From positions 37,651 through 101,650 of the forward strand of contig JBBTED010000027.1 of the NCBI GenBank assembly GCA_038042445.1: a DNA stretch of 64,000 nt. The letters are read 5' to 3'. This DNA comes from Candidatus Firestoneibacteriota bacterium (GTDB taxonomy: Bacteria > Oederibacteriota > D2-FULL-39-29 > JBBTED01). Positions within the stretch are counted from its first letter, which is position 1, and every line of letters starts with the position of its first letter. This document shows positions 1-64,000 of the stretch, piece by piece. A program made the position numbers and the translations under genes. A model generated the notes under the pieces. The model worked only from the letters and a program-made list of their open reading frames with translations, was not told the origin of the DNA and ran no database searches.

Positions 1-1992
1 TTCAGTATACACTGGCAATGGATCATATCCTTTGTCTTTAAGCTGTTTACTATAGAACTCTATTTTGCCAGATGGTGTCTTAAATCCATTTACAACCCAA
101 AACCCATTACTCACTCCTATATATTTACCATCTTTGTCTTTAACTACTTTTGTGTCTGTATTAACAACAGCACCTTCTGGAACTTTAGCAGACTTTGAAT
201 ATTTTTCATAAGTAGTTTTACCACCAATCCATGTAGCTCCATCCATAGCTCTTAATTCTGCTATAGAAATATTTATACCTGCTTTTAATTCTTCATTCAT
301 AGCTTCTTCATCTGTCTTCTCAAAACCTTTTCCATTTTTATCTTTCAATCCAAGTTTTTTTCCTACTGCTTTTACAAATTCATACTCTGTCATTCCATTT
401 ATCCATGATTTAACAACAGGCTGTCTTAAACCTAAAGCAGGAAATGTTACCCAATTAGAATTCAAATCATATCTCTCTAAAAAATTACTTCCAGGGACAA
501 TCAAATCAGCTAACTCTGCTGTCTCTGAAAGATGTGTGTCAACTACTATTACAAATTCCATATTCTTAATTGCTTCAAGATTTTTTGCTGTATTTGGAAC
601 TGACATAACCCAATTCTGAAAAACAAAAACAGCAGCTTTAACAGGATATGGTTTACCTGTTAACATTGCCTCACGTGCTTCTATATATATTCCAGAACCA
701 TGACCAAATGGATATTTTGTTCCAAGTCCATCTACACGTTGAGCTTTGGATTTATCAACAGAAAATTTTATGTGTTTACCACCTTTTTTATCCGGACTAA
801 TCATTGTGCCTGATTTATCATAAAATCCAAGAAGTGCTGGTATCATAGCAACAGCTCTTGAACCTTGTGTAGCATTTGTATGATGTCCAGGACCACTCCA
901 TACATCTATAACTGCTGATTTAGAAGATGCAAGTTCTCTCGCTATTCTTCTTACTACATCAGCAGGAACTGATGTGATTTTTTCCTGCCATTCAGGTGTT
1001 TTATCTGCAATAAATTTTTCATATTCATCAAATCCTATTGTCCAATTTTCAATAAAATCCTTGTTATACAGCTTTTCAGTAACAATAACATTGCCTATAG
1101 CAAGTGCCATAGCACCATCTGTTCCAGGTCGTAGTGAAATCCATTCATCTGCTTTAGCAGCTGTAGCTGAAAATACAGGGTCTACAACAACTAATTTTGC
1201 GCCTTTTTCTCTGCCTCTGTTTATAATAGCAGGCAAATGTGCCCATTTCATTGCACCAAGAGGATTCCAGCCAAATAGTAATACATAATCAGCATTTTGA
1301 AAATCAGCTAAAGGTCTTTCATCTCCCATAACTGTAGAAAAACCTCTTTTTCTTGATACATCGCATAAATTTGCATGATTGTGATAATTAGGTGTGCCGA
1401 ATAAATCACAAAAATCTATTTGTATATGTGTAAATGAATGGTCTTCAGAAAACCATACAAGAGATTCTGCACCATATTTTTTCTTTATTTCAGTTAATTT
1501 TGACGCAGCTTCTTCTATTGCTTGTTCCCATGTTATTGGTTCCCATTGCCCACTTCCTCTTTCACCTATTCGTTTCATAGGAGTTTTCAATCTATCCGGA
1601 TCATACAAAGATTTTATAGCAGAATTACCTTTTGGACACATTCTGCCACCACGTGATTTTTCATTTACAAAATCATTATATATATTAGCCACACCTATAG
1701 GATTATGTTCATTTGGTTCAATTTTGCGAATAACACCATCTATTACATTTACCTTTATACCAGTTTGTCCACCACACATATTACAACAGGTATAAATCCA
1801 CGTCCCTGTCTTTGCTTCTTTTTCTGCTGCAGTAGCTTCCCTGAATATACCTAATTTGTTATCCAGGAATAAACCACTTGCAATAGCTGCAGTTCCTGTT
1901 ACAGAACTCCACTTTAAAAATTCTCTTCTGGTAAATTTTTTTCCTGTAACTTCAGAAAATAGATTTTTTTCTTTCTTCAAAATTTCCATTCA
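1..1992 (-). CDS. Molybdopterin (bis-MGD) oxidoreductase catalytic subunit of the DMSO-reductase superfamily. It carries a Tat signal and is partial, with the C-terminus beyond the window start.
   Basis: Reverse translation from ATG at 1992 reads MNGNFEERKK...TRREFLKWSSVTGTAAIASG (twin-arginine motif), then YTCCNMCGGQTG (N-terminal Fe-S cysteine cluster) and a long open frame running to position 1. There is no stop inside the window. Sense-strand ORFs in the track at 974-1795 are antisense artefacts. Confidence 0.75.
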
Positions 1993-2013
1993 TAAACCTC
2001 CTTGAGTATGTAA

Positions 2014-2056
2014 ATTCTTAATTGTAGTTGCTGATTTATCAGCATTGCCCATAAAT
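2014..2056. repeat. Palindromic repeat family E, copy 1 (gtagttgcYgatttatcRgc ... gcaactac hairpin)
   Basis: Inverted repeat gtagttgctgatttatcagc / gcccataaatgggcaactac. The same ends are found at 3111-3162 and 53648-53696. Confidence 0.7.
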
Positions 2057-2075
2057 GGGCAACTACAGTAAATTT

Positions 2076-3095
2076 TTAAAAGTTAATCAACATATGTGTA
2101 TAAATAACATTCGCGTTAGTTTGACCGGCATTACCTTCATATTTAACTTGTTGATTATCTACTGTGATTTTTATACCATCTGCAATATCATAACCAATTC
2201 CATAAATAGCTCTGTAGTGCGTATCTTCTGTTTTATTGTTATCTGGATCAAACCAATCGTATCTTGCAAAAGCAGATAAATTACCAAATAATTTATAAAA
2301 ACCCCATCCAGAATAACCCCGGCCCACAGTATTAGTTCCACCCTGACTTGATTGATCTATAGTATATAAATATTCTCCTGCTACAGTATAATTATCCTGT
2401 TCTAAACTCACAAATCCCATTGAACGATCTCTTTTTTGATTTGCATTGACAAGTCCAGCTCTATGATGTGCTGCAATTTTCAAACCTTTCAAAGTATCAG
2501 GCATCGGAGTTAATCTAACCAAAGCATAACCATCTTTTGTTTTGTTTGCTTCAGGTCTGGCATAACCTTCGCCATTTGCAAGAACAAGATAGTATTCTAA
2601 ATATTTGCTGATCAATTCGCCTCCAAGTTTTATTCCCAAATCACTTGATGTTTGTTTGCCTTCTGTATCTGCAAATATTGTACTTACAAAACGATGTTTC
2701 CATGTTCCCTCAACAACTGAATGCCATGGTAAACCTAATATACCAATAGAAAGTGTTGAAGAAGGCAATACATCCTTTATATCAATATAAGCAGTTTTAA
2801 CAAAAACCTGTAATGAATTAGGATTTAGTGCAGACCATCTTCCTGAATCCAGTGTTAAGCTTAATCCAATTTTTTCTGCTAAATTGCTTTTAAAAGTCAA
2901 ATATGTTCTTGTTAATTCAAATGCATTATAATCTGCTCCTTTTTCTGTTAAATCATAAGAATATTGAGAAAAAACAACGCCTGAAACTTTAATATCCTTT
3001 AACTTAACATCTGCCGCAAAAACAAAACTAACCATACATATTAGTACTATTGGTACTAATATTGCTATTTTTTTATTTTTATGCATTTCTACCAT
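2076..3095 (-). CDS. Outer-membrane beta-barrel (porin-like) protein
   Basis: N-terminal signal peptide (MVEMHKNKKIAILVPIVLICMVSFVFAADV), alternating amphipathic beta-strand pattern, aromatic-rich, C-terminal ...MLINF ending in Phe as in OMPs. Confidence 0.55.
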   Translation of the reverse strand: MVEMHKNKKIAILVPIVLICMVSFVFAADVKLKDIKVSGVVFSQYSYDLTEKGADYNAFELTRTYLTFKSNLAEKIGLSLTLDSGRWSALNPNSLQVFVKTAYIDIKDVLPSSTLSIGILGLPWHSVVEGTWKHRFVSTIFADTEGKQTSSDLGIKLGGELISKYLEYYLVLANGEGYARPEANKTKDGYALVRLTPMPDTLKGLKIAAHHRAGLVNANQKRDRSMGFVSLEQDNYTVAGEYLYTIDQSSQGGTNTVGRGYSGWGFYKLFGNLSAFARYDWFDPDNNKTEDTHYRAIYGIGYDIADGIKITVDNQQVKYEGNAGQTNANVIYTHMLINF

Positions 3096-3110
3096 CTCCT
3101 TTTTTTATAT

Positions 3111-3162
3111 GTAGTTGCTGATTTATCAGCTGTCTTTTTATTGCCGATAAATCGGCAACTAC
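3111..3162. repeat. Palindromic repeat family E, copy 2
   Basis: gtagttgctgatttatcagc tgtctttttatt gccgataaatcggcaactac is a 20-bp stem, and the arm mismatches are all T/G pairings. Confidence 0.7.
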
Positions 3163-3252
3163 ATTGATTTTTTTACAAAAGATATAAATTTTTATCAATT
3201 TTTCCAAAATATTTATAGTCAGAATAATTATTGGGGTATGTAAGGTAAATTC

Positions 3253-3873
3253 CTATAATTTAAAAAGGCCTGTTTTTATTGCATAATCAGTAAGTTCTGA
3301 ACGGCCTGTCACACCTAATTTCTCCATAATTCTTGCTCTGTATGTTTCCACGGTTTTAATACTTAAATCAAGTTTTTCTGCTATTTCCTTATTTACAAAA
3401 CCTTTTGCAAGAAAGGTCAAAACTTCTTTTTCTCTTGGGCTTAATTTTTGCTCCGCTTCTTTTTCTTTTAACAATTTTGCCATACTGGAATGTATAAAAA
3501 TATTTCCCTGCGAAATTGTTCTTATAGCATTTATAAGCGCAGCATCTGCTGCTTTTTTTGGCACATATCCTTTTGCACCAATTTTAATAAACTCCTGAAA
3601 GTATTCTGGCTCCTCATGCATTGTGAGGACAAGTATTTTAATCAATTGATTCTGTTGCAAAAGTTTTTTTGCTACCTCAAGCCCATTCATATCAGGCATA
3701 GTGATATCAAGTAAAATAATATCCGGATTCAGTGTTTTACTTTTTATAAGAGCTTCTTTACCATTTGATGCTTCTCCAATTATATGTATATCCTGCTCTT
3801 TCTCAAGTAGCATCTTTAATCCTGCTCTTAAAATTGCATGGTCATCTACTATTAAAACTTTAATTTTTACCAT
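3253..3873 (-). CDS. Two-component response regulator, NarL/FixJ family (REC + LuxR-type HTH)
   Basis: MVKIKVLIVDDHAILRAGLKMLL receiver motif with the phospho-Asp region. The C-terminus reads LSPREKEVLTFLAKGFVNKEIAEKLDLSIKTVETYR, a LuxR HTH. Confidence 0.85.
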   Translation of the reverse strand: MVKIKVLIVDDHAILRAGLKMLLEKEQDIHIIGEASNGKEALIKSKTLNPDIILLDITMPDMNGLEVAKKLLQQNQLIKILVLTMHEEPEYFQEFIKIGAKGYVPKKAADAALINAIRTISQGNIFIHSSMAKLLKEKEAEQKLSPREKEVLTFLAKGFVNKEIAEKLDLSIKTVETYRARIMEKLGVTGRSELTDYAIKTGLFKL

Positions 3874-5319
3874 TTAAGCTTCCTCTTTAATTGGAACTTT
3901 AATATAGATTTCTGTTCCCTTATTTATATCAGATTTTATATTAAACTTGCCACCAAGAATATATATTCTTTCCTGCATTCCAAATAAACCGATTGGTTTT
4001 CTACCAGATGTAGTTTTTATCTTATCCATATCAAAACCCACACCATCATCTGTAATTGTAAGAATTAAATCAGATTTTTTTTTCTGAAGAGTTATATTCA
4101 CTTTATCAGCCTTTGCATGTTTTATAATATTTGTAAATGCTTCCTGAATTACCCTATACAAACCTATTTCAAGAGAAGATAGTAATTTAGTATTTTCGGA
4201 AAATCCTGAAGTTTTATATTCTACTTTTACAGGAAATGTATTTTCAAATTCTTCCACATATTTCCTCACTGCTTTCAAAAAACCAAAATCATCAAGTAAA
4301 GGAGGTCTTAATTCAACTGCCAAATTATGTATATCTTCTAACGAACTATTTAAAAGTGTTCTGAAACTTTCTAATTTATTTTTCATATCATCTTTTTCAA
4401 TACCTGACTCAAAAGATTTAAGACCAATTTTAAGCGATGTCAAAGTTTGACCTGTTTTATCATGTAATTCTCTTGCAATTCTGTTTCTTTCATCTTCCTG
4501 TGTATAAATAATTTTTTCTATTAATTTTTGTCTCATTTCCTCATTTTGTTTTAATTCTAACTGATTTTTTTCTAAATTTTCGACCATACTGTTAAATACT
4601 TTACCAAAACTCCCGAACTCGTCATTTGTTATGATATTAACACGGGTTTTAAGATTACCAGTGCTTACTTCATTCACTGCAAAGATTAATTTAGATAATG
4701 GCATATTTAAAATATACGTAAGAAAATACGATATAAAAATACCTATGAACGCCATTATTATTATTGCAATTAAAAGATGCTTCGTGGCTTTTTGTAATGC
4801 TTCCCGCAAAGGAGCATCCACCAAACCTATTCTGACAACCCCGAGTCTACCTTCAAATACAGAAACCAAAATATCAAGGATTTTTCCTTCTTCTGTATTA
4901 AGTATCTCCAGATTATACGGCACAAATTTCTCTTCAAAATTCACCTTCACAAGTTCTTCTGAAACTCTATGTTCAAATGTATGAGCAACTATATGCCCAT
5001 TTTTATCAAGAACAAGTATATATCGTATATCCTTATGGCTCTGGGTTGTTTCTTTTAATAATTCGTATATTCCAAATAAATTCCCAGTTAGAAGAGGTGA
5101 TGCCAACCTTGATGCCAAATCTTTAGTTATTGCAATACCTTTTTCTTCAACCTGATTTTTTAAGGATTTATAAAGCAGCACTCTTGTCTCAATTAAAGCC
5201 CCTATGCAAAATAACACAATTAAACCAAATGCTATACCCATTATTTTAAAAAATATAGGTACAGCTAACGCTTTTTCTATAAATTTACTGAAAAATTTTT
5301 TTGTTTCCAGAAACTTCAC
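3874..5319 (-). CDS. Sensor histidine kinase, NarX-like (TM, HAMP, HisKA_3, HATPase)
   Basis: Two TM segments. EDERNRIARELHD is the HisKA_3 H-box, and the ATPase G-boxes (ITDDGVGFD, GLFGMQERI) are at the C-terminus. It abuts the RR gene. Confidence 0.85.
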   Translation of the reverse strand: MKFLETKKFFSKFIEKALAVPIFFKIMGIAFGLIVLFCIGALIETRVLLYKSLKNQVEEKGIAITKDLASRLASPLLTGNLFGIYELLKETTQSHKDIRYILVLDKNGHIVAHTFEHRVSEELVKVNFEEKFVPYNLEILNTEEGKILDILVSVFEGRLGVVRIGLVDAPLREALQKATKHLLIAIIIMAFIGIFISYFLTYILNMPLSKLIFAVNEVSTGNLKTRVNIITNDEFGSFGKVFNSMVENLEKNQLELKQNEEMRQKLIEKIIYTQEDERNRIARELHDKTGQTLTSLKIGLKSFESGIEKDDMKNKLESFRTLLNSSLEDIHNLAVELRPPLLDDFGFLKAVRKYVEEFENTFPVKVEYKTSGFSENTKLLSSLEIGLYRVIQEAFTNIIKHAKADKVNITLQKKKSDLILTITDDGVGFDMDKIKTTSGRKPIGLFGMQERIYILGGKFNIKSDINKGTEIYIKVPIKEEA

Positions 5320-6248
5320 TGAATTGCACCTATTTCTTCTAATATTGTTTTTGCAGAATTATATATTTTACTGTCAGGGATAATAAATTTTTCTACAAAG
5401 ATTTTATTTAGAATTTTTTTGCCTTCTTCATCCTTGTTCATATTTAAAAATGCATCTTGTAATTTCTTTTTAATCTCATGATTGATTTTGCTTCCTGTTA
5501 CAACAGGAGGAATTCCAAAAGATGGAGATTTATTAATAATTTTTGTTTTTAATGCACAGATATCTTTTTGCTTTATTAAAATATCGTATACAATACTATC
5601 TACACAAGCAGCATCTGTTATTTTTTCTGCTACTGATTTTATTGAATTATCATGACTACCTGTAAATATAAATTTACTAAAGAAGTTATCTGGTGTCCAG
5701 CCTGATTTAAACAGACAATATTTAACATAAAAATATCCTGTTAGAGAAAGTGGATCGCAAAAAGCAAAACTTTTGTTTTTCAAATCATTTAAATTTGTTA
5801 GTTCACTGTTTTTTTCTACTATTATATATGAATAGTAATAAGGTTCTCCTTCAACTACAGGAACAGCTAAAATATCCAATGTAAAATCAACATTTGCCCT
5901 AATGTAAGCGCCTGTACAAATAAATGCCACATCACATTCAGAATTTCTAAGTAACTCATTAACTTCCCCATAAGTATTCTTCTGCACAAGTTGAATATTT
6001 ACTTCCATTTTTTTTCTGAGATATTCTATTAAATCAGCATATAGAATTAATGAAGCTTTTGGAGAAACAACAGAAGCAATAGCAAGTTTAATAGTATTAT
6101 TTTTATAATCTTTATTTAATAAATCGGTAGAGTCTACTGGCTTAAGTCTGACTTTTTTATATTCTGGAGTTTTATCGCATCCTAAAAATAGAAGCAAAAA
6201 GCATAAAATCAAAATTTTAAAATATTCTATTTTTTTGACTATTAGCAT
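5316..6248 (-). CDS. Periplasmic substrate-binding lipoprotein (PhnD/SsuA-like PBP fold), probably the sensor partner of the kinase
   Basis: Lipoprotein signal LLLFLGC and a PBP2-like sequence. The stop overlaps the HK start (ATGA at 5316-5319). Confidence 0.5.
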   Translation of the reverse strand: MLIVKKIEYFKILILCFLLLFLGCDKTPEYKKVRLKPVDSTDLLNKDYKNNTIKLAIASVVSPKASLILYADLIEYLRKKMEVNIQLVQKNTYGEVNELLRNSECDVAFICTGAYIRANVDFTLDILAVPVVEGEPYYYSYIIVEKNSELTNLNDLKNKSFAFCDPLSLTGYFYVKYCLFKSGWTPDNFFSKFIFTGSHDNSIKSVAEKITDAACVDSIVYDILIKQKDICALKTKIINKSPSFGIPPVVTGSKINHEIKKKLQDAFLNMNKDEEGKKILNKIFVEKFIIPDSKIYNSAKTILEEIGAIQ

Positions 6249-6308
6249 AGCAATGATTTAAAATTCATATACCTTTAAGTAAAGAACCCAGGATTAAAAC
6301 CAATTTAT

Positions 6309-6365
6309 CCTGCAGGACAAGAATGTCCTGCCTATAGGTTGGGTTTTCTAACCCAACCTATAGGG
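6309..6365 (-). terminator. Two adjacent stem-loops downstream of tatA (gcaggaca-agaa-tgtcctgc and cctataggttgggtt-ttcta-acccaacctatagg)
   Basis: Inverted repeats read directly from the sequence, immediately 3' of the tatA stop on the minus strand. Confidence 0.5.
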
Positions 6366-6372
6366 TTTTTGA

Positions 6373-6567
6373 CTAATTTAGCTTTGCTATATCTTTAATT
6401 TTATTTTCCTCTTCCTTTACTTCTTTATTAATTTCTTTCATTGAATTTTTAAATTCACCTATACTTTTGCCGATTCCCTTAGCTATTTCAGGTAATTTTT
6501 TTGCACCAAAAATCAAAAATGCTATTGCTAATATAACTAATAATTCTGGCATTCCTATATTCCCCAT
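6373..6567 (-). CDS. tatA: Twin-arginine translocase subunit TatA/E
   Basis: [40 protein letters not shown] is the canonical TatA TM plus amphipathic helix. RBS GGAGGTGAG is upstream. Confidence 0.9.
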
Positions 6568-6680
6568 TTAACTCACCTCCATTTCAACTACATAATACTT
6601 CCTAACCATAAAATAAAAATTATTGCAATTATATGTAAGATCCACCATCCAGGTTTATACATCATAAATCTGTACATACA

Positions 6681-7181
6681 TTAACTCCTCAAGAATATAT
6701 TGCCTACTATATAAACAATTGAAATGGCAATCAAATGTAGCAACCACCACCCCATATTTGGGTAACGAAAAAATCTGTCTTTGCGCTTCAATTCAGAACT
6801 TGTATTCATTATATCCAATTCAAAAATAGCTTTTCCAAATGCAAATTTTCCAAATAATAAAATTATATCTGGTAAAGTAGTTTTTAGTATTAAATTTGAA
6901 GGTGTTATTACTTCCGGCAAATTTAAAAGTGAAAAATGTGCCATTGTAATTGTTCCTATAATCACTAACATACCATTTATCACATAAGCATATTGTGTAG
7001 TTTTAGTATAAAAAAATAATACAGGTATAGCAAGGACACTTATAATACCTGATATAAAAGGTATTAAATGCTGTGATTCTTCAAAAGGTGGATGTATACG
7101 CAAATGCAAAAACCATCCTCCTAAAGAAATAAAAAATAACCCACTTATCAATACTATTCGTACATTTTGCTTTTGCGTCAT
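6681..7181 (-). CDS. Integral membrane protein of unknown function, with repeated GWxLHL(R/I) helices
   Basis: Four to five hydrophobic helices. N-terminal GGWFLHLRIHPP and C-terminal MGWWLLHLIAIS motifs suggest an internal repeat. Confidence 0.4.
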   Translation of the reverse strand: MTQKQNVRIVLISGLFFISLGGWFLHLRIHPPFEESQHLIPFISGIISVLAIPVLFFYTKTTQYAYVINGMLVIIGTITMAHFSLLNLPEVITPSNLILKTTLPDIILLFGKFAFGKAIFELDIMNTSSELKRKDRFFRYPNMGWWLLHLIAISIVYIVGNIFLRS

Positions 7182-7208
7182 ATATTCTAAATATTTATTG
7201 AATTTAAA

Positions 7209-7264
7209 GGTAGTCGCAGGCTTTAGCCTGCGGTTCTTTCCGCAAGCTAAAGCTTGCGGCTACC
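7209..7264. repeat. Nested-palindrome repeat family B, copy 1 (ggtagtcgcaggctttagcctgcg ... ccgcaagctaaagcttgcggctacc)
   Basis: Two internally palindromic arms form an outer inverted repeat. Near-identical copies are at 21307-21373 and 33994-34064. Confidence 0.8.
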
Positions 7265-7275
7265 AATTCACCGTC

Positions 7276-7911
7276 CTAAAGTTTACTGTTTTTTAAATAT
7301 ATTTGCTTTGCCTTACTATAATTATCAAGTGTGTTTATATTAAAAAATGAAAGTAATTGTGTGTCAAATTGTTTTATTTCTCTTAAAGATATATTTTTTT
7401 TAATGATTTTAGCAAAAAAATTGGTTATTTTCAAATTAGTTTTCTCTAATTGCTTTTCTATAGGTTTTATGCAATTTTTAGAATAAAATGCAAATAATGG
7501 TTCATATCCTTTTTGAAAAAAAGGAATAATAGCATCATATTTTTTATCTTTTGTAAACTTTTTCATATATTCAAGTAATTGGACATTCAAAAATGGCATA
7601 TCACAAGCAGTAACAAAATTATAAAGTGTCTTTGAATACATTAAACCTGAATAAAGCCCACCAATAGAACCTTTATCTTTGATATAATCACATACAACTT
7701 TTAAATGCAAGTCTTTATTTTTAAAAGAATTAACAATTGGTTCAATTTCTTTTTCGCGCATTTTAGAATTTACAACTACAATAATATTTTTGAAAATTTT
7801 TGCTAGTAGATTTATTCTACGTTCAAGCATTGTTTTATTTGCAAAAGGAAGGAATATTTTGTTTGTATTGATACGCGTGCTTTTTCCACCAGCAAGAATA
7901 ATTGCTGTCAT
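7276..7911 (-). CDS. mobA: Molybdenum cofactor guanylyltransferase / MobA-like NTP transferase
   Basis: MTAIILAGGKSTRI is the N-terminal nucleotide-binding motif of MobA/MocA. It has the right size and sits next to the MOSC protein and the Mo enzyme. Confidence 0.7.
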   Translation of the reverse strand: MTAIILAGGKSTRINTNKIFLPFANKTMLERRINLLAKIFKNIIVVVNSKMREKEIEPIVNSFKNKDLHLKVVCDYIKDKGSIGGLYSGLMYSKTLYNFVTACDMPFLNVQLLEYMKKFTKDKKYDAIIPFFQKGYEPLFAFYSKNCIKPIEKQLEKTNLKITNFFAKIIKKNISLREIKQFDTQLLSFFNINTLDNYSKAKQIYLKNSKL

Positions 7912-8354
7912 AGGACAGATATTTTATCTCCAGTTTTTATTTCGCCGCCTTGCAGTACTTTGGCAAATATACCTTCTTTTGGCATCACACAATCACCAAC
8001 AGCATAATATATAGCGCAGTGAGAATGACAAACCTTTCCAATTTGTGTAACTTCCAATAGAATATTTTCGCCGATTTGTATTTTGGTTCCAATTAAAAGA
8101 TCTTTTAAATTTATCCATTCTGTAGTGATATTTTCTGCAAAATCTCCGGGCTTTACTTGTAAACCCTTCTCAATTATTTTATTTATACTTTCTTGAGCAA
8201 GCAAGCTTATTTGCCTATGCCAATCACCTGAATGTGCATCTCCAACAATTCCAAAGTTTTCTTTAAGACAAGCAAAAGGAATATTTTGTTTTTTTTCGCC
8301 TTTATTTTTACTTATAGATATTGCAATTATACTACCTGTTTGTTCACAATTCAT
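7908..8354 (-). CDS. MOSC domain protein (MoCo sulfurase C-terminal-like)
   Basis: ISISKNKGEKK...GIVGDAHSGDWHRQISLL is a MOSC beta-barrel signature. The stop overlaps the mobA start. Confidence 0.7.
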   Translation of the reverse strand: MNCEQTGSIIAISISKNKGEKKQNIPFACLKENFGIVGDAHSGDWHRQISLLAQESINKIIEKGLQVKPGDFAENITTEWINLKDLLIGTKIQIGENILLEVTQIGKVCHSHCAIYYAVGDCVMPKEGIFAKVLQGGEIKTGDKISVL

Positions 8355-9987
8355 GACATTGCCTACATTCTTTTTTTGACATTTTTAAACGGACATCTTT
8401 ATGCTGGCCAAATTCATGACAACTTATACAATCCAAACCAGCTTCAAGATGTTTTAGATGCGGCATAATTTTATTTCCATATTTTACTGTTTCCGAAGGA
8501 ATTTTGATATTCAATTTTGAATGACACATAGTCATACAAAATCTTCCGTTAATCAGTATATTTTCATTCATAGAAGGTAATTCTTTTTTAAGTAAATTAC
8601 CTATTTTATCCAAAGATTTATTTGCTACCTGTAAAATCTGAACAGAATAATAGATATTATGCAAACCACGTTTTTCTGATATAAACTGTATATTGTATCG
8701 GACATCTGAAAGCAATGTATTAGCATTATTGAAATCCGTTGAATTTTTAGGAATGGATTTAACCAAATCTTCTGCAATTTTTGATTTTGAATTAATTTCA
8801 TCTAATGCATCATTTAAAATCTTTTTCCATTCTAATACCAAACCAGTATATTTTTCACCATGACATTTAACACATGCATCTTCTTTATATTTGTATGTAC
8901 TTCCATCAAATTTTGTGTTGCCATGAATTTGTTCTGAAATATGACAACCTACACAATCCACATTTGCAAGATACATAGCACTTGGCATATCTGGAACTCC
9001 TTTTGCACCTATACCTTTATAAATCTGCTGAACACCTGTATGTTTATCTGTATGACATTTAGCACAATTAAGAGAAGTCATTTCTTTTTTAGATATAGTA
9101 GTTATAGAATGCCTCATTTCCTTATGACAATGAAAACAAGCTACATTCCTTTTTGTGATATGCTGCTCATGAATAAATTTCAAATCATTGTATTTTTGCA
9201 GTTTCTCAGGCTGATTATGACAGGTGTAACATCTTTCCTGTGGAGCTTCACCATCCCCTTGAATAACATCTAAATGACACTTTTTACAACTCACATCTTT
9301 ACCTTTTGCTGAAACAAAATTTTTGTGATTATAAACTATATTCCCTATTGTAAAATCTGTTTCAGGAACTTTATGGCAAGAAATACATCCACCAATAGGA
9401 TTAATATCACGTGCCGTTTTCTTACCCTTAAAATGGCAAAGGTAACAGGTGTCCCATGTTACTTCAACATGTTTACCAACAACCATTTGTGAATGGCAAG
9501 AAGTACATCTAAGATGTCTACCACGACGTTCTTCAGTTAAATGATGCCTGTGGTTAAACATTATGCCTTTTTTTGTAGTAATTTTTCCTTCTAATAATCT
9601 GGTTGAATGACAACCTACCCTCAAACAAGAAGTATCTTCTATTTCAGCATAAGGTTTAGATGAATATGTCCGTGTGACATATTTGGCAACTTGTGATAAA
9701 GCCTGAAATTTTTTCCATAATATTGTTTTAGGTTCACCAGGTGGATAGTGACATTCTACACAAGCAACATTATTATGTTTTGAATTTTTCCATGCATCAT
9801 AATATGGTTTCATTATATGACAGGATTTACAAAAAGATGGAGTGGTAGAATATTTTGCCAACCCAAGTAAAATTACAACAAGTAATATTAATAATAAACC
9901 TATTAATTTAAAAAATCTTTTTTTAAAACTAATATACCATTTTTTATCTGGTGAAATTTCTATTCCTAAAAAAGAAAGTAAGTTCAT
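8344..9987 (-). CDS. Membrane-anchored multiheme cytochrome c (13 CxxCH plus a Cx4CH and a Cx3CH)
   Basis: N-terminal TM helix (LIGLLLILLVVILLGLA). I counted 13 CxxCH motifs (CKSCH, CVECH, CTSCH, CYLCH, CISCH, CKKCH, CYTCH, CFHCH, CAKCH, CVGCH, CVKCH, CISCH, CRQCH) plus CLRVGCH and CMTMCH. Confidence 0.85.
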   Translation of the reverse strand: MNLLSFLGIEISPDKKWYISFKKRFFKLIGLLLILLVVILLGLAKYSTTPSFCKSCHIMKPYYDAWKNSKHNNVACVECHYPPGEPKTILWKKFQALSQVAKYVTRTYSSKPYAEIEDTSCLRVGCHSTRLLEGKITTKKGIMFNHRHHLTEERRGRHLRCTSCHSQMVVGKHVEVTWDTCYLCHFKGKKTARDINPIGGCISCHKVPETDFTIGNIVYNHKNFVSAKGKDVSCKKCHLDVIQGDGEAPQERCYTCHNQPEKLQKYNDLKFIHEQHITKRNVACFHCHKEMRHSITTISKKEMTSLNCAKCHTDKHTGVQQIYKGIGAKGVPDMPSAMYLANVDCVGCHISEQIHGNTKFDGSTYKYKEDACVKCHGEKYTGLVLEWKKILNDALDEINSKSKIAEDLVKSIPKNSTDFNNANTLLSDVRYNIQFISEKRGLHNIYYSVQILQVANKSLDKIGNLLKKELPSMNENILINGRFCMTMCHSKLNIKIPSETVKYGNKIMPHLKHLEAGLDCISCHEFGQHKDVRLKMSKKECRQCHEL

Positions 9988-10027
9988 ATTTTAACAGTTT
10001 TTAAATTTTTCAGTGGGTGATTTCTTT

Positions 10028-10068
10028 CTAAAATCCCCCTTAGTCCCCCTTTTTCAAAGGGGGATTTA
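10028..10068 (-). terminator. Stem-loop aaatccccc...ccccctttttcaaagggggattt overlapping the stop of the 11-heme gene
   Basis: G/C-rich inverted repeat with a T-run. A similar motif (cccctcttttacaaagagggg) recurs at 28471-28491. Confidence 0.45.
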
Positions 10069-11908
10069 TTATTTTTTCATTATCAATTTTTTTTCCTGTA
10101 ATCCATTGCCAACTCATTGGATAGATTTCCGGGTCAAAAATTGTCCAGTAAAAATGCCAGATAATAATTGCAACAGTAGCAAGTATTGCTTCATAAAAAT
10201 GAATTAGTGTGGCTAAATCAGTAATCCATAATGGCAGATATTTTAAAGTTATATTTTCAAATAAAAGCAAAATTCCTGTTACTATCATTATAATAGAACC
10301 CCATATAAGTGCCCAATATTCAAATTTTTCCATATAATTGTACTCACGAAATTGTGGTTTTTCTTTACACAAACCAATATTATATCCAATAAATTTAAAT
10401 GCATCAGTGATATCTTTGAATACAGGAAATAATTGTGTTACTCTCTTTCTGCCTGCTTTTGTAAATACAAGATAAAAAACGTGGAATATTGCAAATAGAA
10501 TAAATATAAATGCTGTCCAGTGATGAATTTCACTCCTTATTTGTGAACCTTCCTCTAAAATTCTAAATGGATATGCCCACCAACTTTCAGGATATTTTAC
10601 TGCAAAACCAGTATAAGCAAGTACTGAAAAACAAATCAAAAGTCCAAAGTGTTGTATTCTTTCATTAATACTCATTCTTTTATCATTCGCTTCTTTTTTA
10701 CATTTTTTGTAATGTTCTCGTAAATTTTTTAAAAAATGAATTGCATTATGAAAAATCATACCACCAATTGTTAAAAGTATTAATGATATATAGAATATTT
10801 TAACATAATATATAATTAAATTTTTTTCTTTTGAATCTTTAGTATGTATAGAACCTGAAGCAAGCATTGCACCTGCACCAGGATGACATTTTCCACACGT
10901 CTTCGGTAGATTTACTTTATTTATGGAGGAAAGTTTATTATCTGACATCAAAATATCATGAAATCCATGACAAGAAGCACAATTAGCTACTCTTAAATCA
11001 CCAGCTTTACCTGATAATCCATGAAATGAATCTAAATATGTTTGAACTCTATCTGCAGGCAATCCAAATTTCGTAACAATTTTTTCAGAAGCATGACACC
11101 CTGAACAGGTTTTGGTTATTGCACCAATATATACAGATGATTCTTTGTCTTTAACAGCACGTATTGTATGTTCACCATGACAATCAATACATACTGGTGC
11201 TTCTTTAACACCTGCTTTTGAAACCACACCATGAATACTTCTTTCATATACTTTAAATACATTTTCATGACATTTACTACAAGTAACTGGAATATTCTTA
11301 TGAAATATTTTTGACATAGAGTTTGATGAACCATATATGTTGTGAGACCCATGACAATCAGTACATACTGCTGCATTCATTTCTCCATTTTTCAATGCCT
11401 GGCCATGAATACTGTTTCTATAAGATTTATATGGTTCCTTTTGTGTAAGGTGAAATTTTTCCATTTTGCCTGAATTCCCATGGCAGTGTGTACAAGTATC
11501 AGGAATGTTTTTATGATAAACCGGAGATTTTGGATTTCTGCTATTCAAAATAGTATGTGTGCTACCATGACAAGCTTTACAAGTAGCTGCTTCATTTATA
11601 CCTTTAAGCTGTGCTTTTCCATGATCACTATTTAAATAGATTTCTGATTCTATTCTATGGCAGTCTTTACAAGATACAGGTTTTAATTTTTCATTATGCG
11701 GCAATTCCTTAATATCACTATGGCAAGAAATACACAGATTATTTCCATGTATGGATTTTCCAAAAGCATTTGAATTAACCAATGGTGCGCCACTTTCTTT
11801 ATCTTTATGACACACCATACATTCTTCATTTTCCTGTGCATATAGCAACGAAGATACAAATATAAAAAAAATAAAAATCTTTGTTTTCACCCGAAAATCT
11901 CCCATTTT
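10040..11908 (-). CDS. CbcL-like fusion: periplasmic 11-heme cytochrome c plus C-terminal di-heme cytochrome b (FdnI/HydC-type) membrane domain
   Basis: 11 CxxCH motifs followed by four or more TM helices with conserved His (HFGLL..., HHWTAF..., HFYEAIL). The start is taken at the internal MGDFRVKTKIFIFFIF signal peptide (11908), because the upstream in-frame extension runs through repeat A1. Confidence 0.8.
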   Translation of the reverse strand, partial: KMGDFRVKTKIFIFFIFVSSLLYAQENEECMVCHKDKESGAPLVNSNAFGKSIHGNNLCISCHSDIKELPHNEKLKPVSCKDCHRIESEIYLNSDHGKAQLKGINEAATCKACHGSTHTILNSRNPKSPVYHKNIPDTCTHCHGNSGKMEKFHLTQKEPYKSYRNSIHGQALKNGEMNAAVCTDCHGSHNIYGSSNSMSKIFHKNIPVTCSKCHENVFKVYERSIHGVVSKAGVKEAPVCIDCHGEHTIRAVKDKESSVYIGAITKTCSGCHASEKIVTKFGLPADRVQTYLDSFHGLSGKAGDLRVANCASCHGFHDILMSDNKLSSINKVNLPKTCGKCHPGAGAMLASGSIHTKDSKEKNLIIYYVKIFYISLILLTIGGMIFHNAIHFLKNLREHYKKCKKEANDKRMSINERIQHFGLLICFSVLAYTGFAVKYPESWWAYPFRILEEGSQIRSEIHHWTAFIFILFAIFHVFYLVFTKAGRKRVTQLFPVFKDITDAFKFIGYNIGLCKEKPQFREYNYMEKFEYWALIWGSIIMIVTGILLLFENITLKYLPLWITDLATLIHFYEAILATVAIIIWHFYWTIFDPEIYPMSWQWITGKKIDNEKIINPPLKKGD

Positions 11909-11917
11909 ATTGTTTCT

Positions 11918-11973
11918 GTAGCTGCAAAGCAATAGCTTTGCTTTTTTTTTGCAGAGCTTCGCTCTGCCGCTAC
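11918..11973. repeat. Nested-palindrome repeat family A, short copy 1
   Basis: gtagctgcaaagcaatagctttgc ttttttttt gcagagcttcgctctgccgctac. Homologous cores are at 18543-18598, 23096-23151 and 30470-30525. Confidence 0.75.
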
Positions 11974-12014
11974 ACTGCCAACTGACCAAAATTTACAACT
12001 ATAAATATTCTTAC

Positions 12015-14759
12015 TTATTTATATGCAAATAGCATAGCATAAATAATCCATATTACCACGCTAAAACCAAGGACTAAAGCAGTCCAACCAAATATACGTA
12101 TTGCCCTTATAACAATCGGCTGATATGGTTCTACAAGATATTTTTCAAGTTCTCCACTTGCAACTAATTCTTCATATTCTTCAGGTCTGTCATTTTTTAA
12201 TTCTTCAACAGAAACACGACCTGTAAAAATACTGGTATCCATTGGAAATTTTTCCGGACGCCAGTGTGTATTAAAAAAATGCACTGTAAATATAAACCCT
12301 GCGGCAAGTAACGCCTCATCACTATGAATAATAGTTGCAACATTTATAAACCAACCTGGCAAAAACTGTGTAAAAAACTCTGAAAACCACAGAAAAACAC
12401 CTGTAAAACCAATAATAGCAATTCCCCAGAATACTGCAAAGTAATCAAATTTTTCCCAATATGTCCACCTTCCATATCTTGGCCTTTTTCCCAAACCCAA
12501 AAACCACTTTATGGATCCAATTAAATCCAGTAAATCTTTTTTTGTAGGAAGCATAGTGTTTGTTCCTGATAACAAATTTTTCCATGTTTTAAATTCTTTA
12601 CGTTTTTTTTGAAAAATATTAAAAAGATGCGTAAAGAAAATAATAAAAAGTAAAATTGCGGCAACACGATGTATATAACCTGCTGTTTCAAAACCACCGA
12701 GAAAATGCGATACAATTGATGACCATTTTGTATATGAGAATTTTAATGTCATACCTGTAAATGCCAGACTTATAAAACTCACAATCATTGTAATGTGTAA
12801 AATTCGTTCTAAACGTGAAAACCTCACAATCTGTTTTTCTGTTGAATATATATCTGCTTTTGGAAATTCCTTTTTATTTTTCATAGAACGTGAAAACCAT
12901 AAAAGCGTATGAACACCACTAAAAAAGAAAGTGGTGACAAGAAGAGTTGTCATCCCCCAAAAAACCCAGAAAAGATACGGATATTTTTTAGGGTCATGAT
13001 GTGTTGCATGTGTTAAATATCCTGCAAAACGTCTATTTGCACCTGAATGACATTTCTGACAAGTTTGGACAATATTCTTACGGCTTAAGTGCGAGTTTGA
13101 ATCAACAACAGATAAAATATCATGTGCCCCATGACAATCATAACATTTAGCTGTCTTTGTATAACCCAATTTCGAAATCTTGCCATGATATGTATCAAAA
13201 TATGTTTTGGCAATTTCCTCATGGCATTTTCCACACACATTCATAATATTAAGCTTAAAACCATCTTCTCCTGCCCGCCTAATAGTATGAGCAGTATGAC
13301 AATCCTTACACACAGGTAATTCCTTGTCTGTTTTATTATGCAATGGGGAATGAACACTCTGGACAAATTGTTCGTAGACACCATAATGACAACGCCCACA
13401 TGTTTCAGCAACCTTGTCTTTATGAATACTTGACCCAATATCACTATGTGGAAGTTCATGATGAGCTGTATGGCAATCCGAACAAGTTGCAGTAACAAGC
13501 AACCCACTTTTAAGAAGTCCCTTACCGTGAATACTCTCAGTGTAATTTTCAACAATTCTATGTTCTGTGCCAGTATATCGGATAGCTGATTTTTGTCCTG
13601 TTCTATGACACTTACCACAAAGATTTGGAACATTTAAAGGAAATATAGGTGATTTCGAATTTGTTTTTCCCATGATACCATGCGTTCCATGACATTCTTT
13701 GCAATTTGGAACATTTGGATCATTTTTAGCAAATAATTTTCCATGGATGCTATCTTTATATTCCTCAACAACTTCAGCATGACAATTTCCACAATCAACT
13801 TTTGTTTTTATACTTTCACAAGCACGATATTTAGAAGGATTCACATTTGAATGGCATTTACTGCAGGCAATTTTTGTGTGTTTAGAAGAAGTTAATTCCT
13901 GATAATTTACATAAAGAGAATGTCCATCTCTTGATGCTTTTAAATCCTGTTTTGAGTGACATTTTAGACAATCCTTATCAGCCATTCCCTCTTCATAAAA
14001 AACCTTACGCACTTTATGTGGCTGATGGCAATCTACACAAGCGGGTAAAACAGAATCCTCTTTTTCCCACAACTCACCTTTGATAATTTTTCTGTGTACA
14101 TCTTCAATTTGCGTATGGCATTTATAGCATGTTGAAGCAATATTTTTACGAGATATTGAAGAACGCAAATCAGTGTGAGGTAAAATAAAATGTGATGTAT
14201 GACACGATGTGCAAGTGGCAGTAACTGACAAACCCTTTTTTAGCAATCCTTCTCCATGAATACTCTCAGAATAATTCTCAAGAATTTTTGACTGATGAAT
14301 GTTGCGTTGACTTTGAACAGGAGCGCCTTCTTGATGACACTTTCCACAAACAAATGGCACTTTAATTGGTGATACTGCTGAGTTTTTATCCTTAACTTTT
14401 AATATATCGTGTGTTCCGTGACAATCTTGACAAAGCGGAGCCAATTTATCGCCTTTGGCAACTGCTTTTCCATGTAAGCTTTCAGAATATAATTTCTGTT
14501 GCTCTAAATGACAATTACCGCAACTAACTTTTAATGGTTTATCATGTGGAAAATCCTTCCCTTTTAGATCACTATGGCAGGAAATACATAGATTATTTTC
14601 ATGTATAGATTTTTCAAAAACATTTGAATTAACTAATGGTGCGCCACTTTCTTTATCTTTATGACACACCATACATTCTTCATTTTCCTGTGCCTGCAAA
14701 AACATTGGTACACAGCATAAAAGGAAAATTATACTTATTTTTTGTATTCGTGAGTTCAT
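12015..14759 (-). CDS. CbcL-like fusion: about 19-heme cytochrome c plus C-terminal di-heme cytochrome b membrane domain
   Basis: 19 CxxCH motifs counted. The C-terminal 300 aa is polytopic with His-containing helices. The N-terminal 45 aa are nearly identical to the downstream 11-heme paralog (AQENEECMVCHKDKESGAPLVNSN...). Confidence 0.8.
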   Translation of the reverse strand: MNSRIQKISIIFLLCCVPMFLQAQENEECMVCHKDKESGAPLVNSNVFEKSIHENNLCISCHSDLKGKDFPHDKPLKVSCGNCHLEQQKLYSESLHGKAVAKGDKLAPLCQDCHGTHDILKVKDKNSAVSPIKVPFVCGKCHQEGAPVQSQRNIHQSKILENYSESIHGEGLLKKGLSVTATCTSCHTSHFILPHTDLRSSISRKNIASTCYKCHTQIEDVHRKIIKGELWEKEDSVLPACVDCHQPHKVRKVFYEEGMADKDCLKCHSKQDLKASRDGHSLYVNYQELTSSKHTKIACSKCHSNVNPSKYRACESIKTKVDCGNCHAEVVEEYKDSIHGKLFAKNDPNVPNCKECHGTHGIMGKTNSKSPIFPLNVPNLCGKCHRTGQKSAIRYTGTEHRIVENYTESIHGKGLLKSGLLVTATCSDCHTAHHELPHSDIGSSIHKDKVAETCGRCHYGVYEQFVQSVHSPLHNKTDKELPVCKDCHTAHTIRRAGEDGFKLNIMNVCGKCHEEIAKTYFDTYHGKISKLGYTKTAKCYDCHGAHDILSVVDSNSHLSRKNIVQTCQKCHSGANRRFAGYLTHATHHDPKKYPYLFWVFWGMTTLLVTTFFFSGVHTLLWFSRSMKNKKEFPKADIYSTEKQIVRFSRLERILHITMIVSFISLAFTGMTLKFSYTKWSSIVSHFLGGFETAGYIHRVAAILLFIIFFTHLFNIFQKKRKEFKTWKNLLSGTNTMLPTKKDLLDLIGSIKWFLGLGKRPRYGRWTYWEKFDYFAVFWGIAIIGFTGVFLWFSEFFTQFLPGWFINVATIIHSDEALLAAGFIFTVHFFNTHWRPEKFPMDTSIFTGRVSVEELKNDRPEEYEELVASGELEKYLVEPYQPIVIRAIRIFGWTALVLGFSVVIWIIYAMLFAYK

Positions 14760-14809
14760 TTGATTATATTAACTATATATATCTATCATAACAGATAACA
14801 GATTTTACG

Positions 14810-14989
14810 TAGGGCAAGGCTTTACCTTGCGAATGGCAAACCTAAAGAGCCTGTGTCAAAACCCTATTTTGTCATCCTGAGGCAGTAGCCGAAGGATCTC
14901 ATTTTTAAAGGGCTTTAAAGCGAGATTCTTCGGCTACTGCCTCAGAATGACACCTTTTTTGGTACAAGTTCTAAAGGTTTGCCCTACAA
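14810..14989. repeat. Nested palindrome of about 180 bp (outer gtagggcaa...ttgccctac, inner 30-bp arms gtcatcctgaggcagtagccgaaggatctc, central tttaaagggctttaaa)
   Basis: Arms read directly from the sequence with 2 mismatches in 30 bp. It lies between the upstream kinase gene and the 19-heme gene. The motifs tgtcatcctgag and gaaggatctc recur at 18462-18490. Confidence 0.75.
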
Positions 14990-15001
14990 TGACTTTTCCT
15001 A

Positions 15002-17146
15002 TTATGTTTTATTTTTAAAAGCTAAAATATAAACATAAAAAGTTGCGCCCTTTCCTGTTTCAGATTCTACATCTATATGCCCTTCATGCCTTCTTATTAT
15101 AGAATAAACTGTTGCAAGTCCTAAACCACTACCTCTTGATTTTGTTGTCCAATAAGGATCAAATATTTTTGTTATATTCTCTTTTGCTATGCCAACTCCC
15201 TCATCTTTTATCGCTATTTTTACATATTCACCATCTTTAATTAATAAATCCCCTTTAATGTCAATATTCTCTGCATTAATCTGCACCACACCGCCTTCAG
15301 GCATAGATTCTACTGCATTTATAATTAAATTATTAATTACCTGAATCATCTGCCCTTCATCAAATTCAACTGACCATAGATTATCAGAAATTATAGTATC
15401 AAATTTTACCTTAGAATTTCTTGTCAAATATTTAACTGTATCATTTAATATTTTTGAAATTGACAAAACTTTTTTTATTGATTCTCCGCCCCTAGCAAAA
15501 CTTGATAATTGTTTCGTTAATTCTTTTGCCTGCAAAGACGCTTTTTCAGCATCAGCCAGTAATTCACCCAATTCCCCAGGATTTTGCAAATGCCTCTTCG
15601 CTAAAGAAATATTCCCTAAAATTGAAGTCAACATATTATTAAAATCATGGGCAATACCACCTGCAAAAACTCCTATTGATTCTACTTTTTGTGACTTTAC
15701 AAACTCTATTTCTATTTTTTTCTGCTGTTCTTTTATTAAAAGAACATTTTGAATGTTAGATATCGCCGCTTCAAGTGAATCTTTTAATAAATTTAACCCA
15801 TTAAGTTCATCTTTATAAAACATATCCCCAGAAAATTTATTACCTAATAAAATACAACCTTTTATTCCCCCATTTTTATTTACAGCAATCATTACCGCGT
15901 AATCCCCTGCATTCATTCCATCAAATATTTTCATTTCTGAGTCAGTAAGCACTCTTCCTATTTCTATTTTTTTCTGAAGTTCATCTCTTATTATTATTTC
16001 TTCTTTACCCTCAAAACAATTCAAAAATACACTTTGATTGCTTTTTGTCTCCTTCATTGTATAAGATTTTTTATTTGAATCTTTACATTCAAATTCTCCT
16101 TCTATTATTGCTCCTGTTTTTCCAAATATTCTGATTGAACCTTTTTCTACAAGAAAAATCTGAGGTATTTCCTTTAATAAATATTCAACAAGTTGGTTTT
16201 CATCTAATATACTTCTAATCTTTGATGTAAGCAATTGAATTGATTTAACAAAATCAATATTTTTTGCATAAAACTTTGCATTTATAAATGTACGAATTTT
16301 GCCACTAAATACTTTCAGGAATATAAAAGTAACAAATGTAATACAAGCTAAAGTTGGAAGGAAAAATGTCCTATGAAAATGAGAGGAAGGAAGTAGTATA
16401 AATACTATAATTATATTTAGTATTACCGTAGATGATAATATTGCCAAATATTCCAATATTTTTCGCAATAAATATTGCAGGTTCACCATTTTTATGCGGA
16501 TAAATGCATAAGCAATAGCTATAGTGTAAAATAAACTTGTTAAGTTCCCAAATGGATAAAATTCTATACCAAATGTAGGCAAAAAATTTGTTACTCCTCC
16601 CAATGCGCCTAAAAATGTTCCCCAGAAAATATATTTATATTGTTGTCTTTTTTGTCCTGAAGAAATCTTTATTAATTTAAAGATTAAAACTTGTGCATAG
16701 GTTATGTAAAAAGAGAAAACTACACTATATATCAAATCCCCTATATTTACCAATGGATAATATCCCCAGAAATATTTTTTTAACTCATTACTTAAAATAT
16801 TGCATTTAAAGTGTAACAATAAAAATAAAAAACTAAAAAAATAAGCAAGATAAAGCAAAGTTTTATTTAATTTGGTTTTTATGTTTGCAACATTATAAAC
16901 AAAATGAAAGGTTGTAGAAAAAATAAATATTGTTCCTGAAATTAATATATGATTATATTTAACTGCTAACAAATATTCAGAAGTATTATACAACAAAAAG
17001 AAACCTAAATTCCATACAGCCATTGATAAATTCCAGAAAATATAAGCCAGAGTAATATTTTTATTTCTATTATTAATTAATATAAGTAATATTAGAGATA
17101 TATTAAGAATAAATGCTACTAATGGCTGTATTGAATAAATTGTCAT
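15002..17146 (-). CDS. Sensor histidine kinase with a large N-terminal polytopic (7TM-type) sensor domain
   Basis: About 8 TM helices in the first 290 aa. The H-box is GGIAHDFNNMLTSILGNISLA. The HATPase motifs are NLIINAVESM, DEGVGI, GSGLGLATV. Confidence 0.8.
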   Translation of the reverse strand: MTIYSIQPLVAFILNISLILLILINNRNKNITLAYIFWNLSMAVWNLGFFLLYNTSEYLLAVKYNHILISGTIFIFSTTFHFVYNVANIKTKLNKTLLYLAYFFSFLFLLLHFKCNILSNELKKYFWGYYPLVNIGDLIYSVVFSFYITYAQVLIFKLIKISSGQKRQQYKYIFWGTFLGALGGVTNFLPTFGIEFYPFGNLTSLFYTIAIAYAFIRIKMVNLQYLLRKILEYLAILSSTVILNIIIVFILLPSSHFHRTFFLPTLACITFVTFIFLKVFSGKIRTFINAKFYAKNIDFVKSIQLLTSKIRSILDENQLVEYLLKEIPQIFLVEKGSIRIFGKTGAIIEGEFECKDSNKKSYTMKETKSNQSVFLNCFEGKEEIIIRDELQKKIEIGRVLTDSEMKIFDGMNAGDYAVMIAVNKNGGIKGCILLGNKFSGDMFYKDELNGLNLLKDSLEAAISNIQNVLLIKEQQKKIEIEFVKSQKVESIGVFAGGIAHDFNNMLTSILGNISLAKRHLQNPGELGELLADAEKASLQAKELTKQLSSFARGGESIKKVLSISKILNDTVKYLTRNSKVKFDTIISDNLWSVEFDEGQMIQVINNLIINAVESMPEGGVVQINAENIDIKGDLLIKDGEYVKIAIKDEGVGIAKENITKIFDPYWTTKSRGSGLGLATVYSIIRRHEGHIDVESETGKGATFYVYILAFKNKT

Positions 17147-18447
17147 AAGTATTTTTTTAATAATAATACTGCATTTACACCTGAAAATCCAGAGGAATTT
17201 TGCATTGCAATATTTACTTCTTTTTTTCTTGCTTTATTTGGCACATAATCCAAATCACATTCTGGGTCAGGATATTCATAATTTATAGTTGGTGGAATAA
17301 TATTATCTTCTATTATAAGACAATTTGTTATAGTCTGAAAAGCGCCTGCTGGTCCTAAAGAATGGCCTATCATTGATTTTAAACCACTTATTGGCACTTT
17401 ATATGCATATTCTCCAAATGCTTTTTTAATAGCAAGTGTTTCTGTTTTTTCATTTAATTGTGTAGAACTTCCATGTGCCTGTATATAATCAACATTTTCA
17501 GGTTTAATATTTGCATTTTTCATTGCTATTTTCATTGCTCTTGCTGATTGCACCCCATCTGGAGCAGGAGCTGTCATATGATACGCATTACAAGTAGTTC
17601 CATAACCAATAACTTCAGCATATATATGTGCATTTCTTTTTATAGCATGTTCTAATTCTTCCATAATAACTATACCTGAGCCTTCTCCCATAACAAATCC
17701 ATCTCTTTCTTTATCAAAAGGTCTTGAAGCTTTTTCCGGCTCATTATTTCTCGTAGACAATGCTTTTATTGCGCAAAATGAATACATTGTTAAAGGAGCA
17801 ATTGGAGCCTCTGTTCCACCTGCAAAAATAATATCTGCAATTCCTTGTTGTATAGATGTATATGCATTACCTATAGCTACTGTTCCTGCTGTGCATCCTG
17901 TTGATATTACATTGTTATATCCAACTATGCCTAAGTCTATTGAAATCTGGCCAACTGAAGCGCAACAAAATACTGCAATCGTAGTAAAAGTGCTTACTCC
18001 TCTTAAACCATTCAATCTATAGTTTGTAAATTGTTTCTCTGCAAAATCCATTCCGCTTACTGCAATACCAATAACTAACCCAATTCTTTCAGGATCTTCG
18101 TTTTTTATATTTAATTTTGCATCTATTAAAGCCAATTTAGCAGCACCCATAGCATATTGTGTAGATAAATCAGTTCTTCTAATTTGCTTTGGATCCATAT
18201 ATTTTTTGGGATCAAAATTATCTATTTCAGCAGCTATTTGCGAAGGATGTTGGGAAGCATCAAATCTCGTAATTTTGCGTGTCCAAGATTTACCTGCTAT
18301 TGTATTTTCCCAGAATTCCTGTTTTCCTATACCACTTGGAGCAACAACTCCAAGCCCTGTTATAACAACTCGTCTTTTATTTTCTTTAGTATCATTCATT
18401 TTATAATAAATTAAGTCGTTCTGATTCGCCTGTAACAAATTAGCCAA
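17143..18447 (-). CDS. Beta-ketoacyl-ACP synthase (KAS II / FabF-like)
   Basis: RRVVITGLGVVAPSGIG N-terminus. The active-site Cys region is CASVGQISIDLGIVGY and the His motifs are HGSSTQ and GHSLG. The true start may be the internal MNDTKENKRRVV (18399). The stop overlaps the kinase start (ATGA). Confidence 0.8.
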   Translation of the reverse strand: MANLLQANQNDLIYYKMNDTKENKRRVVITGLGVVAPSGIGKQEFWENTIAGKSWTRKITRFDASQHPSQIAAEIDNFDPKKYMDPKQIRRTDLSTQYAMGAAKLALIDAKLNIKNEDPERIGLVIGIAVSGMDFAEKQFTNYRLNGLRGVSTFTTIAVFCCASVGQISIDLGIVGYNNVISTGCTAGTVAIGNAYTSIQQGIADIIFAGGTEAPIAPLTMYSFCAIKALSTRNNEPEKASRPFDKERDGFVMGEGSGIVIMEELEHAIKRNAHIYAEVIGYGTTCNAYHMTAPAPDGVQSARAMKIAMKNANIKPENVDYIQAHGSSTQLNEKTETLAIKKAFGEYAYKVPISGLKSMIGHSLGPAGAFQTITNCLIIEDNIIPPTINYEYPDPECDLDYVPNKARKKEVNIAMQNSSGFSGVNAVLLLKKYL

Positions 18448-18454
18448 AATAAAT

Positions 18455-18650
18455 TTCGCTACGCAATAATTGTCATCCTGAGCGTTAGTGAAGGATCTCG
18501 TCTTGTAACAGATTAGCCATTCTAAAAATACACATTATTATTGTAGCTGCAGAGCAAAGCTCTGCTAAAAAACAGCAAAGCTTTCGCTTTGCGGCTACAT
18601 AAACCATACAAAATCCATTAAATCTTAGAATGGCCAACCTATTACCTCGT
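18455..18650. mobile_element. Composite MITE-like element: family A core (18543-18598) nested inside outer inverted repeats gtaacagattagccattctaa / ttagaatggccaacctattac, plus a fragment of the 14860 palindrome
   Basis: Outer TIR is 18506-18526 versus 18626-18646. The inner core is gtagctgcagagcaaagctctgc...gcaaagctttcgctttgcggctac. Near-identical composites are at 23046-23197 and 30423-30563 (the latter inverted). Confidence 0.7.
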
Positions 18651-18722
18651 CTTTATATAGATTCTTTATTTCATTCAGAGTGACAAAAAAGGTTGTTGAA
18701 AAACTTCCACTCCATTTGCATC

Positions 18723-19307
18723 TTACACATCTTTAACACCAGTTTTAAATATTGGAATAGGGAAAAATGCCCATACTTCTTTTTTGTATTTTAGATATTC
18801 TTCACCAAATTTTTTAATTAGTGCTTTTTCCTCAAAAATAAATCTTAAAATAATAAGTGGAACAAATGTAATTACAATCAAAAAAAATGAATAATAAGCA
18901 TTTGCTATTAAAGGTAGACCCAAAATTTCACAAAATAAAAACAAATAATGTGGATGCCTCATATATTTATAAGGACCTTTTTTAATTAAAGGATGGACAT
19001 CTCTTATTTCTATTTCTACAGTCCAGTATTTATCTAAAGTCTTTATTGCCCAAATAGAAAGCATCCAACCCAGAATATACAAAACAAAAGCAATACCAGA
19101 AATATAATAATTTATATTTCTTTCAATAATAAAAAATTCTATAGGCGAAACAAAAATTGGTAATATATAAAAAATATATATTGATTTAGTTATCCATTGA
19201 AATGAAATTTCCCCTTCTATTTTTTTGATTTTATGTATTTTAGAAGTAATAAAGAACTTATTTATAAATACAAGAATTGCGAAAATTAAATAAATATTTT
19301 CAAACAT
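18723..19307 (-). CDS. ICMT/PEMT-family membrane methyltransferase (isoprenylcysteine carboxyl / phospholipid methyltransferase-like)
   Basis: GPYKYMRHPHYLFLF...FEEKALIKKFGEEYLKYKKEV is the C-terminal SAM-binding signature of PF04191/PF04140. It has five TM helices. Confidence 0.65.
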   Translation of the reverse strand: MFENIYLIFAILVFINKFFITSKIHKIKKIEGEISFQWITKSIYIFYILPIFVSPIEFFIIERNINYYISGIAFVLYILGWMLSIWAIKTLDKYWTVEIEIRDVHPLIKKGPYKYMRHPHYLFLFCEILGLPLIANAYYSFFLIVITFVPLIILRFIFEEKALIKKFGEEYLKYKKEVWAFFPIPIFKTGVKDV

Positions 19308-19316
19308 TTAGTTTAT

Positions 19317-20684
19317 TTATTTTGGAGCTTTTGCCTTTGGATAAGAATAAGCTACATAATGCGAAGATAAATTTGCTATTATAGGAAATATTCTCTCATT
19401 TAACCTCACATTATTTTCATTCCAATTATTATACAATTTCATAAGCCTGTTAAAAACAGTATTTAATTCAAATAGTTCCTGAAAAGCCCAGCAATAACCA
19501 TTTTCCAAATCCTTTTCAGACATATTTTTTGGTTTATAACATACATGACAACAATCAAAATATGCCCAACTTTTATTTAATATTCTTTTTTCTTTTTCAA
19601 GTTTAAAAAATAATTGTGTTCCAGGCAAAGGTGTAAGAATATTTACAAAACAATTGCCAATACCAGAATCTTTTATAAAATTAACTGTTCTTTCAAATAC
19701 ATTTATATCATCATCATCAAACCCAAATATAAATGAACCAAGAATAATAATACCTTTTGATTGAATTTTTCCTATTGCTTTATAATATAAATCAACTTTG
19801 TATTGATTGCCTTTATGAACTTCTGCTAAATTTTTTTGGTTAATTGATTCAAACCCTATTAAAATACTTAAACAACCACTTGCTACTAATAAATCAAGCA
19901 ATTCATCATCTTCATATATCTCAATGGTTGCCTGTATTGTATAAGGTGTTTTAAGTGGTATCATTGCTTTTAAAAGTTCTTTTGCTCTTTTTTTATCAAC
20001 TAAAAAATTATCATCACAAAAGAAAATCAATTTTTTATCAATTGAATTTACAAATTCTATTTCTTTTATTACTTTTTCAACTGATTTACATCTGTATTTT
20101 TTACCAAAATATGTCTGAACAGAACAAAATTCGCAATTATAAGGACATCCGCGTGTTGTTTGAAGTATATGAAAATTATATTTTTTATTATTTAATAAAT
20201 CGTATCTGGGAATAGGAGATAAATTTATATCAGGTTTTTCAGGAGATTCGTATATTTTTTTTAGATTATTATTTTTAAAATCTTCTATTACCTGCTTCCA
20301 TATATTTTCTGCTTCTCCTTTTACAATAGTATCTGCATGTAAAAGCCCTTCTTCTGGAAGCATAGAAGTATGAATTCCACCAATTACAACTTGGACATTT
20401 CTTTTTCTGAATTCATCAGCAATTTCATAGGCACGAGTAGCCAAAGATGTATTGGCACTTATTCCAACTAAATCAACTTTTTCATCAAAGTTAATATCCT
20501 CTATGTTTTCATCTTTGATAATTATATTTACATCTTCTGGTGTAAGCGCTGCTATAACAGGTATTGAAGCTATCATAGCACTGTATTTTTTTACTCCAAA
20601 AACAATTGATTGAAATTGTCCTCCCCAGTTTTCTAATTCTGTATCAGCAGTTTTTCGTTTGGGAACAATCAGCTTTAAAATCAC
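19317..20684 (-). CDS. B12-binding (cobalamin) radical SAM protein
   Basis: The N-terminal B12-binding-like domain is followed by TTRGCPYNCEFCSV (CxxxCxxC radical SAM cluster). Confidence 0.8.
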   Translation of the reverse strand: MILKLIVPKRKTADTELENWGGQFQSIVFGVKKYSAMIASIPVIAALTPEDVNIIIKDENIEDINFDEKVDLVGISANTSLATRAYEIADEFRKRNVQVVIGGIHTSMLPEEGLLHADTIVKGEAENIWKQVIEDFKNNNLKKIYESPEKPDINLSPIPRYDLLNNKKYNFHILQTTRGCPYNCEFCSVQTYFGKKYRCKSVEKVIKEIEFVNSIDKKLIFFCDDNFLVDKKRAKELLKAMIPLKTPYTIQATIEIYEDDELLDLLVASGCLSILIGFESINQKNLAEVHKGNQYKVDLYYKAIGKIQSKGIIILGSFIFGFDDDDINVFERTVNFIKDSGIGNCFVNILTPLPGTQLFFKLEKEKRILNKSWAYFDCCHVCYKPKNMSEKDLENGYCWAFQELFELNTVFNRLMKLYNNWNENNVRLNERIFPIIANLSSHYVAYSYPKAKAPK

Positions 20685-21274
20685 TCTACATCCTTTCTTG
20701 CTATTGCAATTTTAGGAAAAAATCTATTCACCTCTTGTTTATAACTTATATATTTTTCTTTTAATGTTTCAAGCATTGCTTTTTCTTCTATGATTGAACG
20801 TAAAATAATTATTGGAAAATATGTAATTAAAAATATAGTGAGAAAATAATAGGAATTTGGAATCAAAGTAATTCCTAATACTTCAAGTAAGTGAAAAACA
20901 TTATTTGGGTGTCTCATATATTTATATGGACCATTTTTTATTAACTCGTGATTATCTCGTATTTCAATATCCACACTCCAGTATTTCCCAAGCGAATTAA
21001 ATGCCCACTGCCTTCCAAAAAGACCTATAGAATATAGCATAATTCCTGCACAACTTACAAACAAATTCATATTTCTTTTTGCAACAAAATATTCTATAAA
21101 ACTACCAAAAAGTATAATAAGGTAGACATAAAATATATATTTGGATGTCCATTTAGCAATAACCTTGCCTTTGAGTTTTTCGGATTTCAAAGTTTTTTTT
21201 CTGATTGTGGACCTTATATGAAATGTAACTGCAAAAAATATAATATAAAATATTGTGAAATAAATGTTATTCAT
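20681..21274 (-). CDS. Second ICMT/PEMT-family membrane methyltransferase paralog
   Basis: GPYKYMRHPNNVFHLLEVLG...IEEKAMLETLKEKYISYKQEV. It is overlapped by the rSAM start (4-nt overlap). Confidence 0.65.
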   Translation of the reverse strand: MNNIYFTIFYIIFFAVTFHIRSTIRKKTLKSEKLKGKVIAKWTSKYIFYVYLIILFGSFIEYFVAKRNMNLFVSCAGIMLYSIGLFGRQWAFNSLGKYWSVDIEIRDNHELIKNGPYKYMRHPNNVFHLLEVLGITLIPNSYYFLTIFLITYFPIIILRSIIEEKAMLETLKEKYISYKQEVNRFFPKIAIARKDVE

Positions 21275-21306
21275 TATTTTTAATAGTACTCAATCTATGT
21301 CATAAT

Positions 21307-21373
21307 GGTAGCCGCAGGCTTTAGCCTGCGAAAAAATTGTAAAAAATACCGCAAGCTAAAGCTTGCGACTACC
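21307..21373. repeat. Nested-palindrome repeat family B, copy 2
   Basis: ggtagccgcaggctttagcctgcg aaaaaattgtaaaaaata ccgcaagctaaagcttgcgactacc. Confidence 0.8.
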
Positions 21374-21412
21374 ACTACAGAGAAAATCGCAAAAAACGAA
21401 TTATGACACAGT

Positions 21413-21871
21413 CTAAATGACTCCTTCCAATTTGTTCTTTAAACCAAGCAAAACATTTCTTGTAAGCTTGTCAATTGCGGGTTTTGCTATGAATTTGGAT
21501 AAAATCCAGCCTAAAACAGGTGGATTTAAGCTTAATCTGTGTGTTATTGTTAATTTCGTGCCTTCAGGAACTTCTTCAAATAGCCACTCGATTTTCATTC
21601 CTTTTAATCTGCCTTCAATTTGTTCAAATTCTATTGTTTTATTGATATTAAATTTTACTTTTGACTTCCACTTCATTATTTTACCTTTTATTTCTGCAAC
21701 TCTTTCAACAATCATTCCACCATCTTCTGTTTTTATAAGCTTTGATGGTTTATACCCCGGTATATAGGTATGAGAGTTTTCAATATCCTGTGCAATTTTA
21801 TATACTTCAGGTAAATTTCTTTTTATTATAATTGTATCTTTTGTAATCATATTATTGCTACCACTCTGCAC
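21413..21871 (-). CDS. SRPBCC-family (polyketide cyclase/dehydrase-like, START fold) protein
   Basis: Size and sequence pattern of polyketide_cyc2. It overlaps the downstream cyclase ORF at the N-terminus, so the true start may be the internal MITKD. Confidence 0.5.
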   Translation of the reverse strand: MQSGSNNMITKDTIIIKRNLPEVYKIAQDIENSHTYIPGYKPSKLIKTEDGGMIVERVAEIKGKIMKWKSKVKFNINKTIEFEQIEGRLKGMKIEWLFEEVPEGTKLTITHRLSLNPPVLGWILSKFIAKPAIDKLTRNVLLGLKNKLEGVI

Positions 21872-22614
21872 CAGCCGGCACTTGCTTTTTCAATTTTAAC
21901 AGGAAAACAAATTATTTTAAAGCCGAAAGGTTTGGGAATCTTATCCAAATTAGCAAGTTTTTCTATATGACAGTATTCAATTTTTTTCCCAACAAAATGT
22001 GCAGGAAATATAAAAGTATTATCTTTGGTTTTAAGAAAATCCTGCAACATATTAATTGCAGGTCTGTCAAAACCCCATGCATCTATCCCAAGTATTTTAA
22101 CACCTTGTTTTAAAATATATTCTGTCCCTTCGGCACTCATTCCAGAATGTGCTGAAAAATAATTATCTTTTTCAAAATATTTGTCTGCACCTGTCATTAT
22201 CAATACAATATCATAGGGCTTTATTTTATAGTTTATTTTATCTAATGCTTTTTGCACATCTATCTGCAAAATTGCATCACCTTGTTGTTTATGCCTAAAA
22301 TCAAGAAGGACACCATCATTATAACACCATTCTAAAGGAATCTCATCAACTGTTATTGCTTTTTTACCATTAATCTGCGAAGTAAAATGCCAAGGAGCAT
22401 CAAGATGTGTTCCTGAATGTGTATCTAATATTATTTCTTCATTTGCAAGACCTCTACCATCAGGAAAATCTTTTTCAGTTATTTGAGTTTTAAAAATATT
22501 ACTCGCAGCAGCACTAAGATTTTTTGCACCCTCTATATGATTAAAATATTTTATTTTGGGTGACTCAGGCTCCGGTGTATTATTTTTAATAGGTAAACTC
22601 AAGTCAATAAGCAT
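21847..22614 (-). CDS. Cyclase-family protein (PF04199, arylformamidase/kynurenine formamidase-like)
   Basis: The HSGTHLDAPWHF motif (HxGTHxDxPxH) is characteristic of the putative cyclase family. Confidence 0.7.
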   Translation of the reverse strand: MLIDLSLPIKNNTPEPESPKIKYFNHIEGAKNLSAAASNIFKTQITEKDFPDGRGLANEEIILDTHSGTHLDAPWHFTSQINGKKAITVDEIPLEWCYNDGVLLDFRHKQQGDAILQIDVQKALDKINYKIKPYDIVLIMTGADKYFEKDNYFSAHSGMSAEGTEYILKQGVKILGIDAWGFDRPAINMLQDFLKTKDNTFIFPAHFVGKKIEYCHIEKLANLDKIPKPFGFKIICFPVKIEKASAGWCRVVAII

Positions 22615-22622
22615 TTTATTTT

Positions 22623-23027
22623 TTACAAATCTTTTTTATGAACCATAAATGGTTTTTGACCTACAAACTCACCATTTGCAAATATCCTGAATGCATATTT
22701 GCCTGGCTCATTAAAAACTATGCCGTGCAAATTAAATACTAATTCATAACTTGCCAGTTTATCAACTACATCAATTTCAGGTATTTCTGTCTTAGCAACA
22801 ACTATATCTGTATCAAAATTAACGAATTCTAAAGCAAATTTATATATTCCCAATGCATCAGTAAATTTTACAAACACACTCAAAGATGGATGTGCGCAGG
22901 GAAAAGAAGATGCTGAGATATTTTCAAATAATCCAATTAAACTCTTCTTATTTGTTCCAACTTCAGTAATTACTGTATCGCATATAAGCATTGCATTCAA
23001 ATGCGGTTTTAGATTTGAAGTATTCAT
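22623..23027 (-). CDS. Hypothetical protein
   Basis: Intact ORF in an operon-like arrangement. No recognisable motif. Confidence 0.4.
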   Translation of the reverse strand: MNTSNLKPHLNAMLICDTVITEVGTNKKSLIGLFENISASSFPCAHPSLSVFVKFTDALGIYKFALEFVNFDTDIVVAKTEIPEIDVVDKLASYELVFNLHGIVFNEPGKYAFRIFANGEFVGQKPFMVHKKDL

Positions 23028-23045
23028 ATTTTTACCTTCTCACTA

Positions 23046-23197
23046 CTGTTACATTTAAAGTAACATTAGCCATTCTAAGAATATACATTATTATTGTAGC
23101 TGCAGAGCAAAGCTCTGCTAAAAACCAGCAAAGCTTTCGCTTTGCGGCTACATAAACTATACAAAATCCATTAAATATTAGAATGGCTAACCTATTA
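23046..23197. mobile_element. Composite MITE-like element (family A core 23096-23151 plus outer ttagccattctaa / ttagaatggctaa TIR), copy 3
   Basis: Same architecture and over 90% identity to 18506-18646. Confidence 0.7.
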
Positions 23198-23203
23198 CCA
23201 TTT

Positions 23204-23243
23204 AAAAGACTTTGGTTCCCCGATTACTCGGGAATGACAGAAT
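23204..23243 (-). terminator. Stem-loop aaaagactttggttccccgattactcgggaatgacagaat downstream of ctpA
   Basis: Inverted repeat ttccccga/tcgggaa. A near-identical module is at 24765-24809. Confidence 0.45.
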
Positions 23244-23245
23244 TT

Positions 23246-24733
23246 TTACTTTACAACTGCTGGAGTTGATTTTTGTATTATCTCTGCACCTTTTAGCACA
23301 TCTATTGCTCGTAGGACAACAGGATCTTCAGACAAAGCAGTAACCTGCGCAGCATCGTCATTTTTCAATAAGCGAACAATTTCCATTTTAATAGAACGAC
23401 TTATAAAAGATTTACCTTTTGATGCATCATCATCACTAATAGTATATCCATTTGCCTTTGCAAAACTAATAAAATCCTGAATAATTTTTTCGCTAATTTT
23501 AATATCAACAGTAATATCTTTATGTTCTTCTATATATTTTTTTGCATAATGGATAAAATGTTCATAGTATTGTAATTTCCATACAGATTCCGGTATAAAT
23601 GGTTCATCTTCTACTAGAACATCCGGAGCTATTCCTTTTTCATGAATAAGTCTTCCACTTGGCGTATAATAATATGCAGTTGTAAGTTTTAACCCAGCTC
23701 CATTATTCATCGGATATATACTTTGCACAGAACCTTTGCCAAAAGTTTGGCTTCCTATTATTACTCCTCTTCCACTATCTTGTATTACACCTGTTACAAT
23801 TTCAGAAGCACTTGCACTACCTTTATTAACCAATACAACCAATGGCTCAGGATGAGGTGCAGCACCACTATCTGCATAATAATTTCTGTTTTGTTCTTTA
23901 ATTCTACCTTTTGTATAAACTATTAATTTACCATCACCAATAAATTTACAAGAAACATCAACTGCAGAAGAAAGTAATCCACCAGGATTACCACGTAAAT
24001 CTAAAATTAATGCTTTAACTTTTGAAGTTTCTAAATCCTTTAATGCTTTTTCCAAATCTGCACTTGTTTTCTCCATAAAACTTCGGACACGAACATATCC
24101 AATATCGCCATTTAAAACATAAGACTGAACACTTATCATTTTAATTGTTTCTCTTGTAACTATAATATCAAATGGTTCTTTAACACTTTCACGTAATATT
24201 GTTATAGTAACTTGAGTCCCTCTTGGACCTCTTAATTTTTTTACAGCCTCGTTTATTGTAATATCTTTTGTAGTTTCTCCATTTATTTTTATTATTTTAT
24301 CTCCTGATTTTACACCTGCTTTATACGCAGGAGTTCCTTCAATAGGAGATACTACAGTAAGCACATCACTTCGTATTGATATTTCTATTCCAAGTCCTTC
24401 AAAAGAACCACCTGTATCTGTTTGAAGCTCTTTATATTCCTCTGCATCCATAAACTGGCTATGTGGATCAAGTGTAGAAACCATACCCTTAATTGCTCCC
24501 TGAATTAATTTTTGCGAATCAGCTTTGTCAACATCTACATAAGATTGCTGTATTTGTGAAAGAACATCTACAAACGGAACCATATCCTGATATGTCTTTT
24601 CTATAATTTCTCTTGGTTTATCCTGACCAATTGCACCAATTGAAAATCCAACCAGAATAGCTAATATCCCTATACCACTCACTTTGTTCGGGTATAGGGC
24701 ATGCCCTATTACTTTTAATATTCTTTTATACAT
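23246..24733 (-). CDS. ctpA: Carboxyl-terminal processing protease (S41, Ctp) with PDZ domain
   Basis: The PDZ region is followed by LILDLRGNPGGLLSSAV and the catalytic Ser/Lys region of S41. N-terminal TM anchor. Confidence 0.85.
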   Translation of the reverse strand: MYKRILKVIGHALYPNKVSGIGILAILVGFSIGAIGQDKPREIIEKTYQDMVPFVDVLSQIQQSYVDVDKADSQKLIQGAIKGMVSTLDPHSQFMDAEEYKELQTDTGGSFEGLGIEISIRSDVLTVVSPIEGTPAYKAGVKSGDKIIKINGETTKDITINEAVKKLRGPRGTQVTITILRESVKEPFDIIVTRETIKMISVQSYVLNGDIGYVRVRSFMEKTSADLEKALKDLETSKVKALILDLRGNPGGLLSSAVDVSCKFIGDGKLIVYTKGRIKEQNRNYYADSGAAPHPEPLVVLVNKGSASASEIVTGVIQDSGRGVIIGSQTFGKGSVQSIYPMNNGAGLKLTTAYYYTPSGRLIHEKGIAPDVLVEDEPFIPESVWKLQYYEHFIHYAKKYIEEHKDITVDIKISEKIIQDFISFAKANGYTISDDDASKGKSFISRSIKMEIVRLLKNDDAAQVTALSEDPVVLRAIDVLKGAEIIQKSTPAVVK

Positions 24734-24764
24734 AAATTTCCTCCCTAATTAAACCTGTTGCATT

Positions 24765-24809
24765 TAAAAGACTCTGGATTCCCGATAGAAACATTCGGGA
24801 ATGACAAAA
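24765..24809 (-). terminator. Stem-loop aaaagactctggattcccgatagaaacattcgggaatgacaaaat downstream of the M23 gene
   Basis: Inverted repeat ttcccga/tcgggaa with the same flanks as the 23204 copy. Confidence 0.45.
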
Positions 24810-24818
24810 TACTATTTA

Positions 24819-26006
24819 TTATTTGTTTTTTAACCACTTAAGTGGATCCAATGGAGTTCCTTGTTTTCTTATTTCAAAATATAATGCAGCTCCATATAAC
24901 GAACTTGTATCACCTACTAAACCTATGCTTTTTCCAATTTCCACTCTTTCTCCAAGTGACACAGTTATTTCTGAAAGATGCCCGTAAATTGTATAATAAT
25001 TTGCTCCATGGTCTAAGATAATCATTTTCCCATATCCCTTAAACCAATCAGCATATATTACTACACCTGTACTTACTGTATCTACTGATTGACCAATAGA
25101 AGACGATATTTCTATACCTTTATTAAAAACACTTATATTAAATTTTTTATGCTTTTGCGAGCCAAAATTAGAAACAACCTTTCCCTTAACAGGCCACATA
25201 AGCTTACCTTTAGATTTTTCAAATCCGAGCTTAGCAAGGGTTTTTTGTTCTTCATAAGAACCAACTTGTGTTTCTAATTTCTTTACTAATGTTAATAATT
25301 CCTTACTTGCTTCCTCCAGTTCAGCTATTGCCTGCTGATATGCCTGTTTTTCTTTTCTTATTTTAACAAGCAAAACTTCTTTTCGTTTTTTCTCAACAGT
25401 TGCTTCGCTTTGCTTCTTTAAAGTTAATTCTTTAAGTATTTTATAACGTGCTTTTTTATATTCAAGTTCTCGTTTTTTATTCTCAATTTTTATTTTCTGA
25501 TCTTCAACTTCTTTTTTCAACTCAGCAGTATTTTTTAATACATCCTGCATAAACTTGTAACGATTTAAAAACTGACTGATAGTTTGTGAAGTTAAAAGTA
25601 TTTCCCACCAATAAAGTTTTCCATGTTTATAAAGAACCCTTAATCTCTGATGTAATTTTTTTCTAATTTTTGAAAGCTTATCATTTGCTTCTTGCAGTTC
25701 ATTTTCTGTTATTTTTATTTTTTCTTCTGTTACAGTTAATTCAAGATTATAAGTTGCTATTTGTTTTTCCAGAAAATCTATCTGCTTTTCTACTTTTTCT
25801 AATTCACCCAGTATTCCTTTTTCTTTTATTTCTGCTTGCTGTTTTTTTGTTTCTTCAGCTTCTATTTTTTTTTCAAGCTTATTGAAATTTTCTTTGGTTT
25901 TTTCTATTGACCCTTTATAATCATCTATTTTTTTATCAAGGTCAACAGCAAATACAAAAGGCACAGAAATAAAAATTGCAATTATTAAAGTTATTACATC
26001 CTTCAT
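24819..26006 (-). CDS. envC: Coiled-coil M23 peptidase / murein hydrolase activator (EnvC/NlpD-like)
   Basis: Long coiled-coil region followed by an M23 LytM domain (GVVIYADWFKGYGKMIILDHGANYYTIYGHLS). The start is placed at the internal MKDVITLIIAIF (26006), just after the ftsX stop. Confidence 0.75.
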   Translation of the reverse strand: MKDVITLIIAIFISVPFVFAVDLDKKIDDYKGSIEKTKENFNKLEKKIEAEETKKQQAEIKEKGILGELEKVEKQIDFLEKQIATYNLELTVTEEKIKITENELQEANDKLSKIRKKLHQRLRVLYKHGKLYWWEILLTSQTISQFLNRYKFMQDVLKNTAELKKEVEDQKIKIENKKRELEYKKARYKILKELTLKKQSEATVEKKRKEVLLVKIRKEKQAYQQAIAELEEASKELLTLVKKLETQVGSYEEQKTLAKLGFEKSKGKLMWPVKGKVVSNFGSQKHKKFNISVFNKGIEISSSIGQSVDTVSTGVVIYADWFKGYGKMIILDHGANYYTIYGHLSEITVSLGERVEIGKSIGLVGDTSSLYGAALYFEIRKQGTPLDPLKWLKNK

Positions 26007-26881
26007 GCCTTGAGGAATCTTCCTATTGCTAATGAACTTCCTAAAATCCCAAGACCTGTTCCAAATCCAAGTATTATCCATACTATGGTTATATTAAAAA
26101 CAAGTATTTTCATACCCAAAAAAGAATTGATTTCTTTTAATCCAAGTGAACTTGCAATAAATAAAATTACTATAGCAGCAATACCACCAATTAACCCACT
26201 TAACATACCTTCAATAATAAATGGCAATCTTATAAACCAATTTGTAGCACCTAAAAGCTTCATTGTTTTTATTTCTTCCCTGCGAGCATATAATGCAAGC
26301 CTTGTAGTATTTGCTACAATAAATACTGCAGATATAAATACCAATGCAGTAAGCACTAAAATTCCTGTTCTTGCTATTTGAGCAATATGTAAAATTTTTT
26401 CAACTTCATCTTTTAAATATTTAACTTCTTCTATTCCATAAACCTTTGAAAGTTCAGATGCTATTGCAGATAATTTGTTTGAATCACGATATTGAGGTTT
26501 TACTTTTAATTTAAAAGATGCTGGAAGTGGATTTGATTCTGCTGCATCAAAAAAACTCGCTAAAGCTTTATCTTTTTTAAATTCTTTAAGTGCAGCATCT
26601 TTTGACACAAATACATAAGACTCTATAGCTTCCATAGTTTTCATTTTGTCAATTATTGAGGTAATATCAATTTCATCTAAATCATCTTTTAAAAATACAA
26701 CTATTTCAACTTTCGATTCCAATGCATTCATAGTTTTATTGGCATTGAGGACAACCAACAAAAAAATACCTACTATAAGCAAAGTTATAAAAGCTGAACC
26801 AACACTTATAAGCTGTGCTTCGCTATGGCGTTTAAGATTTAATACTGCCTCATGAAATATGTAGATTAATTTATCAAACAT
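26003..26881 (-). CDS. ftsX: Cell division ABC transporter permease FtsX
   Basis: FtsX topology (TM, large periplasmic loop, three TM) and the conserved N-terminus (NLKRHSEAQLISVGSAFITLLIVG). Confidence 0.85.
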   Translation of the reverse strand: MFDKLIYIFHEAVLNLKRHSEAQLISVGSAFITLLIVGIFLLVVLNANKTMNALESKVEIVVFLKDDLDEIDITSIIDKMKTMEAIESYVFVSKDAALKEFKKDKALASFFDAAESNPLPASFKLKVKPQYRDSNKLSAIASELSKVYGIEEVKYLKDEVEKILHIAQIARTGILVLTALVFISAVFIVANTTRLALYARREEIKTMKLLGATNWFIRLPFIIEGMLSGLIGGIAAIVILFIASSLGLKEINSFLGMKILVFNITIVWIILGFGTGLGILGSSLAIGRFLKA

Positions 26882-27533
26882 TTGTTATTATTTGCCCGGC
26901 TTTCAACTCAATAACTCTTCTTCCTGATTTTCTTGCAATTTCTCTATCCTGTGTAATTACTACAACTGTTCTTTTATGCAAACTGTCGAAGCAAAAAAGT
27001 TGTAATAATTCCCATGCTGAAGCTACTTCTAAATGAGAAAACGGTTCATCAATAAGTAATACTTCTGGCTCTGTACTTAAAGCTCTGGCAAATGCCAGTT
27101 TTTGCTTTTCACCTGCTGAAAGCTCTTTTGGCAAAAGGGAATATTTGTTTTCAAAGCCAAAAAGACTTAAAATCCTTGTAATTTTTTCTTTTCTCTGGGA
27201 ATATGAAATACCAATAGCATGCAATACAAAACTTATGTTATCTTCAACTGTCCTATCAGGTAATAATTTCAAATCCTGAAATACTACTCCAAATTTACGT
27301 CGTATATAAGGAATTTCTTTGTCCGGCAAAGAATTTAAACTTGCACCACCAAACATTATAGTCCCGCCTGTAGGTGATTCGTCTTTAATTAAGAGTTTAA
27401 ATATTGTAGTTTTTCCTGCACCTGCAGGACCTGTAATAAAAACTTCTTCGCCTTGTTTTATTGTAAATGTTAAATCCCTTACTGCCTCTACACCATTTGG
27501 ATAAACCTTTGAAGTATGCAAAAATTCAATCAT
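26874..27533 (-). CDS. ftsE: Cell division ABC transporter ATP-binding protein FtsE
   Basis: Walker A (GPAGAGKTT), ABC signature (LSAGEKQKLAFARAL) and Walker B (LLIDEP). Confidence 0.9.
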   Translation of the reverse strand: MIEFLHTSKVYPNGVEAVRDLTFTIKQGEEVFITGPAGAGKTTIFKLLIKDESPTGGTIMFGGASLNSLPDKEIPYIRRKFGVVFQDLKLLPDRTVEDNISFVLHAIGISYSQRKEKITRILSLFGFENKYSLLPKELSAGEKQKLAFARALSTEPEVLLIDEPFSHLEVASAWELLQLFCFDSLHKRTVVVITQDREIARKSGRRVIELKAGQIITNV

Positions 27534-27651
27534 AACTTATTCTATATTACAAATGCGCATTTTGTCAAGTTTACAAAACTTATTTTGTATTGACAAAAAC
27601 AGGCGATGGGTATTAAATTGTTTTAAGAAAATAATTAGAAAGGAGATATTT

Positions 27652-28455
27652 ATGTTTCAGCCAAAATTAGGGGTTTCACTTCATACCATTATGCTTCCTC
27701 TTGTTCCAGAATCATTGGAAGAAATCAGTAAATCCAGTATTGCTACATTAGAAATTAGTCCAAAACTTTTTGCGACAAAAGAACAACAACATTTATTAAA
27801 ACAAATGTTGAGTAAAAATAAAATACGCGTAGCATCAATACATACATTGTTTGGAGGAATCTATGATTTTTCAATACTTGATGAAAATATGCATCAAAAT
27901 GCAATAGCACAATTTGATATCTCTCTTAAATTAGCTATTGAATTAAATGCACCACTTATTGTTCTTCACGCAAGCTCAGACACAGTTAAAACTGAAGAAC
28001 GACAAAACCGTCTAAAACAAGCAAAAAAAGGGCTAAAAAAAATTGAAGAACAATGTATTAAATTTAATAAGAAAATTGCTGTTGAAGTCCTTCCACGTAC
28101 TTGTTTAGGGAATACAATAGAAGAACTATTAAAACTCATAGAAGGTCTTGATGAACAAACCTTTGGTATATGTCTTGATACAAATCATCTGATGAGTGAT
28201 TACCAAGATTTACCAAATAAAGTTAGAATGTTAAATAAAAAACTTATGACTTTGCATCTTTCTGATTATGATGGAATTGATGAAAAACACCAAATTCCAG
28301 GCACAGGAGTTATCAACTGGAAATCATTTATGACTGCACTAAATAACATTGATTATAAAGGTCCATTTAATTATGAGTGTAAAATAGAAGGAGAAACAAT
28401 AAGCAGCAAAATAAAATCTTTAGAAACAAATTTTAACTGGATATGCAATCTTTAA
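27652..28455 (+). CDS. Sugar phosphate isomerase/epimerase (xylose isomerase-like TIM barrel)
   Basis: AP-endonuclease-2/XylA-like TIM barrel pattern. The start is placed at MFQPKLGV (27652), preceded by AGGAGA 5 nt upstream. The longer track ORF begins inside the ftsE divergent promoter region. Confidence 0.65.
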   Translation: MFQPKLGVSLHTIMLPLVPESLEEISKSSIATLEISPKLFATKEQQHLLKQMLSKNKIRVASIHTLFGGIYDFSILDENMHQNAIAQFDISLKLAIELNAPLIVLHASSDTVKTEERQNRLKQAKKGLKKIEEQCIKFNKKIAVEVLPRTCLGNTIEELLKLIEGLDEQTFGICLDTNHLMSDYQDLPNKVRMLNKKLMTLHLSDYDGIDEKHQIPGTGVINWKSFMTALNNIDYKGPFNYECKIEGETISSKIKSLETNFNWICNL

Positions 28456-28467
28456 AAATCTCCCCTA

Positions 28468-28494
28468 TCCCCTCTTTTACAAAGAGGGGGAAAT
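28468..28494. terminator. Bidirectional stem-loop between convergent genes (cccctcttttacaaagagggg)
   Basis: Perfect 8-bp G/C stem with T/A runs on both sides. Confidence 0.5.
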
Positions 28495-28519
28495 CATTAA
28501 AATTCCCGAAGAATCAAAT

Positions 28520-29101
28520 CTACTTCCTACCATAAATTTTTGCTTCAGTTATTATTTTTGTTACAGGTTCATCGAAAGGGAATACTGGTATTGAAGGTAA
28601 AATCTGGCAATCATAAGCAATAGCAATTTTTGGAATATGTTTTGAGGTTTTCTTAAAAAGATTGTCATAATATCCACCGCCATATCCTAATCTATTGCAT
28701 TGCGAATCAAAAGCAACACCTGGACTTACAACAAAATCTATTTCATTAGGTTTAACAATATGCAAATTTTCATCTTTTGGTTCCATTATTCCATAAGTAC
28801 CTTTAACAAGGTCAGTATCAACATTTTTAATTTCTGCTAATATTAATTCTTTTTTGTTTTTATCCACTTTTGGCAAAATAATTTTTTTTCCTGATTTTAA
28901 GGCACCTCTTATCATTTGTTCAGTCATAACTTCACTGCCATAAGTATAGAAAAACATAATTGTTTTCGCATTAACAAATTCAGGCAGAGCAAAAAGTTTG
29001 TTTTGAATTTCTGCACTTTTTGCAATGCGTTCTTTTTCAGATAAAGAATCGCGAAGTTTAATTATTTTTTTTCTAATTTCCTTTTTCAAATTCTGATTCA
29101 T
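28520..29101 (-). CDS. 5-formyltetrahydrofolate cyclo-ligase
   Basis: MNQNLKKEIRKKIIKLR... and the C-terminal GYGGGYYD motif typical of MTHFS/YgfA. Confidence 0.75.
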   Translation of the reverse strand: MNQNLKKEIRKKIIKLRDSLSEKERIAKSAEIQNKLFALPEFVNAKTIMFFYTYGSEVMTEQMIRGALKSGKKIILPKVDKNKKELILAEIKNVDTDLVKGTYGIMEPKDENLHIVKPNEIDFVVSPGVAFDSQCNRLGYGGGYYDNLFKKTSKHIPKIAIAYDCQILPSIPVFPFDEPVTKIITEAKIYGRK

Positions 29102-30371
29102 GTTTTTTAAGTTTCTCCAAATATTCTTTCATTTTTGACTCATATCCTCTATTTTGAGGTTCATAATATTTTCTTTTTTCCGGAATATATTGCTGTTTTA
29201 TATAACCTTCTTTATATGAATGTGGATATTTATATTCAATGCCATGCCCGAAATTTTTCGCACCTGAATAATTTGCATCTTTAAGATGTTTTGGAACTTG
29301 AAGTATCGGTTTTTTCTCTATATCATCTAATGCCTTATCTATTGCCACATATGCAGAATTGCTTTTTGGAGCACAGGCAATATAAATTGTTGCCTGTGCA
29401 AGTGGAATTCTTGCCTCAGGCATACCTATAACCTCAGAAACCTGTAAAGCAGCATTTGCAAGCATTAATGCTTGTGGGTCTGCCAAACCTACATCTTCCG
29501 CAGCGCATATTACAATTCTTCTTGCAACAAAACGTGGGTCTTCGCCACTATGCAACATTTTTGCAAGCCAGTAAATTGCTGCATCTGGATCTGAACCTCT
29601 CATACTCTTGATAAATGCCGAAATTGTATCATAATGCGAATCCTCTGAACTATCATAAATTATTGCTTTCTTTTGTATTGACTCTTCAGCAACTGCGAGT
29701 GTAAAATTTATTATTCCATTAGCATCTGGTAAAGTTGTTAGCACACCTATTTCCAAACCATTTAATGATTTTCTTGCATCTCCATTTGAAGAATTTATCA
29801 AAAACTCAAGTGCTTTATCTTCAATTTTAACTTTATAGTTACCCAACCCACGTTCTTTATCATCAAGAGCACGTATTAAAATAGTTTTTATATTCTCTGG
29901 TTTTAACGATTCAAACTGGAATATTTGAGAACGTGACAAAAGAGCAGAATTTATTGAAAAATATGGATTCTGTGTAGTTGCACCTATTAGAATAATTATA
30001 CCATTTTCAACATCAGGAAGAAGCGCATCCTGCTGAAGTTTGTTAAACCTATGTATCTCGTCAATAAATAAAATTGTACGTTGTTTTAGAAGATTTATCT
30101 GATTTTTTGCAGCATCTACAACTTTTCTTATATCAGAAACCCCAGCAGTAACTGCATTTAATTCTATAAAATGTGCAGATGTTTTATTTGCAATTACTCG
30201 TGCTAAAGCATTTTTCCCAGTTCCAGGGGGACCATATAATATAATAGAAGATAATCTATCTGATTCTATTGCCCTTCTAAAAAGTTTACCGGAACCAAGT
30301 ATATGTTCCTGTCCAACAAATTCAGAGATATCACGTGGACACAATCTTTTAGCAAGAGGTGTATTAACCAT
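29073..30371 (-). CDS. rarA: Replication-associated recombination protein A (AAA+ ATPase RarA/MgsA)
   Basis: GPPGTGKNALARVIA Walker A, ILFIDEIHRFNK Walker B/sensor, and the MgsA C-terminal helical domain. Confidence 0.85.
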   Translation of the reverse strand: MVNTPLAKRLCPRDISEFVGQEHILGSGKLFRRAIESDRLSSIILYGPPGTGKNALARVIANKTSAHFIELNAVTAGVSDIRKVVDAAKNQINLLKQRTILFIDEIHRFNKLQQDALLPDVENGIIILIGATTQNPYFSINSALLSRSQIFQFESLKPENIKTILIRALDDKERGLGNYKVKIEDKALEFLINSSNGDARKSLNGLEIGVLTTLPDANGIINFTLAVAEESIQKKAIIYDSSEDSHYDTISAFIKSMRGSDPDAAIYWLAKMLHSGEDPRFVARRIVICAAEDVGLADPQALMLANAALQVSEVIGMPEARIPLAQATIYIACAPKSNSAYVAIDKALDDIEKKPILQVPKHLKDANYSGAKNFGHGIEYKYPHSYKEGYIKQQYIPEKRKYYEPQNRGYESKMKEYLEKLKKHESEFEKGN

Positions 30372-30422
30372 ATTTCATTAATTAACATATATTAAAAAAC
30401 CCAAAATGTAAAATGAAAAATA

Positions 30423-30563
30423 ATAATAGGTTAGCCATTCTAAGATTTAATGGATTTTGTATGATTTATGTAGCCGCAAAGCGAAAGCTTTGCTGTTTTT
30501 TAGCAGAGCTTTGCTCTGCAGCTACAATAATAACGTCTATTTTTAGAATGGCTAATCTGTTAC
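30423..30563. mobile_element. Composite MITE-like element, copy 4 (inverted orientation; core 30470-30525)
   Basis: aataggttagccattctaag ... gtagccgcaaagcgaaagctttgctg ttttttag cagagctttgctctgcagctac ... ttagaatggctaatctgttac. Confidence 0.7.
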
Positions 30564-30591
30564 GAAAAATATGGATAAATTTTATGCCAAT

Positions 30592-31926
30592 CTAATCTAT
30601 TTTAAAAGATTTAAACTGTGGTAGATAATTTTTGTTTTTCTGTAGCATTTCACTTACCATTTTCTTAATCTCTCTTAATGACAAAACAGAAGCAGTAAGT
30701 GGATCATACATTACTGATTGAAATAGTAATCTCGCATCTCCTGTTAGTGCAGCTTCAACTGCCATTTCTTCAACTGCTACACTTATGTTATTGAGTGCAG
30801 CACATTGTGGAGGAATTGCACCTACATGAATAGCATTAAACCCACGTTTATTTGCTACAACAGGAACTTCTACACATACATCATCAGGCAAATTTGTAAT
30901 AATACCTGTATTTGGAACATTTCCGTTAAATTCAAATGCTTCACCACCCATTACAGCATTAATAATAAATGCTGCATATTCATGTCCCCTTTCTAATTCC
31001 ATTGGTGCGCCTTTTTCAAACCAATCCTTTATTTCTTTTTTCCAATGTTTTTCTCGTCCCAAATATTCTTTTAAAATATACGCGTATTCTCCTGGATTCC
31101 AGCCTGTACCGTGAATACAATACTTTTTTATAAGATCAGGACGTTTGCGAAACCACCAGTTGTATTCAGAATTATGTCCACTTGATTCAGTTACATAATA
31201 ATCCATATGCAAAAACATTTCATTTCGGACAAGTTCCTCCTGATATATTTTTTTATCTGTTGTTATGGCTTTGCGAATTAAAGGATAAACATCTTTTCCA
31301 TTTCTTTTGAATTCAATATACCAAGATTGATGATTTATTCCAGCACATACATACGTAATTTCTTCCATAGGAGCGTTAATCCATTTTGCCAACATTTTTG
31401 CAGTTCCCTGAACACTATGGCAAAGACCTGTTAATTTAAGAAATGATTTTTTCTGCATTGCTCTGCATAACATTGCCATAGGATTTGTATAATTTAACAA
31501 AATTGCATTTGGAGCATATTTCTCTATATCTTTGCATATATCAAGCATTACAGGTATAGTGCGAAGTGCTCTAAAAATACCTGCAACACCTCTTGTATCT
31601 CCAATATTAAAATCTACACCATATTTCTTGGGAATTTCAATATCATATTTCCAAACCTGCACACCTCCAGCTAAAATAGTAACTATTACAGCATCTGCTC
31701 CTTTTTTTAATGCTTCTTTTCTATCCAAAGTAGCTTCAATTTTAGCTGGATACTTTCCTCTATCAATAATGCTTTGAACAGATTTTCTTGAAAATTCAAG
31801 TCTGTCTTTATCTATATCCATAAGAACTAATGTTGAATTTTTAAGTAGTGGGAATGTCAATATATCCCTAATTAAATTACGTGTAAAACCCAGACTTCCT
31901 GCACCAATAAACACAATTCTTGCCAT
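30592..31926 (-). CDS. Glycoside hydrolase family 4 (NAD/Mn-dependent alpha-glucosidase/alpha-galactosidase-like)
   Basis: [14 protein letters not shown]ossmann N-terminus and the GH4 signature region ([14 protein letters not shown]). Confidence 0.8.
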
Positions 31927-31963
31927 AATTTACTACCCCCTTTGTGTTAATAATTACCTACTC

Positions 31964-31992
31964 ATTATTGGGCGAGTAAACTCGCCCCTACA
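31964..31992. repeat. Repeat family D half-element (ttattgggcgagtaaactcgcccctaca)
   Basis: Single hairpin matching one arm of the 42613-42662 and 37116-37167 elements. Confidence 0.6.
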
Positions 31993-32043
31993 CAACAGAA
32001 TTATACCATATTTGAAAAGTTTGGCTTCTGATATATTGCGATT

Positions 32044-32946
32044 TTATTTAGAAATTTTGCGATACTTAAAAGGTGAAACACCTACCAATTTCTTGAATAT
32101 AAAATTAAAGTATGAAAGATTTTCATATCCTACTTCATAGCATACATCTATTATTCTTATACTTTCTTTTTGTAAAAGTTCTTTTGCGAGTATAATTCTT
32201 TTATGGTTAATATATTCCCTTATACTAAATCCTGTTACATCTTTAAAAATGCGGCTAAAATAATAAGGGCTGAATATTGCCTGTTTTGCCAGATAATTCA
32301 AGGTTAATTTTTTTGTTATATTATTATTTATATATTCCACTATTTCTTTTACAACTCTTTCTGCTTCAGAACTAACATACTCTTCTTTTTTATCAGAACT
32401 TTTATTTGTTTGAAGATGGAAGGATTTTTTTATAATATTTAATAGTTCTAATAAATGTAATTTTATTGAAATTTGTGAACTTTCTTTTATAGATGTAATC
32501 GTATAATGACAATTTTCCGGATTTACCTCTGCCGGAACATTGTATTCAGTCAACATTTTTTTTAGCAGTAATTCAGCATCTATCCTGGAATTATCTGTTA
32601 ATTTTATCTTATGATTAAAATTTTTATATCTTTTAAAGAATAAACCTACTGGATCAAATTTTTTATCAATATTTACATTTTCTATAAGTTCTTTATTAAA
32701 GTGTAAATTTATTATAGCAAAAGGAAGTTTTTTAGTTATTCTTGACCTATGTATTTCCTTATTATTTATTACAAGAATATCGCCTTTCTCTAAATTTACA
32801 ACTCTATCAACTACAAAATATGAACCTTTGCCTTCAAGAACATAAACTATTTCCAACAAATCATGTATATGTGATGGCATTTTGTAATCTGGAGAGAATT
32901 TTATGATTCTAACTTTAAACTTAAAATCTTTAAGTTTATCGTTCAT
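32044..32946 (-). CDS. AraC-family transcriptional regulator (cupin sensor + HTH)
   Basis: C-terminal AraC HTH (LTLNYLAKQAIFSPYYFSRIFKDVTGFSIREYINHKRI) with an N-terminal cupin-like domain. Confidence 0.8.
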   Translation of the reverse strand: MNDKLKDFKFKVRIIKFSPDYKMPSHIHDLLEIVYVLEGKGSYFVVDRVVNLEKGDILVINNKEIHRSRITKKLPFAIINLHFNKELIENVNIDKKFDPVGLFFKRYKNFNHKIKLTDNSRIDAELLLKKMLTEYNVPAEVNPENCHYTITSIKESSQISIKLHLLELLNIIKKSFHLQTNKSSDKKEEYVSSEAERVVKEIVEYINNNITKKLTLNYLAKQAIFSPYYFSRIFKDVTGFSIREYINHKRIILAKELLQKESIRIIDVCYEVGYENLSYFNFIFKKLVGVSPFKYRKISK

Positions 32947-32950
32947 GGTT

Positions 32951-33943
32951 TTAAATATATAATCCGTTTACAGGAATAAATCTCTTTAAATATAAACTTG
33001 TTTTTTTTAGTTCTTCCAAAAGAATTTTTTCAGTTTTGGTAGAACCGGGTATAATTTCAGCAATAAGAAAATGTTTTTTTACAGGCGGCAAATGTTTAGC
33101 CAAAATTGATTTATGATAATTTTTATGTGAATATTCAATTGCAGATAATATTTTATCTATTTTAATGTGACCTTTTTTATTGTATTTTTCAATAAAAGGC
33201 CAGTGGTGACTCGCATCAGCAGTTGTCTGTTGTAAATGAATTATTTCTGACACTGCAGCAAATTCTTTTAGCCATTCAATATAAGAAATATTTCTTCCTT
33301 TTAGTCCATAGTGTTGACCAGCCTGATGCCCTACATCTACAGTTAAATATACCGGCACACCATTATTATTTCTATTAACTTCAAAAAGAAATTCGCAAGC
33401 TTCATCTATTGTCCATGGTATTTCACTTGGAATATACATTTGCTCATTGTAAATCGCAGACATACCTTTATTTTTAGCAAGGATAGCTAATTGCTTAAAT
33501 TGCGTATAAATATTTTTAAATGCTTTTCTTTTATGCTTTTGGCTATGCAAAATTTCTACAGAAAAAGCATCCCAGTGACCTCCTATAGCAGTTGTTCCCA
33601 ATGCTAATGCAATATCCATTGCTTCAACAATCCACTGCATCATTTGTTTTTGTACTACAGGATTGCTATGTGATAATCCATGAAACCTGTGAGTAGCAAC
33701 ACCTGTATAATAATCTGTTATTGCAACACCATATTTTTTTGCAAAACAACCGATTTGTTTTGCTGTTTCTAACTGGTATTTTTTGTCTCCACTGAAGAAT
33801 GGATCTAATGCATCTGAACAGAACTCATGGTATTTATAACCACATTCTGCTGTTAGTTTCATAAAATTCTCAGGATTTTCCCAACGTCTTGTAAGAAAAG
33901 CCCCATTTATTCCAAAATTTACTGTAATTTTATTTTTAGTCAT
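32951..33943 (-). CDS. Xylose isomerase-like TIM barrel protein (sugar isomerase/epimerase family)
   Basis: His/Asp/Glu-rich barrel motifs (GGHWDAF, TVDVGHQ). Assignment is by general pattern only. Confidence 0.4.
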   Translation of the reverse strand: MTKNKITVNFGINGAFLTRRWENPENFMKLTAECGYKYHEFCSDALDPFFSGDKKYQLETAKQIGCFAKKYGVAITDYYTGVATHRFHGLSHSNPVVQKQMMQWIVEAMDIALALGTTAIGGHWDAFSVEILHSQKHKRKAFKNIYTQFKQLAILAKNKGMSAIYNEQMYIPSEIPWTIDEACEFLFEVNRNNNGVPVYLTVDVGHQAGQHYGLKGRNISYIEWLKEFAAVSEIIHLQQTTADASHHWPFIEKYNKKGHIKIDKILSAIEYSHKNYHKSILAKHLPPVKKHFLIAEIIPGSTKTEKILLEELKKTSLYLKRFIPVNGLYI

Positions 33944-33993
33944 ATAATCCTTGTAAATACTCAGTGAACCCCGTTGGTGAATATTTTAGTAGT

Positions 33994-34064
33994 GGTAGTC
34001 GCAAGCTTTAGCTTGCGGTATTGTCTTTCACCATATTTTCCGCAGGCTAAAGCCTGCGGCTACC
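33994..34064. repeat. Nested-palindrome repeat family B, copy 3
   Basis: ggtagtcgcaagctttagcttgcg gtattgtctttcaccatattttc cgcaggctaaagcctgcggctacc. Confidence 0.8.
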
Positions 34065-34349
34065 ATTATAACACAGTCTGAATAACGCAGTTCAGTGAAT
34101 TTTTACGACTCCTTTAGTTTAAAAAAAACCCCGCATTGTGCCGTGTGAAATAACAATTTGAACCTTTTGTATAAGTGGGTGCTCTCTTAGATGTTTCAGG
34201 CTTTCCCTTTCGGGACATGCACACCACATCTAAAGCTCAAGCCCCTTACAAAAAGGTGTTGGCTCAAAATTTGTCAATCCATCACAAACACAGCAGGGTC
34301 ATTTAAATTGTATCAGATTTTTTAAAAATTACAATCCCTAAAATTATTT

Positions 34350-35544
34350 TTATGCTACACTAAATTTTCTGTTTATGATAACACCTTGCTTTTTTAATTG
34401 ATTTTGCAGTTTTTCTACATTTATATCTGAAAAATTTTCGTTATTAGAAGATAATATTGCTGCTGCTGTACCTGCTGCCTCACCTGTTACTGCACAAGTT
34501 GGAATCGCTCTTGTAATATCCCATGCTGTCGTCGTAACTGAAATACATCTTCCTGCAGTTATTAAATTATCTATTTTGGCTCCTATAAGACATCTATACG
34601 GAATATAAAATATAGGACCTTCTTTTCGCCAATCTCCTGTCATTCCAATTGAATCATAAAAGAATTTTTTATTGTCTTTTTCATCAAGTTCAAAAACTCC
34701 TTGTAACCTTCGTGTCATCCTGAATTGAGGAATAGAAGGAATAAGAATAGGATAGATGTTTTTATTATTCTTTTTCAATTCCAGAATTTCTTTAAGAATT
34801 AATTTTCTGCCAGCAATATTCATTTCTGTAACATCTTCATAATTATCACCTGAAAATGTTTTCGTTGTTGCAGGAAGTTTTGTATGTATAAAGTGGATCA
34901 CCAACTACACGTAATTCAATTTTCCCATTATTATATAAAAAAAACCATCCACTTTTCCTATTAGTATTAAGTGAAACTGTTTTTTCACCTGCTTTATAAC
35001 AAACATCTGCATCACCCGAAGTATCAATAACTGTTTTACATAATACTGCATTTCTTCCACTTTTGTTTTCAACAATAAGCGCTTTTATTTTAGTGTTTTT
35101 AATTACCACATCACAAAATCGTGTATCATATAGTATTTTGATTTTGTTTTTCAAAATTTGTTCTTCCATTGTAAGTATAAAAGAAGCAGGGTTGAATTTA
35201 ACCTCATATCTGTGTTTTTTTATTCTCTTTTTATTCCCATTTTTCTGCCAGCAATCTGGAATTTTGTCATATCCATCTTTAACTGACAATTTCAATAATT
35301 CCTCACCTATTCCTGATATAACCTGATTTCCCATACCATCGCACAAAGGCAGGTAAAAAACTACAAGACCAAGTGTTGCAAGCCCACCTAATGCATTTTC
35401 TTTTTCTATTACACAAACTTTTGCATTATTTCTACTGGCTGCAAGTGCTGCTGATACACCAGCAATGCCACCGCCTACAACAACAACATCATATTCACCT
35501 ATAATATTTATTTTTTTTGATACCTCAATTAAAGTTTTTTGCAT
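34350..35544 (-). pseudogene. FAD-dependent oxidoreductase (PF12831-like) split by a frameshift into 232-aa and 184-aa ORFs
   Basis: The N-terminal part has YDVVVVGGGIAGVSAALAA (FAD-binding GxGxxG) and the C-terminal part has ITAGRCISVT...TGEAAGTAAA. The two ORFs overlap by 59 nt in different frames (34846-34904). A T8 homopolymer on the coding strand (34932-34939) lies just upstream of the overlap. Confidence 0.6.
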
Positions 35545-35545
35545 T

Positions 35546-36208
35546 TTAATTACCTCTTAATAGTTTCTTTCTGTATTTTTCAAATTCAAAATCAGCGATT
35601 TCTTCAACTTCCTTTTGTGTAAGAAATCTTGGCTTGCCTATTAAACTTGCAAAAATTTGGGTCTTTGCAGCTTCTTCTATAATTAATGTCTTATAATATG
35701 CTTCTCTAAGAGTTTTTCCTGCGCATATACAACCATGGTTAGCCAATAAAATATTTTCACAATTAGGGATAACTTTTTCAACAATAGCTATTAGCTTTTT
35801 ACCGCCAGGAGCAATATATTTTAATGTGCAAACATTTTTTACATACGCCACAAAATCAGGCCACATTGGTTTTAATTTCACACCTGCTGTAATTAAAGAA
35901 GTAACATAAGGTGGATGAGTATGAACAACAGTATTTATGTCAGTATTTTTTCTATAACAAGCAAGATGTATATTTATTTCTGAAGATGGTCTGGAATCTC
36001 CTTCTATAACTTTTCCGTCTCTTATCCTGACTCCTATATAATCATCAGGTTCAAGCTCATCAAATGAAAAACCACTTGACTTGATATAAATTATATCATT
36101 ACATTTAGCGCTTATGTTCCCGCCAGGGCCAATAACCAATCCTTTTTCCTGAATTAAATTACCATATTTCACAAGTTCTTTTTTTATTTTTTTAGATATA
36201 ATATTCAT
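35546..36208 (-). CDS. Class II aldolase/adducin-family protein (L-fuculose/L-ribulose-5-phosphate aldolase/epimerase-like)
   Basis: GPGGNISAK...HTHPPY motif pattern of class II aldolases. Confidence 0.7.
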   Translation of the reverse strand: MNIISKKIKKELVKYGNLIQEKGLVIGPGGNISAKCNDIIYIKSSGFSFDELEPDDYIGVRIRDGKVIEGDSRPSSEINIHLACYRKNTDINTVVHTHPPYVTSLITAGVKLKPMWPDFVAYVKNVCTLKYIAPGGKKLIAIVEKVIPNCENILLANHGCICAGKTLREAYYKTLIIEEAAKTQIFASLIGKPRFLTQKEVEEIADFEFEKYRKKLLRGN

Positions 36209-36984
36209 CTCATCTCCTGACCACCTGTAACATTTATTGCCTGTCCACTCATATAATTAGATTCATCAGAAGCTAAAAACACTAAAAGGTTAGCAACATC
36301 ATCTACTGTGCATTCCCTTTGCAAAGGAACTTTTTCTATATATTTTTTACGAACTTCTGCAGGTGGAATGTTTAGTTTTTTTGAATACTCTTTGTCTAAC
36401 TGATCCCACAATGGAGTTGAAAATACATTTCCCGGGCAAATTGCATTTACATTTATTCCATACGGTGCTAAATCAAGTGCAACACTTTGAGTTAAACCTA
36501 TTACTCCAAATTTTGCAGAACAATATGCAGAAAGCCAAAGCCCTCCTTTTTTACCTGATTTAGAACTTATGTTTATTATTTTTCCATATTTTTGCTCTAC
36601 CATTACCTTAGCAACTGCTTTTGTGCATAAAAAAGTTCCCTTTAAATCCACATTTATTATGGCATCCCATACTTCTTCAGGCATATCAGTAATTGCAAAT
36701 GCTTTTATTATTCCTGCGTTATTCACAAGAATATCTATACGTTTGAATTTATCTACAGCTTTTTTAACCATTTCATCTACATCTTTAGAATTAGTTACAT
36801 CAATTTTTACAGGAATACTTTTTCTGCCGGTATTTATAATTTCTTCAGACACAGATTTTGCATTATCAAAATTTATATCTGCAACTACAACATTACAACC
36901 TTCTTTTGCCAATCTTATTGCTAATCCTTTTCCTATTCCCTGACCAGCACCTGTAATTATAACTACTTTATCTTTCAATCTCAT
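36205..36984 (-). CDS. Short-chain dehydrogenase/reductase (SDR)
   Basis: VVIITGAGQGIGKG (TGxxxGxG), NNAG and YCSAK catalytic motifs. The start is placed at the second Met (36984), preceded by GAGGTG. Confidence 0.8.
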   Translation of the reverse strand: MRLKDKVVIITGAGQGIGKGLAIRLAKEGCNVVVADINFDNAKSVSEEIINTGRKSIPVKIDVTNSKDVDEMVKKAVDKFKRIDILVNNAGIIKAFAITDMPEEVWDAIINVDLKGTFLCTKAVAKVMVEQKYGKIINISSKSGKKGGLWLSAYCSAKFGVIGLTQSVALDLAPYGINVNAICPGNVFSTPLWDQLDKEYSKKLNIPPAEVRKKYIEKVPLQRECTVDDVANLLVFLASDESNYMSGQAINVTGGQEMR

Positions 36985-37115
36985 TTCACACCTCATCATT
37001 TTATACTTTGTAATATCTTCATCATTAAGTATAAATGTTTTTTACACTTTTGCAAGAAAATTTTTAATTTATTAGTAATGGGGTCAGTCTTTGGTTTTTT
37101 TTTCGTTATATCGCG

Positions 37116-37167
37116 TAGGGGCGGATTTATCCGCCCAATAATTAAGGGCTGGCAAGCCAGCCCCTAC
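37116..37167. repeat. Nested-palindrome repeat family D, copy 2 (gtaggggcggatttatccgcccaata...gggctggcaagccagcccctac)
   Basis: Two internal hairpins with an outer gtagggg/cccctac inverted repeat. Confidence 0.75.
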
Positions 37168-37263
37168 AAAGATAAAAGATTATTCCGTATTTCACTAACC
37201 CATTACATAAACATATAAAATAGTCTTGGCAAATTTATATAGCTATGTAATAATGTCAGAGTT

Positions 37264-37986
37264 ATGTTAAATAATATAAATACCTTTATTCAAAAAATTA
37301 GAGCTGAACTTAAAATCAATGCTGATGAAAAAACTAAACAAAGTTTTCAGCGTTTTTTTAAAGAACAAATTAAGTGTTATGGCGTAAAAACCGAAATAGT
37401 ACGCAAAATCGCTAAAAAATACTGGCAAGAAGTTAAGAAATTGAACAAAAAAGAGGTTTTCTCCTTTTGTGAAAAACTTTATGCTTCAGATTATTGCGAA
37501 GAAGCTTTTATTGTTTCTTATTGGATTCCAAATTTGACCAGTCAATTTGAACCAAAAGATGTAATGATATTTGAGAGGTGGATTAAAAAATATATCAATA
37601 ATTGGGCAAAATGTGATAGTTTTTGCAACCATTCTGTCGGAAATTTTATTGAAAAATATCCACAATACATCAAAGAATTAAAAAACTGGAGTAAATCAGA
37701 TAATATCTGGTTGAAAAGAGCATCTGCTGTATCTCTTATTATTCCAGCTAAAAAAGGTAAATTCCTGTCGGATATTTTAGAAATAACCAATCAGTTATTA
37801 TTGGACAAAGATGATATGGTTCAAAAAGGATATGGATGGTTATTGAAAGAAGCAAGCAGACATCATCAACAAGAGATATTTAAGTATGTTGTAAAAAACA
37901 AAAAGAAAATGCCACGCACCTCTTTAAGATATGCTATTGAGCTAATGCCAAAAACACTTAAATCCAAAGCGATGAAACATGATTAA
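37264..37986 (+). CDS. DNA alkylation repair enzyme (AlkC/AlkD-like HEAT-repeat glycosylase family)
   Basis: Sequence pattern of PF08713 (EKTKQSFQRFFKE..., WIKKYINNWAKCDSFC...). Confidence 0.6.
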   Translation: MLNNINTFIQKIRAELKINADEKTKQSFQRFFKEQIKCYGVKTEIVRKIAKKYWQEVKKLNKKEVFSFCEKLYASDYCEEAFIVSYWIPNLTSQFEPKDVMIFERWIKKYINNWAKCDSFCNHSVGNFIEKYPQYIKELKNWSKSDNIWLKRASAVSLIIPAKKGKFLSDILEITNQLLLDKDDMVQKGYGWLLKEASRHHQQEIFKYVVKNKKKMPRTSLRYAIELMPKTLKSKAMKHD

Positions 37987-37998
37987 AAAGATTTTTAT

Positions 37999-38250
37999 TT
38001 AATTACATCCACAGCCTTTTTCTGCATCATCATTAAATGCTTCAACACTTTTAATTACTGTTGAAATAACCTTGTCCATTTTACCCATTGCACCTTTTCT
38101 TACCATCTTTCCTACTTCTATTGCTTCCTCAATTTCCTGTTCATTAGCTCCATTTTCTTTTGCCTTACTGACATGATAGTTTAAACAAGGCTGACAATTT
38201 GCAGTAACCGATGCACCAATTGCTATCAATTCTTTAGCTTTATCGTCCAT
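37999..38250 (-). CDS. Carboxymuconolactone decarboxylase-family (AhpD-like) small protein with CxxC
   Basis: LIAIGASVTANCQPCLNYHVSKAKENGA is an AhpD-like CxxC...H core. Confidence 0.6.
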   Translation of the reverse strand: MDDKAKELIAIGASVTANCQPCLNYHVSKAKENGANEQEIEEAIEVGKMVRKGAMGKMDKVISTVIKSVEAFNDDAEKGCGCN

Positions 38251-38270
38251 AACACCTCTCCTTTTAATTT

Positions 38271-38969
38271 TTACGATCTTGAGAATTCTGCTTTAGAAAA
38301 TATATGAATATTGGAATTAGCCAACAAATTCGTAGTTGTAATTATTGCTGCTATAATATATTTTTTTACAGCTAATTCCTCTTCTTTAACACCAAAACCA
38401 GGCATTGATGGTCCGCATATATAAAAATTTGCACCTAAATCTTCCAGAATTGCTATAGTCTCTTCAGGGACAGGCCATCCTATTTGATTTTTCAGTATTT
38501 TTTTTACGAGTCCAGTAAAAAGAATACCACTAAATCCTGAAAGTTTTGAGTGATAATCTTTTTTTAACAGCCGCACACCTGCTCCTTCAAATACAATATT
38601 TACTTCCATTCCCAATACAGCTGCAGCTAATGCCTTACAAAAAGGTAAAAGCACTTGTTCTAACCGAGCTGTAGAAATAATAACTGTCATTTTGTTATTG
38701 TTTTTCTTTTGTTCACCCTTCTTAATAAACAAACTTTGTTTGTTTTCTTCCTTTTTTTCTGAACCAAGGAAAATATGGCCTGTTAAATCACAAAATGTTT
38801 TAATGTCTGCAAGAATTCCTTTGTTATCTTTAATAATCACCTCTAAAGTCTCCCCTATTTTAAGATAATCCATTTCTTTAACAATTCTATATGCAACCAT
38901 ATCTGGCTTTAATGTTTTAGAGGTATCAATAATAGTTTTCTTTATTTTATCTTCAGCCATTATACTCAC
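38271..38969 (-). CDS. TusA-like / DsrE-DsrF-like fusion protein (sulfur relay-type)
   Basis: The N-terminal 75 aa have the TusA two-layer alpha/beta pattern (LEVIIKDNKGILADIKTFCDLTGH). The C-terminal 130 aa are DsrE/YchN-like (MTVIISTARLEQVLLPFCKALAAAVLGMEVNIVFEGAGV). Confidence 0.55.
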   Translation of the reverse strand: MSIMAEDKIKKTIIDTSKTLKPDMVAYRIVKEMDYLKIGETLEVIIKDNKGILADIKTFCDLTGHIFLGSEKKEENKQSLFIKKGEQKKNNNKMTVIISTARLEQVLLPFCKALAAAVLGMEVNIVFEGAGVRLLKKDYHSKLSGFSGILFTGLVKKILKNQIGWPVPEETIAILEDLGANFYICGPSMPGFGVKEEELAVKKYIIAAIITTTNLLANSNIHIFSKAEFSRS

Positions 38970-38998
38970 CTCCTTATTTAATTCTTGAAGTTAAATTT

Positions 38999-39301
38999 TT
39001 ATCCGCAACAACTAGTATTTTGTAAAGTTTTAGTTTTATCTGAACCACAACCGCAAGCTGCTTCTTGTCCTGTTAGTGCTGATATCATCATAGCAGCAGC
39101 ACATCCTACACCTACTTCTACAGATATAGCTTGTGCCTGACAATTTTTCTGACAGGCTCCACATTCCATACAATCTAAAAGATGAATAATCTCAGCTTTT
39201 TTATTTCTGATTTGAAAAACATTGTGCGGACAAACTTCTATGCATCTGCCACAACCTGTGCATTTGCTTTGTTCAAGTTCTAAAGTAGTTATAGTTTTCA
39301 T
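38999..39301 (-). CDS. hgcB: Mercury methylation ferredoxin HgcB (2x[4Fe-4S] with C-terminal cysteine tail)
   Basis: CTGCGRCIEVCP and the HgcB-diagnostic DCMECGACQKNC motifs. The C-terminus reads ...CGCGSD...SCCG (vicinal Cys tail). It is immediately downstream of hgcA. The start is placed at MKTITT (39301), preceded by AAGGGGTGA. Confidence 0.85.
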   Translation of the reverse strand: MKTITTLELEQSKCTGCGRCIEVCPHNVFQIRNKKAEIIHLLDCMECGACQKNCQAQAISVEVGVGCAAAMMISALTGQEAACGCGSDKTKTLQNTSCCG

Positions 39302-39314
39302 ATTATCACCCCTT

Positions 39315-47492: not shown

Positions 47493-49433
47493 TTATTTGT
47501 TTTTTTGGTATATCCATAACCCTGAATAGCCAGTACATATATAGAAATAATTATTCTTATATATCACTTTTTTATAAATATTAATATCTTTTATTCCGGG
47601 AATTTCAACTTCTTCAAGAAATTCCGGAGTTGAAGGATTTTCTAAATTTATAACAATAACAGAATCATCAGTAGTGATATATCCTTTTGAACCATCAATG
47701 AAAATTTTATATAGTTTCTTGCCTAATGGTGGCTTTAATTCAGACACTTTTTGCAAAGATAAAGGATTTTCAAAATTATATGTAATTATTTGCCCAAGCC
47801 AACCTGTTGTTGCATATAAATATTTATCTTTAAAAGCTGCTCCTTCATAAACAGATGAAGAATTCTTTTCAGTTTTATAAATTACATCCATTTTATGTCC
47901 CCTCTCATTTTTCTCTAATTTTAAAATATTTATAGCCCAACTATTTACAGCAACTGCATAAGTATCATCATATATAGTATCAGCAACTTGATGTAAAAAA
48001 TGTTCCAATTTTGTATCACTACCTGCAAGTTTGGGATTTTTTAAATCAGTTATATCAATATAATTTGCATCTCCCCAACCACTTGTCCTTGCTATAAGTT
48101 TATCCTTTGCCACCAAATATAAATCTGTTATGAGCTTATCTATACCTACATTTCCAATTACTTTTGGATTTTCCTTGTTTTCAATATCAACAACCTTTAG
48201 TCCTTTGGAACCACACGAAACATAAGCAACATTATCTTGCACTACTACATCATATACCACTCCTATATCTTTTATTTTCCCAATACATTCTCCAGGATTT
48301 TTAATTGACAAAATTTCCAATCCTTCTGTTCCAACAGCCACATAAATATAATTCTCATCAAGAAAACAAGACCTTATCTGACCTTTTGAAACATATTTAA
48401 TTATGTTTTCAGATTTGATAACACCTATTTCTCTTTTATTAGTAATTCTTGGCTGAACACCTGCTTCTACATATTGTTCACCTGCTAACTGCTCTGCTAA
48501 AATTAATTGCACACCTTTGTCATAATCTGCAACTAATACAATATCTTTTTTTATTGCAAGATTATGCGCATATCCTGGTGTATCAATTGAAGTTATTAAT
48601 TTTAGTTTGTCTGGTTGTGTAATATCAAAAATAAATAATCCATTATCTCCATCAACTAAAAATAAATTATTTCCACTTATTCCTACTTCCCAACAATCAG
48701 GACCTACCCTGTAATATTCTGGCGTTTTATATGAATCAACTACTTTAGCATTTTGAGGATCCGAAATATCCACTACACAAACTCCATGTCCTTTATGCCC
48801 TGTTGCTACATACGCATAATTATCTTTTATAACAACTCCCCAAGCATTTCCCTGAACTCCTACAGATTTATTTTTTTTTGGGTTTGCAGGATTAGAAATA
48901 TCAATTATTGTTAATGCTTTCAAATAATGTTCTCCAACATAAGCATAATTATCTTTTGATGCTACTCCTTGTGCTTCTGCTGTTTTTATTTTGCTAATAT
49001 ATTCTGGTTTTTCTGGATTGGAAATATCAATTAGTTCAAGACCAAACATTCTGTTACAGCAAAGAAGAATATTCCCATTTATTCCAAGTCCTGTAGCTTG
49101 TTCAATAGTATCATAAGTGGTTATGTATTGGGGTTTTGAAGGTTCATTTATTTTGTAAACGTGAATACCACCTAATCTTGCAGCAATAAATGCATAATCA
49201 CCTTTTAATTCAATATCATATCCTACACCATCGATCTTTGCCCTACCTAAAATTTTTGGGTTTTTAGCATCTGTAATATCAGCAGTAACAAATTCACTTT
49301 GCCCTACTATATAGGCAATATTTTCTTTAACTGCTACAGAACGAGCAGATGGAACTGGTATATTGGACAAAATTGAAACCTGTTCTCCACTACCATTCAC
49401 AGCAAATAAAAGCATAAACATAAAATCAATCAA
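47493..49433 (-). CDS. LVIVD-repeat beta-propeller protein, secreted
   Basis: Repeated units of type DNYAYVA..G...IDIS.P.NPK (PF08309 LVIVD repeat) occur at least eight times. Confidence 0.7.
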   Translation of the reverse strand: MIDFMFMLLFAVNGSGEQVSILSNIPVPSARSVAVKENIAYIVGQSEFVTADITDAKNPKILGRAKIDGVGYDIELKGDYAFIAARLGGIHVYKINEPSKPQYITTYDTIEQATGLGINGNILLCCNRMFGLELIDISNPEKPEYISKIKTAEAQGVASKDNYAYVGEHYLKALTIIDISNPANPKKNKSVGVQGNAWGVVIKDNYAYVATGHKGHGVCVVDISDPQNAKVVDSYKTPEYYRVGPDCWEVGISGNNLFLVDGDNGLFIFDITQPDKLKLITSIDTPGYAHNLAIKKDIVLVADYDKGVQLILAEQLAGEQYVEAGVQPRITNKREIGVIKSENIIKYVSKGQIRSCFLDENYIYVAVGTEGLEILSIKNPGECIGKIKDIGVVYDVVVQDNVAYVSCGSKGLKVVDIENKENPKVIGNVGIDKLITDLYLVAKDKLIARTSGWGDANYIDITDLKNPKLAGSDTKLEHFLHQVADTIYDDTYAVAVNSWAINILKLEKNERGHKMDVIYKTEKNSSSVYEGAAFKDKYLYATTGWLGQIITYNFENPLSLQKVSELKPPLGKKLYKIFIDGSKGYITTDDSVIVINLENPSTPEFLEEVEIPGIKDINIYKKVIYKNNYFYICTGYSGLWIYQKNK

Positions 49434-49516
49434 GTTTGATCTCCTACCGATTTTTTAGACACATAATTAGTTTATCATTCTAGTTCCCAAAACTCCACAA
49501 GAGAATTTATAGAATT

Positions 49517-52500
49517 TTATAATTTTTCTCCAGTAATTGCCAATATTATCGGAACAAGTTGGGTATTGAATGATATAATATCTATTGTTTCTACTATTTT
49601 TTCAGGATTTGGATTTCTCCATTCATAAATATATAATCCTCTGTCTTTACTGTTTTTCCATCCTACACGAACTTTATCATTTAAATCTTTTGGATTCCAC
49701 CAATCTGCTATTTGTGCATTTTCTGGATTCATACTATCTGAATAAATATCCTGTTCTATCTTTGTTTTATCAGAATAATGGATTATATATTTGTGCGAAC
49801 TTTCTCTTTGCCCTCCTGTCCATGCACTTACATGAAGAAAAAATAATCTCTTTGCCTGTTTGTTTACTGATATACCCTCAACCTTCTCTATGCCACCTTT
49901 CATTGATTTTGAACTCATCACTATGCAAGATGTATCTCTATTGAAATCAGGTCTAATTATATCATAAGGCACATTTAATAACGTTTGTATTCCATAGTCC
50001 ATTTCTTCTAAACTATTTTGTCTGCCCTGATCCGTCCAACCGCCTTCTCCATCTCCTTCAACCCTATCCACAAAATCTCTGTTCGTCCATTTCCGTATAT
50101 CCACTGTCCAACAATTATTAGGATTAACTTCAAAGTTTCGTTTCTTTTCTCCCTCTGTCTCATCTTTTTTTTGTTTTTCCTCTTTGTTCCTTTCCACTAT
50201 TGCTATTTTTTCATACTCTTTCGGTATCAAATTTTGCATAACTTCATTAAGTTTTGTTTTATTCCATGGGTTTTTGGAAAATACTATTAATACTCTATTT
50301 TGCGGCTGGAGTATTGTCCATATACCTTCTTGTAACTCTTTACTACTCCATTGCTTTTTACCACTTGGACTTATGTCCAATTTGCCTTCTAATGGTTCAT
50401 ACACATAGACACTATCTTTAATGAAATCACTTGGAATTATTACTTTGCCTAACTTTGTATACAAATCCCAATTCCATAGAAATACTGCTTTTGTATCTCC
50501 CCTATCTATTAATACCATTTCTACATTTGGCACTAACTTACTTTCTTTATCTACCACCTGAACTGGTATATTGATTTTTTCTTTTTCTAATATACTTACA
50601 ATTATTGACATTAAATGATAGTCTCTAAATAATCCTCCTATATAATAAATTTTGCCTTTGCCATATTCCTTCATCGTAATAACTGGTTTGTCTTCTACAC
50701 TACCTATTATTTCTGCTGTTTGAACTTCTACATCTCTGTTTAATAATCCACGTATTTTCCCTTTGAGTAAATTCGTCTGCGGGAAATGTAATGTTATTTC
50801 TCCTATTTTGGATTGTTTGCTTATAGCACTTTCCACTCCTGCCCAATTCTTATTCTCTAATTTATTCCCGTATTCATCGTATGCTATTGTATCCAACCCT
50901 AATATCAAAATTCCGCCGTCTTGAACAAACTTATCAAGATTTTCTTTCACTTTCGGCTCTACATAATTTATACCACCTGCAACTATTACTTTGTATTTCT
51001 TTTGTGCATTCTCATCTCGTATCTGCTCTTCAAGTATTGTATCAAAAGGATAATGACTATATTCTAATGCAGCATAATAATTCATCATTTCTTCAGACAT
51101 TGTTGGCTCTTTTGAAATATACGCAAATCTACGAGATGAGTACGAATGCAAATATGCTATTTCAGATTTTATTCCTTTGGGTCTTGGCACTACTATATCA
51201 TCTACTAATAACATTTCCTTTTTGAAATCTAAAATTCCAGGTAATGATGAAGTAGGATATCCATAAGGATTTAATATTAAATATGGAAAACGTTTAGCAA
51301 GTGCTATTCCACCTTCTTGTGTATTTGGTTTCCAATCCCAAGCTCTTCTTGTCCACACAAAAAGATAACCTGCATTTTCTCCGCGCATCATAACATTCCA
51401 AAATGCATTCTTCATTCCTTCTCGTGTTGGTTGTGGATATGCCATCTCCCCATCTACTATTGGTTTATCTGGAGCAATACTTCGCAATATACTCATTGTT
51501 ATGCTGCTTTTTACTGCTTCTAAATTTTGAATAGATGTATCAATAAGTTCTTTTGTTGGTTTTTTTGAACCTATTCCATAACCCTTTCCTCCTGCAGATG
51601 TAGGAGCTTGTATTGTATTGAAAATTTTATTTAGCTTGTAATAATTATATGATGACGTATGTGGATCTGCTGCTACATTACCCATTGGCTGACAAGTAAT
51701 TTGCACATTTTTTCGTGTATCAATTGCTTTTATTGTTTCTATTCCTTCTTTGTTTATTTGGACAAATCTATCCTCTAAAAATTTTGCGTAATCTACATAT
51801 AAACCTATATTTCCAATTTTACTTTTAAATTGAGCAACTTCTTCATAAGATGAATATTTTGTATTCCATATTTTATTTAATTCTTCTATATTTTTATATT
51901 TCGTTTCCAACCAGACTGCAAAATTCTTACGATTCTCATCACATTCACAAAAATATGATGGCTCATTAAATAATTCGTAAAAAAGTGGATTTCCATCGTT
52001 TTCTACAACTTTTTTTGTCCCGTATGCCCAATAAGTTTTATATAGTTTCATTCCATCTTCATTATCTGGATCAAATAGCAACCAATGTTGTTTTAAATTT
52101 GGGTCTGATTTGGCTTTTTCAGGTATTAATTTAGTATTTGCTAATTGTCCACCTGCCCAGGGAAACATTGTAAAATCTACATAAATAGGTAATTTTATCT
52201 CTTTTATAAATCTATCATGTCGGGATTCATTGCTTTTATCATCTAATGTCCTTATATTAGAACTATATTTTTCTTGAACCCATCCATTTGAAGAGAAAAA
52301 ACCTAATGTGTCAAATCCTAATTTTTGTGCTTCTTCATATCCCATAATTTTTTCATATATCCATTTGTATTTTTGGGCATATCCAGGTGTAGTTATTTTC
52401 TCTGATGTCGCTGTATTAAAATCTCCTTCTGCTAATTCTGTCCCTATAAGAAATCTTGGTTTGCCTGAAACAATATAATTAGGTCCTTCTATTTTTATTT

Positions 52501-53260
52501 CTTCAGGCATAAGAATACTTTTATCCAAATCATTAAATTCAGAAAAATACACATCTTCTTCTACTTTATCTTGTATATTTTTCACCTCTTGCTTGGCAGG
52601 AGAAATTTTTACATCAGTAATATAAAAACCAGATTGTGGAGTAGAACTGCCGTAAAATTGGAAAGATATACTTATAATACCTATAATTTCATCAATATTA
52701 ACTTTGTCTAAATATAGCTTTATAGGAATGTTTACTTCCTGCCATGTATCAGAATCATTATCTATAGTTTTCCCATCTAAATATTCTTTTATTAGTATAT
52801 ATCTGGACACTTCTCCTGCTTTTGGTATCCATTTAGTATTATCACGTTTTAAAAATCCCAAAAGAACTTGTATATCTTGGCTTCCCTGAAAACGTCCTAA
52901 TATATCTTTACCACCATTTATATAAAAACTCAAAATCCCATCTTCTAAATAAGATTTTTTAATCATTATCGCATTTGAAAACTCTTTAGTATCTTTATCA
53001 GAAAAAGTTGCACCGCTCCATGGTTTACCAGTATTAGGATCTATATCTATCTGTATAGACAAAGCTTTCCCTTCTTTTACTATTTCCATGTTTTCAGTTA
53101 CAATAGTTCCCCACCATTTTGAAACTGAAATTTCCCAACCAGAAGCAAGCCCTGTTTTCCCAGAAATAATATCTATTTGTTCCTGAGCTGAGATATTCCC
53201 CACTATAAATAAAACAAAAATAACCAGCATTTTCACTGCTACTTTTATTTTTTTAATCAT
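49517..53260 (-). CDS. Large secreted multidomain glycoside hydrolase-like protein (clan GH-A-like TIM barrel with NEP acid/base motif)
   Basis: Signal peptide. FYELFNEPSYF resembles the GH-A NEP catalytic motif. 1247 aa with N-terminal beta-sandwich and C-terminal beta-rich domains. Confidence 0.45.
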   Translation of the reverse strand: MIKKIKVAVKMLVIFVLFIVGNISAQEQIDIISGKTGLASGWEISVSKWWGTIVTENMEIVKEGKALSIQIDIDPNTGKPWSGATFSDKDTKEFSNAIMIKKSYLEDGILSFYINGGKDILGRFQGSQDIQVLLGFLKRDNTKWIPKAGEVSRYILIKEYLDGKTIDNDSDTWQEVNIPIKLYLDKVNIDEIIGIISISFQFYGSSTPQSGFYITDVKISPAKQEVKNIQDKVEEDVYFSEFNDLDKSILMPEEIKIEGPNYIVSGKPRFLIGTELAEGDFNTATSEKITTPGYAQKYKWIYEKIMGYEEAQKLGFDTLGFFSSNGWVQEKYSSNIRTLDDKSNESRHDRFIKEIKLPIYVDFTMFPWAGGQLANTKLIPEKAKSDPNLKQHWLLFDPDNEDGMKLYKTYWAYGTKKVVENDGNPLFYELFNEPSYFCECDENRKNFAVWLETKYKNIEELNKIWNTKYSSYEEVAQFKSKIGNIGLYVDYAKFLEDRFVQINKEGIETIKAIDTRKNVQITCQPMGNVAADPHTSSYNYYKLNKIFNTIQAPTSAGGKGYGIGSKKPTKELIDTSIQNLEAVKSSITMSILRSIAPDKPIVDGEMAYPQPTREGMKNAFWNVMMRGENAGYLFVWTRRAWDWKPNTQEGGIALAKRFPYLILNPYGYPTSSLPGILDFKKEMLLVDDIVVPRPKGIKSEIAYLHSYSSRRFAYISKEPTMSEEMMNYYAALEYSHYPFDTILEEQIRDENAQKKYKVIVAGGINYVEPKVKENLDKFVQDGGILILGLDTIAYDEYGNKLENKNWAGVESAISKQSKIGEITLHFPQTNLLKGKIRGLLNRDVEVQTAEIIGSVEDKPVITMKEYGKGKIYYIGGLFRDYHLMSIIVSILEKEKINIPVQVVDKESKLVPNVEMVLIDRGDTKAVFLWNWDLYTKLGKVIIPSDFIKDSVYVYEPLEGKLDISPSGKKQWSSKELQEGIWTILQPQNRVLIVFSKNPWNKTKLNEVMQNLIPKEYEKIAIVERNKEEKQKKDETEGEKKRNFEVNPNNCWTVDIRKWTNRDFVDRVEGDGEGGWTDQGRQNSLEEMDYGIQTLLNVPYDIIRPDFNRDTSCIVMSSKSMKGGIEKVEGISVNKQAKRLFFLHVSAWTGGQRESSHKYIIHYSDKTKIEQDIYSDSMNPENAQIADWWNPKDLNDKVRVGWKNSKDRGLYIYEWRNPNPEKIVETIDIISFNTQLVPIILAITGEKL

Positions 53261-53449
53261 ATAGCTCCCTAATTATTAACAATGGTAATAATTTTCTGTT
53301 TATTATTTGTATTGTAATAGATTAGCTATTTAAAGTAAATTCTTAATTACCTACAGCGCACAATTCAGACAGTAGACTACAGACTAAAATCTATTAGTCT
53401 AATGTCTATCGTCTTAAGTCTATTTTTACTTTATCACTGATATTTTGCC

Positions 53450-53570
53450 TAATATAAGTATGCTATATTTATGGAAATTAGCAAGGCAATGAACTTGCTA
53501 TTTAGGGGTGTATTTTGCTAATAAGTGGACTATTTTGCTATACAGGTGGACAATCTTGCTATTTAGTTTG
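53450..53570. promoter_or_regulatory. Array of direct repeats (T)TTGCTA(T) at about 20-21 bp phasing upstream of the large GH gene and downstream of the AraC-SBP regulator gene
   Basis: TTGCTA is at 53495, 53515, 53535 and 53556, with a degenerate copy ATGCTA at 53459. Confidence 0.45.
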
Positions 53571-53647
53571 ATGAAAACTATTTAAAATAGTTTAGCCGTT
53601 GTAAAAACCGTTAAAAAAGATAATCAAAATAGCTATATAATGTTTAT

Positions 53648-53696
53648 GTAGTTGCCGATTCATCGGCAAAAAATCAGCTGATAAATCAGCAACTAC
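53648..53696. repeat. Palindromic repeat family E, copy 3 (inverted arm order)
   Basis: gtagttgccgattcatcggc aaaaaatca gctgataaatcagcaactac. Confidence 0.7.
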
Positions 53697-53733
53697 AAAT
53701 TAAAATATATTTAAAATACAAATACTTAAAAAT

Positions 53734-55317
53734 TTAACTTATAACGGCTAAGCTATTACAACTATTTTTATAGTGCTCCGGAGTAGTTCCTGTTAAACGT
53801 TTGAATATTCTGGCAAAATATTTAGGATCAGTAATACCACTTTCATAAGCGACTTTTTTTACACTCACATTTGGATATTGTTTTAATAATCTAATAGCAT
53901 TTTTAAGCCTAATATCCTGCAAATACTTTATCGCACTTTGTCCTGTTTCTTTTTTGAAGATATGCGCAAAATGTGTATGACTTAATCCTACATATTCTGA
54001 AATTTGAGACAGAGAAATACTCTTTTCAAAATTATTTTTCATAAACTCTGTGCCCTTTTTAATAACATTAGAATATTTCCTTTCATTAATAATACTTTCT
54101 ATTTCATTTTCCATATTTTTTAGTGCATCTTTAATTTTTATTTCACCACTCAAACATAAAGATACATTTTTATTGATTGCAGGATATATTTTATAATAAA
54201 AAGGAATACTTGAGAAAAATCTACCATTAGAAAGCAATTTACTCGCACAAGCAGGATTGAATTTTATATAATATGGTTGAGACTGCAATGGTTCATCAAA
54301 TACATATTGAAACCTTGAAAATGGCCAATTCCATTTCTTATCTAAATTTTTGCACATTTTAGGGTTTGAGAAAAAACAAAATAATTTTTTTGCTATTTCA
54401 ATATATTTAGTATTCTTTGGGACTACATAACTTCCACCTCCAGCAAGTGAAAAATGGTTTTTGCCAGAAGGTCCAATAGGAGTAAGCATATATCCAAATT
54501 TATTTTTTATTTTTGATTTTTTACATTTAACAAAATTTAATATTGCATCTGTCCAATGATGAAGGAATATACCTTTGCCATACATAAAGTCATCTACAAA
54601 TTTATAATTATCACGAGTTAAATAATCTTTTGGAAAAAATTTATATTTGTGAATGAGTTTATGGAAAAAATCTAAAGTTTCAGCGGATTCTTTGCTATTT
54701 ATAATTAAATTTTTCTCTGTGTCAAAAATATCCCCGCCATTTGACCATAAATATTCAATGAAATTTTCTCCTATTCTTTTCCCACCACGAAACATATAAC
54801 CCCACAAGTCATTTTTTCCATTCTTTAACATTTCACTACATTGAAATATTAATTCTTCCCATGTTTTTGGACCCCCCAAAAAACCATATTTGTCCAATAT
54901 ATCCTTTCTGTAAAATAATGTTCCAAATGCTATATTTTTAGGTATACCATAAATATGTCCATTAAATATATTGTCTGACACTTGAACTAAATTTTCATTA
55001 ATTTTTTCGGCTATGGTTTGTCTTTTTTCACCAAACCATATTTTTTTAGGTAATAATTCATCAAGAGGCATAAGAAACCCTTTTTCTGCTAATTCTTGTA
55101 TACAAAAATGCATATGCGCAAGTGATATAAAACAAATATTTGTTGATGGCTTTTTAAATTCATTTACAAGTTCGTTGCCAAAAACTTCTGTTGGAGGTGT
55201 AATATAAGCAATTTTACATTTAGGAAAGAATTTTTTAACTTCTATATTTAATTCAATTGGATATTTGCTTGTCCCATAAGGAAATCCATAATCTGCTACA
55301 ATAGGTTTATCTTTCAT
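53734..55317 (-). CDS. One-component regulator: periplasmic-binding-protein-like sugar-binding domain fused to an AraC HTH
   Basis: The C-terminal 100 aa are an AraC HTH (LSQISEYVGLSHTHFAHIFKKETGQSAIKYLQDIRL). The N-terminal 400 aa have a solute-binding protein family 1 pattern. Confidence 0.65.
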   Translation of the reverse strand: MKDKPIVADYGFPYGTSKYPIELNIEVKKFFPKCKIAYITPPTEVFGNELVNEFKKPSTNICFISLAHMHFCIQELAEKGFLMPLDELLPKKIWFGEKRQTIAEKINENLVQVSDNIFNGHIYGIPKNIAFGTLFYRKDILDKYGFLGGPKTWEELIFQCSEMLKNGKNDLWGYMFRGGKRIGENFIEYLWSNGGDIFDTEKNLIINSKESAETLDFFHKLIHKYKFFPKDYLTRDNYKFVDDFMYGKGIFLHHWTDAILNFVKCKKSKIKNKFGYMLTPIGPSGKNHFSLAGGGSYVVPKNTKYIEIAKKLFCFFSNPKMCKNLDKKWNWPFSRFQYVFDEPLQSQPYYIKFNPACASKLLSNGRFFSSIPFYYKIYPAINKNVSLCLSGEIKIKDALKNMENEIESIINERKYSNVIKKGTEFMKNNFEKSISLSQISEYVGLSHTHFAHIFKKETGQSAIKYLQDIRLKNAIRLLKQYPNVSVKKVAYESGITDPKYFARIFKRLTGTTPEHYKNSCNSLAVIS

Positions 55318-55323
55318 TGTTGT

Positions 55324-55929
55324 TTAAACTAAATGGCGGCCTTCAAGTGCGCGAACAAGTGTAACAGAATCTGCATATTCTATATCTGCACCTGCTGGCA
55401 AACCTGAAGCAATTCTGCTGGTTTTTATGTTTAGTGGTTTGATTAATTTAGATAAATATAGTGCAGTTGCTTCACCTTCTACACCTGCATTTGTTGCCAA
55501 AATTACTTCTTTGACATTATTAGATTTCAGACGAGAAATTAAATTGGTTATTTTTAACTCATCAGGACCTATGCCGTCTAATGGAGAAAGCGCACCCATT
55601 AAAACATAATAGACTCCATTGTAACTGTAAGTTTTTTCAATAGCAATCACATCAATTGGATTATGCACAACGCATATAACAGAACTATCTCTTTTTAAAT
55701 CAGAACAAACTCCACACAATTCCTGTTCTGCAAAATTATTGCAAGACTTACAATAGCCGATTTTAGCTTTTGCCTCAGTGATTGCTGTGGTCAAATTTTT
55801 CGCTTCTTCTGAATTTGATTTTAAAATATAAAATGCCAATCTCTGCGCGGTTTTAGGACCAACACCAGGCAATTTCTCTAATTCTTGAATTAATTTTTCT
55901 AAAGATTCAGCGAACAATCCTACCCCCAA
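55324..55929 (-). CDS. recR: Recombination protein RecR
   Basis: LIQELEKLPGVGPKTAQRLAFYIL is a helix-hairpin-helix. It also has a C4 zinc finger (CKSCNNFAEQELCGVCSD) and a Toprim domain. Confidence 0.9.
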   Translation of the reverse strand: MGVGLFAESLEKLIQELEKLPGVGPKTAQRLAFYILKSNSEEAKNLTTAITEAKAKIGYCKSCNNFAEQELCGVCSDLKRDSSVICVVHNPIDVIAIEKTYSYNGVYYVLMGALSPLDGIGPDELKITNLISRLKSNNVKEVILATNAGVEGEATALYLSKLIKPLNIKTSRIASGLPAGADIEYADSVTLVRALEGRHLV

Positions 55930-57763
55930 AAATATTTTTTGCAGATTTTAATATTTGTGGATTATCAGTAGCTATTTTTGATTCACCTGATTTAACTGTA
56001 TTAGTAGAAACACCATTTTCTTCAGTCATGGTTTCCTCCACAACTGGACTTACGCTTTCGGTCATTCGCTCAGGAGAACTCCTTTCAGTCGAACCTATAT
56101 CATTCCCTTCGGTCTCACTTCCAGTATTCCTTTCAGTCTCAGAAATATGTGTTTTTTTAACAACAAATTTTAATCTTACTTTAGTATGCATTTCATTTTC
56201 AAACACTACTTCAACTATTTTTTTATTTTCTGGTCTTTCCAAACTTCCTTTATTAAAATCATTTACAACCTCAATCATTATTGTATCATTTTCATATTTA
56301 GCAGGTTGGGCATTTATAAGAAGTGAATGTATCCGTTTATTTTCCTGCCCTATTTTTTCCAGAACAAACTGCCACATTTTTTTTATTTTTTGAATATCCA
56401 ATTTGGTGTCTTTTGAATTTGGGACCTCTTCAATTTCATTTACACTTAATATTTTTTCAGCGTTATCCTGAGTATTCACTTCCAGTATTCCTTTCAGTCT
56501 CACCTGCACGTTTTTGGTTACACCATTCCCTTTGGTCTCAGAAACTTCAACAGGAACTTTTTTCTCTGATGTTTTATTTGTACTTCCAGTATTCCTTTCA
56601 GTCATGGTTCCACCATTCTCTTTGGTTGCCGAGCCAATATACTTATCTTCACTATACCGCTCGCTTTGCTCGGGTATAGGGCTTGCCGTTTTTATAAGTC
56701 TTATAACAGCAATTTCCACTAATAACCTCTGTTGATCTGAACGTTTTAATTTTCCATCAAGATCTGACAAAATGCTTATTTTCTCCATTATATCTTGTAT
56801 TGAAAACTTATCTGCATGCTGTTTGATTGTAGGTAAAAGTGATGTTTCAATATCTACTATTTCTTCCATTTTTATTTTGCACATTAATAAATCTCGTGCA
56901 TATTGAAGCCAATCTTTTACAAATCTTGGTATATTGCAACCTTTTTTAACAAGTTCATCTACTAATTTCAAACCAGCTCTTGTATCCTGATTATACATTG
57001 CTGTATCAAATTTTATAAACTCTTCTATATCAACTATTCCTAAAGCAGATGTTACATCTTTATATTTGATTTCATTCTCTGTAAAACTTATGAGCTGGTC
57101 AAAAATACTCTGAGCATCTCTTAGTGAACCATCAACTGCTCTTGCAATATATGCCAAAGCTTCTTTTTCCACTTTGATATTCTCGCCTTTTGCAATTTGA
57201 TTTAAATTATCAATTATCTCCTGAACAGTCATTCGCTTAAAATAAAATTTTTGGCATCGCGACTGAATTGTAAGTGGAATTTTATTTGCTTCTGTTGTAG
57301 CCAGTATAAAAATAACATGAGCAGGCGGCTCTTCTAAAGTTTTAAGCAAAGCATTAAATGCCGGCTCTGTCAACATATGCACTTCATCTATTATGTATAC
57401 CTTATAAGAACATCTGGTAGGTGTAAACCGCACATTTTCCCGTAATTCTCTTATTTCATCTATTCCACGGTTAGATGCTGCATCCATTTCTATGATATCA
57501 AGTGATGCTCCTGAAGAAATTTCTTTGCATATTGAACATTCATTGCAAGGTTCAGCATTAGCACCTTTTTCACAATTAATTGCTTTTGCTAAAATTCTGG
57601 CAGTAGTAGTTTTTCCAACTCCACGTGGTCCGGCAAATAAATAGGCATGAGCTATTCTTTTGGAAATAACTGCATTTTTTAGAGTTGTAGTTATATGTTC
57701 CTGACCAACTATATCACTAAAAGATTTAGGTCTATATTTTCTGGCAAAAACTATATAGGACAT
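55907..57763 (-). CDS. dnaX: DNA polymerase III subunit gamma/tau
   Basis: YRPKSFSDIVGQEH...LFAGPRGVGKTTTARILAKAINC (Walker A plus zinc module CEKG...CNECSIC), the DEVHML box, and a low-complexity C-terminal linker with TERNTGS repeats. Confidence 0.9.
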   Translation of the reverse strand: MSYIVFARKYRPKSFSDIVGQEHITTTLKNAVISKRIAHAYLFAGPRGVGKTTTARILAKAINCEKGANAEPCNECSICKEISSGASLDIIEMDAASNRGIDEIRELRENVRFTPTRCSYKVYIIDEVHMLTEPAFNALLKTLEEPPAHVIFILATTEANKIPLTIQSRCQKFYFKRMTVQEIIDNLNQIAKGENIKVEKEALAYIARAVDGSLRDAQSIFDQLISFTENEIKYKDVTSALGIVDIEEFIKFDTAMYNQDTRAGLKLVDELVKKGCNIPRFVKDWLQYARDLLMCKIKMEEIVDIETSLLPTIKQHADKFSIQDIMEKISILSDLDGKLKRSDQQRLLVEIAVIRLIKTASPIPEQSERYSEDKYIGSATKENGGTMTERNTGSTNKTSEKKVPVEVSETKGNGVTKNVQVRLKGILEVNTQDNAEKILSVNEIEEVPNSKDTKLDIQKIKKMWQFVLEKIGQENKRIHSLLINAQPAKYENDTIMIEVVNDFNKGSLERPENKKIVEVVFENEMHTKVRLKFVVKKTHISETERNTGSETEGNDIGSTERSSPERMTESVSPVVEETMTEENGVSTNTVKSGESKIATDNPQILKSAKNIFGGRIVR

Positions 57764-58308
57764 TAGACGAACCCAATTTTTTCTTGGTCTTTCAGATATT
57801 TTTTCCTGTTCTGGTTAAATATAAATCTATTGAGTTTTATCTGGTCATTTCCAAGATTCATAAAAGTCACACCAAAACAATAATATCTGTCAGATAATTT
57901 TTCTGCTCGGACTATACTTCCCTGGATATTTTCAAATTTTTCCTCGCCTTGAATTTGAAAATCCAAAAATACCTGAGTTTTAATATCCAATTCTTTATCT
58001 ACAACTACTGCAGCACCCATAGAACTTATATTAATAAGAACACCATTAAAAACAACCTCTTCTGAATTTCGTGTATTGATATCAACACCTGCAAGAACAT
58101 TAATCCTCTGATAAATTCTTTTTTCAGGGCTGTATTCATAAACTTTCTGCAGTAGAGCTGCTATACCTTTTTCTATTAATTCCTCTGCGCAATCTTCACA
58201 ATAATCCATTTTTAAAATTTTGATATGGCATGCGGTACAAATTGGATTATTGCAAATAGTACATTCTGCAATAGCTTCTTTATCTATATGTCTAAAACAA
58301 TTTGTCAT
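57763..58308 (-). CDS. PilZ-like domain protein with N-terminal zinc ribbon
   Basis: CTICNNPICTACH...CEDC zinc ribbon. The C-terminus has a PilZ-like pattern. The start is trimmed to the internal MTNCFRH (58308), because the longer ORF overlaps the tRNA. Confidence 0.45.
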   Translation of the reverse strand: MTNCFRHIDKEAIAECTICNNPICTACHIKILKMDYCEDCAEELIEKGIAALLQKVYEYSPEKRIYQRINVLAGVDINTRNSEEVVFNGVLINISSMGAAVVVDKELDIKTQVFLDFQIQGEEKFENIQGSIVRAEKLSDRYYCFGVTFMNLGNDQIKLNRFIFNQNRKKYLKDQEKIGFV

Positions 58309-58322
58309 AAATATTATTGCTT

Positions 58323-58398
58323 TGGTGGAGATGAGCGGAATCGAACCGCCGACCTTCCCGTTGCGAACGGGACGCTCTCCCAACTGAGCTACATCCCC
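58323..58398 (-). tRNA. tRNA-Ala (anticodon CGC)
   Basis: The reverse complement folds as a cloverleaf: GGGGATG acceptor with G3-U70, D-arm GCTCAGTTGGGAGAGC, anticodon loop TTCGCAA, T-arm GGCGGTTCGATTCCGCT, and encoded CCA. Confidence 0.9.
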
Positions 58399-58411
58399 TA
58401 ATAATTTTTAT

Positions 58412-58439
58412 ATTATAACAATTCAATCCATACTGTCAA
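58412..58439 (-). promoter_or_regulatory. Sigma70-type promoter for the tRNA-Ala gene (TTGACA-16-TATAAT)
   Basis: The reverse complement of 58412-58439 reads TTGACAgtatggattgaattgtTATAAT, 13 nt upstream of the mature tRNA 5' end. Confidence 0.55.
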
Positions 58440-58495
58440 TATAGAATTATACCATCAAACCAAAACAGAAATATCCTCTTTTTCTTTAAAAGTTG

Positions 58496-58884
58496 TCAAA
58501 ATTTTTCTATTTTGTCCAAAACAAATTCTTTAATTTTTAAGGCAGAGTTATAGGCTTTTTTGGCATCATCCCAGGAAAATTTAGGCCAGTCTCCAGGATA
58601 TCGGCTTTCAATATAAAATTCAGAAAGGAGTACCGCTTCTTCATTTAATTCTTTAAAAGAAAAACTTATCTCTTTACATAATTGCAATAATTTCTCTAAT
58701 TGATGAATTTTGGGAATTCTTTTTTATGAAAAACTAAAAACCCCTTGATATATTTTTCTGCCATCTGCTGAGCAAGAAAACAGGCTGTAGATGGAGCTCC
58801 CTTTTCTGTAAGTATAGCATTAATTGAAAGTTCATCTTCTTCCGCTTTAACAAACCACTCTTGATAGAGATTATTTTGACTCAT
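58496..58884 (-). pseudogene. HEPN-domain toxin gene interrupted by a frameshift (two ORFs of 62 and 63 aa)
   Basis: The N-terminal ORF ends ...FLVFHKKEFPKFIN* and the second begins LQLCKEISFSF...ESRYPGDW. The two frames meet inside an A6 run (coding strand, 58720-58725), where a 1-nt indel would fuse them into one HEPN protein of about 125 aa. Confidence 0.55.
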
Positions 58885-59236
58885 AAAGTAATTTACCCTT
58901 GTGTATAATGTTTCTAATAAAAAAATCTCCCATTTTTATTCTTTCTTCTACTTCACTAGGAGTAAATACTAATCCATCTGCCGCTATGTCAAAGTCTAAA
59001 AACAGATATCTCAATTTCAGCTGACGTTCTCTTTTTAATTCACTTGTTTGTTTAACTACAAACAAATCCACATCGCTATTTTCAGTCGGCTCTCCCCACG
59101 CATACGAACCAAATAAAATAATTTTTTCTGGCTGGAAGGTTTGAACAACTTTATTGACTATTTCTTTCAATTTTTCATCAATATTATTTTTTGAATTCAC
59201 AACATGAATTATACACAAAATAATAATGCGATGCAA
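58871..59236 (-). CDS. Minimal nucleotidyltransferase (MNT) antitoxin-type protein
   Basis: ILFGSYAWGEPTENSDVDLFV is a Pol-beta-like NTase motif (GS...D.D). It is paired with the downstream HEPN. Confidence 0.75.
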   Translation of the reverse strand: MHRIIILCIIHVVNSKNNIDEKLKEIVNKVVQTFQPEKIILFGSYAWGEPTENSDVDLFVVKQTSELKRERQLKLRYLFLDFDIAADGLVFTPSEVEERIKMGDFFIRNIIHKGKLLYESK

Positions 59237-59325
59237 TAAAAATGGAAAATACGATACCCATCACAAATGACAAAATATGGTAACCCTGTGGCAAGTCACA
59301 GGAAATTATCAAATTCAAACACAAC

Positions 59326-59916
59326 TCATCTTTCTTCCAATACAATATCATCAATAAATATGTTGCTTGAATCTACGGAAGTAGCATCACGCCAATCTAC
59401 CTTTACCACTATAGTAGCAAATAATGCATCCGCTGGTGGCAAAACTTCAGCTTTAAATGTAAATTTTGTGTATTCACTTATTTCCTTTCCAGAATAAAGA
59501 TATGCTATCGTACTCTCATCCCCTATAATCACCTTCTTTTCATTTTCCCACCTTACAGCAATTATAAGTCTACCTACCTTTTCTTTTTTAATCCAACATT
59601 CTGCATAATATTTTTTATCCGGTGAAATTTTTATACCTGCCTGAGCATATATAAATAGAACTTCTCTCAATGGATTCATTGTTATTTTAATAGCATTCTT
59701 GCCTGTATGCGCATCTCCAGTAACAGTATAATCTGCACAAAGTTTATCTTTATTTTGCTTTGAGGAAAAAGATAAATCCCAATCAGTAAATTTATTACCA
59801 TCATAATCCTCAAAACCAGAATTTTTTACAAGATTTTCTGCTGCCATTACTCCAGTACATATAAATGGCATAAAGAAAACCCACATTATAATTATTACAA
59901 GTTTACCATTTTTCAT
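59326..59916 (-). CDS. Secreted hypothetical protein (CBM-like beta-sandwich)
   Basis: Signal peptide MKNGKLVIIIMWVFFMPFICTGVMAAE. No catalytic motif. Confidence 0.35.
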   Translation of the reverse strand: MKNGKLVIIIMWVFFMPFICTGVMAAENLVKNSGFEDYDGNKFTDWDLSFSSKQNKDKLCADYTVTGDAHTGKNAIKITMNPLREVLFIYAQAGIKISPDKKYYAECWIKKEKVGRLIIAVRWENEKKVIIGDESTIAYLYSGKEISEYTKFTFKAEVLPPADALFATIVVKVDWRDATSVDSSNIFIDDIVLEER

Positions 59917-60074
59917 TTAATCCACCTCCGTATCGTAAAGAGGGTATAAAAAAACAAACCCTCAATGTTTACCCTATACCACTTTAGTATAGGGTTACCT
60001 ACATTTTTTAAGGTCATCACCTCCAAAATTTTATTTACTTAAATTCTTTTTTTTCTTCTATATTATATAATATT

Positions 60075-61859
60075 TTATTTCACTGCTTGCACGCAACGAA
60101 ATCCTACAAGAACATCACAGCTATTAGGTGAATAGTAACTACGTTCTGCAGACCGACAGCCTATGGCAATGTTATTCCATGAGCCACCACGAATAACTTT
60201 AGAACTACCAACACTTATATATAATCCATTTTTACCACCTACATATATTGTATTTGTTTTAACTGGATGCACTATAACTTTAGCTAACACACCAGCTTCT
60301 TTTAGTTTTGGAGTTAAATCCACCCAATTGTTTCCTTCATCATTAGAAAAATATAATCCTTTTTCCCAACACGCATATATCTGTTTGGAATTAATCGGAT
60401 TAAAAACAATAGCGCTAGCACCACTCCCAGTTGTATCAACATTCAGTGCCTGTTTCCATGTTTCCCCACCATCTATACTTTTAACCACTCCACCTTTCTT
60501 TGTATGTGGGTCCTGATTCAAAGCATAAACTATATTATTATCAACTGGATTAATAATTATATCATTTACCCATCCACCATTCGGCATTTTTTTATTACCT
60601 GTAACAGGATCCCATGTAACATTATACCAACTCTTACCTCCATCTATTGATTTCACTGCTCCATGGTCACTATTTCCAATAAATAGTATATCCGAGTTTT
60701 TAGGGTCAACACCTACACATCGTGTATGACCATATATACATATCCCTGTATGCGTCCATTTACCAGGACTTACCTCTTTTGATACAACACCTCTCCAGCT
60801 TTTTCCTGAATCTATTGTTTTTAATATAGCACGTGAGGCAGCAAGATATACTACATCATCATTATCAGGATCAATAACTATATCATTAGGCCCACCAGGA
60901 ATCTCAAGCCATGTATTTGGAGCTCCATTCTCATTTAGAACCATATTCCAGTTATTACCACCATCTATGGTTTTCCATACTCCCTTTCCACCACCACCAA
61001 AACTTTGATTACATAAATATATAATATCAGGATTCTTTTTACTTATACACATAGTGTTATAGTTAGAATTTTCACCTACAATCAAACCCTTGTTAATCGG
61101 ATTCCATGTTTCTCCTCTATCTTCACTTCTATATACACCTTTTGACACTACACTAACATAAATTATATTTGACTTCTCCGGATTAATTGCAATAGCTTTT
61201 GTAGAAATATCTAAAATTTTATTCCACGTTTTACCTGCATCTTTACTAATAAATAACCCCTTAGGCGTTGCTATATATATTCGTGCTGAATCTGTCAAAT
61301 CAAATTGAATGTCCTGAATATGTACATCTGTTGCACCTATACCTAAATTTGAAATGATTTTCCATGTTTCTCCCTCATCTTTTGATTCATATATATCGCC
61401 CTTAAAACTTCCATATCTTGGATTATCATCACGCTTTCCCTGTCCCATTAATAAATGTTTTGAATCTTTAGGATCCACTGCTAATCCTCCAACATTCAAT
61501 GAAACAGTAGAAGGTTGTGGACTACCTATACCATTCCATTTTGCTACCCAATTATTTCCTCTATCAGTTGATTTATAAAGTCCTCCTCTACCTCCAACCA
61601 AAAATGTATCCCCAGATGTATGAATAACTCTTGTTTTGATATTATAAGCATTAAATCCTTTATTTATTGCCTGCCAACTTTCTCCTTTATCTATACTCTT
61701 ATATATCCCACCTATATCAATTCCAGCATAAATAATGTTATCTATAATATTTATATTTACAACCTGGTCCCCATGACCTGAACCTATTTGTTTCCATTGT
61801 ATCTCTTCACCAAAAACACTACTGCTAATACACATACATAAAATCAATATTTTATACAT
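60075..61859 (-). CDS. BNR/Asp-box repeat beta-propeller protein with C-terminal FGE/sulfatase-modifying-factor-like tail
   Basis: Multiple S-x-D-x-G-x-T-W Asp-box motifs (SIDKGESW, STDRGNNW, SKDEGETW, SKDAGKTW, SEDRGETW, TIDGGNNW, TIDSGKSW, SIDGGKSW, SIDGGETW, SNDEGNNW). The C-terminus RGGSWNN...GFRCV resembles the FGE C-terminal motif. The start is at MYKILIL (61859), with GGAGGAG upstream. Confidence 0.65.
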   Translation of the reverse strand: MYKILILCMCISSSVFGEEIQWKQIGSGHGDQVVNINIIDNIIYAGIDIGGIYKSIDKGESWQAINKGFNAYNIKTRVIHTSGDTFLVGGRGGLYKSTDRGNNWVAKWNGIGSPQPSTVSLNVGGLAVDPKDSKHLLMGQGKRDDNPRYGSFKGDIYESKDEGETWKIISNLGIGATDVHIQDIQFDLTDSARIYIATPKGLFISKDAGKTWNKILDISTKAIAINPEKSNIIYVSVVSKGVYRSEDRGETWNPINKGLIVGENSNYNTMCISKKNPDIIYLCNQSFGGGGKGVWKTIDGGNNWNMVLNENGAPNTWLEIPGGPNDIVIDPDNDDVVYLAASRAILKTIDSGKSWRGVVSKEVSPGKWTHTGICIYGHTRCVGVDPKNSDILFIGNSDHGAVKSIDGGKSWYNVTWDPVTGNKKMPNGGWVNDIIINPVDNNIVYALNQDPHTKKGGVVKSIDGGETWKQALNVDTTGSGASAIVFNPINSKQIYACWEKGLYFSNDEGNNWVDLTPKLKEAGVLAKVIVHPVKTNTIYVGGKNGLYISVGSSKVIRGGSWNNIAIGCRSAERSYYSPNSCDVLVGFRCVQAVK

Positions 61860-61943
61860 ATTTCTCCTCCCCTTATTATTTGATAACATAAGGTCTTTAA
61901 ACCATTCACTACCTTTCATTTTCTTTCATAATTCTTTAACTTA

Positions 61944-63488
61944 TTATTTAATTATTTCTATTGTTCCAACTTTATAACGTTTTTGGTTATCTTTGCCAGC
62001 AATAGCTAATTCTATTCCAATATTCGGATTTTCCATATCTTTCATACCTATATATAAATCATAGGTGCCTTTTTTTATTTCTGTAGGTATTGTCCAGGAT
62101 AATACATCTTCAACTATACACTTAGCATCCCACAGTAACGATGATGTATTTATTCCCGGCAATTGCACCTCTTCGTAAACTGTGCTACCATCTGCATCTA
62201 CCAATGCAAGAAGTATACCGTAATTTTCATAGCAAGGTGCAGAGCCTTTGTTCTCCCATTTGTATTTGATTGTGAATTTCTCTTCTGCATTAATTCTCTG
62301 CGGATATTTAATTTCCTTTAAAACAAATCTATATCCTGCATATCGTGCCATATATCGCCATAGATTTTTTTCATCTTCAATTGTCATTGAAGAAACCTCT
62401 GGAGAATCATTCCAAGGGGTAAACTCTATACACTCATTCCAAGAAGAAAACCTTTTTTTAATTTCTTTTGTACCTACTGTCATTTCTACTAATCCTTCAA
62501 ATTCCATACCTCTATTCCAGTAGCTAATATGACATTTCAAAGCTGATTTTAATGCTTTAATAGGAACAAGATTTTCCATCATAACTTTAACTTTTGGATA
62601 ATACATATCAAAATATTCTATTACCCAATTGTCTATATATGGATCTTTCGTTCCTTCAAAAGATTTGCCTAATCCATTATATTTAAGACATATTTTTTTT
62701 GACACTAAATATTGCATTATTTCTTCTACATCGCGAATATGGATAAAATTAGTAGATGTTGACATCTCGCCTTTATACGAATTATATGAAGGACTCCCTA
62801 ATTCCTGAACAATAGGAGTATCTGGAAAAGCATCTACATACATATCAATAATTTTCTTGTGTGCTTTTATATATGTAGGAATATTTAAACCTGCATCAAG
62901 CCATGGTTCTACTGAAGTATGTTCTGATATATGCATTTCTCCCCACCTACCCATAAAACCTATTATTACAAATTCTATATTAGGATTGCCATTATATCTT
63001 TTTCCTAAAGCATTAATAAAATTATTTGCTTTTTCCAAATATATAGGGTCCCAGTATACAGGAAACCTTATAGGTCTTTCATCTATAGACCATCTACCAC
63101 CCAAATTATGGTATTTAATAGGTTCATCAATATACTTTGCCCCTGCATCAAATACCCATTGTGGAACTCCATCATTGTAAAGTGTTCCCAAAGTTGACAT
63201 TCCTCTTACTTGAATTCCAACTTTGTAACCATTTTCTATCCACGAGTTAAAACACCCCTCCCACTCAGGATGCTCCCAGTGAAATACTCCTTCTTGCGGT
63301 TCTAATAGTGACCATGGTATATCCATAGTAACTTTATTTGTTAGTTTTTCTTTGAGAAACCATGCATCTTTTGGCACCTGATCATACCTTATTTTATTGT
63401 TACCACGTTGAATATATAATATCCCCATTCCGGGATTATGCAGATAATCATCTGTTTCTTTTGGTAAACCAATTATTTCTTTTTCCAC
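61944..63488 (-). CDS. Hypothetical glycoside hydrolase-like protein (TIM barrel plus C-terminal beta-sandwich)
   Basis: Sequence pattern only (aromatic and acidic barrel motifs). The context is glycan degradation. Confidence 0.35.
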   Translation of the reverse strand: MEKEIIGLPKETDDYLHNPGMGILYIQRGNNKIRYDQVPKDAWFLKEKLTNKVTMDIPWSLLEPQEGVFHWEHPEWEGCFNSWIENGYKVGIQVRGMSTLGTLYNDGVPQWVFDAGAKYIDEPIKYHNLGGRWSIDERPIRFPVYWDPIYLEKANNFINALGKRYNGNPNIEFVIIGFMGRWGEMHISEHTSVEPWLDAGLNIPTYIKAHKKIIDMYVDAFPDTPIVQELGSPSYNSYKGEMSTSTNFIHIRDVEEIMQYLVSKKICLKYNGLGKSFEGTKDPYIDNWVIEYFDMYYPKVKVMMENLVPIKALKSALKCHISYWNRGMEFEGLVEMTVGTKEIKKRFSSWNECIEFTPWNDSPEVSSMTIEDEKNLWRYMARYAGYRFVLKEIKYPQRINAEEKFTIKYKWENKGSAPCYENYGILLALVDADGSTVYEEVQLPGINTSSLLWDAKCIVEDVLSWTIPTEIKKGTYDLYIGMKDMENPNIGIELAIAGKDNQKRYKVGTIEIIK

Positions 63489-63508
63489 AAGAATCCTCCT
63501 AAAAATTT

Positions 63509-64000
63509 TTATCCGTTATATTTAACCGCATTTCTTTTTTTTACCTTTCTAAACTCAATTGCACTATCAACTATTTTAAAAATATCATACTGAGGTTTAT
63601 AACCCAAACCAGATTTTGCTTTTGTAATATCTATTGTAAAATCATAGAAATTGTCAGAGGTAAATTCCACAACTGGCAAATCCAATTTTTTAGAAATATA
63701 TTTTGATAAAATATCATAAGAAAACGCTGAAGGTGCCGCTATATTAAATGTCTGATTTATTGCAACTTTGTTGCCTAATGCAAGCATAAATGATTGAATA
63801 ACATCTAATATTCCGACTATATGTCTTATAAATGGCTTTTTGTCTGGATGTAAAAGACAACCTACTCCATTTTTTTTCTTTTTAAAAAATTCTTTTTGTA
63901 TTTTTGTTTTTGCCAAACCTTCCCAAGCAGGCCCACCAAAATCAGGTGGCATTAGAGTCATATATGCCAAAATATCATCTTCATCATGAATCCATGAAAA
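63509..64000 (-). CDS. NAD-dependent epimerase/dehydratase family protein. This is the C-terminal part, and the N-terminus lies beyond the window end.
   Basis: C-terminal substrate-binding domain pattern of extended SDRs. The open frame continues to 64000. Confidence 0.55.
   Translation of the reverse strand, partial: FSWIHDEDDILAYMTLMPPDFGGPAWEGLAKTKIQKEFFKKKKNGVGCLLHPDKKPFIRHIVGILDVIQSFMLALGNKVAINQTFNIAAPSAFSYDILSKYISKKLDLPVVEFTSDNFYDFTIDITKAKSGLGYKPQYDIFKIVDSAIEFRKVKKRNAVKYNG

Follow-up and report, generated by a model that had tools for sequence, protein, structure and literature searches.

A multi-level intergenic palindrome in Candidatus Firestonebacteria as a probable nest of REP- and MITE-like insertions

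We propose that the palindrome lying between a 7TM histidine kinase gene and a multiheme cytochrome gene in the 64-kb stretch of DNA analyzed here (hereafter the window) is a stack of non-autonomous palindromic repeats produced by successive insertions, in which REP/REPIN and MITE-type elements are nested in one another, a reading that we hold with a probability of about three in four. The identities of the individual modules, their repetition elsewhere, the covariation within their stems, the direct repeat around the inserted element and the clean reconstruction of the element that it interrupts can all be read off the DNA. The dyad symmetry, with its three or four levels, would then exist because symmetric elements have been stacked in each other's loops, and not as a designed operator. 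The features on which this proposal is built are collected in Table 1.

Table 1. Features of the intergenic palindrome and its two flanking genes (window coordinates; a point marks features given without strand)
Feature	Coordinates	Strand	Basis
7TM histidine kinase, 714 aa, upstream gene	15002..17146	-	
19-heme cytochrome c fused to a cytochrome b domain, downstream gene	12015..14759	-	
Left GTAG-tagged REP hairpin: tag GTAG 14809-14812, stem GCAAGG 14814-14819 / CCTTGC 14825-14830, loop CTTTA	14809..14830	+	hairpin census
Spacer GAAT between the two REPs of the putative ancestral head-to-head dimer	14831..14834	.	reconstruction
3' stem half of right-hand REP, GTTTGCC on the minus strand	14835..14841	-	pairs 7/7 with 14977-14983
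Left direct repeat CTAAAG (core TAAA), forming the right-hand REP loop; putative target-site duplication	14842..14847	.	
Left terminal inverted repeat (TIR) GAGCCTGTGTCAAAA	14847..14861	+	12/15 match to GAGACTGTGTCGTAA
123-bp MITE-like insertion with TIRs and TGTC-module dimer core, no ORF	14848..14970	.	TIR alignment, fold
Module A: TGTC, ATCCT, GA, GGC, AGTA, GCC, GA, AGGAT, CTC	14870..14900	+	folds alone
Dimer spacer holding the central mini-palindrome TTTAAAGGGCTTTAAA (14904-14919)	14901..14921	.	sequence, fold
Module B, same GCAGTAGCC core as module A, stem variant ATTCT/AGAAT	14922..14952	-	
Right TIR, GAACTTGTACCAAAA on the minus strand	14957..14971	-	11/15 match to left TIR (alignment)
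Right direct repeat CTAAAG	14971..14976	.	sequence
5' part of right-hand REP: tag GTAG 14987-14984, stem half GGCAAAC 14983-14977	14977..14987	-	

The palindrome spans 14809-14987 (179 bp), beginning 14 nt past the kinase stop codon and ending 49 nt before the cytochrome ATG. A preliminary description had placed it at 14810-14989 with a length of 180 bp; the palindrome itself stands, with its limits shifted by 1-2 bp, as do all three dyad levels claimed for it. The outermost pair is GTAGGGCAA (14809-14817) and TTGCCCTAC (14979-14987), the inner arms are 39 nt long and 87% complementary (14870-14908 / 14914-14952), and their 30-nt core differs at two positions, in agreement with the 30-bp arms with two mismatches of that description, although these "mismatches" prove to be one compensated pair inside each arm. 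A further, middle pair that it had passed over joins 14835-14861 to 14957-14983 (27 nt, 78%). Its count of 19 hemes agrees with the 19 CXXCH motifs of the cytochrome and the sharing of modules with other composite repeats of the window is correct, whereas the statement that nearly the entire intergenic space is occupied slightly overstates a share that is large, at 179 of 242 bases (74%). The 242-nt intergenic RNA folds at -101.3 kcal/mol as against -52.4 +/- 4.8 for shuffled sequences (z = -10.3, none of 200 being as good), the two strands fold equally well (-92.5 and -93.6 kcal/mol), and the palindrome contains a 25-bp perfect duplex. A scan of 14400-15400 against Rfam at E <= 10 returned only eukaryotic miRNA-precursor models far below threshold, these matches being to generic long hairpins.

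In its genomic setting the palindrome coincides with a change of gene neighborhood. The kinase gene closes a conserved lipid operon that codes for a cyclase, a polyketide-cyclase, a member of the isoprenylcysteine carboxyl methyltransferase family (ICMT), a ketoacyl-synthase (KAS) and the kinase itself. Its nearest homologues, 49% and 44% identical, keep this upstream synteny and are followed by different genes, so that no true empty site is available for comparison, and the nearest syntenic relative has the same operon with overlapping genes and no repeats. The kinase also lacks the C-terminal receiver domain carried by its two nearest homologues, and a tblastn search for a remnant of that domain with the C-termini of P0122 and P0123 matched only an unrelated regulator at 3556-3861. 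Based on the conserved operon upstream and the loss of the receiver domain, the element marks a synteny breakpoint.

The outer layer consists of GTAG-tagged REP hairpins. In the accessible text of the survey by Di Nocera et al. (2013), GTAG REPs have stems of 5-13 bp, loops of 2-20 nt and an unpaired GTAG, occur predominantly as head-to-head dimers that are associated with longer palindromes, can have DNA inserted between the dimer partners, and lie within 20 bp of the upstream ORF. The left hairpin and the reconstructed right-hand one both have stems and loops within these ranges and an unpaired GTAG end. By itself the left hairpin folds as ssDNA at -6.2 kcal/mol (z = -2.9), and its architecture is common to 30 other GTAG hairpins in the window. 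The right-hand REP is divided by the insertion, which separates its 3' stem half from the partner half, and 14977-14987 does not fold alone, as expected of a split hairpin. When 14848-14976 is removed this REP reads GTAG-GGCAAAC-CTTTAG-GTTTGCC, and the whole becomes GTAGGGCAAGGCTTTACCTTGCGAATGGCAAACCTAAAGGTTTGCCCTAC, a canonical 50-bp REP dimer with the architecture of the dimer at 7210-7263, TTTA/TAAA loops included.

Such hairpins are abundant in the window, where 33 are found as against 2.9 in shuffled sequences. They are present in 17 of the 26 larger intergenic regions, and 29 of them are intergenic in a window of which 10.7% is intergenic DNA (binomial p = 2e-24, for this window only); the high copy number and mainly extragenic position typical of REPs are thus seen within these 64 kb. 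Inverted doublets are likewise present, as 13 convergent (head-to-head) pairs with the tags outward and spans of 45-70 bp, an arrangement that the present locus fits once the insertion is removed. The layer resembles GTAG REPs/REPINs and the BIMEs of E. coli in its unpaired GTAG, 6-7-bp stems, short T-rich loops, head-to-head dimers, extragenic position within 20 bp of the upstream ORF and many copies per fragment. GTAG REPs and REPINs are thought to be mobilized by RAYT (TnpA_REP) HUH tyrosine transposases, whose genes REPs usually flank, but no RAYT was found in the 74 kb examined, and the stems of the window are heterogeneous, with at least six variants, instead of forming one dominant REPIN population. 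The dimer at 14809-14987, whose exact stem variant occurs once in the 64-kb window plus an extension of about 10 kb, further differs from ordinary GTAG REP dimers in being interrupted by another element, and the host, Candidatus Firestonebacteria, falls outside the phyla discussed in the accessible text of the 2013 survey.

The interrupting element is 123 bp long, occupies the right-hand REP loop and folds at -61.9 kcal/mol. It is MITE-like in being short and non-coding, in lying in a REP loop between direct repeats, and in its TIRs, which are imperfect, the right one being degenerate (11/15); it differs from known MITEs in that its core is itself a REP-type dimer. The two CTAAAG copies agree at all six positions when read as a direct repeat, where inversion would have given CTTTAG, and excising the element yields a perfect REP. 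As CTAAAG is short, A/T-rich, nearly palindromic and located inside a larger inverted repeat, there is some chance that it arose by coincidence or by extension of the palindrome and is not a target-site duplication (TSD). Among about five related loci inspected, clear 3-bp flanking repeats were seen at two, L155 (CAA) and L149 (TTG), the others being ambiguous, so that the putative TSDs of this locus and its relatives range from 3 to 6 bp.

The combination of this terminus with a TGTC module recurs elsewhere: GAGACTGTGTCGTAA abuts the same module in L155, L145, L128, L135, L144, L149 and L153. The left TIR also matches 12 of the 15 positions of GAGRCTGTGTCGYAA, which adjoins the GCAGTAGCC module in about ten loci from Thermodesulfobacteriota, Binatia and soil or peat metagenomes. 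A scan of viral contigs for the TIR together with the module gave no matches, and a literature search with the TIR sequence returned unrelated primers only. The 123-bp element is present in a single copy in the 74 kb made up of the window and its extension, where no autonomous IS ending in GAGNCTGTGTC came to light. The layer may be IS5-like in origin; its cognate IS would have ends matching GAGNCTGTGTCR. Insertion into repeats of this kind has precedents in IS1397 and ISKpn1, which insert into BIME loops. More generally, REPs have been described as hot spots of transposition (Tobes and Pareja 2006).

The core of the insertion comprises two hairpin modules. Module A alone folds as (((((..(((....)))..))))), its stem starting with AT and spanning ten positions, two of which are G.A/A.G, with 5 + 3 Watson-Crick pairs around a 4-nt AGTA loop, and one compensated base pair is the sole difference between it and module B. 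The family consensus is TGTC-ATYCT-GA-[mini-hairpin]-GA-AGRAT-CTC, and among the matches listed the commonest relatives have 2-bp inner stems and 3-nt GNA loops. Among the family members listed (n = 137), the variable stem pair is T/A in 79, C/G in 56 and mismatched in two (Fisher p = 2.6e-36), and the base preceding GTCAT is T in 119 and C in 16, giving a TGTC/CGTC tag. The inner module was found at no fewer than 120 loci in a scan of viral contigs, while its exact 22-nt core is present at 12 genome loci from at least six phyla and 13 metagenome loci. Plasmid BLAST gave two marginal matches, a literature search by module sequence gave none, and the genes lying between paired modules in viral contigs show no evident recurring candidate.

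The module resembles the CGTC/TGTC-tagged superfamily of REPs. As set out in the accessible text of Di Nocera, De Gregorio and Rocco (2013), CGTC REPs carry a terminal CGTC (with TGTC and CCTC variants), an 8-9-bp stem opening with A-T and T-A, a loop of 4-5 nt and a short unpaired 3' tail that is mostly CCA, they form predominantly head-to-head dimers, and the superfamily includes the dRS3/NIME units of Neisseria and RPE-4 and RPE-6 of Rickettsia. Both arms of the inner dimer have TGTC at the end, and the convergent arrangement is the commonest among the adjacent module pairs listed (30 of 72, with spacers of 12-60 nt). Further likenesses to what that text describes are the TGTC (87%) or CGTC (12%) tag, the AT stem start, the short loop, the mainly head-to-head orientation, the lack of an associated transposase and the occurrence in mosaic intergenic arrays with other repeats. 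Judged against the same text, the module differs in having five Watson-Crick pairs, tandem G.A and a 2-3-bp mini-hairpin, often with a GNA triloop, in place of a plain 8-9-bp stem. Its tail in the window is CTC and not CCA, with variation in the tail lying outside the sampling since the scan pattern required CTC. Its range is also the broader one, taking in Patescibacteria, Melainabacteria, Bacteroidota, Thermodesulfobacteriota, Binatia and viral contigs, whereas the superfamily is reported there as mostly alphaproteobacterial. Spacers of related dimers vary in sequence and length, that of the present dimer being 21 nt. The GCAGTAGCC core is present in both arms here, which makes this a homodimer, whereas each of the 25 related loci has a heterodimer or a single module.

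This last contrast suggests some local copying from arm to arm, and since the symmetry runs through all layers one could imagine that the palindrome was made locally, by inverted duplication or template switching without transposition, its resemblance to known modules being secondary. We regard this as improbable, as each of the three layers, outer, middle and inner, matches an independent family found elsewhere, the compensated pair preserves the hairpin of each arm and not the long helix, and the loop sequence is a direct and not an inverted repeat. The extra complete REP hairpin on the left side only is an asymmetry that insertion into a dimer explains. Reading the whole 179 bp as one classical MITE was also rejected, since neither the outer GTAG boundaries nor the positions directly at the TGTCAT boundaries show a TSD.

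The preliminary description had suggested that the element could be a strong terminator and insulator, or a large cruciform or regulatory operator, none of which finds support as a dedicated device, every layer being a generic repeat found elsewhere. A terminator or insulator selected to separate the kinase operon from the cytochrome operon would suit a hairpin of such high stability (-93 to -101 kcal/mol), which starts 14 nt past the kinase stop, at the boundary of a conserved operon and a different gene cluster, and REPs of E. coli can act as partial Rho-dependent terminators. Yet the sense strand continues with AAATAGGG after the inner stem and GTAAAATCTG after the outer one, neither being a U-tract; a scan of the sense (minus) strand for intrinsic terminators and sigma-70 promoters gave neither a terminator-like site nor a promoter, and the T-run CCTTTTTTGG that follows the inner stem belongs to the antisense strand only. 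Moreover, no sigma-70-like promoter was detected in the 49 nt before the cytochrome ATG, which suggests that read-through is needed, and similar repeats lie inside operons, between two cytochrome genes (11918-11973) and between the ICMT and KAS genes within the conserved operon (18448-18722), and therefore cannot be absolute insulators. We thus consider selection for such a role unlikely. The chances that the element is an operator or cruciform to which a response regulator binds so as to control the cytochrome operon appear slimmer by far, in spite of the dyad symmetry upstream of the cytochrome start and the two-component genes nearby: the symmetric sequences are repeat modules common to unrelated loci and phyla, and arms of 30-39 nt far exceed regulator half-sites. 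The idea that a cognate response regulator binds here is also weakened by the genes themselves, as the adjacent kinase has neither a receiver domain nor a partner regulator at this site and belongs to the upstream operon, while a HisKA_3 kinase and a GerE-type regulator (3253-3873) that belong to the cytochrome cluster itself lie downstream.

Returning to nested insertion, we infer the following order of events, with mobilization in trans. A head-to-head GTAG REP dimer of about 50 bp would have come to lie just downstream of the kinase gene, like a dozen others, and a 123-bp MITE-like element, its core being itself a head-to-head dimer of a second, TGTC-type hairpin module, would next have entered the TAAA loop of the right-hand REP, duplicating that loop as CTAAAG. 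A RAYT-type HUH enzyme would account for the movement of the GTAG REPs and a DDE transposase for that of the MITE; both are absent from the window, in which a HUH...Y motif scan and Pfam scans of 20 small or unassigned ORFs revealed no transposase or RAYT.

REPs of E. coli are both partial Rho-dependent terminators and mRNA stabilizers. Like those in E. coli 3'-UTRs, the present element is a stable hairpin directly 3' of an ORF and between co-directional genes, but it greatly exceeds a single REP in length and includes the 25-bp perfect duplex, which could serve as an RNase III substrate. By analogy, a partial terminator or mRNA-stabilizing effect is plausible, and any such effect is probably incidental. 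If transcribed with the kinase operon, the hairpin of about 180 nt would block 3'-to-5' exonucleases and stabilize the upstream mRNA, and would attenuate, without abolishing, read-through into the cytochrome genes; a plausible by-product is that it would determine the amount of kinase-operon mRNA relative to that of the cytochrome operon. A hammerhead-like reading of CUGA...GAAG was rejected on inspection, since there is no CUGANGA core and CCU is base-paired with AGG. Breaks in Logan contigs at 14915/14929 were considered as evidence on copy number and set aside, the palindrome itself explaining them.

On a wider scale, the TGTC module, with its core of tandem G.A and a GNA mini-hairpin, is kept nearly base for base across distant phyla and viral contigs, and an identical 22-27-nt GCAGTAGCC variant occurs in at least six phyla. 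To our knowledge no transposase has been assigned to CGTC-type REPs. One far-reaching possibility, which we rate as unlikely, is that the inner module belongs to a family of mobile ssDNA hairpins that extends across the bacteria, is carried by phages and has so far gone essentially undescribed, and that the TIR shared by elements of Firestonebacteria with those of Thermodesulfobacteriota and Binatia records how a non-autonomous element recently spread between phyla by means of an enzyme yet to be discovered. If this were true, the locus would be a rare homodimeric and datable insertion that could reveal the target rules of the enzyme, namely REP loops. The locus also cautions that spectacular multi-level intergenic palindromes can arise from the nesting of symmetric selfish elements, and need not be operators or engineered terminators.

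Candidatus Firestonebacteria carry a dense and diverse load of REPs and MITEs. In the extension of the contig, about 9.5 kb of tightly packed genes on one side hold no further repeats and the other side adds nothing new. Within the window, a 140-bp MITE with a perfect 8-bp TSD occupies the spacer of another TGTC dimer (18471-18686), which shows that insertion into a loop or spacer recurs there. With two independent nests within 4 kb, REP loops and dimer spacers appear to be preferred landing sites in this genome.

The palindrome between the 7TM histidine kinase gene and the 19-haem cytochrome gene is real and cleanly dissectable, and is a fresh example of known phenomena, namely REP dimers, MITEs and the insertion of mobile elements into REPs. 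The symmetries listed in the preliminary description are all present in the sequence: an outer pair (GTAGGGCAA / TTGCCCTAC), inner arms of 39 nt with 87% complementarity, whose 30-nt cores differ at 2 positions, and a central palindrome, TTTAAAGGGCTTTAAA; to these we add a fourth dyad pair absent from that list. The element has a G+C content of 44% versus 31% for the window, and its two strands fold equally well (-92.5 and -93.6 kcal/mol), so there is no strand asymmetry hinting at an RNA-only function. For RNA of the whole 242-nt intergenic region, which includes an uninterrupted duplex of 25 bp, the folding energy is -101.3 kcal/mol versus -52.4 +/- 4.8 for dinucleotide shuffles (z = -10.3), and a comparison of the element with known RNA families returned no match.

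Features of the nested palindrome, its flanking genes and the second nest (window positions)
Feature	Position	Strand	Remarks
Whole element	14809-14987		179 bp
Left GTAG REP	14809-14830	+	GTAG-G-GCAAGG-cttta-CCTTGC; intact, folds alone
Right REP, stem halves	14835-14841 / 14977-14983		GGCAAAC pairs 7/7 with GTTTGCC, then CTAC
CTAAAG hexamers	14842-14847 / 14971-14976		adjoin the stem halves
Middle-layer insertion	14848-14970		123 bp
Fourth dyad pair	14835-14861 / 14957-14983		27 nt, 78% complementary
Central palindrome	14904-14919
19-CXXCH cytochrome c/b fusion gene	12015-14759	-	start 49 nt past element
7TM histidine kinase gene	15002-17146	-	stop codon 14 nt from element
Second nest	18471-18686		partly decayed TGTC dimer with MITE copy
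MITE copy	18505-18645		perfect 8-bp duplication CTCGTCTT, 18497-18504/18646-18653
MITE copy	23060-23198		perfect 8-bp duplication CATTTAAA, 23052-23059/23199-23206
MITE copy, inverted	30423-30563		perfect 8-bp duplication GAAAAATA, 30415-30422/30564-30571

The outer layer belongs to a repeat population that is abundant in the window. Scanning all of it for GTAG followed, after 0-3 nt, by a perfect or near-perfect hairpin recovered 33 instances against 2.9 in block shuffles, with 29 of the 33 lying in the intergenic DNA that makes up 10.7% of the window (binomial p = 2e-24) and at least one in 17 of the 26 intergenic regions of at least 60 bp. Thirteen convergent pairs form head-to-head dimers with the GTAG tags outward and a span of 45-70 bp (e.g. 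7210-7263 and 21308-21372). These hairpins match the published description of GTAG-tagged REPs, which have stems of 5-13 bp, occur mostly as head-to-head dimers, lie about 20 bp or less from the upstream ORF when between co-directional genes, and in some cases accompany longer palindromes; dimer counts are there said to be too low, as inserted DNA can separate the two partners (Di Nocera et al. 2013, PMC3733652). In the element the left REP is intact, whereas the right arm forms no hairpin by itself, since its two stem halves are split apart.

The hexamer CTAAAG adjoins both halves of the split right stem as a direct repeat (an inverted one would read CTTTAG), and in silico deletion of 14848-14976 yields GTAGGGCAAGGCTTTACCTTGCGAATGGCAAACCTAAAGGTTTGCCCTAC, a 50-nt head-to-head dimer with the layout and TTTA/TAAA loops of the 54-nt dimer at 7210-7263. 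The inserted 123 bp, found once in the 74 kb examined, start with GAGCCTGTGTCAAAA and end with the complement of GAACTTGTACCAAAA, the two ends matching at 11 of 15 positions. Exact scans with the inner core recovered about 10 related elements, some from peat or soil metagenomes and others from Thermodesulfobacteriota and Binatia, with GAGRCTGTGTCGYAA directly against TGTCAT at one end and TTGCGACACAGTCTC at the opposite end; their terminal inverted repeats (TIRs) agree with that of the window at 12 of 15 positions, and 3-bp flanking direct repeats are clear in two of them (CAA in L155, TTG in L149) and ambiguous elsewhere. Based on the direct repeat, the clean restoration of the dimer and the shared TIRs, we interpret the middle layer as a MITE-like insertion that duplicated the REP loop it entered, with the repeat being short and A/T-rich and the length of the duplication uncertain (3-6 bp). 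REPs have been described as hot spots of IS insertion (Tobes and Pareja 2006).

Each 31-nt arm of the inner layer has the form TGTC-ATYCT-GA-GGC-AGTA-GCC-GA-AGRAT-CTC and folds alone as (((((..(((....)))..))))). Arm A carries ATCCT/AGGAT and arm B ATTCT/AGAAT; hence each of the two mismatches noted earlier between the arms is compensated inside its own arm, and only the long helix between the arms is disturbed. What is conserved is the single module rather than the big palindrome. A generalised pattern (GTCATYCTGAG-N6-14-GAAGRATCTC) matched at least 120 loci in viral contigs versus about one expected by chance. Across 137 non-redundant instances the Y/R positions covary almost perfectly (T/A 79, C/G 56, 2 mismatched; Fisher p = 2.6e-36), GTCAT follows a T in 119 cases and a C in 16, and self-complementarity is far more frequent in the variable core than in shuffles of it. 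Among the matches listed, convergent dimers with spacers of 12-60 nt are the commonest arrangement, and the commonest cores (CGAAGC, CGCAGC, CGGAGC and CGTAGC) form GC-GNA-GC mini-hairpins, the motif of unusually stable DNA mini-hairpins (PMC13037366). Since the spacers of related dimers vary in sequence and length, we take the central palindrome to be merely the dimer spacer and attach no separate meaning to it. The exact core GCAGTAGCC occurs at 12 genome loci (including Thermodesulfobacteriota, Binatia, Saccharibacteria, other Patescibacteria, Gastranaerophilales and Hymenobacter) and 13 metagenome loci, always alone or partnered by another kind of module; the window has the only homodimer of it seen.

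A search with the module sequence gave no match in the library searched. The modules resemble the CGTC-tagged REP superfamily in the TGTC tag (its tag being "changed to TGTC in many repeats"), a stem opening with AT, short loops, head-to-head dimers and the lack of a dedicated transposase; Neisseria dRS3 (ATTCCC-N8-GGGAAT), which occurs in mosaic NIME arrays, is among the members of the superfamily. They differ from that description in the tandem G.A interrupting the stem and in a CTC rather than CCA tail, and membership is consequently plausible, not established. This module family, with its near base-for-base conservation across distant phyla and viral contigs, is the least ordinary aspect of the element, and we consider it quite unlikely that it represents a widely transferred, uncharacterised mobile hairpin system. 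In several IMG/VR contigs (L032, L094, L039, L046, L023) single modules stand at successive gene boundaries in one shared orientation, often opposed to the genes, which hints at a strand-specific role or an insertion bias.

Nesting recurs in the window, as the second nest is a partly decayed TGTC dimer (left arm TGTCATCCTGAGCGTTAGTGAAGGATCTC, right arm ...AGATTCTTTATTTCATTCAGAGTGACA) with a 140-bp MITE in its spacer; entry of symmetric elements into the loops or spacers of others is thus a repeated event in this genome, and it suffices to generate multi-level dyad symmetry. The three copies of this MITE are 94-97% identical, their TIRs start with GTAAYAG-TTAGCCATTCTAA and their core is a GTAG REP dimer; the GTAA ends and 8-bp duplications are reminiscent of the IS66 family. 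The nest lies in a 275-bp intergenic region between ICMT (isoprenylcysteine carboxyl methyltransferase family) and KAS (ketoacyl synthase) genes, whose counterparts overlap in an Elusimicrobiota relative (L137). Contigs of the same population from independent short-read assemblies (Logan L002, L003 and L004) break off within the inner palindrome (position 14915 or 14929) and also at the MITE/TGTC nest (18500, 18561; region 18406-18561); k-mer assemblies are fragmented by these palindromic repeats.

The kinase protein is on record from a 'Candidatus Firestonebacteria' MAG and Hainich groundwater assemblies. Its two nearest homologues (49% and 44% identity; 844 and 854 aa) possess a C-terminal receiver domain that the 714-aa kinase lacks; the alignment reaches residue 709, the protein ends 5 residues later, and the neighbouring sequence yielded no remnant of a receiver. 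In the Elusimicrobiota relative the upstream order of overlapping genes is kept (cyclase, polyketide cyclase, ICMT, ICMT, KAS, kinase), whereas FKBP and FxsA genes, and no cytochromes, follow the kinase. The missing receiver, conserved upstream order and different downstream genes thus place the palindrome at a synteny breakpoint, one of rearrangement or acquisition, where a truncated kinase gene ends. The cytochrome has homologues of 60-67% identity in many phyla.

The proposal that the element is a selected terminator or insulator is possible but disfavoured, given that every layer is generic and that a U-tract is missing. The suggested regulatory operator for a response regulator has essentially no support: the kinase has no evident role in regulating the cytochromes, whose cluster comes with a HisKA_3 kinase and a GerE-type regulator of its own, encoded further downstream. 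A purely local inverted duplication might draw on the unusual homodimer, which hints at some arm-to-arm copying, but it is likewise disfavoured, as each layer belongs to an independent family, a whole extra REP stands on one side, and the loop repeat is direct rather than inverted.

No transposase genes were found in the window, and all layers are thus non-autonomous. GTAG REPs and REPINs are thought to be mobilised as single-stranded DNA by RAYT HUH enzymes cleaving at GTAG, and DDE transposases mobilise elements that have TIRs and target-site duplications (TSDs). For CGTC-type REPs no enzyme is known (Di Nocera et al. 2013). Any consequence for the host would, by analogy with E. coli REPs, likely be at the RNA level: those REPs keep 3'-to-5' exonucleases from degrading the mRNA upstream of them and serve as leaky terminators that depend in part on Rho (Harris et al. 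2026 preprint). With no U-run after the inner or outer stem on the sense strand, no match in a terminator scan, similar repeats also inside operons and no promoter-like site found by a promoter scan in the 49 nt before the cytochrome start, we would expect the element to attenuate rather than insulate. Its uninterrupted duplex would be long enough to make it a candidate RNase III substrate. E. coli REPs about 15 nt or less from a stop codon can reportedly stall terminating ribosomes, a range into which the kinase stop codon would fall.

Several further repeats were observed. The dimer at 11918-11973, between the two cytochrome genes, has a spacer that reads T10 on the antisense (+) strand, where together with the first hairpin it resembles an intrinsic terminator; the sense strand has A10 there. 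At 42610-42662 the GTAG tag of a REP dimer shares one base with the TAG stop of a cysteine desulfurase-like gene (41332-42612), and its 27-nt REP GTAGGGGCGAGTTTACTCGCCCAATAA has a 100% identical inverted copy at 31965-31991. Sequence of the AGACTGTGTCATAAT type, resembling the TIR GAGCCTGTGTCAAAA, borders two GTAG REP dimers, as an inverted pair at 21.3 kb (21287-21306 / 21394-21412) and on one side only at 34 kb (34066-34084); this suggests a family of TIR-bearing elements with REP dimers as cores, and no clear TSD was seen around either dimer. Another hairpin family, of the type CCCTATACC...GGTATAGGG, lies at 24652-24710, 56634-56692 and about 60002 (59 nt, 76% identity between two copies, a GTAG head on one).

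Among the genes, the 5' coding regions of the adjacent multihaem cytochromes (11709-11887 versus 14563-14741) share 83% identity across 179 nt, rising to 94% across 126 nt, which suggests that the signal-peptide and first-haem region was duplicated or underwent gene conversion. Of two overlapping ORFs on the minus strand, the one at 34350-34904 matches the C-terminal part and the one at 34846-35544 the N-terminal part of a single FAD_oxidored (PF12831) protein, likely a frameshift, pseudogene or assembly error. At about 58.4-59.2 kb (14289-14993 of locus L139) an NTP_transf_2 nucleotidyltransferase gene is followed by a HEPN domain split over two short ORFs of 62 and 63 aa, which may be a disrupted toxin-antitoxin pair.

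What the first reader, a model, noticed from the sequence alone, without database searches (positions are those of the whole stretch)
17143..21274. Candidate membrane-lipid tailoring cluster: KAS coupled to a sensor kinase, and a B12-radical SAM enzyme sandwiched between two ICMT/PEMT-type methyltransferases
The gene order on the minus strand is ICMT-like (197 aa), then a B12-binding rSAM (455 aa, CPYNCEFC), then ICMT-like (194 aa), all with 4-nt overlaps. After a MITE comes a FabF-like KAS whose stop overlaps the start of the 7TM histidine kinase. ICMT/PEMT-family enzymes methylate lipid or prenyl carboxylates and head groups. Class B rSAM enzymes perform difficult C-methylations or C-C couplings on lipids (hopanoid methylation and tetraether formation are precedents). 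This combination, and a KAS translationally coupled to a signalling kinase, is not a standard fab or pls arrangement. It may produce a modified or unusual lipid.
Basis: inference. Interest (0 to 1): 0.65.

Follow-up and report, generated by a model that had tools for sequence, protein, structure and literature searches.

The report
Lipid-making gene cassette with own sensor
The flagged genes belong to a small, portable gene set, seen in several uncultivated bacterial phyla, that appears to build a methylated fat-like small molecule and always carries its own membrane sensor kinase, which points to an undescribed lipid signal-and-receptor system more than to ordinary membrane-lipid synthesis.

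Summary
On the minus strand lie ICMT-like (197 aa), B12-binding radical SAM (455 aa, CPYNCEFC), ICMT-like (194 aa), a MITE, a FabF-like ketosynthase, and a 7TM kinase whose ATG overlaps the ketosynthase stop. One detail is wrong: the rSAM and the second ICMT gene are 9 nt apart and do not overlap.

The unit is larger than reported. A KynB-type "cyclase" hydrolase (21847-22614) and an SRPBCC protein (21413-21871) belong to it.

Across 13 independent loci from different phyla the constant parts are:
- an acyl-building enzyme: a divergent FabF paralogue in 12, FeeM in one;
- a methyltransferase (ICMT-type in 10);
- a HisKA_7TM-GAF kinase (13 of 13).

The rSAM is optional. It is absent from three of the window's closest relatives, and up to four or five B12-rSAM genes occur in others.

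The ketosynthase is not a housekeeping FabF: two canonical motifs are altered and no ACP gene is nearby. The rSAM fits no curated family, and its closest solved fold is AprD4.

Best reading (about 0.4): a synthase-plus-receptor cassette for a methylated, fatty-acid- or polyketide-derived lipophilic signal. Membrane-lipid tailoring under a membrane-sensing kinase remains a serious rival (about 0.25). I found no published description. All function is inferred.

The parts
22623..23027 (-). DUF6941 protein (134 aa). Its stop lies 8 nt upstream of the cyclase start, so it is probably co-transcribed. It is not found in related cassettes, so membership is doubtful.
   Evidence: Pfam PF22091 76.2 bits; junction sequence; no homologue in L001-L087.
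21847..22614 (-). Cyclase-family (KynB / isatin-hydrolase type) metal-dependent hydrolase, 255 aa, with the HSGTHLDAPWH metal-binding motif. Core part of type I cassettes.
   Evidence: PF04199 120.9 bits; best PDB relatives are isatin hydrolases 4J0N and 5NNB; orthologues at the same position in L001, L092, L093 and L162.
21413..21871 (-). SRPBCC (polyketide cyclase/dehydrase / lipid-binding START-like) protein. Its likely start is the ATG at 21850, which overlaps the cyclase stop (ATGA). Core part of type I cassettes.
   Evidence: PF03364 51.7 bits and PF10604 31 bits; junction; orthologues in L001, L092, L093 and two copies in L162.
21348..21369 (-). Terminator-like hairpin with a T-run between the SRPBCC and ICMTa genes. 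It may be a partial transcription stop inside the cluster.
   Evidence: Consensus scan. The number of such sites in the region is not above the shuffle expectation, so this is weak.
20681..21274 (-). ICMT/PEMT-family membrane methyltransferase, a-type lineage (RHPNN variant of the RHPxY motif), 197 aa.
   Evidence: Pfam; full-length alignment to Ma-ICMT 4A2N, E 1.5e-14; 56-68 % identical to the first ICMT of L001 and L092 and to the single ICMT of L093.
19317..20684 (-). B12-binding-domain radical SAM enzyme 'rSAM-A' (455 aa, C180-x3-C184-x2-C187, DUF4070 tail). Accessory tailoring enzyme of the cassette.
   Evidence: Pfam; below every NCBIfam cutoff; about 65 orthologue clusters at 48 % identity or more; AF2 model pLDDT 93.7; closest solved fold AprD4, TM 0.72-0.75; present in 2 of 5 type I and 7 of 7 type II cassettes.
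18723..19307 (-). ICMT/PEMT-family membrane methyltransferase, b-type lineage (canonical RHPHY), 194 aa.
   Evidence: Pfam; alignment to 4A2N; 45 % identical to ICMTa; 60-66 % identical to the second ICMT of L001 and L092.
18505..18645 (.). MITE-like repeat (141 bp, 21-nt terminal inverted repeats) inserted between ICMTb and the ketosynthase. It carries a terminator-like hairpin and a promoter-like site. The homologous junction in L001 has no insert.
   Evidence: in L001 the ICMTb and KAS genes are adjacent.
17143..18399 (-). FabF-derived ketosynthase (418 aa), Cys-His-His triad intact, with altered acyl-pocket and gating-loop motifs. Core part.
   Evidence: TIGR03150 523.5 bits against cutoff 493.75; end-to-end alignment to B. 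subtilis FabF 4LS5; STFTTIAVFCCASVGQ and GFSGVNA in place of SPFF[VI]PMMIxNMAAGQ and GFGGHNA; no ACP gene in any cassette locus.
15002..17146 (-). Sensor histidine kinase (714 aa): polytopic HisKA_7TM membrane domain, divergent GAF-like middle, HisKA, HATPase_c. It has no receiver domain, unlike its three closest orthologues. The start overlaps the ketosynthase stop. Core part.
23058..23198 (.). Second copy of the same MITE, in the same orientation as the copy at 18.5 kb. Together the two copies bracket the DUF6941-to-ICMTb segment.

Best explanation
The locus is one version of a modular, horizontally mobile cassette. Its constant parts are an enzyme that builds on acyl-ACP, a membrane-embedded SAM methyltransferase and a dedicated 7TM-GAF sensor kinase.

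Proposed mechanism (every step is inferred):
1. The FabF-derived ketosynthase takes acyl-ACP and malonyl-ACP from the housekeeping fatty-acid synthase, since the cassette has no ACP of its own. It makes a beta-keto-acyl or short polyketide-extended chain.
2. The KynB-type metallohydrolase and the SRPBCC protein release, dehydrate or cyclise that chain.
3. The two ICMT-type enzymes O-methylate it in the membrane, most plausibly on a carboxylate. This gives a neutral, membrane-permeant product.
4. In this version the B12-type radical SAM enzyme adds a further modification at an unactivated carbon. C-methylation is the most likely reaction.
5. The 7TM domain of the kinase, whose translation is coupled to the ketosynthase, detects the product in the membrane.

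The cassette would therefore act as a self-made lipid signal plus its receptor, analogous to LuxM/LuxN, CqsA/CqsS or PhcB/PhcS.

Shown: gene content, conserved synteny and coupling, intact catalytic motifs, the divergence of the ketosynthase from housekeeping FabF, and sigma-54 promoters in related cassettes.
For: 1. The kinase is invariant. Loci were retrieved through the rSAM or the ketosynthase, never through the kinase, yet 13 of 14 distinct loci carry a HisKA_7TM kinase in or beside the operon. One standalone 7TM protein detects the N-terminus of the kinase in all 12 ketosynthase-bearing cassettes, the window included.

2. The ketosynthase stop and kinase start overlap by 4 nt in the window, L001, L092 and L093, at 67-82 % ketosynthase identity. 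Flanking genes differ completely between loci.

3. The 77 loci with more distant rSAM homologues (under 46 % identity) have no ICMT and no 7TM kinase.

4. The ketosynthase is a specialised paralogue. About two dozen clusters at 56-82 % identity share changed motifs, and canonical FabFs begin at about 56 % identity and below. No cassette has an ACP gene, whereas the control FabFs in L014 and L075 sit directly after acpP.

5. Tailoring content is variable: 0 to 4 or 5 rSAM genes, 0-2 ICMT genes, 0-2 SRPBCC genes, and FeeM in place of the ketosynthase in L005. This is the pattern of small-molecule diversification.

6. Regulation in related cassettes. Eight loci have an adjacent sigma-54 activator gene; in six of these it is a response regulator beside the operon, L007's lacks a receiver domain, and L093's is further off on the opposite strand. 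In 5 of 7 type II cassettes a TGGCAC-N5-TTGC site lies within 100 nt upstream of the first operon gene (binomial P about 8e-10). A second such site after the kinase gene precedes a PilZ or receiver gene.

7. Outer-membrane channels occur in three cassettes. L092 has a FadL/Toluene_X protein. L002 and L009 have a signal-peptide protein ending in Phe that looks like a beta-barrel. These fit passage of a hydrophobic molecule through the outer membrane.

8. The closest type I kinases are hybrid kinases with polytopic membrane sensors, as are LuxN and CqsS (own knowledge). A fatty-acid methyl ester signal made by a methyltransferase and encoded in an operon with its kinase is established for phcBSRQ (PMC13220807).
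Against: - No product, secretion or ligand binding is shown.
- None of the enzymes is homologous to a known autoinducer synthase.
- The window version has no response regulator, no sigma-54 promoter and no exporter. A MITE with a terminator-like hairpin separates the ketosynthase-kinase pair from the methyltransferases.
- A kinase beside lipid enzymes is equally what a DesK-type membrane-homeostasis circuit looks like.
- ICMT-family enzymes have varied acceptors (carboxylate, phosphate, amine, thiol), so carboxyl O-methylation is a guess.
- Cobalamin use by the rSAM is unproven. Its closest solved relative, AprD4, is a dehydratase that to my knowledge works without cobalamin.
- The sample of cassettes is small (14 loci), and both metagenome scans found nothing more.
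Confidence: 0.4

Rival explanations
1. Membrane-lipid tailoring with a homeostatic sensor. The ketosynthase, rSAM and ICMT/PEMT enzymes modify bulk membrane lipids, for example by mid-chain C-methylation of acyl chains and head-group or carboxyl methylation. The 7TM kinase senses membrane state and adjusts expression, as DesK/DesR does for the Des desaturase.
For: - ICMT/PEMT enzymes are integral membrane enzymes acting on lipids.
- B12-type rSAM enzymes do modify unactivated lipid carbons. Examples are the hopanoid methylases and the GDGT ring synthase and methylases (NCBIfam names; papers listed).
- The ketosynthase is FabF-like with an intact Cys-His-His triad and would feed acyl-ACP pools.
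- A polytopic membrane kinase is well placed to read bilayer properties.
Against: - No cassette (0 of 14) has an acyltransferase, ACP, PlsX/Y/C, desaturase or head-group synthesis gene.
- The distribution is patchy across phyla with unrelated flanks, which suggests an accessory trait.
- The rSAM is dispensable in the closest relatives.
- FeeM, an N-acyl amino acid synthase, replaces the ketosynthase in L005. Outer-membrane channels occur in three cassettes, and PilZ or receiver outputs follow the kinase. None of these is expected for bilayer homeostasis.
- The kinase has a HisKA dimerisation domain, not the HisKA_3 type of DesK (the DesK type is from own knowledge).
Confidence: 0.25
2. A specialised metabolite that is not a signal, such as a pigment, antibiotic or protective alkyl-pyrone or alkyl-resorcinol-type lipid. 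It would be made by a minimal ketosynthase + cyclase + SRPBCC + O-methyltransferase set. The kinase would be only an environmental regulator of the operon.
For: - Ketosynthase together with SRPBCC 'polyketide cyclase' and 'cyclase' families recalls aromatic polyketide and dialkylresorcinol logic (DarABC in PMC13220807).
- Tailoring content is variable.
- Sigma-54/EBP control is common for conditionally expressed operons.
Against: - There is no chain-length factor, ACP, ketoreductase or thioesterase.
- There is no resistance or efflux gene.
- Translational coupling of a regulator kinase to a biosynthetic enzyme, conserved across phyla, is unusual for a purely environmental regulator.
- One and the same sensor-domain family accompanies very different enzyme sets. 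This suggests that it reads something the cassettes have in common, namely the product.
Confidence: 0.2
3. Maturation of a lipidated peptide or protein. The ICMT enzymes would methylate the C-terminal carboxylate of a lipid-modified Cys peptide, as eukaryotic ICMT does, and the B12-rSAM enzymes would C-methylate the peptide in RiPP style.
For: - The best NCBIfam match of both methyltransferases is protein-S-isoprenylcysteine O-methyltransferase (81.6 and 66.7 bits).
- Several rSAM hits are to RiPP methylases (ApyD, rSAM_ocin_1).
Against: - Both ICMT scores are far below the 160-bit cutoff.
- No precursor peptide, protease, prenyltransferase or peptide exporter is present in any cassette.
- The conserved small ORFs in type II cassettes are Fis-type HTH proteins.
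- A ketosynthase has no role in this scheme.
Confidence: 0.05
4. Chance or trivial adjacency. The ketosynthase is the housekeeping FabF and the neighbouring genes are functionally unrelated.
For: - The ketosynthase passes the FabF equivalog cutoff (523.5 against 493.75) and is annotated as FabF in GenBank.
- A MITE and a hairpin interrupt the cluster.
Against: - Order and coupling are conserved across phyla with unrelated flanks.
- Motifs diverge from canonical FabF.
- There is no acpP, fabG or fabD nearby, unlike the control loci.
Confidence: 0.03

Closest known systems
Vibrio LuxM/LuxN, AinS/AinR and CqsA/CqsS synthase-receptor pairs (own knowledge; CqsS and LuxN mentioned in PMC13220807)
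   Same: A gene for an acyl-derived signal synthase sits next to a polytopic-membrane, often hybrid, histidine kinase that binds the hydrophobic signal in its membrane domain.
   Different: The synthases share no homology with the proteins here. The sensor here is a HisKA_7TM + GAF domain. No signal has been demonstrated.
Ralstonia phcBSRQ system (PhcB methyltransferase makes methyl 3-hydroxymyristate or -palmitate; PhcS kinase senses it; PMC13220807)
   Same: SAM-dependent methylation of a fatty-acid-synthase-derived acid gives a neutral methyl ester signal. Synthase and kinase are encoded in one operon.
   Different: PhcB is a soluble class I methyltransferase (own knowledge), not an ICMT-type membrane enzyme. 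That system has no ketosynthase, cyclase, SRPBCC or rSAM.
DarABC/PauR dialkylresorcinols and PpyS/PluR photopyrones (PMC13220807)
   Same: A ketosynthase plus an aromatase or cyclase makes a lipid-like signal.
   Different: Those ketosynthases are FabH-like (own knowledge) and the receptors are LuxR solos, not kinases. StlD/DarB family model NF005293 scores only 25.3 bits against a 450-bit cutoff on the related L088 ketosynthase.
DesK/DesR-Des membrane fluidity circuit of Bacillus subtilis (own knowledge)
   Same: A multi-pass membrane kinase is encoded beside a lipid-modifying enzyme.
   Different: DesK is a 5-TM HisKA_3 kinase with its own regulator next to it. The window kinase is HisKA type, has no adjacent regulator, and is coupled to a ketosynthase.
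B12-binding radical SAM lipid enzymes: hopanoid methylases HpnP/HpnR, HpnJ, ladderane-associated TIGR04072, GDGT ring synthase and methylases
   Same: Same domain architecture (B12-binding + radical SAM, with DUF4070 as in HpnP) and action on lipid carbons. TIGR04072 members also sit beside FabF paralogues (own knowledge).
   Different: The window rSAM scores far below every cutoff: HpnJ 113.9 against 577.6, BchE 109.9 against 481, TIGR04072 86.9 against 360, HpnR 65.5 against 650. None of those clusters carries a 7TM kinase.
AprD4 radical SAM 1,2-diol dehydratase (PDB 6FD2) and MCR glutamine C-methylase MgmA (9CCB)
   Same: These are the closest solved folds. Foldseek gives E 1.9e-22 with TM 0.72-0.75 for AprD4 and E 5.5e-19 for MgmA. 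They are also the best sequence matches in the PDB.
   Different: Only 18 % identity. The substrates are an aminoglycoside and a protein, unrelated to this context. The AprD4 family model scores 72.9 bits against a 500-bit cutoff.
PrsK/PrsR of the PEP-CTERM/exosortase system
   Same: A 7TM-GAF histidine kinase is paired with a sigma-54-dependent response regulator. The L088 kinase scores 192.7 bits and its regulator 412.9 bits on the PrsK and PrsR models.
   Different: All scores are below the cutoffs of 300 and 502.6. The window kinase scores 97.9. No exosortase or PEP-CTERM genes are nearby.

Membership tests
FabF / KAS II (TIGR03150) | Score at or above the curated equivalog cutoff | tested here: met
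   523.5 bits against 493.75. The margin is narrow. The related L088 ketosynthase scores 494.0.
FabF / KAS II (TIGR03150) | Cys-His-His catalytic triad | tested here: met
   STGCTAG, AHGSST and KSMIGHSLG align with B. subtilis FabF. Type II cassette ketosynthases have Cys-His-Gln instead.
FabF / KAS II (TIGR03150) | Canonical SPFF[VI]PMMI pocket motif and GFGG(H/T)N gating loop | tested here: not met
   The window has STFTTIAVFCCASVGQ and GFSGVNA. Canonical motifs are seen in Pelosinus, Sporomusaceae and L014 FabFs.
FabF / KAS II (TIGR03150) | Housekeeping context (acpP-fabF, fabD/G/H) | tested here: not met
   No ACP was detected in the window or in any cassette locus. The controls L014 and L075 have acpP directly upstream. 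No fab genes occur in the 64-kb window.
ICMT/PEMT superfamily (PF04140/PF04191) | Pfam gathering score and full-length similarity to a solved ICMT | tested here: met
   56.1 and 66.1 bits against 24. Residues 2-189 and 7-183 align to Ma-ICMT 4A2N with the RHP and EE..L motifs.
Protein-S-isoprenylcysteine O-methyltransferase proper (NF040696) | Equivalog cutoff of 160 bits | tested here: not met
   81.6 and 66.7 bits. The substrate cannot be read from sequence.
Class B (cobalamin-dependent) radical SAM enzymes | CxxxCxxC cluster motif plus an N-terminal B12-binding Rossmann domain | tested here: met
   C180/C184/C187 are invariant in 31 orthologues. PF02310 scores 37.5 against 32.1. The fold matches AprD4, MgmA, TsrM, OxsB, CysS and TokK.
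Class B (cobalamin-dependent) radical SAM enzymes | Actual cobalamin binding and methyl transfer | not testable with these tools
   The closest fold, AprD4, is to my knowledge cobalamin-independent. The next ones (MgmA, TsrM) are cobalamin-dependent methylases.
BchE, HpnJ, HpnR, PhpK, ladderane-type TIGR04072, AprD4 families | Curated cutoff of each model | tested here: not met
   Scores against cutoffs: 109.9/481, 113.9/578, 65.5/650, 103.3/600, 86.9/360, 72.9/500.
Tetraether synthase Tes / GDGT-MAS | Sequence or fold similarity to the solved enzyme | tested here: inconclusive
HisKA_7TM sensor kinases (PF16927) / PrsK (TIGR02916) | Pfam 7TM model above cutoff; PrsK equivalog cutoff of 300 | tested here: inconclusive
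   The window protein scores 19.2 against 28.6. Orthologues score 31.1 and 67.0, and the end-to-end alignment to the L162 kinase has E 2e-73, so homology to the family is clear. On the PrsK model the window kinase scores 97.9 against 300, so it is not PrsK.
Autoinducer synthase + membrane receptor kinase cassettes | Synthase gene adjacent to, or co-transcribed with, a polytopic membrane kinase | tested here: met
   ATGA overlap in 4 of 4 close cassettes. The kinase is present in 13 of 14 loci.
Autoinducer synthase + membrane receptor kinase cassettes | Product is released and is the ligand of the kinase; density-dependent response | not testable with these tools
   Needs chemistry and genetics.
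Type II polyketide synthase | KS-alpha plus chain-length factor plus dedicated ACP | tested here: not met
   There is a single ketosynthase and no ACP. The actinorhodin KS (1TQY) scores lower than the FabFs.

The most novel reading that the evidence does not exclude
A previously unrecognised family of lipid-type cell-cell signalling systems is widespread in uncultivated phyla (Firestonebacteria, Elusimicrobiota, Nitrospirota, Omnitrophota, Spirochaetota). A FabF-derived ketosynthase and ICMT-type membrane methyltransferases make the signal. B12-radical SAM, cyclase and SRPBCC enzymes create lineage-specific 'dialects'. A HisKA_7TM-GAF kinase, often working through a sigma-54 activator, is the receptor.
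Probability: 0.3. Interest if true: 0.85.

Novelty: new variant of a known kind. Interest (0 to 1): 0.6.

Why it matters
Chemical communication and specialised lipid chemistry are almost unexplored in candidate phyla known only from metagenomes.

If the cassette is a signal-and-receptor pair, three things follow:
- It would add a new autoinducer class, made by a ketosynthase plus an ICMT-type methyltransferase and diversified by B12-radical SAM enzymes.
- It would assign a ligand type to the large, uncharacterised HisKA_7TM sensor family, which includes PrsK of the exosortase system.
- It would give bacterial ICMT homologues and an uncurated B12-rSAM family a physiological context.

If instead it tailors membrane lipids, it would be a compact, kinase-controlled pathway for methylated lipids. 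That would be relevant to interpreting methyl-branched lipid biomarkers.

Either way the comparative map gives a small set of genes (5-7) that can be expressed heterologously.

Tried and rejected
- Link to the Elusimicrobia nitrogenase-paralogue/rSAM clusters (Meheust et al., bioRxiv 10.1101/765248). The paper's text does not describe this gene set, and no nif-like genes occur in the loci.
- Metagenome scan with the kinase sensor region: 600 pattern matches, none a relative.
- Metagenome scan with the type I ketosynthase motif region: 68 loci, all distant (at most 55 % identity over 88 aa), none a cassette ketosynthase.
- Protein search with the kinase N-terminus: only 5 hits, probably because candidates are chosen by shared short words. 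No census from the kinase side was possible.
- Sigma-54 promoter upstream of the window operon or in L001: none convincing.
- Riboswitch or other RNA element in the cluster: Rfam finds only 6S RNA and one tRNA, both elsewhere in the window.
- Anti-phage defence: only a generic rSAM hit, PDC-M51A at 56.8 bits.
- RiPP reading: the conserved small ORFs are Fis-type HTH proteins, and there is no precursor, protease or exporter.
- Own ACP: none.
- Literature searches for DUF4070, HisKA_7TM, ICMT + B12 rSAM clusters and Firestonebacteria found no description of this cassette.

Full report
**1. Checking the observation**

- ICMT-like, 20681-21274 (197 aa).
- Radical SAM enzyme, 19317-20684 (455 aa, GTG start, CPYNCEFC).
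- ICMT-like, 18723-19307 (194 aa).
- Ketosynthase ending at 17143.
- Kinase, 15002-17146 (714 aa).

Pfam supports each call above its gathering score, with one exception. The HisKA_7TM model scores 19.2 bits against a 28.6 cutoff in the window kinase. That gap is closed by homology:
- Orthologous kinases in L092 and L162 score 31.1 and 67.0 bits.
- The window kinase aligns end to end with the L162 7TM-GAF kinase at 30 % identity, E 2e-73.
- A standalone 7TM protein from L007 finds the N-terminus of the window kinase by tblastn.
- Hydropathy finds at least five strongly hydrophobic segments in residues 1-280.

Junction sequences show GTGA overlap for ICMTa/rSAM and ATGA overlap for ketosynthase/kinase. 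The rSAM and ICMTb are 9 nt apart, so one detail of the finding is inexact.

The ketosynthase most likely starts at the ATG at 18399. This gives 418 aa, the length of GenBank protein MEK6645694.1.

The 'MITE' is real. It is a 141-bp element with 21-nt inverted ends, present three times in the window (18505-18645, about 23058-23198, 30423-30563), with zero matches in shuffles.

The source is a Candidatus Firestonebacteria MAG, with 100 % protein matches.

**2. Extent of the unit**

Immediately upstream, on the same strand, lie three further genes.
- A cyclase-family protein (21847-22614, PF04199, 120.9 bits). It carries the HSGTHLDAPWH metal motif of kynurenine formamidase and isatin hydrolase.
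- An SRPBCC 'polyketide cyclase/lipid transport' protein (21413-21871). Its probable ATG overlaps the cyclase stop.
- A DUF6941 protein (22623-23027).

Beyond these come housekeeping genes on one side (ctpA, an M23 peptidase, ftsX, ftsE) and multihaem cytochromes on the other. No fab, pls or sigma-54 genes occur anywhere in the 64 kb.

**3. Comparative evidence**

*Retrieval through the rSAM.* The rSAM has about 65 orthologue clusters at 48 % identity or more. Below that level there is a much larger family with other contexts. In 77 genome loci carrying homologues below 46 % identity, none has an ICMT or a 7TM kinase nearby. By contrast, the loci carrying orthologues fall into a few layouts.

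*Retrieval through the ketosynthase.* About two dozen clusters at 56-82 % identity share its unusual motifs. Three of them were looked up.

The loci fall into these layouts:

| Layout | Loci | Gene order |
|---|---|---|
| Type I | window | Cyclase-SRPBCC-ICMTa-rSAM-ICMTb-[MITE]-KAS-kinase |
| Type I | L001, Elusimicrobiota | The same without the MITE; the kinase has a receiver domain |
| Type I | L092 | Receiver regulator-Cyclase-SRPBCC-FadL-like channel-ICMT-ICMT-KAS-kinase; no rSAM |
| Type I | L093 | Cyclase-SRPBCC-ICMT-KAS-kinase; no rSAM |
| Bridge | L162 | Sigma-54 activator-Cyclase-KAS-SRPBCC-SRPBCC-ICMT-7TM-GAF kinase; no rSAM |
| Type II | L002, L004, L007, L009, L088, L089, L091 | [Sigma54_DBD protein]-sigma-54 activator-KAS-rSAM-B (HpnR-like)-rSAM-C-ICMT-rSAM-A-(7TM protein)-7TM-GAF kinase, with variations |
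| Type III | L005, Spirochaetaceae | 7TM-PAS kinase divergent from rSAM-A-FeeM-rSAM-B-methyltransferase |
| Exception | L090 | Four tandem rSAM-A paralogues between ABC-transporter genes; no ketosynthase, no kinase |

Flanking genes are unrelated in every case, and record titles name different phyla. The cassette therefore travels as a unit.

The constant parts are an acyl-ACP-using enzyme, a methyltransferase and the HisKA_7TM kinase. The kinase is present in 13 of 14 distinct loci, none of which was retrieved through the kinase. The ICMT-rSAM-ICMT sandwich is a lineage-specific state. The two ICMT genes are old paralogues with separate orthologues in L001 and L092, and the rSAM lies between them only in the window and L001.

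**4. The individual proteins**

*Ketosynthase.*
- It passes the FabF model narrowly, at 523.5 bits against 493.75.
- It aligns over its whole length with B. subtilis FabF, and the Cys-His-His triad is intact.
- The canonical motif SPFF[VI]PMMIxNMAAGQ is replaced by STFTTIAVFCCASVGQ. The GFGGHN loop is replaced by GFSGVN. To my knowledge this loop contains the gating phenylalanine of FabF.
- The whole 56-82 % identity clade shares these changes, while ordinary FabFs (Pelosinus, Sporomusaceae, L014) keep the canonical forms.
- Type II cassette ketosynthases go further. The gate Phe is lost and the triad is Cys-His-Gln in 7 of 7.
- A small NJ tree groups the cassette ketosynthases together, but with few outgroups.
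- No cassette locus encodes an ACP. Canonical FabFs in control loci sit directly behind acpP.
- I conclude that this is a dedicated FabF paralogue that must draw on the cell's own ACP pool.

*ICMT-like proteins.* Both are 5-TM-sized and align full-length to the Methanosarcina ICMT structure 4A2N, with the SAM-site motifs. Both fall far below the isoprenylcysteine methyltransferase equivalog cutoff. Their acceptor is unknown.

*rSAM.*
- It has a single CxxxCxxC motif, a B12-binding-type Rossmann domain and a DUF4070 tail.
- It is below the cutoff of every curated family, including BchE, HpnJ, HpnR, PhpK, the ladderane-associated TIGR04072 and AprD4.
- A confident AF2 model (pLDDT 93.7) is closest to AprD4 (TM 0.72-0.75). 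Next come the cobalamin-dependent methylases MgmA, TsrM, CysS and TokK, and OxsB.
- No Tes/GDGT-MAS entry is among the hits.
- Whether it is a methylase cannot be decided here.

*Kinase.* The architecture is 7TM, a divergent GAF, HisKA and HATPase_c. Its three closest orthologues are hybrid kinases with a C-terminal receiver domain, which the window protein lacks.

**5. Regulation**

In 5 of 7 type II cassettes a TGGCAC-N5-TTGC site (9 to 11 of 11 consensus positions) lies within 100 nt upstream of the first gene of the operon. Using the background rate measured in the same sequences, the binomial P is about 8e-10.

A second such site follows the kinase gene. It precedes a Fis-type small HTH protein plus a PilZ protein, or a receiver protein.

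Eight loci carry a sigma-54 activator gene. In six it is a response regulator beside the operon; L007's copy lacks a receiver domain, and L093's lies further off on the opposite strand.

The window and L001 show no such promoter. In the window the MITE, which carries a terminator-like hairpin and a promoter-like site, separates ICMTb from the ketosynthase. Another hairpin lies between the SRPBCC and ICMTa genes. These scans are weak evidence, because the number of sites found is not above the shuffle expectation.

**6. Interpretation**

The gene set says that a lipophilic, acyl-derived, methylated small molecule is made at the membrane. The invariant, translationally coupled 7TM-GAF kinase says that the cassette needs its own membrane sensor. 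Several further features fit a self-produced hydrophobic signal and its receptor better than bulk membrane-lipid remodelling:
- Tailoring content varies between cassettes.
- A FeeM N-acyl-amino-acid synthase replaces the ketosynthase in one variant.
- Outer-membrane channels occur in three cassettes. L092 has a FadL-like protein. L002 and L009 have a signal-peptide protein ending in Phe, and its beta-barrel nature is my inference from sequence.
- There is a sigma-54 autoregulatory layout.
- PilZ or receiver genes follow the kinase.
- No acyltransferase or head-group genes are present.

Precedents exist. The phcBSRQ operon of Ralstonia encodes a methyltransferase that makes a 3-hydroxy fatty-acid methyl ester, together with the kinase that senses it (PMC13220807). 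In Vibrio, luxM-luxN and cqsA-cqsS pair a synthase with a polytopic hybrid kinase (own knowledge).

I put this reading at about 0.4. The rivals are:
- a non-signal specialised metabolite whose kinase is merely a regulator, at about 0.2;
- peptide or protein carboxyl-methylation, at about 0.05;
- chance adjacency of a housekeeping FabF, at about 0.03.

**7. Novelty**

No curated family covers the rSAM, the ICMT proteins, the kinase or the cassette as a whole. Full-text searches found no description of it.

The individual domains and the general logic of a biosynthetic operon with its own two-component sensor are known. I therefore rate it a new variant of a known kind, of moderate to high interest. 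All function remains inferred from sequence and synteny in a small sample of 14 loci.

Noticed in passing
window 18505-18645, ~23058-23198, 30423-30563: A MITE-like 141-bp repeat with 21-nt inverted ends occurs in three near-identical copies. Each carries a terminator-like hairpin (GCAAAGCGAAAGCTTTGC plus a T-run) and a promoter-like TTAGCA-17-TACAAT. The copies at 18.5 and 23.1 kb have the same orientation and bracket the DUF6941-to-ICMTb segment, so recombination between them could delete it.
   Followed up: partly
L002 1733-3064, L004 9400-10680, L007 3085-4329, L009 3970-5241, L088 4079-5335, L089 1702-3003, L091 2815-4074: The ketosynthases of the sigma-54-type cassettes have a Cys-His-Gln triad in place of Cys-His-His and lack the Phe of the GFGG gating loop, in 7 of 7. 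This is an unusual active site for a FabF-like enzyme.
   Followed up: partly
L004 5349-6410, L007 13197-14327, L088 570-1685: These 353-376-aa proteins match only the DNA-binding end of sigma-54 (RpoN model 84.6 bits against a 277 cutoff). They may be cassette-specific sigma-54 paralogues.
   Followed up: no
L088 12836-13588, L091 12133-13026, L002 11767-12383, L089 12746-13506: A second sigma-54-type promoter site directly after the kinase gene precedes either a small Fis-type HTH protein plus a PilZ protein or a receiver-domain protein. These are possible output genes of the system.
   Followed up: partly
L002 3151-4101, L009 5340-6266, L092 6272-7627: Three cassettes encode outer-membrane-type proteins. 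L092 has a FadL/Toluene_X channel. L002 and L009 have a 316-aa protein without a Pfam family that has a signal peptide and a C-terminal Phe. L002 and L009 are also the two type II cassettes that lack an ICMT gene.
   Followed up: partly
L090 7094-12858: Four tandem paralogues of the rSAM-A family lie between ABC-transporter genes, with no ketosynthase or kinase. A second contig (P0008, P0009, P0011 on one 9723-bp contig) also carries three paralogues.
   Followed up: no
window 8344-14759: Three large multihaem c-type cytochromes lie in a row. Two of them (10040-11989 and 12015-14759) are fused to a cytochrome b (Ni_hydr_CYTB) membrane domain.
   Followed up: no
window 34350-35544: A FAD_oxidored (PF12831) gene is split into two overlapping ORFs that match the N- and C-terminal halves of the model. 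This is a frameshift, a pseudogene or an assembly error.
   Followed up: no
window 34124-34302 (-): 6S RNA (Rfam RF00013, 97.7 bits). A tRNA lies at 58326-58398 (-).
   Followed up: no
L091 (GCA_041862095.1, labelled Lokiarchaeia) and L002 5575-6258: A contig binned as Lokiarchaeia carries a sigma-54 activator and a full type II cassette, so it is probably a mis-binned bacterial contig. In L002 a Y1 transposase gene sits inside the cassette.
   Followed up: no

What the first reader, a model, noticed from the sequence alone, without database searches (positions are those of the whole stretch)
18455..30563. Three copies of a composite 150-200 bp MITE-like element built from a family A core inside a second inverted repeat
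At 18455-18650, 23046-23197 and 30423-30563 (the last inverted) the family A double hairpin is nested within outer arms ...ttagccattctaa(g/a)a... / ...ttagaatggc(c/t)aa.... The 18455 copy additionally carries a fragment (tgtcatcctgagcgttagtgaaggatctcg) of the 14810 palindrome. The modular, mosaic structure implies that these elements recombine or insert into one another. The copies separate functional gene blocks: KAS from ICMT, a hypothetical gene from ctpA, and rarA from GH4.
Basis: seen in the sequence. Interest (0 to 1): 0.55.

Follow-up and report, generated by a model that had tools for sequence, protein, structure and literature searches.

The report
MITE with a REP-doublet core
The three repeats are copies of a small non-coding jumping element (a MITE) whose centre is a pair of GTAG-tagged hairpins: a new family from poorly known groundwater bacteria, but an already described kind of element.

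Summary
Three copies, 92-97% identical and about 140 bp long, lie at 18505-18645, 23060-23198 and 30423-30563 (the last inverted). Each has 21-bp terminal inverted repeats (GTAACAGATTAGCCATTCTAA / GTAATAGGTTAGCCATTCTAA) and a perfect 8-bp target-site duplication, so they are true MITEs. A fourth, diverged copy at 53584-53759 also has a perfect 8-bp duplication.

The "family A" core is a head-to-head pair of GTAG-tagged REP hairpins (REPIN-like). Eight or nine such pairs also occur alone in the window.

The "fragment of the 14810 palindrome" is not part of the element. The 18505 copy landed in the loop of a decayed copy of that palindrome, and deleting the MITE plus one duplication restores it.

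The same arms flank other cores elsewhere: a different GTAG core in two WOR-3 MAGs, a non-GTAG core in a relative, and a 73-bp copy lacking nearly all of the core. One WOR-3 insertion site is unoccupied in a related genome.

GTAA termini plus 8-bp duplications point to an IS66-family (ISBst12-like) transposase acting in trans. No transposase or RAYT gene was found.

The closest precedent is QMITE2 of Coxiella. Verdict: a new member of a known kind, of moderate interest.

The parts
18505..18645 (+). MITE copy A (141 bp). Left TIR is GTAACAGATTAGCCATTCTAA; right TIR (reverse complement) is GTAATAGGTTGGCCATTCTAA.
   Evidence: nhmmer E = 4.7e-49; DNA fold z = -5.8, RNA fold z = -9.6
18497..18504 (.). 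Left target-site duplication of copy A (CTCGTCTT). The right copy is at 18646-18653.
   Evidence: chance of a perfect 8/8 match at fixed spacing is about 1e-4
18646..18653 (.). Right target-site duplication of copy A (CTCGTCTT).
18543..18598 (+). Core of copy A: a head-to-head GTAG REP doublet, GTAG-CT-GCAGAGC-AAA-GCTCTGC / spacer / GCAAAGC-TTTC-GCTTTGC-GG-CTAC.
   Evidence: 49/56 identical to the solo doublet at 11918-11973
23060..23198 (+). MITE copy B (139 bp; 2-nt deletion in the left TIR). TSD CATTTAAA at 23052-23059 and 23199-23206. Core at 23096-23151.
30423..30563 (-). MITE copy C (141 bp, inverted). TSD GAAAAATA at 30415-30422 and 30564-30571. Core at 30470-30525.
53584..53759 (.). 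MITE copy D (176 bp), a diverged subfamily. Arms are AAAATAGTTTAGCCGTTGTAA / TTATAACGGCTAAGCTATTAC. Core is a GTAGTTGC-type doublet at 53648-53696. TSD AACTATTT at 53576-53583 and 53760-53767. Its right TIR supplies the last codons and the stop of the gene at 53734..55317(-).
   Evidence: nhmmer E = 2e-13; Pfam for the gene
18471..18504 (+).
18654..18695 (+). Right arm of the same interrupted family-B palindrome (…AGATTCTTTATTTCATTCAGAGTGACA).
   Evidence: the reconstructed empty site folds as an imperfect palindrome, TGTCAT..TGAG..GAAGGATC / GATTCTTT..CAGAGTGACA
14870..14952 (+). Intact family-B palindrome, used as the reference for the interrupted copy.
   Evidence: (-33.1 kcal/mol as DNA)
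11918..11973 (-). Solo GTAG REP doublet of the same subfamily as the MITE core, with no arms.
   Evidence: (E = 1.2e-14)
7210..7263 (.). Further solo doublets lie at 2024-2066, about 3108-3162, 21308-21372, 33995-34063, 37115-37167 and 42612-42662. Single units begin at 14809(+), 31991(-) and 43774(-).
18432..18452 (+). TIR-like remnant GTAACAAATTAGCCAAAATAA (18/21 match). Tentative.
   Evidence: not significant with nhmmer
53314..53334 (+). TIR-like remnant GTAATAGATTAGCTATTTAAA (18/21 match). Tentative.
   Evidence: nhmmer E about 2-6

Best explanation
These are copies of a non-autonomous DNA transposon (MITE), about 140 bp long.

Proposed mechanism: a transposase encoded elsewhere binds the 21-bp terminal inverted repeats, makes an 8-bp staggered cut in the target, and joins the element to it. 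Repair of the gaps leaves the 8-bp direct duplication seen at every copy.

GTAA termini, a 21-bp TIR and 8-bp duplications are the hallmark of the IS66 family. The ends resemble those of an ISBst12-group member, so an IS66-type DDE transposase acting in trans is the most likely driver. This step is inferred; no transposase was found.

The interior is a head-to-head pair of GTAG-tagged REP hairpins (REPIN-like). The junctions (TTTAT)GTAG…CTAC(AAT) are conserved between subfamilies and between phyla. The doublet is therefore most likely an old, integral part of the element, with its hairpin sequences diverged or replaced to match the REP subfamilies of each host.

The arms are the transposition module and the core is variable cargo. 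Copy A inserted into the loop of another palindromic repeat (a nested insertion).

Likely side effects on the host are inferred only. The core hairpin followed by a T-run could act as a terminator or an mRNA 3' stabiliser in the orientation of copies A and B. Copy D supplies new 3' codons to a gene.
For: Shown directly:
- Three copies are 92-97% identical, with 21-bp TIRs that are 18/21 complementary in copies A and C.
- All four window copies have perfect 8-bp duplications immediately outside the TIRs. All four duplications differ in sequence. The chance of one such match is about 1e-4.
- The sister family in two WOR-3 MAGs has the identical TIR GTAATAGGTTAGCCATTCTAA. Of 11 hits (9 distinct sites), 5 have perfect 8-bp duplications and 4, at 3 sites, have 7/8.
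- An orthologous spacer is occupied in JBBILZ01 (186 bp) and unoccupied in GCA_900174565.1 (24 bp).
- Removing copy A plus one duplication restores a family-B palindrome.
- There is no coding capacity: the only ORF has no Pfam hit. There is no Rfam match.
- The fold is strong: z = -5.8 as DNA and -9.6 as RNA.
- Independent assemblies break inside the copies.

Core as a REP doublet:
- GTAG followed by a perfect hairpin occurs 28 times against 3.1 in shuffles, mostly as convergent pairs.
- GTAG has the highest hairpin rate of all tetramers, 8.3% against 1.1%.
- The definitions of GTAG REPs and HH dimers come from PMC3733652.

IS66 link:
- IS66 has IRs of 20-30 bp starting GTAAGCG, and 8-bp DRs (PMC11946415).
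- ISDge4 (ISBst12 group) has the TIR GTAACTGCTCAGCA with an 8-bp DR (PMC12898284). By my own comparison it matches GTAACAGATTAGCC at 10 of 14 positions.
Against: - No transposase with matching ends was found in the window, in about 8 kb of extra sequence from the same genome, or in about 88 kb of WOR-3 loci. Only the loci returned by the contig look-ups carried Pfam calls.
- The canonical IS66 end GTAAGCG is not matched beyond GTAA.
- No unoccupied site was found for the four window copies themselves. All samples of this organism carry them, and the nearest relatives are not syntenic.
- Only about 72 kb of this genome could be read, so the genome-wide copy number is unknown.
- The element in L034 and the copy in L012 lack recognisable duplications.
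- Whether the core is ancestral or acquired is not settled.
Confidence: 0.8

Rival explanations
1. The arms are not transposon ends. They are a pre-existing palindromic target into which a mobile GTAG REP doublet, moved by a RAYT-type HUH enzyme, inserted repeatedly. This is how Di Nocera et al. read GTAG-15 dimers inside long palindromes in Anabaena variabilis.
For: PMC3733652 reports GTAG and CGTC dimers regularly embedded in longer palindromes. Solo GTAG doublets are frequent in this window. Core subfamilies in the MITEs match solo subfamilies in the same genome.
Against: The duplications lie outside the arms, not at the core borders. HUH transposition leaves no duplication (established knowledge of IS200/IS605). 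No intact empty arm pair was found in the window; the only arm-like sequences outside the four copies are two tentative single-TIR remnants. The arm-core junctions are conserved across subfamilies. The arms also carry a non-GTAG core (L034). In the WOR-3 loci the only recurrent GTAG hairpin is the one inside the MITEs, plus 3 unrelated one-off matches at about chance level.
Confidence: 0.07
2. It is a MITE, but it is mobilised by a transposase of another family that makes 8-bp duplications (ISL3, IS256, IS6, IS1595, ISAs1), not IS66.
For: An 8-bp duplication is not unique to IS66 (own knowledge of IS families). The canonical IS66 end GTAAGCG is matched only in its first four bases. No partner IS was found.
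Against: To my knowledge the ends of those other families start with GG or CAGGG rather than GTAA. The TIR matches an ISBst12-group IS66 member, which has an experimentally seen 8-bp DR, at 10 of 14 positions.
Confidence: 0.12
3. It is a host-encoded structured regulatory element (a terminator or small RNA) that spread by duplication or gene conversion, not a transposon.
For: The fold is very stable. A terminator-like hairpin plus T-run lies in the core, in sense with the flanking genes for copies A and B.
Against: Each copy has a different perfect 8-bp duplication. Copy C is in the opposite orientation to its neighbouring genes. There is no Rfam match. The same ends occur in two candidate phyla with unrelated neighbours. 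There is no flanking homology between copies.
Confidence: 0.03

Closest known systems
QMITE2 of Coxiella burnetii (Wachter et al. 2018, PMC5896051)
   Same: A 150-190 bp MITE with TIRs and unique flanking direct repeats of 7-11 nt. It contains a GTAG REP, is mostly intergenic or in 3' UTRs, and co-exists with small REP-like versions that lack TIRs and DRs. This is the same architecture as here: arms plus TSD around a GTAG REP core, with armless GTAG doublets elsewhere in the genome.
   Different: The host phylum differs. No sequence relationship was tested. Here the core is a head-to-head doublet and the duplication is uniformly 8 bp. The solo doublets here fall into several stem subfamilies and show no arm remnants, so they need not be truncated MITEs.
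GTAG-tagged REPs, HH dimers and REPINs (Di Nocera et al. 2013, PMC3733652; Bertels & Rainey, PMC3337134)
   Same: An unpaired GTAG tag, 6-9 bp stems and short loops. Inverted pairs have GTAG on the outside and spacers of a few to tens of bp. The pairs are heterodimers with compensatory stem variants, and they are extragenic. Some dimers are embedded in longer palindromes.
   Different: No RAYT gene was seen. The hosts are candidate phyla not covered by that survey. Here the flanking palindrome is shown by its TSDs to be a transposon end rather than a target.
IS66 family, ISBst12 group (e.g. ISDge4)
   Same: TIRs of 20-30 bp that begin with GTAA, and an 8-bp target duplication. ISDge4's GTAACTGCTCAGCA and GTAACAGATTAGCC share 10 of 14 positions.
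   Different: This element has no transposase, and the canonical GTAAGCG is absent. The link rests on end features only.
Classical bacterial MITEs (Correia, Nezha, Chunjie, ERIC)
   Same: Small, AT-rich, intergenic, with TIRs and DRs and a stable hairpin. Some copies overlap gene ends.
   Different: TSD lengths differ (TA for Correia by my own knowledge; 9 bp for Chunjie), and there is no sequence relationship. Those elements are not described as built around a REP doublet.

Membership tests
Prokaryotic MITE | Small size (<500 bp) with no coding capacity | tested here: met
   139-176 bp. The only overlapping ORF (30413-30595, 60 aa) has no Pfam hit.
Prokaryotic MITE | Terminal inverted repeats (about 4-30 bp) | tested here: met
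   21-bp TIRs: 18/21 complementary in copies A and C, 17/21 in D. The arm motif occurs 6 times against 0.37 expected.
Prokaryotic MITE | Flanking direct repeats (target-site duplication) that differ between copies | tested here: met
   4 of 4 window copies have perfect 8-bp TSDs: CTCGTCTT, CATTTAAA, GAAAAATA, AACTATTT. The chance is about 1e-4 each. In the WOR-3 copies, 5 are perfect and 4 hits (3 sites) are 7/8.
Prokaryotic MITE | Multiple dispersed copies in the genome | tested here: met
   3 + 1 copies in 64 kb at unrelated sites. Assemblies break inside the copies. The genome-wide count was not obtainable.
Prokaryotic MITE | Presence/absence polymorphism at orthologous sites | tested here: inconclusive
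   Met for the sister family: L009 is filled and L038 empty. Not obtainable for the window copies: all samples are filled and the relatives are not syntenic.
Prokaryotic MITE | An autonomous IS with the same TIRs that supplies the transposase | not testable with these tools
   No such IS appeared among the hits to the TIR pattern or in the fetched loci. The whole genomes could not be read.
GTAG REP / REPIN | A GTAG tag at one end of a short palindrome (stem 6-13 bp) | tested here: met
   28 GTAG + perfect hairpin units against 3.1 in shuffles. The hairpin rate is 8.3% after GTAG against 1.1% after all tetramers.
GTAG REP / REPIN | Inverted doublets (HH dimers) with a short spacer | tested here: met
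   10 convergent pairs were scored and 2 more were recognised by eye (3108-3162 and 53648-53696). They span 43-69 nt with GTAG…CTAC on the outside. Four are MITE cores.
GTAG REP / REPIN | An associated RAYT (Y1 HUH transposase) gene flanked by REPs | tested here: inconclusive
   No PF01797 hit among the 27 window ORFs scanned or in the called genes of L027 and L030. The remaining window ORFs were not scanned, and only about 72 kb of the genome was examined.
IS66-family derivative | TIR of 20-30 bp starting with GTAA(GCG) | tested here: inconclusive
   A 21-bp TIR starts GTAAC or GTAAT, so GTAA is met and GCG is not. It matches ISDge4's TIR at 10 of 14 positions.
IS66-family derivative | 8-bp target duplication | tested here: met
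IS66-family derivative | Mobilised by a DDE_Tnp_IS66 transposase | not tested
   No candidate transposase was available.
QMITE2 (Coxiella) | Sequence homology to the QMITE2 consensus | not tested
   No QMITE2 sequence was at hand. Only the architecture was compared.

The most novel reading that the evidence does not exclude
The element is a true hybrid of two mobility systems. The DDE-type arms move the whole unit. The GTAG doublet core remains a substrate of a REP-processing HUH enzyme (RAYT) or of REP-to-REP gene conversion. Cores would then be swapped to match each host's REP subfamily while the arms stay almost unchanged. The unit, or its parent IS, has also crossed between candidate phyla (Firestonebacteria and WOR-3) in subsurface communities. 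MITEs of this kind could then be a vehicle that seeds REP/REPIN families in new genomes.
Probability: 0.15. Interest if true: 0.6.

Novelty: new member of a known kind. Interest (0 to 1): 0.4.

Why it matters
- It documents an active-looking MITE family, and abundant GTAG REP doublets, in candidate phyla (Firestonebacteria, WOR-3) where mobile elements are almost undescribed.
- It shows with target-site duplications that a 'REP doublet inside a longer palindrome' can be a transposition unit rather than a REP inserted in a target. This bears on how similar structures in cyanobacteria and Halothiobacillus were read.
- The identical 21-nt end in two phyla with different cores gives a concrete handle on how MITE interiors are exchanged, and on horizontal spread of the parent IS.
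- On the practical side, these repeats break metagenome assemblies of this organism.

Tried and rejected
- **TIR scan of viral contigs:** nothing.
- **TIR scan of JGI metagenome contigs:** 5 hits, none with MITE structure. They look like chance matches.
- **BLAST of the MITE against plasmids:** no match.
- **Rfam:** only 6S RNA and a tRNA, nothing at the elements.
- **Search for a RAYT or transposase next to family A elements and in the plus-strand island at 41-44 kb:** only ordinary metabolic genes.
- **Empty sites for the window copies:**
  - Look-ups by exact protein gave only filled sites, or contigs that break inside the MITEs.
  - The closest relatives (ctpA 51-59% identical, rarA 70%) are not syntenic at these spacers.
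- **Extending the genome:**
  - About 8 kb beyond the right end of the window: no elements.
  - About 0.3 kb beyond the left end.
  - One look-up failed because the protein start differed.
- **Putative decayed copies** at 14786-14850, 18432-18452 and 53314-53334: not significant with nhmmer, so they are reported only as tentative.
- **tblastn of window proteins against the WOR-3 loci:** no shared genes, so relatedness had to be judged from SecD and RarA searches.
- **Covariation count on REP stems:** considered and dropped. Units were selected for perfect stems, so the count would be circular. The shuffle and tetramer controls were used instead.

Full report
**1. The observation**

Reading the three places and aligning them (A1) confirms a shared block of about 140 bp. 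The third copy is inverted.

- Pairwise identity is 92.3-96.5%.
- The core motif GTAGCTGCAGAGCAAAGCTCTGC occurs 4 times in the window against none in 100 shuffles.
- The arm TTAGCCATTCTAA occurs 6 times against 0.37 expected, and all six are in the three copies.
- The stretch tgtcatcctgagcgttagtgaaggatctcg left of the first copy does match the left arm of the long palindrome at 14870-14952.

**2. Exact anatomy**

The ends are GTAACAGATTAGCCATTCTAA on the left and, read inward from the right, GTAATAGGTTAGCCATTCTAA. That is 21 bp with two fixed transition differences, which become G·U pairs in minus-strand RNA.

An 8-bp direct repeat lies immediately outside the ends of every copy:

| Copy | Element | Duplication | Left repeat | Right repeat |
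|---|---|---|---|---|
| A | 18505-18645 | CTCGTCTT | 18497-18504 | 18646-18653 |
| B | 23060-23198 | CATTTAAA | 23052-23059 | 23199-23206 |
| C | 30423-30563 | GAAAAATA | 30415-30422 | 30564-30571 |

At fixed spacing, a perfect 8/8 match occurs at about 1 position in 10,000 in this window. These are therefore target-site duplications.

A tolerant search for the ends found a fourth, diverged copy at 53584-53759 (176 bp). Its arms are AAAATAGTTTAGCCGTTGTAA / TTATAACGGCTAAGCTATTAC, and it also has a perfect 8-bp duplication, AACTATTT (nhmmer E = 2e-13). Its right end supplies the last codons and the stop of the SBP/AraC-type gene at 53734..55317.

The elements have no coding capacity and no Rfam match. 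They fold far better than shuffles, with z = -5.8 as DNA and -9.6 as RNA.

**3. What 'family A' is**

Each half of the double hairpin is GTAG, then 0-2 nt, then a 6-8 bp stem and a 3-4 nt loop. The two halves face each other with GTAG…CTAC on the outside.

- A scan for GTAG followed by a perfect hairpin gives 28 units against 3.1 (maximum 7) in shuffles. Most are convergent pairs 43-69 nt across.
- GTAG is the tetramer most often followed by a hairpin: 8.3% against 1.1% overall.
- There are several stem subfamilies: GTAGYCGCARGC, GTAGCTGCARAGC, GTAGGGGCNNG and GTAGTTGCYGA.

This is the definition of GTAG-tagged REPs arranged as head-to-head dimers (PMC3733652), i.e. REPIN-like doublets.

Four of the doublets are MITE cores. 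Eight or nine are solo and show no arm remnants. The solo doublet at 11918-11973 belongs to the same subfamily as the core of copies A-C: 49/56 identical, with the same A-rich spacer.

No RAYT gene was seen in the window ORFs scanned or in the called genes of the neighbouring contigs.

**4. The 'fragment' at 18455**

Deleting copy A and one copy of its duplication joins TGTCATCCTGAGCGTTAGTGAAGGATCTCGTCTT to TATATAGATTCTTTATTTCATTCAGAGTGACA. The result is a decayed but recognisable copy of the 14870-14952 palindrome, with both arms present.

The MITE therefore landed in the loop of that palindrome. The fragment is the interrupted target, not cargo.

**5. Where else the arms occur**

An exact scan of one genome per species for TAAYAGRTTRGCCATTCTAA gave 11 hits, all in two WOR-3 MAGs. 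SecD relatives confirm that these MAGs are WOR-3.

- There, the identical 21-nt end flanks a 151-153 bp element with a different core. The core is still bounded by GTAGTTGC…GCAACTAC. Its right hairpin resembles that of window copy D, and its left hairpin is expanded.
- One 73-bp copy (L010) lacks nearly all of the core.
- Five copies have perfect 8-bp duplications and four hits, at three sites, have 7/8.
- In these 88 kb the only recurrent GTAG hairpin is the one inside the MITEs.
- The spacer between the aminotransferase gene and pgpA holds the MITE in JBBILZ01 (186 bp). In a related genome, GCA_900174565.1 (SecD 89% identical), the spacer is 24 bp with no element. This shows presence/absence at an orthologous site, although the spacer is too diverged to show the single 8-mer.

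The window's organism is a groundwater MAG named Candidatus Firestonebacteria (RarA 100% identical; Hainich well H52 contigs).

A relative with ctpA 56% identical (L034) carries a 111-bp element. It has the same ends (GTAACAGGTTAGCCATGCTAA / GTAACAGATTAGCACTTCTAA) but a non-GTAG core, and no recognisable duplication.

Scans of JGI metagenomes, viral contigs and plasmids gave nothing real.

**6. Interpretation**

Shown:
- The unit bounded by the 21-bp ends is what moved, by a mechanism that duplicates 8 bp of target.
- The ends are the conserved module. The interior varies between subfamilies and hosts.
- Copy A is nested in another repeat.

Inferred:
- *The driver.* IS66-family elements have 20-30 bp IRs beginning GTAA(GCG) and make 8-bp duplications (PMC11946415). 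ISDge4 of the ISBst12 group ends in GTAACTGCTCAGCA with an 8-bp duplication (PMC12898284). It shares 10 of 14 positions with GTAACAGATTAGCC. I rate an IS66-type partner at roughly 0.5; no such gene was found.
- *The origin of the core.* The sequences next to the doublet, (TTTAT)GTAG…CTAC(AAT), are shared by all three subfamilies, while solo doublets have unrelated flanks. This favours an old, integral GTAG…CTAC core whose hairpins diverged or were converted toward the host's REP subfamilies, rather than repeated fresh insertions. The opposite direction (solos as truncated MITEs, as proposed for QMITE2) is not excluded for the 11918 copy.

Possible effects on the host are inferred only:
- The core contains GCAAAGCGAAAGCTTTGC followed by TGTTTTTTAG, which is terminator-like. 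It is in sense with the flanking genes in copies A and B and antisense in copy C.
- The 'separation of gene blocks' only reflects the survival of insertions in spacers.

**7. Comparison with what is known**

- The architecture is that of QMITE2 of Coxiella burnetii. QMITE2 is 150-190 bp with TIRs and unique 7-11 nt direct repeats, has a GTAG REP inside, and co-exists with REP-like small versions (PMC5896051).
- GTAG and CGTC dimers embedded in longer palindromes were noted in Anabaena variabilis and Halothiobacillus, where they were read as insertions into target palindromes (PMC3733652). Here the duplications outside the arms argue for the composite being the transposition unit.
- General MITE criteria (PMC10969869, PMC3184786) are all met, except for an identified partner IS.

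**8. Verdict**

- This is an undescribed MITE family, and REP population, in candidate phyla. It is a new member of a known kind.

The points of some interest are:
- the identical transposon end in two phyla with different cores;
- the REP-doublet interior;
- the nested insertion.

The limits are:
- only about 72 kb of the source genome could be read;
- no transposase or RAYT was found;
- no empty allele was found for the window copies.

Noticed in passing
window 14809-14987: The intact family-B palindrome (14870-14952) itself appears to sit between two facing GTAGGGCAA-type units: GTAGGGCAAGGCTTTACCTTGC on the left and …AAGGTTTGCCCTAC on the right. Its own stem also contains GTAGCCGAAGGATCTC…GAGATTCTTCGGCTAC. 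This may be another nested GTAG structure.
   Followed up: partly
window 14786-14850: ATAACAGATT…GTAG hairpin…GAATGGCAAACCTAAAG resembles a heavily deleted MITE (left and right TIR remnants around a single REP). It is not significant with nhmmer.
   Followed up: partly
window 34124-34302 (-): A 6S RNA gene (Rfam 97.7 bits) lies directly next to a solo GTAG doublet at 33995-34063.
   Followed up: no
window 53400-53580: The spacer upstream of the GH42-like gene holds several short repeats containing TTTTGCTA / CTTGCTATTTAG. These may be operator sites for the adjacent AraC-type regulator. A TIR-like remnant lies at 53314-53334.
   Followed up: no
window 53734-53767: MITE copy D supplies roughly the last 9 codons and the stop codon of the SBP/AraC-type gene at 53734..55317(-). 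In WOR-3 locus L009 the pgpA ORF likewise reads on into the MITE.
   Followed up: partly
window 3874-5319 (-) against L030 10930-12375: A 481-aa sensor kinase ORF in the window (also in Logan contig L031) is split into 233 + 237 aa in the ENA Hainich contig and in Logan contig L032. This is a strain difference or an assembly frameshift.
   Followed up: no
window 56115-56606: A 27-nt repeat, TCACTTCCAGTATTCCTTTCAGTCTCA, occurs three times (two copies identical) inside the dnaX-like gene at 55907..57763(-). It is an internal coding repeat.
   Followed up: no
window 11709-11887 and 14563-14741: A 179-nt direct repeat (83% identical) reflects paralogous N-terminal regions of two neighbouring multihaem cytochrome / cytochrome b genes.
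   Followed up: no
L034 11745-11855: A 111-bp element with the same TIRs but a non-GTAG core (TTGTCACTTTGAGGCAC…CCGAAGAGTCTCTGTAAGAGAC). The core faintly recalls family B. Like window copy B, it lies downstream of ctpA, but with different neighbours and no TSD.
   Followed up: partly
window 41300-43800: The only plus-strand gene island (cysteine desulfurase-like, NifU and DsrE-like genes), with reversed GC skew. It is bounded or interrupted by GTAG units at 42612-42662 and 43774.
   Followed up: no
L007 3897 / L008 4108: A GTAG hairpin, GTAGCGTCCATTATTAAATGGAC, lies 40 nt outside the MITE at an orthologous filled site shared by both WOR-3 MAGs.
   Followed up: no
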